Of a stretch of 32,000 nt of DNA, positions 1 to 32,000 are shown in pieces. The position numbers and the translations under genes were made by a program. Within the stretch, counting starts at the first letter, position 1; each line of letters starts with the position of its first letter. Under the pieces are notes generated by a model. It was not told the origin of the DNA. It did no database searches and saw nothing but the letters and a program-made list of their open reading frames with translations. The stretch is from assembly GCF_000146505.1 (NCBI RefSeq), contig NC_017448.1, positions 2,760,001-2,792,000 on the forward strand. Direction: 5' to 3'. The stretch comes from Fibrobacter succinogenes subsp. succinogenes S85 (GTDB lineage Bacteria > Fibrobacterota > Fibrobacteria > Fibrobacterales > Fibrobacteraceae).

Positions 1-2
1 CT

Positions 3-872
3 GAGTCTGATGATGGTTTCATGTCCGTTTCTGAATCCGCTGCTCCTGCCAAGGCAGCCGCTGATGATGACGAAGAAGAGGAAAATGTCGAAGCTTCCAT
101 GGCTGGCATGACTGCTGCCCAGAGAAATGACTACCTCACCCGTAAAAAATTTGAAGAAGAACAGCGCTTGGACGAATATGCAAACTCCGAACGCCGTCGT
201 GACTGGCTCAAGGACCGTCTGGTTTTTGAAATGGGCCTCGGTTCCCGTATGCCGGTTATGGGCGAAACGGGTGTCGGTTTCGGTATCGGTGCTGAATATA
301 TTACGCGCTGGCATGTCGGTCTCTTTGCTTCGTACGGCTTCTTGCCGAAGGTCAAGGACAACGAATTTGACTACATGAAGCTTGAAGGCGGTACTGGCTA
401 TAAGGTCGGTATCAACTACTACTTCTTCCCGAAGATTCCTATTCACTTAGGATTGTCCGCTTCTTACGGTACGGTTTATTATGACCATGACATGGAACCG
501 GATGAAAATAACCTCCGTAGCTTGATTTCTGTAAAGGGCTACCAGTTTGACGTGCTTATTTCTTACCTTTCCAATGAATGGTACTACTTGCAGTTCTCCT
601 TCGGTATGTACTATGCACCGGATCTTGGCAAGGCCCCGGAAAATAACCCGAGCTTCAAGAAGACGGTGGACTCCAGAACGGAAGCTGTCGACACCTACGC
701 ATCTCGCGTCGTGAACAAGCCTAACGGCATGGACAAGACTGGTATTGTGTTCGGTGTTACGATTGGTTATGCTTTGCCGGAATTCTTCCCGGACGATACC
801 GAAAAGCGTCGCCGTCAGCGTGAAAAGGAACGCAGCAAAGCTGCCGCTGGCACAACCGCCTGGAACCGCTAA
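3..872 (+). CDS. Hypothetical beta-strand-rich (possibly outer-membrane) protein, probably 5'-truncated by the window edge
   Basis: The frame is open from nt 3 (GAG TCT GAT GAT GGT TTC ATG...), with no stop before the ATG at 21. An acidic low-complexity stretch (AADDDEEEEN) is followed by about 200 aa of aromatic/Gly beta-strand-like segments (GFGIGAEY, GLFASYGF, GYKVGINYYF, LQFSFGMYY, GVTIGYAL) and a basic tail. A strong terminator follows. No family recognised. Confidence 0.6.
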   Translation, partial: ESDDGFMSVSESAAPAKAAADDDEEEENVEASMAGMTAAQRNDYLTRKKFEEEQRLDEYANSERRRDWLKDRLVFEMGLGSRMPVMGETGVGFGIGAEYITRWHVGLFASYGFLPKVKDNEFDYMKLEGGTGYKVGINYYFFPKIPIHLGLSASYGTVYYDHDMEPDENNLRSLISVKGYQFDVLISYLSNEWYYLQFSFGMYYAPDLGKAPENNPSFKKTVDSRTEAVDTYASRVVNKPNGMDKTGIVFGVTIGYALPEFFPDDTEKRRRQREKERSKAAAGTTAWNR

Positions 873-890
873 TTTCAAGAGAAAAAGTTT

Positions 891-925
891 AGCCCGCCTG
901 TTCAATCGAACGGCGGGCTTTTTTG
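891..925. terminator. Bidirectional rho-independent terminator between the first CDS (+) and tRNA-Arg/rimO (-)
   Basis: Stem AGCCCGCC (891-898) pairs with GGCGGGCT (912-919), with a 13-nt loop. A T-run at 919-925 follows on the plus strand, and the minus-strand 3' side is A/T-rich. Confidence 0.7.
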
Positions 926-932
926 TGTTTAA

Positions 933-1004
933 TACCCATGTCCGGAATCGAACCGGAATACCTTCCTTCGGAGGGAAGGACACTATCCATTGTGATACAC
1001 GGGC
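933..1004 (-). tRNA. tRNA-Arg (anticodon CCG), 72 nt, CCA not encoded
   Basis: Cloverleaf read by hand on the minus strand. Acceptor stem GCCCGTG/CATGGGT (two G-U pairs); D-arm TCAC-AATGGATA-GTGT; anticodon stem CTTCC/GGAAG with loop CTCCGAA (anticodon CCG); 4-nt variable region; T-arm TCCGG-TTCGATT-CCGGA; discriminator A. It lies 43 nt downstream of the rimO stop on the same strand, and a TATATT box lies between them. Confidence 0.85.
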
Positions 1005-1047
1005 GTGAGCCTTTAAGGCGGGTATAATATAGTAAAAAGGCCTTTTC

Positions 1048-2361
1048 CTAGTCTATCAGTTTCACCACAAGTTCGTGCGGTTCGGCGTCTACGACGAGTG
1101 CGTTGTGGAATTCGCCCACGTCACCATCGCCTTCGATGACCTTCACGATATCATCGTTTTCCATCGAGTTGCCTTCCGTGCGACCGTAGAAGTGGTATTC
1201 GCTTTCCTCGGCAACCTGGTCAATGATAATCTTGACCGTCTTTCCGATCATGTTCTCGGCGTATTCGGCAGCGAGTTCTTCCTGATAATCCGTGACCGCT
1301 TCGAGCCTTGCGCGGGCATCGCTTTCGTCCACCGCGGGGAGGTCCATTTCCATCACCGGAGTACCTTCTTCGGGGCTGAATACAAAGCCGCCCAGGTGGT
1401 CAAATTGCACATCCTGCAAAAGTTCCATCAGCTCTTCAAAATCTTCGTGCGTTTCACCGGGGAAACCGACGAGCACCGTACTGCGGAGCGTCACGCCCGG
1501 GATGCGTTCGCGAATCTTGTGCAAAAGATCGACAAGTTCCTTTTTGCGGTAGTTGCGCTTCATGTTCTTGAGCATCTTGTCGCTTGCATGCTGGATCGGC
1601 ATGTCCACGTACTTCACGAGGCGCGGTTCCTTAGCCATCAAGTCCAGAAGTTCGTCGTCTACGAACATTGGGTACCAATAAAGCATGCGGATCCACGGGA
1701 TGTTCGTGTTGTCCAAAAGGGCTCGTAAAAGTTCAACAAGCGTGCCGCCTTTTTTGCCCTTTTCACGTCCAAAGTAAGTCGTGTCCTGTGCAATCAAAGT
1801 AATTTCCTTGACGCCCTGGGCTTCGAGGTCCTTTGCCTCTGCAACGATATCTTCAATGGAACGGGAGTCCTGCTTTCCGCGGATGAGCGGGATGGCACAG
1901 TAGGCGCAACGGCGGTTACAGCCTTCCGCAATTTTCAGGTAGGCGTGGTGGCTAAATCCTCCCAAGTTCATGCGGGGGAGGTTTTCGGCGTCACAGCTCT
2001 GTGGAGCGACGATGCCCATCTTTTTCAAAAGTTCGCCCGGCTTGTACGTGCCGACCCAGTAGTCCACCTCGGGCAGTTCCTTCATCAGCTCTTCGCCGTA
2101 GCGACCGCTCAGGCATCCCGAAACAATCAGCTTCTGCTTTGCCTTCTTTGCTTTCGCCTGGGCGAGAATCGCGTTGATGGATTCTTCCTTGGCGGCTTCG
2201 ATGAACCCGCATGTGTTCACGAGGATGTAGTCCGCCTTCCCGGCGGTATCGCAGGTCGCAAAACCTGCATGGAGCATTTCACCGACGAGGTTTTCGGCAT
2301 CAACCTGGTTTTTAGCGCATCCGAGATGCACGACGAATACTTTTGGCTTTTTTGTAGGCAT
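1048..2361 (-). CDS. rimO: Ribosomal protein S12 methylthiotransferase RimO (radical SAM, MiaB family, C-terminal TRAM domain)
   Basis: N-terminal KVFVVHLGCAKNQVDAE, radical-SAM cluster AEGCNRRCAYCAIP, YVDMPIQHAS, LRSTVLVGFPGETHEDF and a C-terminal TRAM-like segment. These match the RimO pattern (E. coli LGCPKNLVDSE / SEGCNHRCTFC / YLDIPLQHAS). I chose the start at MPTKKPKVF (ATG at 2361) rather than the ORF-track ATG at 2397. Confidence 0.9.
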   Translation of the reverse strand: MPTKKPKVFVVHLGCAKNQVDAENLVGEMLHAGFATCDTAGKADYILVNTCGFIEAAKEESINAILAQAKAKKAKQKLIVSGCLSGRYGEELMKELPEVDYWVGTYKPGELLKKMGIVAPQSCDAENLPRMNLGGFSHHAYLKIAEGCNRRCAYCAIPLIRGKQDSRSIEDIVAEAKDLEAQGVKEITLIAQDTTYFGREKGKKGGTLVELLRALLDNTNIPWIRMLYWYPMFVDDELLDLMAKEPRLVKYVDMPIQHASDKMLKNMKRNYRKKELVDLLHKIRERIPGVTLRSTVLVGFPGETHEDFEELMELLQDVQFDHLGGFVFSPEEGTPVMEMDLPAVDESDARARLEAVTDYQEELAAEYAENMIGKTVKIIIDQVAEESEYHFYGRTEGNSMENDDIVKVIEGDGDVGEFHNALVVDAEPHELVVKLID

Positions 2362-2522
2362 ACCCCAAATATAGAATTTGGGGCAAGGGTTTACCATGTC
2401 GGCCTGTTTGTGTGCCGATTCTTTTTTGATATCATCTTTTCCTTGTTAAATTGTTTATATTGTTGTAAAAAATACTGTAAGTGAATTTTATTCCTTACTT
2501 ACGAGTTAAAAAAGGAGAATCT

Positions 2523-3434
2523 ATGAATTTTAAGCTTTGGAGTTCCGCAGTCCTGCTGGTGGCTTCATTCGGACTCATCGCTTGCGATGAAAGCAATCCA
2601 TCTTCTAGCAGTAACGCTACGCAAAATAATGGTTCAACGGGCAATCAAGGGACCTCTACTGGCGATAACCAGGGAACAAATCAGGGGACGAATCAGGGTG
2701 TTAATCCTAGCTCGGGTACGGCTTCTTGCAATGTCTCGACGACAAGCAATTCTGTAACGATTGAACAGATTATTCCGGGAACGGGTTCTTACACTTCGAC
2801 CGTGACCGATAACGGCACCCGCTACAGGACCATCAAGTCGGTATACACTTATTCTGATGCCCAGGCCTTGTCCGAGGAATGTGAAAGGGAAAAGAAGCAG
2901 GCTTCCAGCTGGAATGACGGCTCTGTTCAGGTGACTTGCACGGGTGACAAGATTTATGTCGATGTAATAGACGAAGGTTCTTTGCGGGAACACGAAGCTG
3001 ACTTTAGGGAAATGTGCGAAGATTTCCTGGTTTGGACAAATGGCTCTACGTCTAACAATACGTCAAATACGGGGAATAGCGCGTTTAAGTGCGAAGTGAC
3101 TCGCTCGGACAACGCCATCACGATTAATCAGGTGTTCATGGGCGAAGCTTTTGAAGAAACGACGACCTGGGCTCCGGATGGCAGCTACGCCATCGGCGTG
3201 CGCAAGATAACGTATACCGATGCTGAGGAAGCTACTGAAGAATGTTCTGATGAAAAGTCCGAAGCGCGGTATTCAGATGACGCTTCCTACACGGTCGAAT
3301 GCACGACCCATTCTGTCAAAGTCACGAAAAAAGTGAAGAACTACGACATTGATAGCTACGAAGCGTATTACAAAGCCTGGTGTGAAGACCAGAATAATCG
3401 CTTTCAGAGCGGTGACATGAGCCGCTACATTTAA
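2523..3434 (+). CDS. Secreted lipoprotein with N/Q/G/T-rich linker and two tandem ~100-aa Cys-containing repeat domains
   Basis: RBS GGAGA lies 5 nt upstream of the ATG at 2523. The signal peptide has a lipobox (LVASFGLIAC). A low-complexity linker (GNQGTSTGDNQGTNQGTNQG) is followed by two homologous domains, each with 4 Cys. Confidence 0.7.
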   Translation: MNFKLWSSAVLLVASFGLIACDESNPSSSSNATQNNGSTGNQGTSTGDNQGTNQGTNQGVNPSSGTASCNVSTTSNSVTIEQIIPGTGSYTSTVTDNGTRYRTIKSVYTYSDAQALSEECEREKKQASSWNDGSVQVTCTGDKIYVDVIDEGSLREHEADFREMCEDFLVWTNGSTSNNTSNTGNSAFKCEVTRSDNAITINQVFMGEAFEETTTWAPDGSYAIGVRKITYTDAEEATEECSDEKSEARYSDDASYTVECTTHSVKVTKKVKNYDIDSYEAYYKAWCEDQNNRFQSGDMSRYI

Positions 3435-3452
3435 CAAATCGCCCTGTTTAGC

Positions 3453-3481
3453 AAAAAAGGCTCCGCAAATGCGGGGCCTTT
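3453..3481. terminator. Bidirectional terminator between convergent lipoprotein and SPOR genes
   Basis: A 10-bp stem (AAGGCTCCGC / GCGGGGCCTT, one G-U pair) with loop AAAT, flanked by an A-run (3453-3458) and TTT (3479-3481). Confidence 0.6.
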
Positions 3482-3504
3482 AACAGTTCGTTGCTTTTGT
3501 AAAA

Positions 3505-4053
3505 CTACATGTCTTCGCTTGCGCCAGGCTGGCCAATGCGGTCGTTCTTGCGGTTGTCCACCCAACCGGCATAACCCTGCGGAGCGAGGACTTCCTTGCC
3601 AAACTGCTGGGCGTTTGCGATCGTGGAGAAGTAACCCACACGTACGCGGTAGAACGTGCCTTCGAGTTCGCCCGGATTTTCAACTTCGGCAACGTATGCC
3701 TTGATACCCTGGTCGGAGAGCTTGCTCACGACATTGTTTGCGGCTCTTCTGGAGGCCTGGATGCTCACCTGGATGACGAACGGGCCGGAGGATTCCTGTT
3801 CGACGGCGGAGACCGGAGCGGCGGGAGCTTCTGCCGGAGCTGCCTTTTCTTCGCTAAGAGACTGGATAGGGACCAATGCCGGTTCTTCTTGGGCCGGTTC
3901 CGGAGCGGCTTCCTGTACAGGAGCCGGTTGTTCGGTAGCGGGCTTTACTTCGGCTGCTTTAGGTTCCGTTTTTTCTTCCTTGCTGCCGCAGGCAGAAAGG
4001 AGGACGATGGAGAGGGTTATTGCCCCAAGGATTGATGCCGATTGCAATTTCAT
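3505..4053 (-). CDS. SPOR-domain (septal peptidoglycan-binding) lipoprotein
   Basis: Start at MKLQSAS (ATG at 4053, with GGAG 7 nt upstream). Lipobox LLSAC. A Pro/Ala/Glu-rich linker precedes a C-terminal SPOR-like fold (FVIQVSIQASRRAANNVVSKLSDQGIKAYV...YRVRVGYFSTIANAQQF). Confidence 0.8.
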   Translation of the reverse strand: MKLQSASILGAITLSIVLLSACGSKEEKTEPKAAEVKPATEQPAPVQEAAPEPAQEEPALVPIQSLSEEKAAPAEAPAAPVSAVEQESSGPFVIQVSIQASRRAANNVVSKLSDQGIKAYVAEVENPGELEGTFYRVRVGYFSTIANAQQFGKEVLAPQGYAGWVDNRKNDRIGQPGASEDM

Positions 4054-4303
4054 GGTCGTACTCCGCTTAAAAAATCTTTCCAACATAAAATGGAATATTC
4101 TTACGAAAAATATACATAAGTCGTTGATACTTCGCAAGTTACGAAGATTTGTTTTTGTGAAAATTTATGAAATTTTACAAAAAATTACGCGAAAAAAGCA
4201 AGTTTTTACCTATATTTGGTGCTCAAATGTTTATTGGTTTTGGGCTTGGGATTCCGCTTGCTTCAAAGGTGTCTTTATTCGACGAAATTTTTTTTAGAGC
4301 TCC

Positions 4304-4332
4304 TACACAAGGTTGTTTAAGTTACATATATT
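4304..4332 (+). promoter_or_regulatory. Candidate sigma70-type promoter for the sensor phosphatase gene
   Basis: TACACA (4304-4309), 17-nt spacer, TATATT (4327-4332), 54 nt upstream of the ATG at 4386. The -35 box is weak. Confidence 0.3.
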
Positions 4333-4385
4333 TTGCATGTAATAAAAAACAATTTTTGTTATAGCAAAAAGAAAAGGTTTTCCTT

Positions 4386-6320
4386 ATGGGCTTCAATATG
4401 CACGGGCTGGCATTTAAGCAGTCCATGATGACCCTAGTCGGTTTCAGCATCGTGTTTGCGACGCTGTTTGGGGTTCTCAGTTTTAAGGTGCAAAGCGAGC
4501 TTTCGACGGTGCTCACGGAAAAAGGCGAAGAAATCAGTCTTGCCAATGTCGCTATCATTGAAAATCTTTTTGAAAAAGGCAAAAAGCTCGGCGATGAATA
4601 TGCCGAAGTGCTTGGTAAGGAGATGCTTTCGGGGAAGGATCTCGATGACTTCTTGACTCAGGCTGTCTTTGATGCCCGCCAGACGCTTCCGCAAGTGCTT
4701 GCCGTGGTTGTCGCTTACGAGCCGGGAATGGCTCCCAAGGCTAAATGGCATCAGGAGGTGATGCGCCTTGCCCAGTATTCGGGTAACGAAATCAAACTCA
4801 TGAAGGGCAAGGACTACTTCGAAAAAACTTGGTACAAGAGCACCAAGAACTTGCAGAAGGGCCTTTGGCAGGAACCGTTCGTCGGAGACTTTATCAAGGA
4901 ACCGATTGCGATTTACACCGCCCCTATTTACCAAAAGGATGCCTATGGGAACACCGTTTTTGCGGGTGTTCTTTGCGTTGATATGTCGATTGCGTTCCTC
5001 AAGGAAACCGTGGCGTCGATTCCTGTGTCGAACTCGGGCTACGTCGTTGTGCTGTCCGCGAACAATACCATTATCGCGCACCCCAAGAACGAGATTGTTT
5101 TCAAGGAAAGCTTGTCTGACCTTTCCGGTGGAATGGGCGCACAGACGGTTACGGAATTCGAAAAGACCGTGCAGAGCATGAGGAAGGGCCTCTTTATGGG
5201 GACTACTGCTGATGGCAAGGATGCGGTCATTTACTTCAAGGCGATGGAATCGAACGGCTGGACGTTTATGATTGTGTGGCCCGCGAGTGAATTCATGGAA
5301 AGCCAGCGCTCCCTGGAAAAAATGTTTGCGTGGATGTGCTTTGCCGGCTATGTCGTGATGCTGCTTTTGATATTTGTGATTTCGACCAGGGTGTCCCGTC
5401 CGCTCAAGGAACTTGCTGTGGCGGCGAACAAAATGGGGCAGGGCGACTTCGATGTGGAAATCCCGCACCTCTCTGGGCGCGACGAGATTGCGCAGTTTGC
5501 ATGGGCTTTCTTGAACATGCGGACCTCGCTCAAGGAACACATGGAAAAGCAGAAGGACTTGGATCGCATTGAAAGCGAACTAGACTTTGCAAAGGATATC
5601 CAGATTGGGTTCCTGTCGATGGATGAAAAGGAAGAAGGCTCTGAAGATCCGTACCACGAACTGACTCCGTTCCTCTTACCGGCGAAGGAGGTTGGCGGTG
5701 ACTTTTACGATTTCTTCAAGCTGGACGACGGACGTCTGTGCGTGGTCGTAGGTGATGTTTCGGGCAAGGGCGTGCCTGCCGCACTGTTCATGATGGTTTC
5801 GCGCATTGTACTGCGAACGATGGCGCAGAACTTGAAGTCTGTTGTTGAAACTTTTGAAAAGGCGAACTACGAGCTTGCCAAGCGCAACCGTGCGAACATG
5901 TTCGTGACGGTCTGGATGGGGATTGTCGATTTGAAGACCGGACATGTGGAATTTGCATCGGCCGGACATAACCCGCCGGTCATCCGCCACAAGGACGGCT
6001 CTGCCGAATTTGCGAAGAGCAAGGCCGGGGTTGTGATGGCGGCGATGGAAAACTCGCGCTACAAGATGCAGACGCTCGAACTAGCTCCGGGCGATACGCT
6101 GTTCCTCTATACCGATGGCGTGACCGAAGCGACTAACGAACACAATGAACTGTTCGGCAACGACAGACTGCTAGACGCGCTTACGCATGGGGGCGGAAAA
6201 GGCACCAAGGAAATGTGCCGCTTTGTCAAGCGCCAAATCGATGCGTTTACGAGAAAGGCGTCGCAGTTTGACGACATTACCATGCTTGCAATGGAATATA
6301 AAGGGGGTAATGGTATTTAA
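4386..6320 (+). CDS. Membrane sensor serine/threonine phosphatase: Cache-like periplasmic domain - HAMP - PP2C/SpoIIE (RsbU-type)
   Basis: Two TM segments flank a ~280-aa extracytoplasmic domain. HAMP segment: RPLKELAVAANKMGQGDFDVEIP...DEIAQFAWAFLNM. PP2C/SpoIIE motifs: AKDIQIGFL, GGDFYDFF, VVVGDVSGKGVPAALFM, AGHNPP, LYTDGVTEA. Confidence 0.85.
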   Translation: MGFNMHGLAFKQSMMTLVGFSIVFATLFGVLSFKVQSELSTVLTEKGEEISLANVAIIENLFEKGKKLGDEYAEVLGKEMLSGKDLDDFLTQAVFDARQTLPQVLAVVVAYEPGMAPKAKWHQEVMRLAQYSGNEIKLMKGKDYFEKTWYKSTKNLQKGLWQEPFVGDFIKEPIAIYTAPIYQKDAYGNTVFAGVLCVDMSIAFLKETVASIPVSNSGYVVVLSANNTIIAHPKNEIVFKESLSDLSGGMGAQTVTEFEKTVQSMRKGLFMGTTADGKDAVIYFKAMESNGWTFMIVWPASEFMESQRSLEKMFAWMCFAGYVVMLLLIFVISTRVSRPLKELAVAANKMGQGDFDVEIPHLSGRDEIAQFAWAFLNMRTSLKEHMEKQKDLDRIESELDFAKDIQIGFLSMDEKEEGSEDPYHELTPFLLPAKEVGGDFYDFFKLDDGRLCVVVGDVSGKGVPAALFMMVSRIVLRTMAQNLKSVVETFEKANYELAKRNRANMFVTVWMGIVDLKTGHVEFASAGHNPPVIRHKDGSAEFAKSKAGVVMAAMENSRYKMQTLELAPGDTLFLYTDGVTEATNEHNELFGNDRLLDALTHGGGKGTKEMCRFVKRQIDAFTRKASQFDDITMLAMEYKGGNGI

Positions 6321-6359
6321 CCGGAAAGCACTCGTGAAAGTGCTTGCAAAATGTTACCC

Positions 6360-6388
6360 TTGACAGAAACCAAATATTTAGGTATATT
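6360..6388 (+). promoter_or_regulatory. Near-consensus sigma70-type promoter upstream of rpsU
   Basis: TTGACA (6360-6365), exactly 17-nt spacer, TATATT (6383-6388). The -10 extends to TATATTTG, matching the Bacteroidetes-type TAnnTTTG element. It lies 40 nt upstream of the GTG start. Confidence 0.5.
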
Positions 6389-6427
6389 TGGCTATCAAAA
6401 AAATGAAATTTTAACCAAAGGATTATC

Positions 6428-6637
6428 GTGATCGGCGTTATTGTTAAGTCCAACGAACCTTTCGAACGCGCTCTCAAGCGTTTCACCAAGTCTTGCGAAA
6501 AGAATGGTATCATTTCCGACGTCAAGAAGCGTCAGCGTTTCGAAAAGCCCTCCGAAGAAAAGAAGCGTATTGAAACGGCTGCTCGTCGCAAGCGTCTCAA
6601 AGAGATTGCTGACCAGAACCGCAAGCGTCTCTACTAA
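6428..6637 (+). CDS. rpsU: 30S ribosomal protein S21
   Basis: GTG start with AAGGA RBS. The sequence (VKSNEPFERALKRFTKSCEKNGIISDVKKRQRFEKPSEEKKR...) is the typical S21 pattern, at 69 aa. Confidence 0.95.
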   Translation: MIGVIVKSNEPFERALKRFTKSCEKNGIISDVKKRQRFEKPSEEKKRIETAARRKRLKEIADQNRKRLY

Positions 6638-6667
6638 TTCGATTCCTTAATCGGACTTTTTAAGCTT

Positions 6668-6701
6668 TAATGAGTTGTCAGCTTGTGCTGATGACTCATT
6701 A
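6668..6701 (+). terminator. Long hairpin after rpsU (terminator or attenuator)
   Basis: A ~15-bp stem (TAATGAGTTGTCAGC / GCTGATGACTCATTA, two wobble pairs) with loop TTGT. It is followed only by a weak T tract (GGTGTTTTA). Confidence 0.45.
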
Positions 6702-6761
6702 GGTGTTTTATAGCAAATCTTCATCGCTTGGAGCGAAGCGTTATAATCGCTCGAGGTCAAT

Positions 6762-7232
6762 ATGAGTTGTGCATTGCTTACCCAGATTCTCGACGACATC
6801 AAGACCGCCATGAAGGCTCACGATGCCGAAACTCTCGGAACTCTTCGTACGCTCCATTCTGACATCAAGAACGAAGCTATGAAGTCTGGTGCCACTCCGG
6901 CACAGATTACCGAAAGCATTACCGATGCCATGTGCATCGACGTTCTCGCCAAGAGCGTGAAGCAGAAGCAGGAATCCATCGAAATCCTCAAGAAGGGCGG
7001 ATTCCTGGACAAGATTCCGGCCGAAGAAGCTGTCATTGCCATCTACCGCAAGTACATGCCGGCCGAGATGACTGAAGACGAAGTCAAGGCCCTCATTGCT
7101 GAAATCAAGGCTGCAACGGGCGCCTCTTCTCCGAAGGACATGGGAAAGATCATGAAAGAACTTTCCCCGAAGGTCAAGGGCCGCTTCGATTCCAAGCGCG
7201 CCAGCGCCCTCGTGCAAGAAGCTTTGAAATAA
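6762..7232 (+). CDS. yqeY: GatB/YqeY domain-containing protein
   Basis: The N-terminal LTQILDDIKTAMKAHDAETLGTLRTLHSDIKN and the C-terminal KDMGKIMKELSPKVKGRFD pattern are typical of YqeY. The rpsU-yqeY neighbourhood is common. Confidence 0.8.
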   Translation: MSCALLTQILDDIKTAMKAHDAETLGTLRTLHSDIKNEAMKSGATPAQITESITDAMCIDVLAKSVKQKQESIEILKKGGFLDKIPAEEAVIAIYRKYMPAEMTEDEVKALIAEIKAATGASSPKDMGKIMKELSPKVKGRFDSKRASALVQEALK

Positions 7233-7258
7233 CACGAAGCGTCCAGTCCCGCTTTGTC

Positions 7259-7290
7259 ATGCCCGCCTCCGAGCGGGCATCTCCATTTTA
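7259..7290 (+). terminator. Hairpin terminator after yqeY
   Basis: An 8-bp stem (ATGCCCGC / GCGGGCAT) with loop CTCCGA and a weak T-rich tail (CTCCATTTTA). Confidence 0.45.
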
Positions 7291-7320
7291 TACAGTTCAA
7301 AAAATTTATATTGTTAGTCC

Positions 7321-8850
7321 ATGTCAACAACTCACGCCAAGATTCAAGAACTAGAGCTGCTCTACAAGATCAGCTCCATTTTGAACCAGAGTCTTGATTT
7401 CGAAACAGTCGCACATCCGGTTTTGCAGACTGTAGAATCGGTGATGGGTGTTGAGCACGCAACACTTACGTTGTACAACCGCCATACCGGCGAAATCTCC
7501 ATTGAAATTGCTGAAGGCCTGAGCAGCCGCCAAGCGAGCAAGGGCCGCTACAAAGTGGGCGAAGGCATCACGGGCCGCGTCGTTGAAACGGGTAAACCGA
7601 TTATCATACCGTCTGTCGCAAAAGATCCGGACTTCTTGGATCGTACGGGCCGCGGTAAGACCGAAGACAAGGCTTTCCTTTGCGTCCCGATTATCATGGA
7701 GCAGGAAGTCGTTGGCGCTTTGAGTGCTGACGAACACAATCCCGACGAGGCTAACCTTAACGATCAGATTCATTTGCTCGAAATCATCGCGCAGATGCTT
7801 GCGACCGCTGTGAAGCTCCGCCGCCAGGCCCGAGAAGAAAACGAAATCCTCAAGGCCGAAAATGAGCGCATGGCGATGGAACTCAAGGCCAGATTCCAGC
7901 CGGACAATATCATCGGTAAAACGCCCGAGATGCAACAGGTCTATACGCAAATCGACCAGGTTGCAAAAAGCCCGCTCCCAGCGCTCATTGTGGGGGAGGT
8001 CGGGACTGGCAAAGGTCTTGTTGCAGAAGCTATCCATTTCCGTTCTGACCGCAATTTAGGGCTGTTTGTGCGAGTGCATTGCGCGGCCCTCCCGGAGTCC
8101 GTTCTGGACCGGGAACTTTTCGGTAGCGAAAAGGGCGCCTTGGTTGGCGTCGTCAACGAGGCGCCGGGCCGCGTCGAGCAGGCCGAAGGCGGTACGCTAT
8201 TCCTCGATGAAGTTGCGGAACTCACGCCGAACTTGCAGATAAAGTTACTTCGCCTTTTGCAGCAGGGCGAAATGGAGCGCGTGGGCGCTCGCTTCCCGAA
8301 AAAAGTGAACGTGCGCGTGATTTGCGCAACGACCAAGAATTTGCAGCAGATGGTCTCGGATGGGACTTTCCGCGAAGACTTGTACTACCAGCTTCACATC
8401 GTTCCGATTTACGTGCCGCCTCTTCGCAAGCGCCGCACCGACATTGTGCTTTTGGCGGATTACTTTGTGGACCATTACTGCCGCTTAGTCGGTAAAAACG
8501 TGCGCCGCCTTGCTCGCGGTACAATCGAGATGCTCATGAGCTATCCGTGGCCGGGCAATGTGCGCGAACTCGAGAATGCGATTGAACGTGCTGTGCTCTT
8601 GACCGAAGAAGACGTCATCTACCCGCATCACTTCCCGCCAACAATTCAAACGGACGAAACGAGCGGAACGCCAGTGAGTGGAAACCTCAAGCTTATGGTC
8701 GAGGCGTACGAACGCGACATCATTTGCGATGCCCTCAAGAGTAGCAAAGGCAAGATGGCAGCCGCTGCACGCAGCCTCTCGACCACCCCGCGCATCCTCA
8801 CTTACAAAATCAAACAGCTCGGCATCGACCTTGCTGCTTTTAGCAAGTAG
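7321..8850 (+). CDS. GAF-domain, sigma54-interaction-type AAA+ transcriptional activator with C-terminal Fis-type HTH; GAFTGA motif degenerate
   Basis: N-terminal GAF domain (~aa 20-165). Walker A is GEVGTGKG and Walker B is GGTLFLDEV. Also present: RVICATTKNL and WPGNVRELENAIERAV. C-terminal HTH: MAAAARSLSTTPRILTYKIKQLGI. The loop that is normally GAFTGA reads GALVGV (8134-8151). No SD; a TATATT box lies 8 nt upstream of the ATG. Confidence 0.85.
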   Translation: MSTTHAKIQELELLYKISSILNQSLDFETVAHPVLQTVESVMGVEHATLTLYNRHTGEISIEIAEGLSSRQASKGRYKVGEGITGRVVETGKPIIIPSVAKDPDFLDRTGRGKTEDKAFLCVPIIMEQEVVGALSADEHNPDEANLNDQIHLLEIIAQMLATAVKLRRQAREENEILKAENERMAMELKARFQPDNIIGKTPEMQQVYTQIDQVAKSPLPALIVGEVGTGKGLVAEAIHFRSDRNLGLFVRVHCAALPESVLDRELFGSEKGALVGVVNEAPGRVEQAEGGTLFLDEVAELTPNLQIKLLRLLQQGEMERVGARFPKKVNVRVICATTKNLQQMVSDGTFREDLYYQLHIVPIYVPPLRKRRTDIVLLADYFVDHYCRLVGKNVRRLARGTIEMLMSYPWPGNVRELENAIERAVLLTEEDVIYPHHFPPTIQTDETSGTPVSGNLKLMVEAYERDIICDALKSSKGKMAAAARSLSTTPRILTYKIKQLGIDLAAFSK

Positions 8851-8937
8851 CATAGCGTTTATCCGACAACATCTCTTTCGTCTCTCGTTGTAGCCGCATA
8901 GTGGCGTTCTTTCGTCTAAAAACCTATATTTCCACAC

Positions 8938-9828
8938 ATGGAACTGACTCAGTTAAAATACTTCTTGGAGGTGGCGCGCACGGAGCATGTCACGCAAAGT
9001 GCAAAGAACCTCTGCATCGTCCAACCTGCGCTCACACAAGCTATCCACAAGCTCGAAGATGAGCTAGGCGTATTGCTGTTCAAGAATGCTGGGCGTAATA
9101 TCAAGCTTACGGACAGCGGAAAGTTCTTTTACGAAAAACTTCAGCCGCTTTACGAGAATATGATGGCACTCCCGGCGCTCCTCAAGGAGACGGCGAACAA
9201 GCAGAACAATAACGTCAAGCTGAACGTCCTCGCTGCTTCCACGCTTATCACGAGTGCCGTGATTGAGTATAGACGAAGTAATTCCGACATTGACGTTGAC
9301 ATTGTGCAGAACGAAGAAACGAGCGTTTTCGATATCTGCGTTCGCACTTACGCGAATTACAGGCCGGAACTTGACAATACCGAAAGTGACGAAACGTTTG
9401 TCCATTCCGAAAAGATTTACCTTGCAGTCCCGAATACGGCGCAGTACAAAAAGCTCAATTCCATTTCCCTTTTTGACTTGAAAGACGAAAAATTTATCCG
9501 TCTTTACGGTTCCAAACAGTACCGCCAAATTTGTAACGAACTTTGTGATAGCATCGGATTCCATACAAACGTCACATTTGAAAGTGACAACGCTGCGGTT
9601 GTCAAGGAAGCTGTTGCCGCAGGCATTGGCGTGGGCTTTTGGCCGGAACTTTCATGGGGCAAGATGGACCACAAACGCGTTCGTCTCCTTGAAATCACCG
9701 ATACAGATTTCAAGCGCGATATCGTGGTCTCTCTCCGTCGCAACAAGCAGGATAATTCCAAAACCGAGGAATTCTACAATTTCTTGACCAAGTACATTCT
9801 CCGCCGCCAGCAGAACAAGCGGAAGTGA
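8938..9828 (+). CDS. LysR-family transcriptional regulator
   Basis: N-terminal wHTH (MELTQLKYFLEVARTEHVTQSAKNLCIVQPALTQAIHKLEDELGVLLF) plus a LysR substrate-binding region, 296 aa. No SD; a TATATT box lies 7 nt upstream of the ATG. Confidence 0.9.
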   Translation: MELTQLKYFLEVARTEHVTQSAKNLCIVQPALTQAIHKLEDELGVLLFKNAGRNIKLTDSGKFFYEKLQPLYENMMALPALLKETANKQNNNVKLNVLAASTLITSAVIEYRRSNSDIDVDIVQNEETSVFDICVRTYANYRPELDNTESDETFVHSEKIYLAVPNTAQYKKLNSISLFDLKDEKFIRLYGSKQYRQICNELCDSIGFHTNVTFESDNAAVVKEAVAAGIGVGFWPELSWGKMDHKRVRLLEITDTDFKRDIVVSLRRNKQDNSKTEEFYNFLTKYILRRQQNKRK

Positions 9829-9854
9829 GCCTGTTAAAGAACGACTTGTTAATG

Positions 9855-9897
9855 AAAAAAAAGCCTCCACGTTGATGAACGTGAAGGCTTTTTTTTA
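9855..9897. terminator. Bidirectional rho-independent terminator (LysR gene + / small OMP gene -)
   Basis: An A-run (9855-9862), an 11-bp stem (GCCTCCACGTT / AACGTGAAGGC, one mismatch) with loop GATG, and a T-run (9889-9897). Confidence 0.75.
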
Positions 9898-9915
9898 TGG
9901 ATTGTTGCTTGAAAA

Positions 9916-10539
9916 TTAGTTGAATGTAACCGTAGCTACGACCGAAAGTGAATTGAAAGAGGCTTTACCTTCGTAATCGAAAAGCTTGCTCTTTGCCGAA
10001 GAGTGGTTGAACGAAAGAGCGACGCCGACACCCAATTCGTTGTTTACCCACCATTCTTTACCGGCTGAAATGTTGAAGCTCAAATCAGAGTCATAATCGC
10101 TAATGATTTTCCCGAAAACGCATAGATCGGTGAATTCTGCCAAACCAAGAGATGCGCTAACAAACATGTTCAATCCGCCTGGAATGTAATAAGTGACGCC
10201 GACACCGTATATGAGAACTCTGAAAGACTGACTGCCGATATCCAATGTTGATTTGTCGCCATCCTTGTTTGAAAAATCAATATCCGTAAGTACGGCGTTT
10301 GCGTCTATCGTTCCATGCAAAATAAGGTTCGGGATGATGGCTGCGCCGATTTTAAACCCGGTTTCGAGCTGAAGGCCCTTGCTTTCCATTTTGACACCGT
10401 TTGCGCTGAACTCGTTGGTGAAATTCCCGTAGCCGAATCCTGCGATACCACTGAGGAAAAATCCGTCATGGGTTTTCGGTGCAGACTTGGCGAATGCGAA
10501 ACCTATGGCAAGAACCAAACACAAAAGAATTTTCTTCAT
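9916..10539 (-). CDS. Small (~207 aa) outer-membrane beta-barrel protein, paralog 1
   Basis: AAGGAGA RBS. Signal peptide MKKILLCLVLAIGFAFA. Alternating beta-strand pattern with a C-terminal aromatic-type ending (VTFN). Clearly paralogous to the next gene (shared SAPKTHDGFFL, NLILH, YVSAS, NISxGKEWW(V/M)N(N/D)ELG(V/L)GVA). Confidence 0.7.
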   Translation of the reverse strand: MKKILLCLVLAIGFAFAKSAPKTHDGFFLSGIAGFGYGNFTNEFSANGVKMESKGLQLETGFKIGAAIIPNLILHGTIDANAVLTDIDFSNKDGDKSTLDIGSQSFRVLIYGVGVTYYIPGGLNMFVSASLGLAEFTDLCVFGKIISDYDSDLSFNISAGKEWWVNNELGVGVALSFNHSSAKSKLFDYEGKASFNSLSVVATVTFN

Positions 10540-10571
10540 GATTTTCTCCTTTTTTAGCTAAACGCTTGATT

Positions 10572-10603
10572 AAAAAAAAGCCTCTGTTGTTTGACGCAGA
10601 GGC
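10572..10603 (-). terminator. Intercistronic hairpin/terminator between the two small OMP paralogs
   Basis: On the minus strand, a 7-bp stem (GCCTCTG / CAGAGGC) with a 10-nt loop is followed by T8. Only ~32 nt remain before the next ATG, leaving no room for a promoter, so it may act as an attenuator. Confidence 0.6.
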
Positions 10604-10626
10604 TCCATACAATTTTTTTTAAACGA

Positions 10627-11244
10627 TTAGTTGAAGGTAAGGGAAGCTACGAGGGCGAACGAGTTGGAAGTTGCTTCGTTCTTTTCGCCGCGGTAGTTTC
10701 CGTCAGCAGAATGGTGCGTGTAAGAGAATGCGACACCAAGTCCGAGTTCATCATTCATCCACCATTCCTTACCGACGGAAATGTTGAAACCGAAACCGGC
10801 ATCAAGGTTGTCAAAGCTGTAATCGCTGTTGTTGAGGGTGATGCTGATGTCGGTTACACCGAAGGAGGCGCTGACATAGACGTTTTCCTGGATGGGGAGG
10901 TAGTAGGTGATGCCTGCACCGAGCATGAGCATGTTGAAACCGTCGTGTTCGAGAGTTTCATCAACATAGGCGCTCTTGAGCTTGAGGTCAGAATAAATGA
11001 CGTCGCCAGAGAACATGGCGTGCAAGATGAGGTTCTGAGTTATAGCACCGCCCAACTTGAAGGAAGCTTCGAATGCACCGCCGTCGCAAGTCATCTTACC
11101 GAGACCGCCTGCGATTTTGTCTTCAAAGCTGGAATAGCCTGCACCCATCGTGGCGTTCAAGAAGAAACCGTCATGGGTCTTCGGGGCAGAAACTGCAAAT
11201 GCGCTGATGGCAGCGAGTGCAATGGACAAAAGAATTTTTTTCAT
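10627..11244 (-). CDS. Small (~205 aa) outer-membrane beta-barrel protein, paralog 2
   Basis: Start chosen at MKKILLSIALAAISAFA (ATG at 11244, AGGAAA RBS) instead of the ORF-track start at 11319. Has a signal peptide and the same architecture and C-terminus (LTFN) as paralog 1. Confidence 0.7.
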   Translation of the reverse strand: MKKILLSIALAAISAFAVSAPKTHDGFFLNATMGAGYSSFEDKIAGGLGKMTCDGGAFEASFKLGGAITQNLILHAMFSGDVIYSDLKLKSAYVDETLEHDGFNMLMLGAGITYYLPIQENVYVSASFGVTDISITLNNSDYSFDNLDAGFGFNISVGKEWWMNDELGLGVAFSYTHHSADGNYRGEKNEATSNSFALVASLTFN

Positions 11245-11284
11245 ATAATGTTTTCCTGATAAGTTTTTGTTTGTCGCAAAGTTA

Positions 11285-11312
11285 ATAATAAACTTACATG
11301 AATTCATGTAAA
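11285..11312 (-). promoter_or_regulatory. Candidate promoter of the small-OMP operon, overlapped by an 18-bp perfect palindrome
   Basis: In the minus-strand sense: TTTACA (11312-11307), 16-nt spacer, TATTAT (11290-11285). The palindrome TTACATGAATTCATGTAA (11294-11311) covers the spacer and the -35 box. Confidence 0.35.
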
Positions 11313-11474
11313 AATACATTTACATGTATCAAGATGATACGAATATGTTCTGCAATCATTTCAACAGGGCTATAGACTAGCTGGCTACGATTAATTACTA
11401 TCTTTATCCCCGTTATGATTATCCATTCCTTTAAAATGGGCTTCCAGTGATTAGCGGTTTTGACTTGTATTTCC

Positions 11475-11511
11475 CTAACCACTAACCACCAACCACTAAC
11501 CACTTAATTAA
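11475..11511. repeat. Heptamer array CTAACCA CTAACCA CCAACCA CTAACCA CTTAATT immediately upstream of tyrS
   Basis: Read directly from the sequence. The 7-nt period places TAA (plus strand) and TAG (minus strand) in successive reading frames. The array ends 5 nt before the tyrS ATG. Confidence 0.85.
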
Positions 11512-11515
11512 AATC

Positions 11516-12733
11516 ATGCAATTCCGTCCTGTTAAAGAACAGCTTGAAATTTTGATGCGCGGCGTGACCGACATCGTGCCGCAAGATGAACTCGAAAAGA
11601 AACTCCAGAAGTCCTACGAAACGGGCAAGCCCCTCCGTATCAAGATGGGTGTGGACCCGACGGCTCCGGACGTTCACTTCGGTCATACGGTCGTGATGCG
11701 CAAGCTCCGCCAGTTCCAGGACCTCGGTCATACGGTCGTCCTCATCGTGGGTGACTACACTGCGCAGATTGGTGACCCGAGTGGCCGCAACAAGGCTCGT
11801 CCGCGTCTCACGCACGAACAGGTGCTCGAGAATGCAAAGGAATACCAGGAACAGTTCTTCAAGGTAGTCCGTCGCGACCAGGTGGAAATCCACTACAACG
11901 GCGAATGGTTCTCCAAGCTCCCATTCAGCAAGGTCACGGAACTCATGGGCCAATTCACGGTTGCCCAGATGCTCGAACGCGAAGACTTCCACAACCGCTA
12001 TACCGCCAATACGCCGATTAGCCTCCACGAATTCATGTACCCGATGATGCAGGGCTACGATTCTGTCGCTATCCAGAGTGACGTGGAACTCGGCGGCACC
12101 GACCAGAAGTTTAACGTGCTCCGTGGTCGCGACCTCCAGATTTTTGAAGGCATGGAACCGCAGATTGGTCTCTTCATGCCGATTTTGCTCGGTACTGACG
12201 GCAAGGTCAAGATGTCCAAGTCCATCGGCAACTACGTTGGCCTTAACGAACCGGCTGACGTGATGTACCACAAGATTTATAGCCTCTCCGACAACATTGT
12301 CGAAAACTGGTACGAACTTTTGACCAACATTCCGCTCGACGAAGTCAAGCAGATGATGGCAGACATTGCTGCCGGCAAGATGAACCCGAATGATGCTAAG
12401 CACCGCCTCGCTATCGACATCGTGACGCAGTACTACGGTGCCGAAGCTGCCGAAGCCGCTGCCGCCAAGGAACGCGAAATCCACAGTGGTAACGCTATCC
12501 CGAGTGATGCTCTCGAATGCTCCGTCGATGCTGGCTCTTACGGCGCTCTTGACTTGCTCGTGAACATCAAGGCTTTTGCCAGTAAGGGCGAAGCCCGCCG
12601 CATGGTGCAGAACGGTGGCGTAAAGATTGGTGGCGAAAAGCTCGCCGATCCGCAGGCCCAGATCGAAATCAAGGGCGGCGACCAACTCGTCGTCCAGGTG
12701 GGCAAGCGTAAGTTCTTCAAGGTGAACTTCTAA
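11516..12733 (+). CDS. tyrS: Tyrosine--tRNA ligase (short bacterial type with C-terminal S4-like domain)
   Basis: HIGH-type motif DVHFGH; KMSKS motif present verbatim (KMSKSIGN). DPTAPD...VVLIVGDYTAQIGDPSGR matches the Thermus-type TyrRS pattern. C-terminal S4-like segment: EARRMVQNGGVKIGGEKL. Confidence 0.93.
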   Translation: MQFRPVKEQLEILMRGVTDIVPQDELEKKLQKSYETGKPLRIKMGVDPTAPDVHFGHTVVMRKLRQFQDLGHTVVLIVGDYTAQIGDPSGRNKARPRLTHEQVLENAKEYQEQFFKVVRRDQVEIHYNGEWFSKLPFSKVTELMGQFTVAQMLEREDFHNRYTANTPISLHEFMYPMMQGYDSVAIQSDVELGGTDQKFNVLRGRDLQIFEGMEPQIGLFMPILLGTDGKVKMSKSIGNYVGLNEPADVMYHKIYSLSDNIVENWYELLTNIPLDEVKQMMADIAAGKMNPNDAKHRLAIDIVTQYYGAEAAEAAAAKEREIHSGNAIPSDALECSVDAGSYGALDLLVNIKAFASKGEARRMVQNGGVKIGGEKLADPQAQIEIKGGDQLVVQVGKRKFFKVNF

Positions 12734-12741
12734 GGGCTGTC

Positions 12742-13698
12742 ATGTCTAGGGAAATCTTAGTTCTCGGTCTCAATCCTGCTTGGCAGAGGGTGTTCTTTCT
12801 GGATAAGTTTACTCCAGGCGAAGTACATCGCATTTCCAAGGTCAAGGAATACGCGTCGGGCAAGGGCATCAACTGCTGCCGAGTGTTGCAGCTTTTGGGC
12901 GGCTCTCCCCGCTTGATGCATTTCCTTGGTGCTGGGAACGGAGAAAAAATTTTTGATGAACTCTCCGCTTGCGGCATCCAGCAGGTACCGATCTGGATTC
13001 ATGAAAATACGCGCATCTGCACGACGATTGCCTGTAACGGCGACACGACGGAACTCGTGGAGCCGTCTCCGACTCTTGCGGATTCCGAGAATGATGATTT
13101 TACACAAACGCTCAATGACTACTGGGATTCTACGCAGTACATTGCTTTGTGTGGAACGTTCCCGCAGGGCTTTGATGCAAAGTTGTTCAATGAGCTAGAC
13201 TTTAGCGATAAGCACATCTTTGTCGATGCGATTGACGGCATAGACGATCTCCTTGCCAAAGGTGTAGACCTCCTGAAAATCAACATGCTGGAATACTGCA
13301 AGCTCCTGGAGCGCATGGGTATTCCGCAGGTCAAGTCGAGCCCGCAGTTCTGGAAGATGACTGCAACCGCGGTCCTTGAACGTCTCCCAATCAAGAATCT
13401 TGTTGTGACCGAAGAAGACGCTCCTGTACGTGCTTTCCGCCTCATGGAAAAGAAATTCCAAGGGATCCAGTTACAGCCGCCTACGATTACGGTGAAAAAC
13501 GATATTGGCGCTGGTGACTCGTTCTTCGCGGGCTGGCTCTATGCTTTTGAACAAAATCTGAGCTTTGAAAGTTGCTTGGCCAAGGCAACCGCAGTGGCGA
13601 GCGCCCGTTGCGAAGTTGAACGCCCATGGAACTTGAGCTTGGAGCGCGTCGCCGAGCTTGAAAGCGACCTCTCGACAAAGGTTGAACGCCTCGAATAA
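12742..13698 (+). CDS. PfkB-family sugar(-phosphate) kinase, 1-phosphofructokinase/tagatose-6-P kinase-like
   Basis: N-terminal LGLNPAWQRV...ASGKGINCCRVLQLLG (compare FruK TLNPAYD...AGKGINVAKVL) and the C-terminal PfkB signature DIGAGDSFFAGWLYAF. Starts 8 nt after the tyrS stop, with an AAGGG RBS. Confidence 0.8.
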   Translation: MSREILVLGLNPAWQRVFFLDKFTPGEVHRISKVKEYASGKGINCCRVLQLLGGSPRLMHFLGAGNGEKIFDELSACGIQQVPIWIHENTRICTTIACNGDTTELVEPSPTLADSENDDFTQTLNDYWDSTQYIALCGTFPQGFDAKLFNELDFSDKHIFVDAIDGIDDLLAKGVDLLKINMLEYCKLLERMGIPQVKSSPQFWKMTATAVLERLPIKNLVVTEEDAPVRAFRLMEKKFQGIQLQPPTITVKNDIGAGDSFFAGWLYAFEQNLSFESCLAKATAVASARCEVERPWNLSLERVAELESDLSTKVERLE

Positions 13699-13708
13699 GG
13701 ATTTTGCT

Positions 13709-14419
13709 ATGGAAGACAACTTTGTTCCTTTGTTTGCCTTTGCGTCAAACTTGGAATTCTTTGAAGTCTTTCCAGAAAGCAAGTCTTTTGTCCAAAATAA
13801 TATTCGTTTAGGTGAAATCGTCGAGCTCCCCGAAGGGCGCGGCTTTGCAGTTGTTCTTGGCGTTGGCCTGCTCGAATTTGCAACAAATTTATCCGTTCTG
13901 CTCTCTCGGTTTTCCGCCGAGGGGCCTTTTACGCATGTGGTGCTGGCGGGTATCTGTGGCGCTTACCCGGACCGTGGTCTAGAAATCGGTTCTGTTGTCC
14001 GCGTCAATTCCGAAATTGTAGGGGATCTTGGCGTTGTTGAATGCAATGGCTCGTTTACGCCTTGGTACAAAGTTTGCGCAACCTCTGCGAACGGTTCTGC
14101 TTCCCAAGCATCCGCGCACGTTTACGAATCCTCGTCGTTACGGGGCGTTCCTGCCTGGCTTTCGGATTTAAAACCTGTTGCCGGTCTCAGTGTCAATTGT
14201 TGCACTGGATCCGCCTCCATGGCTAAAGAACGCGTTGAGAACTTCAATGTTGATGTTGAATCGATGGAAGGGGCCGCCTGCTTCTCGATTTGCCACGCCT
14301 TTGGCGTTCCTTGCTACGAAATTCGTGCCGTCAGCAATTTTGCGACCGCCCGTGACAAATCCACCTGGCGCATCAAGGATGCCCTTGCCGCATTGCAATC
14401 GCTCGTAAACTCGCTTTGA
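13709..14419 (+). CDS. mqnB: Futalosine hydrolase-like nucleosidase (PNP_UDP_1 family; MqnB)
   Basis: Start at MEDNF (ATG at 13709, AAGGA RBS), 10 nt after the kinase stop. Motifs: VVLAGICGAYPDRGLEIGSVV and VESMEGAACFSICHAFGVPCYEIRAVSNFATARDKSTWRIKDALAAL. These match the futalosine-nucleosidase pattern, and the next gene is mqnD. Confidence 0.7.
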   Translation: MEDNFVPLFAFASNLEFFEVFPESKSFVQNNIRLGEIVELPEGRGFAVVLGVGLLEFATNLSVLLSRFSAEGPFTHVVLAGICGAYPDRGLEIGSVVRVNSEIVGDLGVVECNGSFTPWYKVCATSANGSASQASAHVYESSSLRGVPAWLSDLKPVAGLSVNCCTGSASMAKERVENFNVDVESMEGAACFSICHAFGVPCYEIRAVSNFATARDKSTWRIKDALAALQSLVNSL

Positions 14420-14438
14420 GGCAATGAGCTATGAGCTC

Positions 14439-14481
14439 GGGGCTAAAGCCCCTTCGGGCTCGCTTCGCTTCGGGCTTTTTT
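14439..14481 (+). terminator. GC-rich alternative hairpins plus T6, probable terminator after mqnB
   Basis: GGGGC-TAAA-GCCCC (14439-14452) overlaps AGCCC-CTTC-GGGCT (14447-14460). The 9-nt direct repeat CTTCGGGCT occurs at 14452-14460 and 14468-14476, followed by TTTTTT (14476-14481). Confidence 0.45.
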
Positions 14482-14501
14482 GCTAATTTCTAATTGCTTA
14501 A

Positions 14502-14559
14502 CCTCAGAGGGCCGTAGGCCCGACCCCATACCTCAAAGCGCCGTAGGCGCGACCTCATA
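14502..14559. repeat. Tandem 29-nt repeat (2 copies), each with a 5-bp GC hairpin; REP-like
   Basis: Copy 1 is CCTCAGAGGGCCGTAGGCCCGACCCCATA (14502-14530). Copy 2 is CCTCAAAGCGCCGTAGGCGCGACCTCATA (14531-14559). There are 4 differences, and 2 of them convert a G-C pair to C-G within the stem GGGCC-GTA-GGCCC versus GCGCC-GTA-GGCGC. Confidence 0.85.
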
Positions 14560-14564
14560 CCCCT

Positions 14565-15356
14565 ATGCAATTAAAACTCGGTATTTCCACTTGTCCTAAC
14601 GACACCTTCATTTACGAATCCTTGCTTTGCGGGCTCGAAAATTCCCCGTTTGAATGGAAAGTCACATTTGCCGATGTCCAGACGCTCAATGAAATGGTCC
14701 TCCGTGGCGAACTCGATGTCGCAAAGATCAGTGCTCAGGTCTATCCTCAAATTGCCGAAACGTACCGTTGCCTCGGTTGCGGGGGCGCTATCGGGTATGG
14801 TTGTGGCCCTCTTCTGCTCTCCTCGGCATCCGATTCGTTCAATCCGAACCTCCCAACGACCCTTCCGGGCGCAAATACGACCGCTGCGCTCCTTTTCAAG
14901 TTCTGGTACGCCCATCAGTTCAAAAATACCCCAAAACTCGAATACGCCCTCTTTAACGAGGTCTACCAGGGCCTCCTCGGTCAAAGTATCCCCCAGGGCG
15001 TGACTATCCACGAACACCGCTTTACGTGGAAACGCGACGGGCTCCACCTTTTGCAGGACTTGGGCGCCTATTGGGAACAGGAAACGGGTTCTCCGATCCC
15101 GCTGGGTATCGCTGTGGCAAAAAAGGAACTAGGCGATGCGACTATTGAATCTGTCGAGCTAGAAATTCGTCGCAGTCTCCAGATTGCCCGCCAAAGGCAA
15201 AATCCGGTGACCCCCTTTATCGTCAAAAAAGCCCAGATTGATGACGATGAAGTCATCAAGTCCCACATCGCGATGTTCGTGAATGACTTCTCCGAAAATG
15301 TTGGAGAGGCGGGCTGGAGGGCGCTCGACAATCTGTGGCGGTTATCACACTGTTGA
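14565..15356 (+). CDS. mqnD: 1,4-dihydroxy-6-naphthoate synthase-like (MqnD, VitK2_biosynth family)
   Basis: The N-terminal LKLGISTCPNDTFIYESLLCG matches the MqnD signature (SPCPNDTF); 263 aa. No SD upstream; the 29-nt repeats abut the start. Confidence 0.75.
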   Translation: MQLKLGISTCPNDTFIYESLLCGLENSPFEWKVTFADVQTLNEMVLRGELDVAKISAQVYPQIAETYRCLGCGGAIGYGCGPLLLSSASDSFNPNLPTTLPGANTTAALLFKFWYAHQFKNTPKLEYALFNEVYQGLLGQSIPQGVTIHEHRFTWKRDGLHLLQDLGAYWEQETGSPIPLGIAVAKKELGDATIESVELEIRRSLQIARQRQNPVTPFIVKKAQIDDDEVIKSHIAMFVNDFSENVGEAGWRALDNLWRLSHC

Positions 15357-15482
15357 TAAGTTGTTAAGTAAGCTCTATTCTATGTAATAGTTTATAAACG
15401 TAAACGTAATTTTGCAAAACAGCGAATTTTTAGCAAAAACTTTATTTATTTTCCAAAAAGCATCTTTTTTTGGAGTTTGCTT

Positions 15483-15683
15483 ATGAGTTTAGTAAACGAT
15501 CTCGAACTAGAAATTGAAAATTTCAAACGCGAATACGAGAAATTCGAACGCGGCAACAAATCGGCTGGCACGCGCGCTCGCAAGGTCTTGCAGAACATCA
15601 AGAAGACCTGCCAAGAGATCCGCGTTTCAATTCAAGGTGCAAAGAAGGAGGAGGAGAAGGACGATCTTCCGAGCGAGGATTGA
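15483..15683 (+). CDS. Small histone-H1/Hc1-like DNA-binding protein (66 aa)
   Basis: GGAG RBS 7 nt upstream of the ATG at 15483. ERGNKSAGTRARKVLQNIKKTCQEIRVSIQ resembles the N-terminal domain of chlamydial Hc1 (GNKAAAQRVR...) and the ~60-aa histone-H1-like proteins of Bacteroidetes. Acidic tail. Confidence 0.65.
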   Translation: MSLVNDLELEIENFKREYEKFERGNKSAGTRARKVLQNIKKTCQEIRVSIQGAKKEEEKDDLPSED

Positions 15684-15756
15684 CAGATAAGTTATCCCCA
15701 AAAGGTTATACCTGTGTAATTTTTACACGAAAAATGGCGTTTTTGACGAAAAGTAT

Positions 15757-15785
15757 TTGACTAAAGTCATTTTTGAAGGTATATT
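15757..15785 (+). promoter_or_regulatory. Near-consensus sigma70-type promoter of the envelope cluster
   Basis: TTGACT (15757-15762), exactly 17-nt spacer, TATATT (15780-15785), ~84 nt upstream of the ATG at 15869. Confidence 0.5.
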
Positions 15786-15868
15786 CCACCATGGGTTTTG
15801 TGTTTGCCAAACTGGCAAACGTATGTTCAACGAATTTAAGTGTTCTATGATTGGAGAAACGTAGCAGT

Positions 15869-17386
15869 ATGACCCTAAAGAAACTGGTCTTAATTACGGC
15901 CGGGGCGATGCTTCTTTCAGGAACCGCCATGGCAAAGAATATCAACGTGCCTGGCGATTTCGCAAAGATTGCAGATGCTCTCGGAAATGCGGATGCCGGG
16001 GATACAATCCTTGTCAAACGCGGTGTTTATAACGAAAACATCACCTTGATCATGGGTGTTGTTCTCAAGGGCGAGGACCCATTGTCTACCATCATTGATG
16101 GTGGTCGCCGTGGTCCGACCGTCATGGGTACTTCGGGCGCTGAAATGTCGCACTTCACTGTGAGGAACGGTCTTGAAGGTATCCTTTGCGAAAACGCTGC
16201 CCCCTACATTCATCATTGCTATGTGATCGATAACCATGCAACGGGTATCGGTGCCTTTATTTCTCTGCCGTGGCTCCGCAACAACGTGGTGTACGGCAAC
16301 CGCTGGTCCGGTATTCTCGCCTGGGGTGCTAAGTCTCTCGATGCCTACATCGAACAGAACGTCGTGCTCCGCAACGGCTATTCCGGCCTTACCTTGAAGG
16401 GTCCGACCAACTTGGTCGCCCGTAACAACATCTTCATGGAAAACCACTACTACGGTGTGTTTGCTGACCCGGCTGCCGGCCAGACGAAGGTGGAATACAA
16501 CAACATCTACAAGAACTACTACCCGTTCAACCAGTTCATCAAGGTGAACCGCACGAACGTGTCCTTGGACCCGAAGTTCAACAACCCGTCTCTCGGCAAC
16601 CCGAACTTCTTCTGCCAGTCCACCTCTCCGATGATCAAGCGCGGTAAGGGCAAGCTGGATATCGGTCTTACTGCAACTGACGTCGTTAAGGAAGAAGAAG
16701 CTGTCGAAGAAACTCGTAATCCGGATACCGATGGCGATGGCCTTTGCGATCCGTGGGTTTCTGAAGAAGGTCTCTCCGAAAAGTACGCTGGCGTTTGCAC
16801 CGGTTTCGATAACTGCCCGGAAGAAGCTGAAGACTTCGACGGCTATCAGGACGACGATGGTTGCCCGGATGCCGACAACGACCGCGACGGTCTCTGCGAC
16901 CCGTGGGTTGAAGCCAAGGGTATGCTTTCTCAGTACGCTCACATCTGTAAGGGTGTGGACCTCTGCCCGGAACAGGCTGAATCTCTGAACAACTACAAGG
17001 ACGACGATGGTTGCCCGGATGAAGTTCCGCAGCCGCCGAAGAAGGTCTTTGTTCTTGAAGGCGTGAACTTCGAATCTGGTAAGTCCACGATTACTCAGGA
17101 CTCCTACATCTCCTTGATGAAGGTTGTCGATATCATGGAAACCTTCCCAGAAGCTACATTTGAAATCGTTGGTCATACTGATAACATCGGTAACAAGGAT
17201 AAGAACATGACCCTCTCCGCAGACCGTGCAAACGCTGTGAAGAACTTCCTTGTCGAAAAGGGCATTGCCGAAAGCCGTATGACTACTCAGGGCATGGGCG
17301 ATACTAAGCCTGTTGCTTCCAACAAGACACCTGAAGGACGTGCGCAGAACCGTCGTATCGAGTTCATCCGCACGGATATTAAGTAA
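15869..17386 (+). CDS. Secreted right-handed beta-helix (PbH1/NosD-like) - thrombospondin type-3 repeat - OmpA_C peptidoglycan-binding protein
   Basis: Start at MTLKKLVLI (GGAGA RBS). Signal peptide ends in AMA|KN, with no lipobox. Repeated xNxVxxNxxxGI beta-helix turns (VRNGLEGI, VIDNHATGI, VYGNRWSGI, VLRNGYSGL, IFMENHYYGV). Two ~47-aa Asp/Cys-rich TSP3-like modules (DGDGLCDPWV...DDDGCPD twice). OmpA_C domain: FEIVGHTDNIGNKDKNMTLSADRANAVKNFL...RAQNRRIEF. Confidence 0.85.
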   Translation: MTLKKLVLITAGAMLLSGTAMAKNINVPGDFAKIADALGNADAGDTILVKRGVYNENITLIMGVVLKGEDPLSTIIDGGRRGPTVMGTSGAEMSHFTVRNGLEGILCENAAPYIHHCYVIDNHATGIGAFISLPWLRNNVVYGNRWSGILAWGAKSLDAYIEQNVVLRNGYSGLTLKGPTNLVARNNIFMENHYYGVFADPAAGQTKVEYNNIYKNYYPFNQFIKVNRTNVSLDPKFNNPSLGNPNFFCQSTSPMIKRGKGKLDIGLTATDVVKEEEAVEETRNPDTDGDGLCDPWVSEEGLSEKYAGVCTGFDNCPEEAEDFDGYQDDDGCPDADNDRDGLCDPWVEAKGMLSQYAHICKGVDLCPEQAESLNNYKDDDGCPDEVPQPPKKVFVLEGVNFESGKSTITQDSYISLMKVVDIMETFPEATFEIVGHTDNIGNKDKNMTLSADRANAVKNFLVEKGIAESRMTTQGMGDTKPVASNKTPEGRAQNRRIEFIRTDIK

Positions 17387-17397
17387 AGGAGTAGGTG

Positions 17398-19638
17398 ATG
17401 TTGCGTACTAGTTTCATCAAGACGTCCGCTCTCGGACTTGCCGTAGCCAGCACTTCTTTGTTTGCAGAGGCAACCTACACGCCGAATAAGTATCAGCAGA
17501 ATGACTGGTTTGCAGAATTTGGTGGTAACACCTCGATGTATGTGAACCCGGCTGGTATTTCTGAAACAGATCAGCTCGAATTCAGCGCTGCTTTCTTTAG
17601 CACCATCAGTGGCGAAGCTAGCCAGGAATACGTCAGCTTGACGTACCCGATTGACTACAAGCACACTTTGGGCTTCTCCCTTTTTGAAAACGGTGCTTCT
17701 ATCGAAGGTGGCGAATCCTATAGCGAAATTGCCGCAATGTTCGGCTATTCCTACAGACTTTTCCACTTGCTCTCCCTCGGTGTCAGTGTCGACGTGCTTT
17801 ACATCAACCAGTTTGATGAACTCAAGCAGCTCACTGTCGGTGCCGACGTGGGCTTGAGCTGGAACCCGCTTGCTTCTTCGAAGTACGGTTACTTGCTCAT
17901 TGGCGCTAGCCTCCAGAACATCCTTGCTCCGGCTGTCAGCGAAGCTGATGGCGACGGTAGCTTCAAGTTCGTGTTCATGGGCGCTGCCGATGCTTACAAG
18001 ATCCCGACAAACCTGAACTTGTCCTTGTTCTATCGCGGATTCAACCGTCTCCTTGAAATGAAGGCTGAATTCTCTTTCATCGATATCATTCATGATTCCG
18101 ATGAAGGTGGTAAGGGTGCTAACCTCGAAATGAGCTTCACCTTGACCTACTACCTTTCTTCTCACCTTGGTGTTCGCGCTCGCTTCACTAAGGAAGGCTA
18201 CCCGGTTATCGGTGCTACGGTTAACGTCAAGGATGTCAGCATCTTCCGTTACCTCGCTCTTGACCTTGAAATGTCTCACGACGACCTTTGGGCCAAGAAG
18301 AACCGTGGCTTTGTCTGGGCTGTCAAGCTCACGACCCGCTTCGGTGACACTCGTGAAGAAAAGATCGGTGAAGAACGTTATCGCCGCTTGAAGATCGAAC
18401 CTGAAAACGACTACCGCGCTGCAATGCGTCTGTACTTGAACCGTCAGTTCCTCGAAGCTGCTTATGCCTTCGGTAAGGTTCAGACCAAGTACCCGGCATT
18501 CCACCTCGTTGACCAGGCTGCTTTCTACAAGGCAAAGTCTTTCGAAAACCTCCGTATGCACAAGGCTGCTAAGTCTGTCTACGAAGACGCTATCAAGCGC
18601 TATCCGCAGAGCGACCAGCGCGCTAAGTATCACTTCCAGTTGATGAACATCGACTATAAGGAAGGCAAGTACACGGAAGCTATGACCAAGTATCAGAACA
18701 TTGCCCAGAAGTTTGGTGAAAGCGACGTGAAGGCTGACGCTGACTACGTTGCCGGCCAGATCAAGTTCGAACAGGGCCTCTATCAGGAATCTGTCGACCT
18801 GCTCGCCTCCATCCTCCCGGGTAACGCCAACTACTTCTACGCTCGCTATACCATGGGTATCGCCAACAGCCGTATGGGTAAGTTTGACGAAGCTGAAAAC
18901 TGCTTCCGCGACATTACGGAACAGCCGGTTTCCAACCAGTCTGAACGCGACCTCCAGGACGCTGCAAGAGTTAAGCTCGGCCACCTCTTCTTCTCTGGTG
19001 AAAAGCCGGACATCGCAGCTGCCGCTCAGATGTATGGCCAGGTCCAGAAGGAATCTCCGGTATTTGACGAAGCTATGCTCGGTATTGCATGGTCCTTCCT
19101 CAAGGTCAACAAGCCAGACGAAGCTATCAAGCCGGCCAAGTGGATCATTTCCAACCTTCCGGAATCCTTCCTCGTGTCCGAAGCTTACCTCGTGATTGGT
19201 TACTGCCACTTCATGAAGAAGAACTATCAGGATGCTCTTGAAGCTTTGACTCAGGCTGAAAAGCGCACGGAACAGCCGATTGTGTCTGTCGCATCTCGCG
19301 ATAGCGCTCGCCAGGCTTACGATGCAATGCAGAGCCAGTTCGACTCCGTTCAGGTTCTTGCCTTGGATCTTGCTCGCCAGTTGCCGACTCCTCGTGTGGA
19401 AAGCAAGCGCGAAGCTTTGCGTCCGACGTTCAACAAGGCTAACCAGGCTATTGAAGATTACGCTTCGTTCATGCAGAGATCTATCCAGAGTGACCGCTTC
19501 GAATCCAACCGTAAGCGCATTTTGGATGACGCAGGCTTTACCAAGGCTACCCTCTTGTCTAAGATGGGCGGTGCAGGCGGTGGAACCTCCAAGAACTCTG
19601 GTGCATCTGAAATGCCCTCGTTGGAGGACGACCTCTAA
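17398..19638 (+). CDS. Fusion protein: N-terminal OM beta-barrel-like domain (~300 aa) + C-terminal YbgF/BamD-like TPR domain
   Basis: AAAGGAG RBS; ATG at 17398 (a GTG at 17395 is also possible). Signal peptide ends in SLFAEA. Strand-like segments carry an NPAG motif near the N-terminus (NTSMYVNPAGI). From ~aa 330 there are repeated TPR-like helices (YRAAMRLYLNRQFLEAAYAFGKV, KSVYEDAIKRYPQS, YTEAMTKYQNIAQKF...). Confidence 0.75.
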   Translation: MLRTSFIKTSALGLAVASTSLFAEATYTPNKYQQNDWFAEFGGNTSMYVNPAGISETDQLEFSAAFFSTISGEASQEYVSLTYPIDYKHTLGFSLFENGASIEGGESYSEIAAMFGYSYRLFHLLSLGVSVDVLYINQFDELKQLTVGADVGLSWNPLASSKYGYLLIGASLQNILAPAVSEADGDGSFKFVFMGAADAYKIPTNLNLSLFYRGFNRLLEMKAEFSFIDIIHDSDEGGKGANLEMSFTLTYYLSSHLGVRARFTKEGYPVIGATVNVKDVSIFRYLALDLEMSHDDLWAKKNRGFVWAVKLTTRFGDTREEKIGEERYRRLKIEPENDYRAAMRLYLNRQFLEAAYAFGKVQTKYPAFHLVDQAAFYKAKSFENLRMHKAAKSVYEDAIKRYPQSDQRAKYHFQLMNIDYKEGKYTEAMTKYQNIAQKFGESDVKADADYVAGQIKFEQGLYQESVDLLASILPGNANYFYARYTMGIANSRMGKFDEAENCFRDITEQPVSNQSERDLQDAARVKLGHLFFSGEKPDIAAAAQMYGQVQKESPVFDEAMLGIAWSFLKVNKPDEAIKPAKWIISNLPESFLVSEAYLVIGYCHFMKKNYQDALEALTQAEKRTEQPIVSVASRDSARQAYDAMQSQFDSVQVLALDLARQLPTPRVESKREALRPTFNKANQAIEDYASFMQRSIQSDRFESNRKRILDDAGFTKATLLSKMGGAGGGTSKNSGASEMPSLEDDL

Positions 19639-19650
19639 TAGCTATAGTTG

Positions 19651-19689
19651 CGGGCCCGCTTAAAACCGGGTCCGTCCTTTTTATTTTTT
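19651..19689 (+). terminator. Hairpin plus T-tract between the two TPR genes (attenuator/partial terminator)
   Basis: An 8-bp stem (CGGGCCCG / CGGGTCCG, one G-U pair) with an 8-nt loop, followed by GTCCTTTTTATTTTTT. Confidence 0.35.
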
Positions 19690-19717
19690 AGAAATAATCA
19701 TAGGTGGATAGAGAACG

Positions 19718-22700
19718 ATGAAAAATCTATTGCTCGTTTCAGCAATTGTTTGCTCCATGGCCGGAACATCTTTTGCTGCATCGGATCCGTGTAAAGATAA
19801 GACTACCGAAGCAAAGAATCTTTACGCAAAGTGCAAATCCATTGGAAAGGGCAACGCTGGTTATGAACAGTGCGCCAGTTCCTATAGAGTTATTAAGAAC
19901 CAGGCCGAACAGGCTTGCCGTTCTGGTGGCCTTGATGAACAGGGCATGCGCGATGCTATCGCCCAGTGGGAACGTCAGGTTGAACGCTGCAAGGGCAAGG
20001 TAAGCAACCGTTGCGCTAGCTCCTTGCAACAGTTGGGTCACTATCAGTTCCAGCTCGAAGAAAAGCAGTTCCTCGACAAGAACGCCCAGTATGAAGAAGA
20101 TGTCGCATGGTGCGCTGACCGCGATAACAAGCCGGCAAAGTGCGCCAACATTGGTCAGTTCCCGAAGCCTGACCATCAGAAGTCCTTGGGCTATTTCCTC
20201 GAATACATCGACAAGTATCCGAAGGAAGCTAAGGCTCCGACCGTGATTTACCAGGCCGCTGCCGTGCAGGAAGCCAGTGGCGAAGACGACAAGGCATACA
20301 AGCTCCGTATGCAGCTCGTTCGCGACTTCCCGGACAACGGTCTCGTGCCGAAGGCATGGCTCCGTATTGCAGAATACCACTTCATGAACCGTAAGTTCAA
20401 GGACGCTATCGGTGCCTATAAGAAGGTGACCGGCTTCGAAAACCTCACGGGTAAGGAAGCTGCACTTGCCATGTACCACTTGGCAGAATCTTACTACAAC
20501 ACTGCCGAATACGAAATCGCTGCTAAGCAGTATTTCGATTACATCGTCGGTGCCGACAAGGGTAAATACCCGAACGACTTGCGCGCAGAAGCTATGGACT
20601 TCATGGCTGCTTCCTTCTCTGACTTGGAAGGTGGTGGTGTCCAGGAAGCTGAAGCTTTCTTGAGGGACAAGAAGGTTCCGTTCAAGGACTCCGTCTACTA
20701 CCGCATCGGTATGAAGAACAAGGACCATGACCGTAACGAAGAAGCTGTCCAGTCCTTCAAGCGCTTGATGAACATCAACCCGGACTACATCGACGCTCCG
20801 CTCGCCGATATCGCCATGATCGAAATCTTGATCGTGCAGCAGAAGTTCGAAGATGCTCAGGCTCACCGCTACGAAGTTGTGAAGCGCTATGACCGCAACT
20901 CTTCTTGGTACAAGAAGAACCAGAAGTATCCGGAATCTGTGAAGAATGCTGAAAAGGCCATCCGTGGCGCTATGCTTGACATTCCGCAGTACCACCACGC
21001 TCAGGCTGCTAAGCTCACCAAGGAAGGTGATATCGAAGGCGGTAAGAGACAGTATTCTAAGGCTATTGAAGCTTACGAAGCATTCCTCAAGCGTTATGCC
21101 AAGGAACCGACTTGGGACGAATACAAGGTTCACATCAACCTTGCTCTCGTCTACCAGGAAATGGGTCAGCATGCTAACGCTGCCAAGATGTTCAACTGGA
21201 TCGTTGAAACCGATACGACCCGCTACGGCCGTCGCGAAATGGGTTCTGGCAACCTCCTCACGAAGGATGAAGCTGGTTATAACGCCGTTCTCATGATGGA
21301 CCAGGCTCGCGAAAATGCAAGAAAGACCAAGGCTAACGATGATGCCGTCCAGGCATACAACTTGCCCGAAACCAAGGCCTACTTCGACCAGGTCGACAAG
21401 TACATGGCAAAGTTCGGCAAGAACAAGGAAGCTGCAGAACTTGCATACAACGCCGCTATCGTTCATTACGATGCCAAGCAGTTCAGTGTTGCCGTGAACG
21501 TCCTCCGCAAGCTCAAGAAGGACTTCCCGAAACACCAGTACATTTTGCTCATCAGCCGTATGCTTGCTCAGTCCTTGCTTGAATCCAACCAGCTCGACGA
21601 ATCCCTCACGGAATTTGAATGGCTCCTCAAGCAGTACAAGGCCAAGGAAACTCGCAACGACTCCATGGCTGCTGAAATTGAAAAGGCTATCGCTTACGTT
21701 CTCTTCCAGAAGGCTGAATCCTCTGTCAAGGCTGGCAAGAACGAAGCCGGTGCCAAGGCTTACTTGGACCTCGTGAAGCGCTACCCGAACATCGACATTG
21801 CTGACAAGGCAATCTTCGAAGCCGCTGCCGCTTACGAAGCCACCAACCAGTATAAGAAGGCTGCAGAAACCTTCATGCTCCTCCCGAAGAGCTATGCTAA
21901 GTCTCCGCTCACGGTTAAGGGTATCTTGCGTGCTGCAAGCAACTACAAGAAGGACAAGCAGCCGGTTCAGGCCGCCAAGACGTTCTTGTTCATTACCGAC
22001 AACTTCCCGCAGGATTCTATGGCCTTCTCGGCAATTGGCTTTGCCGCTCAGACCTATGACTCCATCCCGGACAAGAAGCAGGCCGCTATTACCTTCGAAC
22101 TTGCTTACAAGCGCTACCCGCAGAACGAAGAAACTCCGTCCTTCCTCTATAGCGCATGCTTGAGCTATGACGAAGCCAAGATGACCAACGAAGCTATCCG
22201 CTGCTCCAAGGATCTCGTCCGCGACTATCCGAAGAGCTCTTACGCTGTTGACGCTGCCTTCTCTATCCCGATGGCATACGCTAACGCTAAGAAGTGGGAC
22301 CTCGCCATCCAGGAATATCGCAACTTCATCAAGATGTACCAGGAAGACAAGGAAAAGCTCATCGCTGCTTACATCGGTATCGCTCGTGCCTACCGCAACG
22401 TGAAGGACATGGAAAGCTCTGTTGACGCCTATAAGAAGACTCTCGAAGCTTACGACAAGTACGGCTTGCAGATCAAGAACGCAGACGCTGCTATCCCGGC
22501 TGAAGCTGCATTCTATATGGGTGAATACGAATACAACAAGATGGTTCCGGTTGTCTTGAAGGGTAAGGAAAAGGAAAAGGCCAAGATCATCAAGAGCTTG
22601 GTTGAAATCCTCCAGAAGGCTATGGGTCACTACTCCAAGTCTGCTGCTTACGCATCTGAAAAGTGGACCTTCCGCGCCACCAACAAGATGGGTATGCTCT

Positions 22701-23596
22701 TCGTGGCTATGGCTGCAAAGATTCGTGAACAGCAGCTCAACGGTAAGAAGGAAGAAGAAAAGTTTGCAGAACGCATCGGCATTGTGCAGCAGCTCCCGTC
22801 TTACTATGAACAGGCTCGTCCGATCTTCCAGAAGAACATCGACCTCGCTCGTGACCAGGGCTTCTACAACAAGGACGTGATCGCTGCAGAAATGGGCTAC
22901 ATCGAAATGTACTACCAGGGCTGCGCTGTGTTCGTCGAAGTTGCTGACGCATTCGCTAACTCCCCGCTTCCGGATAGTGCTTTGATCGTGCGTGAATACA
23001 TCGGCCAGGGCATGGTGAAGGATGACGCTATCATGGCTGCCCACGAAGACTTGGAAGCCTACCGCGAAGAATTGAACAGCCGTTCTGATGCCGCTAAGCA
23101 GCTCGCTATTCCGCAGTGCGCAACCGGTATCAAGGCTTCTGCTCACTACGGTATCGATAACGAATGGACGACCAAGCTTTACGAAACCTTGAGAAAGCTT
23201 GATGAAGCTAACGAAGACCTCAACGTGAAGATCGAAAAGTTTGACCCGTCTACGCTGTTCGCTGACCCGACGTACTTCAAGTTGAAGGCTCGTATCGAAC
23301 AGATCGAACAGTCTGACGCTATGACTCTTGAAGAAAAGGTCTCTACATTCCGCAACATCGTCAAGGAAACTAAGGACGATCGTACCAAGCTTGAAGAAGA
23401 ACTCGCCAAGCTCAAGGAATGGACCGCTAACCCGAGCCTGATCCCGGCTTCTGAAAGAGGTGTCGAAGCTGCTTCTGAATCTTCTAGCGATGAAGAAGTT
23501 GTCGAACAGACCTCCAAGAAGGGAAAGAAGGGCAAAAAGGCTAAGTCTGAAGCCAAGAAAGCCAAGAAAAAGGCTAAAAAAGGCAAGAAGAAATAG
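19718..23596 (+). CDS. Very large (1292 aa) secreted TPR-repeat protein with Cys-rich N-terminal region, C-terminal coiled coil and polylysine tail
   Basis: AGGTGGA RBS. Signal peptide ends in TSFA|AS. There are 8 Cys in aa ~25-150. Many TPR-like helix pairs run throughout (AIGAYKKV, AAKQYFDYI, AVQSFKRLMNINPDY, AIEAYEAFLKRY...). The C-terminus is KKGKKGKKAKSEAKKAKKKAKKGKKK. Confidence 0.8.
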   Translation: MKNLLLVSAIVCSMAGTSFAASDPCKDKTTEAKNLYAKCKSIGKGNAGYEQCASSYRVIKNQAEQACRSGGLDEQGMRDAIAQWERQVERCKGKVSNRCASSLQQLGHYQFQLEEKQFLDKNAQYEEDVAWCADRDNKPAKCANIGQFPKPDHQKSLGYFLEYIDKYPKEAKAPTVIYQAAAVQEASGEDDKAYKLRMQLVRDFPDNGLVPKAWLRIAEYHFMNRKFKDAIGAYKKVTGFENLTGKEAALAMYHLAESYYNTAEYEIAAKQYFDYIVGADKGKYPNDLRAEAMDFMAASFSDLEGGGVQEAEAFLRDKKVPFKDSVYYRIGMKNKDHDRNEEAVQSFKRLMNINPDYIDAPLADIAMIEILIVQQKFEDAQAHRYEVVKRYDRNSSWYKKNQKYPESVKNAEKAIRGAMLDIPQYHHAQAAKLTKEGDIEGGKRQYSKAIEAYEAFLKRYAKEPTWDEYKVHINLALVYQEMGQHANAAKMFNWIVETDTTRYGRREMGSGNLLTKDEAGYNAVLMMDQARENARKTKANDDAVQAYNLPETKAYFDQVDKYMAKFGKNKEAAELAYNAAIVHYDAKQFSVAVNVLRKLKKDFPKHQYILLISRMLAQSLLESNQLDESLTEFEWLLKQYKAKETRNDSMAAEIEKAIAYVLFQKAESSVKAGKNEAGAKAYLDLVKRYPNIDIADKAIFEAAAAYEATNQYKKAAETFMLLPKSYAKSPLTVKGILRAASNYKKDKQPVQAAKTFLFITDNFPQDSMAFSAIGFAAQTYDSIPDKKQAAITFELAYKRYPQNEETPSFLYSACLSYDEAKMTNEAIRCSKDLVRDYPKSSYAVDAAFSIPMAYANAKKWDLAIQEYRNFIKMYQEDKEKLIAAYIGIARAYRNVKDMESSVDAYKKTLEAYDKYGLQIKNADAAIPAEAAFYMGEYEYNKMVPVVLKGKEKEKAKIIKSLVEILQKAMGHYSKSAAYASEKWTFRATNKMGMLFVAMAAKIREQQLNGKKEEEKFAERIGIVQQLPSYYEQARPIFQKNIDLARDQGFYNKDVIAAEMGYIEMYYQGCAVFVEVADAFANSPLPDSALIVREYIGQGMVKDDAIMAAHEDLEAYREELNSRSDAAKQLAIPQCATGIKASAHYGIDNEWTTKLYETLRKLDEANEDLNVKIEKFDPSTLFADPTYFKLKARIEQIEQSDAMTLEEKVSTFRNIVKETKDDRTKLEEELAKLKEWTANPSLIPASERGVEAASESSSDEEVVEQTSKKGKKGKKAKSEAKKAKKKAKKGKKK

Positions 23597-23614
23597 CGGT
23601 AAAAACTATTTTAC

Positions 23615-23650
23615 GGGGAATCCTAGTTCATGGGATTCCCCTATTTTATT
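23615..23650 (+). terminator. Rho-independent terminator after the 1292-aa TPR gene
   Basis: A 9-bp stem (GGGGAATCC / GGATTCCCC) with a 9-nt loop and tail TATTTTATT. Confidence 0.6.
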
Positions 23651-23784
23651 GGGCTTGAGGGCGATTGCCTAGCGGTAAAGAAAGTTTTACTACTAAAATC
23701 TCCCACAACGCTCCAAAAAAAAATAAATATGAACGAAGATTATCAAAAACAACAAAAACAATAACTCAATTAAAGGAGTCTCTA

Positions 23785-24423
23785 ATGTCTAAATTGCTTC
23801 AATCCTTCAGCCCTGAATCTGATGGTTACCAGTTCATGTGGATCATCTTGGTCGTGTTCATCATCGGCCTCGGTTTCTCCCTCGAACGTATGACCTACAT
23901 TATGATTAAGAGCTCCAAGGGCCGCGGTAAGTTCATGGCCGATTTCGGTAAGCTCGTCATGCAGAACCAGCTCGAACAGGCTCTCCAGTTTGCTAAGAGC
24001 TCCAAGCTCCCGATTGCTAAGGTTATGGACGCCATCGTTGGTGCCAAGCTCAATTGCAAGGATGCTGACAAGGCTCGCGACATGATGACTGCTGCTTCTG
24101 ACGCAGTGTTCCTCACTGAAGCTCCGCGTCTCACTCGTTACATCTCCATCATCTCCGTTATGGCTTCCATCTCCACGTTGCTCGGACTTATGGGTACGAT
24201 TTACGGTCTGATCTACACATTCGACGCTGTTGCTAACAAGCCGGCTTCTGAACGCGCTAAGGCTCTTGCTGACGGTATTGCTATCGCTATGGGTACGACG
24301 CTCCTCGGACTTCTCTCTGCAGTTCCGCTCCTCGTTATCGTTGGTCTTCTCAACATGAACTCCGAACGCCTCATCCAGGAAATGGAAGAAAAGGGCCTCA
24401 AGATTATCAACTCCCTCGCATAA
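23785..24423 (+). CDS. exbB: MotA/TolQ/ExbB-family proton channel
   Basis: Start at MSKLLQS (AAAGGAG RBS 6 nt upstream) instead of the ORF-track start at 23665. Three TM segments and the MotA_ExbB core (ISTLLGLMGTIYGLIYTF...GIAIAMGTTLLGLLSAVPLLV). Confidence 0.9.
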   Translation: MSKLLQSFSPESDGYQFMWIILVVFIIGLGFSLERMTYIMIKSSKGRGKFMADFGKLVMQNQLEQALQFAKSSKLPIAKVMDAIVGAKLNCKDADKARDMMTAASDAVFLTEAPRLTRYISIISVMASISTLLGLMGTIYGLIYTFDAVANKPASERAKALADGIAIAMGTTLLGLLSAVPLLVIVGLLNMNSERLIQEMEEKGLKIINSLA

Positions 24424-24463
24424 TCAATCAGAGAGTTTAATTTTAACTGGAGTTTAAATAAAC

Positions 24464-25354
24464 ATGGCAAAAAATATCAAGAAACCAGGAAAGGTCGAAG
24501 AACCGGATTTGCTTCCGGCGATGGGCTTGTTCACCATCTTGATTCCTATGCTTTTGACCATGACTGCTTTCTCCAAACTCGCCATTGTCGAAGTGAACCT
24601 GCCTGAACGCAGCCAGATGATCATGGACAATGACGTGCCGCCTCCACCTGATGAGCAGGCATTGAACTTGTCACTCGCTATCGCTAACAACTACCTTGTT
24701 ATCGGTGCACGCGGTGGTTTCCAACCGAACGTCTATTTCAAGGAAATGTGGACGTTCCGTTGCAAGTCTGATGCTCAGCTCGTTACGTATCCGATGGAAG
24801 ACGTGAAGGCTGCTGTTGAAAGTGGACATGGACCGAAGTGCAAAGATGGTTCCGAAATGGACAAAGAGAAGTATCTCTACGAAATCGAAACCATCGAACT
24901 CTGGGCTATTCAGAAGGAATCTGAAGAAGACCCGGGTAAGGTCATCTGGGCCGCATATAAGAACGACGGTAGCTCTGAAGAAGCTCATGCCGACAGTGCT
25001 TATGTAGACGGCGCCAACAACTTCTTGTCCCTTCCGGGTGAAGGCGCAATGGGTATGCAGAAGCCGGCCGCTCTCAAGGCTCCGACTCCGGGCATGGCTG
25101 TTGCAACGCTTCAGCCGAACTCTGCCCGCACTCTCAAGCCGGGTGACAAGACAATGGTTTATCCGCTCTCCGCATACGATCTCATCGCTAAGGACTTGAT
25201 CGCAATCCATACTCAGTTCATCGACTTGGACGACGTTGATAACATCATCATCGTTGCAAACGACGACACTCAGTTCGACAAGATCATCCAGCTCATGGAC
25301 CGTGCTAAGGAAGCTGGTTTCAGCAAGATCAACCTTGCAAAGTTGGGAGGTTAA
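24464..25354 (+). CDS. Atypically long ExbD/TolR-family protein (296 aa) with a ~150-aa periplasmic insertion
   Basis: N-terminal TM (LLPAMGLFTILIPMLLTMTAF) followed by VEVNLPE. The ExbD-like C-terminus is NIIIVANDDTQFDKIIQLMDRAKEAGFSKINLA. The central insertion (~24716-25169) resembles nothing I recognise. Confidence 0.7.
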   Translation: MAKNIKKPGKVEEPDLLPAMGLFTILIPMLLTMTAFSKLAIVEVNLPERSQMIMDNDVPPPPDEQALNLSLAIANNYLVIGARGGFQPNVYFKEMWTFRCKSDAQLVTYPMEDVKAAVESGHGPKCKDGSEMDKEKYLYEIETIELWAIQKESEEDPGKVIWAAYKNDGSSEEAHADSAYVDGANNFLSLPGEGAMGMQKPAALKAPTPGMAVATLQPNSARTLKPGDKTMVYPLSAYDLIAKDLIAIHTQFIDLDDVDNIIIVANDDTQFDKIIQLMDRAKEAGFSKINLAKLGG

Positions 25355-25356
25355 TC

Positions 25357-25851
25357 ATGGCTAGAAAATCTCGTAAGTATAGCGAAGACGTACCTTTCTC
25401 CTTAACGTCCATGATGGACATGATGACCATCATCTTGGTGTTCATGATCAAGAACATGGACGCTGAAGGTCAGCTCTTGACCCAGGCAGAAAACTTGATT
25501 CTTCCGATCTCGACCTCCAAGGTCCAGCCGAAGGAAGTGTCTTTGACTGTCGTGGTCGATGCTAACTACGTTATCGTTGACAATGAAAAGGTCGTGCCGA
25601 CCGCTGACGTTCTCGCTCAGGAAGACCTCCTCGTTACGAAGGTGGACGAAATCCTGAAGGACCGTCGCGCTATCGAACAGGAACACGCTCTCAAGATGGG
25701 CCTTCCTGCAGACGAAGCTGGTCACATCATTGTCCAGATTGACAAGAACATCCCGTATGATGCGATGTATAAGGTCATGGCCACTTGCGGCTTCTCCGGA
25801 TACACGAATATCGCATTCGCCGTGATGGAAAAGAACGGCGGGGAGGAATAA
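25357..25851 (+). CDS. exbD: ExbD/TolR-family protein (canonical size, TM Asp present)
   Basis: The ATG lies 2 nt after the upstream stop, and a GGAGG sits inside the upstream gene end. The TM segment LTSMMDMMTIILVFMI carries the conserved Asp. C-terminus: IIVQIDKNIPYDAMYKVMATCGFSGYTNIAF. Confidence 0.85.
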   Translation: MARKSRKYSEDVPFSLTSMMDMMTIILVFMIKNMDAEGQLLTQAENLILPISTSKVQPKEVSLTVVVDANYVIVDNEKVVPTADVLAQEDLLVTKVDEILKDRRAIEQEHALKMGLPADEAGHIIVQIDKNIPYDAMYKVMATCGFSGYTNIAFAVMEKNGGEE

Positions 25852-25854
25852 TCA

Positions 25855-26781
25855 ATGGCAAAGAAGAACATAGATCCGTTTATTGCGTCGCTCATGCCGG
25901 AATCCGACAAGAAGATGGGCGCAATCGCCGGTGTCTCTCTTGTGATCGCTTTGGCTATGTGTATTTGGGCTTCCATGTACGAACAGGTCGTTGCTGAAGT
26001 CGTCTTCGACAACGCTGATTCCGTGGACCTTACTACTTCCATGCAGATTGAGCAGAAGGAAGAAAAGAAGGAAGAAAAGAAGAAGCCCGAACCGAAGAAG
26101 CCTCGTAAGAAAGCTGGTGGCGGTGGTAAGCCGCGCGGTAAGGGACAGCCGAACGCTCCGCAGACTCGCGGCGTGCTCAAGCTCCTCACTGCTCAGACCA
26201 AGAATGCCTCTGCTGCTGCTTATGACTTGATGAAGAACCAGAAGTTCACCAAGGACATTGATAAGGTGCTCAAGGACGTCGCTGGTCTCCAGACTACGGG
26301 TAAGACCGTTCTCGGTGGCCGTCGCGGTAAGGCTAATGGTGGCTTCAATGAAGGTTACGCAGAAGGTGGTTCCGGTGGTATCGGTGACGGCCTTGCAGGT
26401 CTCCTTGGCGGTGGTGGCGGTGGTATCGCTACTAAGGCTAAGGGTTCCATCAAGACTCCGTCCATGCGTGATATCGACATGGGTGCCGGTGGTGGTTCTC
26501 GTTCCGCTGCAGACATCATGAAGGTTGTCCGCCAGCGTACTCCGGGTCTTCGCCACATCTATAACAAGTGCCTGAAGAAGAAACCGGGATTCCAGGGTAA
26601 GGTTACCTTGAAGTTCACGATCGCTCCGGGTGGCGAAATCATCAGCATCTCTACTGTTTCTTCGACGACTGGTTTCAGCGAATTCGATACCGAAGTCAAG
26701 AATGCAGTTAGCCGCTGGACCTTCAGCAAGGTGAAGTCCGGTAACACGACGGTTACGATTCCGTTCACGTTCTCCGAATAA
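25855..26781 (+). CDS. TonB-like energy-transducer protein with K/E/P-rich and Gly-rich linkers and an AgmX/PglI-like TonB_C domain
   Basis: The ATG lies 3 nt after the exbD stop (GGAGG RBS). One N-terminal TM (AIAGVSLVIALAMCIWASMY). Linkers: KEEKKEEKKKPEPKKPRKK and GGGGGGIATK. C-terminus: IMKVVRQRTPGLRHIYNKCLKKKPGFQGKVTLKFTIAPGGEIISI...VSRWTFSK...VTIPFTFS. Confidence 0.75.
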   Translation: MAKKNIDPFIASLMPESDKKMGAIAGVSLVIALAMCIWASMYEQVVAEVVFDNADSVDLTTSMQIEQKEEKKEEKKKPEPKKPRKKAGGGGKPRGKGQPNAPQTRGVLKLLTAQTKNASAAAYDLMKNQKFTKDIDKVLKDVAGLQTTGKTVLGGRRGKANGGFNEGYAEGGSGGIGDGLAGLLGGGGGGIATKAKGSIKTPSMRDIDMGAGGGSRSAADIMKVVRQRTPGLRHIYNKCLKKKPGFQGKVTLKFTIAPGGEIISISTVSSTTGFSEFDTEVKNAVSRWTFSKVKSGNTTVTIPFTFSE

Positions 26782-26798
26782 TTCACTTCGAAAGCTTG

Positions 26799-26833
26799 AA
26801 AAAAAGACCAGACGAAAGTCTGGCCTTTTTTTT
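26799..26833 (+). terminator. Rho-independent terminator after the TonB-like gene
   Basis: A-run, stem AGACCAGAC / GTCTGGCCT (one mismatch) with loop GAAA, then T8 (26826-26833). Confidence 0.75.
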
Positions 26834-26942
26834 GTCTGGGGGAAAAAAGTCCCAAAAAAATTCGCATATTTATTAAAATATTGTTGCGTTTTTTCTTTTA
26901 TAAAACTAACTTTATAAAAGAATTTTCAATAGGAGTTATTCC

Positions 26943-28247
26943 ATGAACTTAAAAACCGTAGCTGCAGTAGGCACCGCATTTGGTATTCTTGGTGTAGGTT
27001 CTGCATTTGCAACATTTGCCCGTATTGAATCTATGGGTAAGAATACGACTTACATCATGGATGATGTGAGCATCTTCGATAACCCGGCAAATATCAACCT
27101 CTATTCCAACTACTTGATCGGTGAATTCGGCCCATATACGGACCGTGTTGAAGTGGGCGCAAACCGCGATCCTCAGCACCCGAACTTCGGTGGTATCTTC
27201 TCCATTGCTATTGGCGGTGACAACAATCCGGACCCGCGTATTTCTATCGGTGGTCTCTTTGGCCGCATCAATACTGAACTTTTCCAGTACCTTCCGGATG
27301 TCGTGATTGGCGACAATGGTTCTAAGACGAATGTTCCGGAAACGGTGACGAACTTCGACGGTTTCTTGGGTGGTACGCTCACGAACGGCAACGCATGGGG
27401 CTTGCATGTGTACATTGCTGCACAAGACGGCGGTGACAAGGGCGAAGACGGCAATTACCAGGTAAAGAGCGATGCTTTTGCATCTGTCGTTCAGGCCGAT
27501 GGTGGTATGAACTTCCAGTTCACGAACTACTTTGACTTGGAATTCTCTCTTGCCTTGGCCCGTATCCAGTACGGTCCGGAACACCACAGCTTCTTTGATG
27601 ACGGCAACTTCTCCTGGTTGGTCAAGTCCCGCGCATTCTTTACCTTGGATGCCATTAACGGCGAACTCGTTCCGGCTTTGAACCTCAAGTTCATTGATGC
27701 TCCGGGCCTGGATGAAAAGCATGCTCAGGTGGGTATCGGTATCAACGTTGCACTTGACCGTGGCTTCTTCTGGATGGGCGCCGACTTCATCTGGAACAAG
27801 AGAAAGGCTCATGACTGGATCTTTGATGCAATTTCTAAGACTTGGACCTATGACTCCCGTAACGAAGACAATAGACACTGGGATGAACGTACCGATGTCG
27901 GTGGCATGATCAGCTTCGGTATCGAACGTAACATCTGGTGGGATTGGTTCGTTATCCGCGTTGGTGGCCAGAAGTCCATTCTTTATACAAAGTGCGATGT
28001 GAACAACAAGAACGTCGACAAGTATAACGACAAGCAGTATGGCATTTGCAAGGATGATGGCAACTTCTTCAGCACGAACCCGCTCGCTGACGGCACCTCC
28101 AAGGACCATGTCGGTTTCGGTTTCGGTATCAACATTGAAGAAAAGCTGAAGATCGACGTGACTGTTGCTGAAGACCTCCTCTTCCGTAACCCGTTCCAGG
28201 GCGAAGGCAGACTCTTCTCCAGAATCTCTGCAACGTACTCGTTCTAA
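26943..28247 (+). CDS. 434-aa outer-membrane beta-barrel protein (FadL/PorV-like N-terminal DDxSxFxNPA motif)
   Basis: TAGGAG RBS. Signal peptide ends in GSAFA|TF. N-terminal motif MDDVSIFDNPANINLY. Amphipathic strands throughout, with a C-terminal ATYSF (terminal Phe typical of OMPs). Confidence 0.7.
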   Translation: MNLKTVAAVGTAFGILGVGSAFATFARIESMGKNTTYIMDDVSIFDNPANINLYSNYLIGEFGPYTDRVEVGANRDPQHPNFGGIFSIAIGGDNNPDPRISIGGLFGRINTELFQYLPDVVIGDNGSKTNVPETVTNFDGFLGGTLTNGNAWGLHVYIAAQDGGDKGEDGNYQVKSDAFASVVQADGGMNFQFTNYFDLEFSLALARIQYGPEHHSFFDDGNFSWLVKSRAFFTLDAINGELVPALNLKFIDAPGLDEKHAQVGIGINVALDRGFFWMGADFIWNKRKAHDWIFDAISKTWTYDSRNEDNRHWDERTDVGGMISFGIERNIWWDWFVIRVGGQKSILYTKCDVNNKNVDKYNDKQYGICKDDGNFFSTNPLADGTSKDHVGFGFGINIEEKLKIDVTVAEDLLFRNPFQGEGRLFSRISATYSF

Positions 28248-28347
28248 TTAGAACTTAGAGCTTAGATCTTAGAACTTAGAAAAACGTCATTGTGCAGAGC
28301 GCAACAATCTATCTAAGTTCTGCTAACTAAGTTCTGCCGACTAAAAA
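28241..28347. repeat. Palindromic heptamer-repeat element: GTTCTAA + (TTAGAAC TTAGAGC TTAGATC TTAGAAC TTAGAAA) ... inverted block CTAAGTT CTGCTAA CTAAGTT CTGCCGA CTAAAAA
   Basis: Read directly from the sequence. It starts inside the last two codons of the OMP gene. GTTCTAATTAGAAC (28241-28254) is a perfect 14-bp palindrome. AGAACTTAGA (28271-28280) is the reverse complement of TCTAAGTTCT (28312-28321). Confidence 0.85.
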
Positions 28348-28354
28348 AAAAGAA

Positions 28355-28390
28355 AAACTCCCATCAGGGAGCTTTTCTTTTTTTATTTTA
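28355..28390 (+). terminator. Hairpin plus long T-tract terminator downstream of the OMP gene
   Basis: AAAACTCCC-ATCA-GGGAGCTTTT followed by CTTTTTTTTATTTT. Confidence 0.5.
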
Positions 28391-28395
28391 TGGAC

Positions 28396-28758
28396 ATGAA
28401 GAAAATTTTGTCCCTCATATTCCTTGTATTGCTTTCGTCTTGTTCTGAACCGACGGAACGCATTGAAAAGAAACTCCTCACGTACCTGCAGGAAGACCTG
28501 AAGTTCATGGTTGCAGAGACCTTGAATGCGAATGCAACGAAGGCTGACTTGCTTGATGAACCGTATTACAAGATTCGTGATTTTAGGTTGTTCGAAGGGG
28601 CGGAGGCGGAAATCTACGCTGCCTATGCCGAGGTCGATTTTTATATTTATCGCGACCTTGCGATGTTTGAAAAACGCAAGTACCGCTACGAGGTCCATGG
28701 CCGGCACTGGGACCGCTATTCCAAGGTTCTGAAATTCGGTAAGGATAAAAATCCTTAG
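28396..28758 (+). CDS. Small hypothetical lipoprotein (120 aa)
   Basis: MKKILSLIFLVLLSSC has a lipobox. The start at 28396 is preferred over 28390. No SD and no family recognised. Confidence 0.55.
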   Translation: MKKILSLIFLVLLSSCSEPTERIEKKLLTYLQEDLKFMVAETLNANATKADLLDEPYYKIRDFRLFEGAEAEIYAAYAEVDFYIYRDLAMFEKRKYRYEVHGRHWDRYSKVLKFGKDKNP

Positions 28759-28824
28759 GACATGGCCGACGCTTTTTTAGTTATATTTTAGCGCGGGATG
28801 ATTTCTTTTACAGAGGGTTAAATT

Positions 28825-29847
28825 TTGTTCGGACTTTTCTCTTGTGATATCGGTATTGACCTGGGTACCGCCAATACGCTTGTCCATGTGGCTGGACAGG
28901 GCATTGTCATTAACGAACCGACTGTGATTGCTGTTGACCGTAAGAGCAATCGCGTGACTGCTATCGGCGGCGAAGCTAAGAAAATGCTTGGCCGTACGTC
29001 TGGTGAAAGCCGTGCAATCCGCCCGATGCGCGATGGCGTGATTGCCGATTTTGAACTTGTAGAGACGCTTTTGCAGACCTTTATCAAGCGCGTTTTGCGT
29101 TACCCGCTGTGGGTGGCAAAACCGCGTGTGGTGGTTGGCGTTCCGAACGGAATTACCGAAGTGGAAACGCGTGCTGTGATTGACGCTGTCAAGATGACGG
29201 GCGCAAAAGAAGTCCACCTGGTCCATGAACCGATGGCTGCCGCTATTGGTATGGGCATCCCGGTTGAAGAACCGGTCGGTAACATGATTGTGGATATTGG
29301 CGGCGGTACGTCCGATATTGCCGTGATTGCCTTGAACAAGTCCGACTGCAACGGCTCTGTGCGCGTTGGCGGTGACGAGATGGATGAGGCGATTGTGCGT
29401 TATTTGCGTACTCAGTACAACCTCTGCGTTGGCGAAAGCACTGCCGAACAGATCAAGATCCAGATCGGTTCTGCAAGCCCGCTCGAAGAAGAATTGACGA
29501 TGGAAGTCAAGGGCCTTGACTTTATTGCCGGTATGCCACGCACGATTCCTATCGGAAGTGCCGAAATCCGCGACGCTATCAATGAACCGGTGACGGCAAT
29601 TATCGAAGCCGTGAAGCAGGCCTTGAGCATTACGCTTCCGGAACTTTCTGCAGATATTTACGACAAGGGCATTATCCTTACGGGTGGTGGTTCTCAGTTG
29701 CGCGGTCTCGATGAACGTATCCGCAAGGAAACGGGCCTCTCCGTGAATGTGATTGACGACCCTATGACTTGCGTTTGCAAGGGCGCTGCACGAATTCTCG
29801 AAGATTTGGACAAGTACCGTCCTGTTTTGGTGGCTTCTTCTACCTAA
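28825..29847 (+). CDS. mreB: Rod shape-determining actin homolog MreB
   Basis: TTG start with AGAGGG RBS. Motifs: DIGIDLGTANTLVHV, IRPMRDGVIADF, VVVGVPNGITEVETRAV, MIVDIGGGTSDIAVI, GIILTGGGSQLRGLD. Confidence 0.95.
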   Translation: MFGLFSCDIGIDLGTANTLVHVAGQGIVINEPTVIAVDRKSNRVTAIGGEAKKMLGRTSGESRAIRPMRDGVIADFELVETLLQTFIKRVLRYPLWVAKPRVVVGVPNGITEVETRAVIDAVKMTGAKEVHLVHEPMAAAIGMGIPVEEPVGNMIVDIGGGTSDIAVIALNKSDCNGSVRVGGDEMDEAIVRYLRTQYNLCVGESTAEQIKIQIGSASPLEEELTMEVKGLDFIAGMPRTIPIGSAEIRDAINEPVTAIIEAVKQALSITLPELSADIYDKGIILTGGGSQLRGLDERIRKETGLSVNVIDDPMTCVCKGAARILEDLDKYRPVLVASST

Positions 29848-29866
29848 ATCTTGAAATTGCACTTCG

Positions 29867-30694
29867 ATGCTTAGAGCTTTTCGCTTTATTGTCGATCTGT
29901 TTACCCAAAGGCATGGCGTTGTCGCTTTTGCCTTTTTTCTCGTTTTAGGGATTCTGATGCACCAGGCCTCGCCGACGGTGCGCGAAAGCATTGTGGACAA
30001 GGCGCTTTCGACGGTGTTTTACCCGGTCCAGTTGCTGCTTGCCTCTGTGAACGACTTTAAGTCGATGCAGGCAGAAAATGAGCACTTGAAGGCGGAAAAC
30101 GCAAGGCTCCGTCAGGAGACTTATCACGCGAGCGAGGGCTTGCAGGAACTGGCGCGTTTGCACACGCTGGTGCGCTTTGACGACAAGTGGGATTTCCCGA
30201 TTGTGACGTCTCGCGTGGTGGGGCATAACCCCGGGCGTTTTCTGACGACTCTTGTGATTAACCGTGGAACGCATCACGGCGTGAAGGAGAACATGCCGGT
30301 GATGTCGATGAACGGCCTTGTCGGGAAGATTTCGAAGGCGATGCTCACGCATTCCCGCGTGCAGCTTCTGGTGGACCCGAACTTGAAACTTTCCGTGCTA
30401 GAACGCCGTACGCGTGTGGTTGGCTTCTTGGAATCGGTGGATGGCCATTTGCTTTCGGCGATGATTCCATCGCATGCGGGCGTTGCCGAGGGCGATACGC
30501 TTATTACCTCTGGACTGGGCGGCATTTTCCCGAAGGGAATCCCGGTAGGTACGGTACACAAGGTTCGCAAGGCTGATTTGGACGTGATGAGCCTTATGGA
30601 CGTGAAGCCGTTTCAGGAATTTTCGACCTTGGAAGAAGTCTTTGTGATGCAGAAGGAACCGGATTGGATTATCCAGGAGTTGCTCGATGAGTAA
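29867..30694 (+). CDS. mreC: Rod shape-determining protein MreC
   Basis: Position after mreB. N-terminal TM, then a coiled coil (ENEHLKAENARLRQE). Motifs GLVGKISKAMLTHSRVQLLVDPN and GDTLITSGLGGIFPKGIPVGTV. Confidence 0.85.
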   Translation: MLRAFRFIVDLFTQRHGVVAFAFFLVLGILMHQASPTVRESIVDKALSTVFYPVQLLLASVNDFKSMQAENEHLKAENARLRQETYHASEGLQELARLHTLVRFDDKWDFPIVTSRVVGHNPGRFLTTLVINRGTHHGVKENMPVMSMNGLVGKISKAMLTHSRVQLLVDPNLKLSVLERRTRVVGFLESVDGHLLSAMIPSHAGVAEGDTLITSGLGGIFPKGIPVGTVHKVRKADLDVMSLMDVKPFQEFSTLEEVFVMQKEPDWIIQELLDE

Positions 30695-31172
30695 TTACGG
30701 GTGGCTAAAGACGCTTCTGATGTTTGTCATCGCTTTTGCAGTACAGTCGACGATTGGCGACTGGCTTAAGATTTTGGGTGTCGGGCCAGACTTTATCCTC
30801 ATCTTTATTGTGTCCGTTGCTTTGCGTTTTGGAGCGGGTACGGGCTGTTTCTGGGGATTTTTGGCGGGATTCACGCTGGATGTCTATGCTCCGGTGGAAT
30901 GGCTTGGCGCCAATACGATTGCCATGACGATTGTAGGCTTTGCCGTGGGGCAACTTGAGGAACATATCCTTACGCTTTATCTCCCCGCAAAAGTTGCGGT
31001 GCTCGGGATTGCGTTTTTGGTAAACGACTTGTTTTATTTCCTCATTACGGGGCTAGATAAGAACGTCGTGACGACTCTTTTCTTGACAAAGACTCTCCCG
31101 GAATGCGTTTACACCTTGATTATTGGTGGTATTTTGTTCTATCTCTCTTCGGAGAAGAAGTCAAATGTATAA
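30687..31172 (+). CDS. mreD: Rod shape-determining protein MreD
   Basis: Overlaps the mreC stop by 8 nt. A 161-aa polytopic membrane protein in the canonical mreBCD position. Confidence 0.7.
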   Translation: MSNYGWLKTLLMFVIAFAVQSTIGDWLKILGVGPDFILIFIVSVALRFGAGTGCFWGFLAGFTLDVYAPVEWLGANTIAMTIVGFAVGQLEEHILTLYLPAKVAVLGIAFLVNDLFYFLITGLDKNVVTTLFLTKTLPECVYTLIIGGILFYLSSEKKSNV

Positions 31173-32000
31173 CGATACTTCGGAGAACGAAGCTCGAATC
31201 CGCAAAAACTGGAATGTGTTGATTTTCCTTGCGGGTACGGTCATCCTTTTTTCGGTGATTTTGTTCAAGCTTTTTTCGCTGCAGTACATCCATTACGAAG
31301 AAAACTTCCAGCGTTCCGAAAACAATCGCTTGCGCCGAATAGAGCTGATTGCTGATCGCGGCTACATTTACGATAGGAACGGGAATGTGCTGGTGCGTAA
31401 CCGTCCTTCGTACCAGATTGCGCTCCAGGCGCTTGAAATGCCGCGAAAGAAGGCGGCTAGGGATTCTATTTTCAAGAAGCTCCTGAATATCCGCGATGCG
31501 GCGGGTGTGCGTCTTTTTGATTCCCTGTCTCTTGATACGGCGTTCCAGAGGATCCGCTGGGTGCGTACGCGTCCGGTCCGCATTTTAGAAGATGCGACGA
31601 TGGAACAGGTGGCGGTGATCGAAGAGCATTCTACGGAGCTGCCGGGCGTCTCGGTGATTATCGAATCGCGTCGTGAATATCCGTATGGAACGCTTGCTTC
31701 GCATGTGCTCGGTTACACGAGTGAAATTTCGGAAGAGCAATTGAAACTTCCGGAATACGAATCTTATTCGCAAGGCGACCGTGTGGGCCAAAAGGGCTTG
31801 GAGCAGGAATACGACAAGGAGTTCCGCGGAAAAAATGGGCTCAAGCTTGTGGAAGTGAATGCGTCGGGGCGTGAGGTGAGAACTCTCCCGGATGTTGGCG
31901 GGTATATTCCTCCGGAACCGGGATTGCACATGGTCTCGACCATTGACTTGAAACTGCAAAAGGCGGCAGAAGCGGCGATTCCGGATTCGGCAAAAGGCGC
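31165..32000 (+). CDS. mrdA: Penicillin-binding protein 2 (elongasome transpeptidase), 3'-truncated by the window; absent from the supplied ORF track
   Basis: The ATG at 31165 overlaps the mreD stop (ATGTATAA). I translated the frame by hand to nt 32000 and found no stop. It has an N-terminal TM and the motifs RGYIYDRNGNVLVRN, RREYPYGTLASHVLGY and GQKGLEQEYDKEFRG, typical of the PBP2 dimerisation domain. Confidence 0.85.
   Translation, partial: MYNDTSENEARIRKNWNVLIFLAGTVILFSVILFKLFSLQYIHYEENFQRSENNRLRRIELIADRGYIYDRNGNVLVRNRPSYQIALQALEMPRKKAARDSIFKKLLNIRDAAGVRLFDSLSLDTAFQRIRWVRTRPVRILEDATMEQVAVIEEHSTELPGVSVIIESRREYPYGTLASHVLGYTSEISEEQLKLPEYESYSQGDRVGQKGLEQEYDKEFRGKNGLKLVEVNASGREVRTLPDVGGYIPPEPGLHMVSTIDLKLQKAAEAAIPDSAKG

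Follow-up and report, generated by a model that had tools for sequence, protein, structure and literature searches.

A likely Agl-Glt core energy transducer in the cell envelope of Fibrobacter succinogenes S85

A stretch of 32,000 nucleotides (here, the window) carries eight neighboring envelope genes (g1–g8) whose products include a MotA/TolQ/ExbB channel subunit, two ExbD/TolR-like subunits and a TonB-like protein, raising the question of what such a proton-motive-force (pmf) machine would act upon. The window differed from CP001792.1 at 2 positions in 22,241 bases, identifying it as Fibrobacter succinogenes S85 itself, and g1–g8 correspond to Fisuc_1891–1898 (FSU_2396–2404). The initial annotation had described a co-oriented cluster at 15757–28247, and all eight open reading frames were indeed present, real and on the + strand. 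Also in agreement with it, domain searches of the whole 32 kb window found no Plug/TonB_dep_Rec protein and no TolB-like protein.

Gene content and conservation of the cluster

The features of the locus are as follows.

15757..15785, +, promoter-like site TTGACT-17-TATATT upstream of g1 (scan)
15869..17386, +, g1 (Fisuc_1891/FSU_2396): signal peptide, NosD/Beta_helix (CASH-type) region, TSP3-like Asp repeats, OmpA_C (Pfam)
17398..19638, +, g2 (Fisuc_1892/FSU_2397): GltC-like, with signal peptide, beta-rich N-terminal domain, TPR and long C-terminal helices (domains, model)
19650..19675, +, hairpin and T-run in the g2–g3 interval (scan)
19718..23596, +, g3 (Fisuc_1893/FSU_2398): GltD-like periplasmic TPR scaffold of 1292 aa (TPR families)
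23615..23641, +, terminator-like hairpin (11 bp stem) and T-run after g3 (scan)
23785..24423, +, g4 (Fisuc_1894/FSU_2400): AglR-like MotA/TolQ/ExbB channel subunit, 212 aa (PF01618, 79 bits)
24464..25354, +, g5 (Fisuc_1895/FSU_2401): long ExbD/TolR-like subunit in the AglQ position, 296 aa (PF02472, 35.9 bits)
25357..25851, +, g6 (Fisuc_1896/FSU_2402): AglS-like ExbD/TolR subunit (PF02472, 52.4 bits)
25855..26781, +, g7 (Fisuc_1897/FSU_2403): GltG-like single-pass TonB-like transducer (TonB_C, NF033768)
26808..26823, +, terminator-like hairpin and T8 after g7 (scan)
26943..28247, +, g8 (Fisuc_1898/FSU_2404): PopA-superfamily porin-like outer-membrane protein (NCBIfam, PMC12228718)
28358..28371, +, hairpin and T-run after g8 (scan)

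The gene junctions were as first described, with gaps of 11 nt between g1 and g2, 2 nt between g5 and g6 (GGGAGGTTAATCATG) and 3 nt between g6 and g7 (GGGGAGGAATAATCAATG), while two start sites were corrected: g1 most likely begins at ATG 15869, preceded by a GGAGA ribosome-binding site, and g4 most likely at ATG 23785, preceded by AAGGAG, both matching the S85 annotation. On the 3′ side of g8 lie mreB, mreC and mreD, followed by the first part of mrdA, confirming the position upstream of mreBCD-mrdA.

When synteny among relatives was compared, g1–g8 were found to be kept together in approximately 70 Fibrobacteraceae loci, and mreBCD-mrdA adjoined the cluster in all Fibrobacter loci. A divergent lineage with 50–60% identity retained g1–g7 in order but had lost the mreBCD adjacency and had no g8 downstream of g7. 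The deeply conserved unit is thus g1–g7, with g8 and mreBCD as neighbors in the Fibrobacter lineage only, and the proposed eight-gene set stands for its first seven members.

Features of the encoded proteins

Among the cluster's proteins, g1 was the most strongly conserved, with 69–76% identity in loci where g4 showed 50–59%. It matched Pfam OmpA at 89.6 bits as well as Beta_helix and NosD, reached 65 bits with the Pal model (cut-off 125), and contained neither a lipobox nor a barrel. The g2 protein, 100% identical to its S85 counterpart, combines a beta-rich segment (residues ~60–315) with TPR repeats (319–625); its AF2 model had a mean pLDDT of 57, Foldseek matched it to PorV (6h3i_F, TMt 0.52) and FadL/TodX and also to TPR proteins, and the NCBIfam PorV2 match was weak. 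From this provisional, weak model, the g2 N-terminus seems to be a fused FadL/PorV-like outer-membrane barrel. The initial annotation had counted two barrels, which holds insofar as this putative domain and the PopA-like g8 are concerned, whereas nothing resembling GltA or GltB was among them. The third protein, g3, carries TPR families and repeated YbgF-like units; its N-terminal region is rich in Cys and its C-terminus ends in a poly-Lys tail.

None of the motor proteins came near the equivalog cut-offs for TolQ, TolR, ExbB and ExbD: g4 scored 53.5 bits with the TolQ model (cut-off 221) and 36.8 bits with the ExbB model (cut-off 206), and the TolR score was 22 bits (cut-off 127). Against the PDB, g4 was equally distant from the solved structures of TolQ (34 bits) and ExbB (30 bits). 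The PF02472 match of g5 was restricted to its C-terminal part, and the protein bears a periplasmic insert of ~130 aa. In alignments with E. coli TolR and ExbD, Gly21 of g5 replaces the usual proton-binding Asp, and Gly occupied this position in 70/70 orthologues; the transmembrane Asp21 of g6 was conserved as Asp in all 73 of its orthologues.

The layout of g7 comprises a short cytoplasmic end, a transmembrane helix, a Lys/Glu/Pro spacer, conserved residues 113–165, a Gly-rich linker and an AgmX/PglI-type C-terminal domain, the last of which passed NCBIfam NF033768 at 79.2 bits (cut-off 40). The GltG model gave 55 bits. Residues 195–308 were modeled by AF2 at a pLDDT of ~90, with the TonB-CTD 6sly as top Foldseek match, an entry likewise reported for GltJ. 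We note that AgmX is GltJ and PglI is GltG; the initial annotation had paired AgmX with GltG. The TonB-like C-terminal module of g7 was found again on many unrelated Fibrobacter envelope proteins. No Pfam family was matched by g8.

Promoter, hairpins and transcription units

Promoter-like sites in the region were no more common than in shuffled sequences. The site upstream of g1, however, was present as first described and recurred as TTGACTAA...GGTATATTCC at 12 or more divergent Fibrobacter loci with differing flanks, where the extended −10 element GGTATATTCC was kept along with the −35; this conservation despite differing flanks indicates that the site is more than a chance occurrence.

Three hairpins had been suggested to subdivide expression, and two of these proved to be conserved. 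A strong hairpin and T-run followed g3 in 9 of 10 divergent loci, and every one of the 11 divergent loci examined had a hairpin and T-run after g7 (in S85 at 26808 rather than 26799); in both cases the structure was kept while the sequences differed. The hairpin at 19651 (19650 in our scan) was present, but only in S85 and close relatives, most divergent loci being without it. As just 42 nt separate it from the start of g3, leaving no space for a promoter, it is probably an attenuator or RNA stabilizer. Most related loci also had hairpins 3′ of g8. The conserved promoter and the conserved g3 and g7 hairpins together point to three units, g1–g3, g4–g7 and g8, and g8 is a transcription unit of its own.

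Identity and output of the machine among known systems

The cluster had been put forward as an uncharacterised candidate, with the remark that a reduced Agl-Glt core has been noted outside Myxococcales. This remark was correct and concerns the present locus itself: the window is S85, five genes of which Luciano et al. (2011) listed in the Agl-Glt “core complex”: Fisuc_1892 as the homologue of GltC (MXAN_2541), Fisuc_1893 of GltD (MXAN_4870), Fisuc_1894 of AglR, Fisuc_1896 of AglS (MXAN_6860) and Fisuc_1897 of GltG. The cluster had therefore already been published as such, although g5 was absent from that list and unrecognised as AglQ. Yeoman et al. (2021) treated all eight genes as one cluster, highly expressed in vivo, and proposed that it acts in vesicle formation, and Raut et al. 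(2019) detected the cluster's proteins in the proteome of the cell envelope, where several were up on cellulose. New here are the g1–g7 unit, the conserved promoter and hairpins, the Gly of g5, the putative g2 barrel and the recurring TonB-like module.

Profile searches of the eight proteins, in which g7 passed the AgmX/PglI model and g4–g6 missed the Tol/Ton equivalog cut-offs, together with a gene order equal to that of beta- and gammaproteobacterial core clusters, support a reduced Agl-Glt core over a Ton or Tol-Pal system. We consider it likely that the locus is the Fibrobacter Agl-Glt core, a Tol/Ton/Agl-class pmf transducer that acts on a scaffold in the periplasm and outer membrane and not on a plug-domain receptor; orthology of g2, g3, g4 and g6 is suggested by the published analysis, domain architecture and gene order. 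The proposal of a nearly one-to-one match to the Agl-Glt parts did not hold, since the locus has none of GltE, F, I, J, K, A, B and H, the cytoplasmic FHA domain of GltG is missing from g7, and g1 has no Glt counterpart.

Raut et al. (2019) proposed TonB-dependent cellodextrin import, and the TonB_C fold of g7, the small induction of FSU_2400–2403 on cellulose (1.2–1.7-fold) and the presence of two barrel-type proteins, of which the putative g2 barrel resembles FadL/PorV transport barrels, are in keeping with it. However, the 32 kb contain no Plug/TonB_dep_Rec protein, a MalA-like receptor was not found by Raut et al., the g7 C-terminal domain is of AgmX/PglI type, and the ExbB and ExbD equivalog cut-offs were missed widely. 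An ordinary-type ExbB-ExbB-ExbD-TonB-TPR cluster exists separately in Fibrobacter, probably FSU_0431–0435, of which FSU_0431 and FSU_0435 were down on cellulose (Raut et al., 2019), and the homologous Myxococcus machines move surface complexes and import no solutes. We regard import as an unlikely explanation of the locus.

Slightly less probable still is a divergent Tol-Pal-like system that holds the outer membrane to the wall as cells grow and divide and thereby controls the release of vesicles, a reading near that of Yeoman et al. (2021). In its favor, the best NCBIfam match of g4 was tolQ and those of g2 and g3 were YbgF-like TPR units, OmpA_C occurs in g1, mreBCD-mrdA is adjacent in all Fibrobacter loci, and g1 and g2 (FSU_2396 and FSU_2397) were found in an outer-membrane-vesicle multi-protein complex with cellulases and a fibro-slime protein (Raut et al., 2019). 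Against these stand the missing TolB, the non-lipoprotein nature and sub-threshold Pal score of g1, the low TolQ and TolR scores, the published trees that place the genes with Agl/Glt (Luciano et al., 2011), and the divergent lineage that keeps g1–g7 away from mreBCD; S85 also has a separately annotated peptidoglycan-associated lipoprotein, FSU_0604, beside the TPR lipoprotein FSU_0603. Homology to the Agl-Glt motor and transducer core could further suggest a working gliding engine for movement along cellulose, which we think very improbable, as none of the Group A genes (gltA, B, F, H, I, J, K), confined to Myxococcales and Bdellovibrionales, is present, the core alone was argued to be incapable of driving motility (Luciano et al., 2011), g7 has no cytoplasmic FHA region, and F. 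succinogenes has never been demonstrated to be motile.

For the Agl-Glt core, a mechanism can be drawn by analogy with the Myxococcus structural model (AglR5-AglQ-AglS, with GltG wrapped round GltD and GltD joined to GltC) and with the AglR-GltG interaction seen in a two-hybrid assay. A g4 pentamer would form the channel round a g5–g6 heterodimer, with the protonatable Asp kept in g6 only, and proton flow would move the transmembrane helix of g7, whose long linker would span the peptidoglycan. The conserved segment and C-terminal domain of g7 would hold g3, linked to g2, which may be anchored in the outer membrane via its own putative barrel, and g1 would attach the assembly to the cell wall. 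The output would be mechanical work on outer-membrane and surface assemblies. In Fibrobacter, the TPR/OmpA/fibro-slime/cellulase complexes seen in vesicles and on the envelopes of cells grown on cellulose might be positioned, moved or released in this way. Receptor-mediated import would not be the output, nor would the machine be a complete gliding apparatus. In a rough division of possible outputs, surface-complex dynamics or transport is our foremost, if tentative, candidate, outer-membrane homeostasis or vesicle formation comes next as a possibility, some other output is rather doubtful, and import more doubtful again.

Among known systems, g8 (FSU_2404) is a named member of the PopA superfamily of radial-oligomer, lipid-trapping, porin-like proteins, which includes Bdellovibrio PopA, and was modeled as a hexamer (PMC12228718, 2025). 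By sequence, it is a putative member, its N-terminus scoring 40 bits with the NCBIfam PopA model, below the cut-off of 150. We know of no link between PopA proteins and Agl- or Ton-type motors. TonB2-type systems (TtpC-ExbB-ExbD-TonB-TPR, Vibrio and Pseudoalteromonas) share the ExbB/ExbD family, TonB_C fold and TPR partner, but the Pseudoalteromonas cluster examined has a TonB-dependent receptor beside it, g4 identity was only ~30%, and Fibrobacter has its own TonB2-type cluster elsewhere. Tol-Pal (TolQRA-TolB-Pal-CpoB) likewise combines a pmf stator of the 5:2 type with a TolA/TonB-like transducer, YbgF-like TPR units and an OmpA_C wall anchor, which in the Fibrobacter cluster is a secreted beta-helix protein and not a lipoprotein; the cluster lacks TolB, every equivalog cut-off was missed and a separate Pal is annotated in S85.

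The Agl-Glt gliding and Agl-Nfs spore-coat machines of Myxococcus xanthus likewise build their motor from one TolQ-like subunit and two TolR-like ones, and they share the TonB-like transducer with an AgmX/PglI C-terminal domain and the GltD- and GltC-type TPR connectors. The Fibrobacter cluster lacks GltA/B/H/K, GltF, GltI, GltJ, CglB, AglZ and MglA as well as the cytoplasmic FHA domain of GltG, and it is not known to drive motility or sporulation. Closest is the Agl-Glt core (Group B: gltC, gltD, gltE, gltG, aglR, aglQ, aglS), which stands alone in Gamma-, Beta- and some Deltaproteobacteria and in F. succinogenes (Luciano et al., 2011). GltE and the “extra” gene between gltD and aglR are absent from the Fibrobacter cluster, points that speak against the core assignment. 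The cluster further differs in its AglQ-position subunit (296 aa, with a large insert and no transmembrane Asp), in the conserved upstream beta-helix/OmpA_C gene, and in a GltC-like protein that, from a weak model, seems to bear its own barrel. Gene order is shared with the core: the GltC TPR protein comes first, then the giant GltD TPR protein and the channel subunit, followed by two TolR-like subunits and, at 308–334 aa, a short TonB protein resembling GltG.

Gene content, conservation and transcription units of the cluster

From 15.8 to 28.2 kb, the + strand of the window is filled by eight co-oriented open reading frames, which we refer to as g1 to g8 (15869-28247) and whose domain content is listed below.

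Genes of the cluster (all on the + strand), as found by profile search
g1, likely start ATG 15869: NosD/Beta_helix and OmpA_C domains, with Asp-rich TSP3-like repeats in between
g2: TPR protein
g3: TPR protein of 1292 aa
g4, likely start ATG 23785: MotA_ExbB (PF01618, 79 bits)
g5: 296 aa, with an ExbD match confined to the last ~50 residues
g6: ExbD of standard length
g7: TonB_C
g8: no Pfam family

Both g5 and g6 matched PF02472, and a good ribosome-binding site precedes each of the two likely starts. The eight reading frames, their junctions and the absence of a receptor or TolB had been reported in the initial annotation, and this observation proved real and accurately described: the g1-g2 gap is 11 nt, those between g5 and g6 and between g6 and g7 are 2 and 3 nt, each with GGAGG inside the upstream gene, and neither a Plug/TonB_dep_Rec protein nor a TolB-like propeller is encoded within the 32-kb window. 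The downstream neighbors are mreB, mreC, mreD and the start of mrdA. Rfam and tRNA scans returned nothing within the cluster, and permissive searches of Pfam and NCBIfam gave no match for g8, the N-terminus of g2 or the insert of g5. The product of g2 is 100% identical to an S85 TPR protein, and since the window differs from CP001792.1 (2,320,669-2,342,909) at only 2 of 22,241 bases, g1-g8 are Fisuc_1891-1898, which correspond to FSU_2396, 2397, 2398, 2400, 2401, 2402, 2403 and 2404, respectively. Several other features of the window were recorded alongside the cluster.

Promoter-like sites and neighboring genes
6360-6388: promoter-like site TTGACA-17-GGTATATT, just downstream of a SpoIIE-type phosphatase gene (end 6320) and ~370 nt upstream of a YqeY-like gene
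9916-10539 (- strand) and 10627-11319 (- strand): a neighboring pair of paralogues encoding small outer-membrane barrels (OMP_b-brl; 207 and 230 aa), ~5 kb upstream of the cluster and on the opposite strand
15483-15683: gene for a 66-aa Hc1 histone-like protein, between a mqnA-like gene and the g1 promoter
15757-15785: promoter-like site TTGACT-17-TATATT upstream of g1
28390-28758: gene for a 122-aa predicted lipoprotein (lipobox LSSC, no family match) between g8 and mreB, kept in all Fibrobacter loci at 51-98% identity

The order of g1-g8, the 122-aa lipoprotein gene and mreBCD was invariant in ~70 genome loci from Fibrobacter, including F. intestinalis, and other Fibrobacteraceae. A more divergent lineage known from metagenomes, whose g4 is 50-59% identical, retains g1-g7 as a block, but unrelated genes (cheR and hisG among them) stand where g8 and mreBCD would be. 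Because this lineage keeps g1-g7 without g8 and mreBCD, we regard g1-g7 as the conserved unit; a functional link of the cluster to mreBCD was considered and rejected, as the adjacency is lost where g1-g7 persist.

The promoter upstream of g1 (TTGACT-17-TATATT), with an extended GGTATATTCC, is kept in at least 12 divergent loci despite diverged flanks. The site at 6360-6388 has the same extended -10 element, and the common GGTATATT may represent a local promoter consensus. Hairpins had also been proposed to subdivide expression of the cluster, and this view stood for two of the three: a strong hairpin followed by a T-run occurs after g3 and after g7 in nearly all loci examined, and the fact that these structures are kept with unrelated sequences argues for selection on structure. 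The proposal did not extend to the hairpin after g2, which is limited to S85 and a small number of its relatives, with no space between it and g3 for a promoter. The predicted transcription units are thus likely to be g1-g2-g3, g4-g5-g6-g7 and g8.

Proteins of the cluster and their fit to the Agl-Glt core complex

According to Luciano et al. (2011; PMC3169522), seven genes (gltC, gltD, gltE, gltG, aglR, aglQ, and aglS) make up a core complex. They occur together, as one cluster whose role is unknown, in several Gammaproteobacteria, in one Betaproteobacterium, and in Geobacter and F. succinogenes. Table S3 of that study assigns Fisuc_1892 to GltC (MXAN_2541), Fisuc_1893 to GltD (MXAN_4870), Fisuc_1894 to AglR, Fisuc_1896 to AglS, and Fisuc_1897 to GltG, and its trees group these genes with Agl/Glt rather than with Tol or Ton. 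In S85 the cluster is thus already known as the Agl-Glt core complex; it is known, too, as a set of eight co-expressed genes, which Yeoman et al. (2021) single out as one highly expressed cluster. Using locus tags of seven proteobacterial genomes (Methylibium, Cellvibrio, Hahella, Marinobacter, Saccharophagus, Shewanella, and Teredinibacter), we found that the order g2-g3-g4-g5-g6-g7 equals gltC-gltD-(gltE-X)-aglR-aglQ-aglS-gltG. The Agl-Glt-like reading offered in the initial annotation is thus supported by the gene order and the published assignment to this strain, together with the missed Tol/Ton cut-offs and the NF033768 match described below.

Against curated models, g4 scored 53.5 bits for TolQ (cut-off 221) and 36.8 for ExbB (cut-off 206), and it is about equally far from solved TolQ (PDB, 34 bits) and ExbB (30 bits) proteins; by sequence, it classifies as an AglR-like channel subunit of the MotA/TolQ/ExbB family that is the orthologue of neither TolQ nor ExbB. 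As in the core complex, the channel gene is followed in tandem by two different TolR/ExbD-like subunits, g5 and g6, which share 19% identity and fall far under the cut-offs (TolR, 22 vs 127 bits; ExbD, 22 vs 216 bits). The product of g5, which lies in the AglQ position, is 296 aa long with an insert of ~130 residues, and it carries Gly21 in place of TolR D23/ExbD D25, a glycine found in 70 of 70 orthologues, while Asp21 of g6 is kept in 73 of 73. The axle of the stator would thus pair two different subunits, only one of which offers a protonatable residue.

Immediately downstream of the motor genes, g7 encodes a GltG-like single-pass protein, which is a further trait of the core complex. NCBIfam NF033768, the model of the AgmX/PglI C-terminal domain, scored 79.2 bits on its C-terminus (cut-off 40), a better match than that of the general TonB C-terminal model. 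An AlphaFold model built on 42 sequences contains a transmembrane helix and long disordered linkers, and its C-terminal domain (195-308) is predicted with confidence (pLDDT ~90). Among solved structures, this domain is closest to 6sly, the TonB C-terminal domain of H. pylori, which has also been reported as the best match for the GltJ C-terminal domain. The cytoplasmic part is only ~20 residues long, and the FHA domain of GltG is absent.

The sizes, TPR content, signal peptides and upstream position of g2 and g3, the traits by which we compared them, fit GltC (~550-750 aa) and GltD (~950-1300 aa); for direct homology, and for the phylogeny, we rely on the published analysis. Within g3, TIGR02795 (CpoB/YbgF) reached 119.7 bits against a cut-off of 90.1 only when 8 repeated stretches of its 1292 aa were added up, a score that appears to show shared repeats rather than orthology. 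The C-terminus of g3 (window 23480-23596) is a ~30-residue poly-Lys tail, KKGKKGKKAKSEAKKAKKKAKKGKKK, which recalls a basic module that numerous glycoside hydrolases of F. succinogenes are described as carrying at their C-terminus. For the first 315 residues of g2, ~16 beta strands were predicted, and Foldseek matched this part to PorV of the type IX translocon and to FadL/TodX barrels, alongside a weak PorV2 profile match; because confidence in the whole model is low (pLDDT 57), we treat the putative barrel as a lead only. If it holds, the GltC-like connector would itself be an outer-membrane protein, whereas the Myxococcus GltC binds GltA and GltB, two distinct barrel proteins.

None of the eight proteins is better conserved than g1, which has no Glt counterpart; it carries a signal-peptidase-I type signal without a lipobox, and scored 65 bits against the Pal model (cut-off 125). 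At the other end, g8 gave only an N-terminal match to NCBIfam PopA (40 bits vs a cut-off of 150). FSU_2404 was assigned in 2025 to the PopA superfamily (PMC12228718), whose members are oligomeric and porin-like; a 16-stranded barrel with an oligomerization loop is the mark of that superfamily. Whereas gltE and an X gene lie between gltD and aglR elsewhere, here g4 follows g3 directly with no reading frame between them, in agreement with the lack of a listed GltE for Fibrobacter (PMC3169522). Group A genes (the GltA/B/H/K barrels and lipoprotein, GltF, GltI, and GltJ), reported only in Myxococcales and Bdellovibrionales (PMC3169522), were not found within the window.

Our scans for the proteobacterial core returned only Fibrobacterota loci or TonB2-type clusters. 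The g7 alignment recovered Fibrobacteraceae loci alone from genomes; metagenomes added further divergent Fibrobacterota loci and many orphan paralogues, and the plasmid searches yielded TonB2-type clusters alone for g4 and no match for g7.

Recurrence of the g7 C-terminal module

We searched g7 against 1.84 billion representative proteins (E <= 1e-30) and obtained 137 matches. Rather than orthologues, many of them are lipoproteins or secreted proteins ending in a copy of the last 130-190 residues of g7. These copies are 60-85% identical to the g7 C-terminus (window 26200-26781), comprising the Gly-rich linker and the AgmX/PglI-type domain, and they follow unrelated N-terminal parts with Fib_succ_major repeats, VIT and VWA, GLUG, MORN or no known domain. 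Those carriers that have names are from Fibrobacter and lie on long contigs, one of them within an array of Fib_succ_major paralogues.

Proteins from the g7 search that carry the module
P0125, P0128, P0130, P0136, P0143, P0150, P0169, P0215, P0233, P0242

In P0125, residues 220-418, between a Fib_succ_major domain and the g7-like module, are a copy of the whole g5 periplasmic part (window 24644-25351) including its insert (35% identity, E 3e-38). The same part of g5 recurs in residues 76-209 of P0128, and thus occurs in soluble signal-peptide proteins. Two Fibrobacter species have an extra 230-aa reading frame between g7 and g8 (locus L077, 11143-11835; locus L082, ~11396-11800), a chimera in which the signal peptide and first ~55 residues of g8 precede the g7 module. 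Further paralogues of g7, ~60-64% identical in Fibrobacter and ~30% in environmental Fibrobacterota, are membrane-anchored but stand alone, lacking neighboring motor or TPR genes (loci L072, 6884-7807; L079, 9950-10924; L085, 10001-10963; and many metagenomic loci). Two proteins at 30% identity, P0231 and P0307, were considered as g7 orthologues in other Fibrobacterota and rejected as evidence of synteny, since the genes on their contigs are orphans without motor genes nearby.

That so many proteins share this C-terminal module suggests a common docking partner, with the module as a docking tag. By analogy, this partner would be g3, making the scaffold a hub.

Alternative readings, published data and a proposed mechanism

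All seven proteins g1-g7 have been found in the cell envelope, and FSU_2400-2403 were 1.2-1.7-fold higher on cellulose (Raut et al., 2015, 2019). Raut et al. read FSU_2400-2403 as a TonB system for cellodextrin import, though no receptor was found, and interpreted FSU_2396, 2397 and 2398 as scaffold proteins in a cellulolytic multi-protein complex, which outer-membrane vesicles also contain. Import through a plug-domain TonB-dependent transporter would suit the cellulose induction and the TonB fold and TonB_C domain of g7, but the ExbB and ExbD cut-offs were missed, the 32 kb encode no protein with Plug/TonB_dep_Rec, and Fibrobacter has a separate, ordinary ExbB-ExbB-ExbD-TonB-TPR cluster. That second cluster (L079, 45-3778), with a large first ExbB, resembles TonB2-type systems and is probably FSU_0431-0435 of S85; FSU_0431 and FSU_0435 were reported to be lower on cellulose (Raut et al.).

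A Tol-Pal-like system would account for the YbgF-like repeats, the OmpA_C domain, the link to vesicles and the position beside mreBCD. However, that adjacency is not deeply conserved, the cluster has neither Pal nor a propeller gene for TolB, the TolQ, TolR and Pal cut-offs all failed, and a separate Pal is annotated in S85. A complete Agl-Glt gliding or Agl-Nfs engine is excluded because the Group A genes are missing from the window, and g7 has no cytoplasmic FHA domain. The Agl-Glt core complex is the favored reading of the cluster.

Our literature search on Fibrobacter combined with AglR, GltG and gliding returned only Myxococcus papers; within the papers covered, those on the Fibrobacter cellulose apparatus leave AglR and GltG unmentioned, and an Agl-Glt-type motor reading is absent from those on Fibrobacter. 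Within the open literature searched, neither the Agl-Glt work nor that on the Fibrobacter envelope cites the interpretation of the other. The cluster bears on the role of the widespread stand-alone Agl-Glt core in non-gliding bacteria, and on the means by which F. succinogenes, which has neither cellulosomes nor known motility, breaks down crystalline cellulose. The products of its genes have been seen repeatedly among envelope, cellulose-associated and vesicle proteins. Reading the cluster as one conserved pmf-driven machine leads to precise tests, such as mutation of a single Asp, which a TonB importer with passive scaffolds does not.

In the Myxococcus model, AglR5 surrounds AglQ-AglS, the GltG linker wraps GltD, the GltG C-terminal domain sits on the GltD N-terminal domain, and GltD is joined to GltC. 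From homology with this model and with ExbB/TolQ pentamers, we infer each contact of the Fibrobacter machine as well as its output. The domains themselves have been shown, as have their order, conservation, expression and location in the envelope or in vesicles. Proton flow through g4(5):g5:g6 would move g7, whose Lys/Glu/Pro spacer and Gly-rich linker would cross the wall, and whose conserved segment (113-165) and C-terminal domain would hold g3; g3 would in turn connect to g2, located in the outer membrane, and peptidoglycan would be bound by g1. The output would, in our judgment, be mechanical action on outer-membrane or surface assemblies, not gated import.

The finding of the core complex is itself not new; a motor energizing the cellulose-degrading surface apparatus is the more interesting idea, if true. 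We consider it improbable that the core complex is the energy coupler of this apparatus, with g7, g3 and g2 relaying proton-driven force and g3 as a docking hub. Were it so, force would pass via g7, g3 and g2 to outer-membrane adhesin and cellulase assemblies, which would be moved along the surface or would pull cellulose chains, and g3 would dock envelope proteins tagged with the g7 C-terminal module, including Fib_succ_major or VIT-VWA proteins. Such force on cellulose or surface assemblies would be akin to that of Agl-Nfs, which moves glycan strands.
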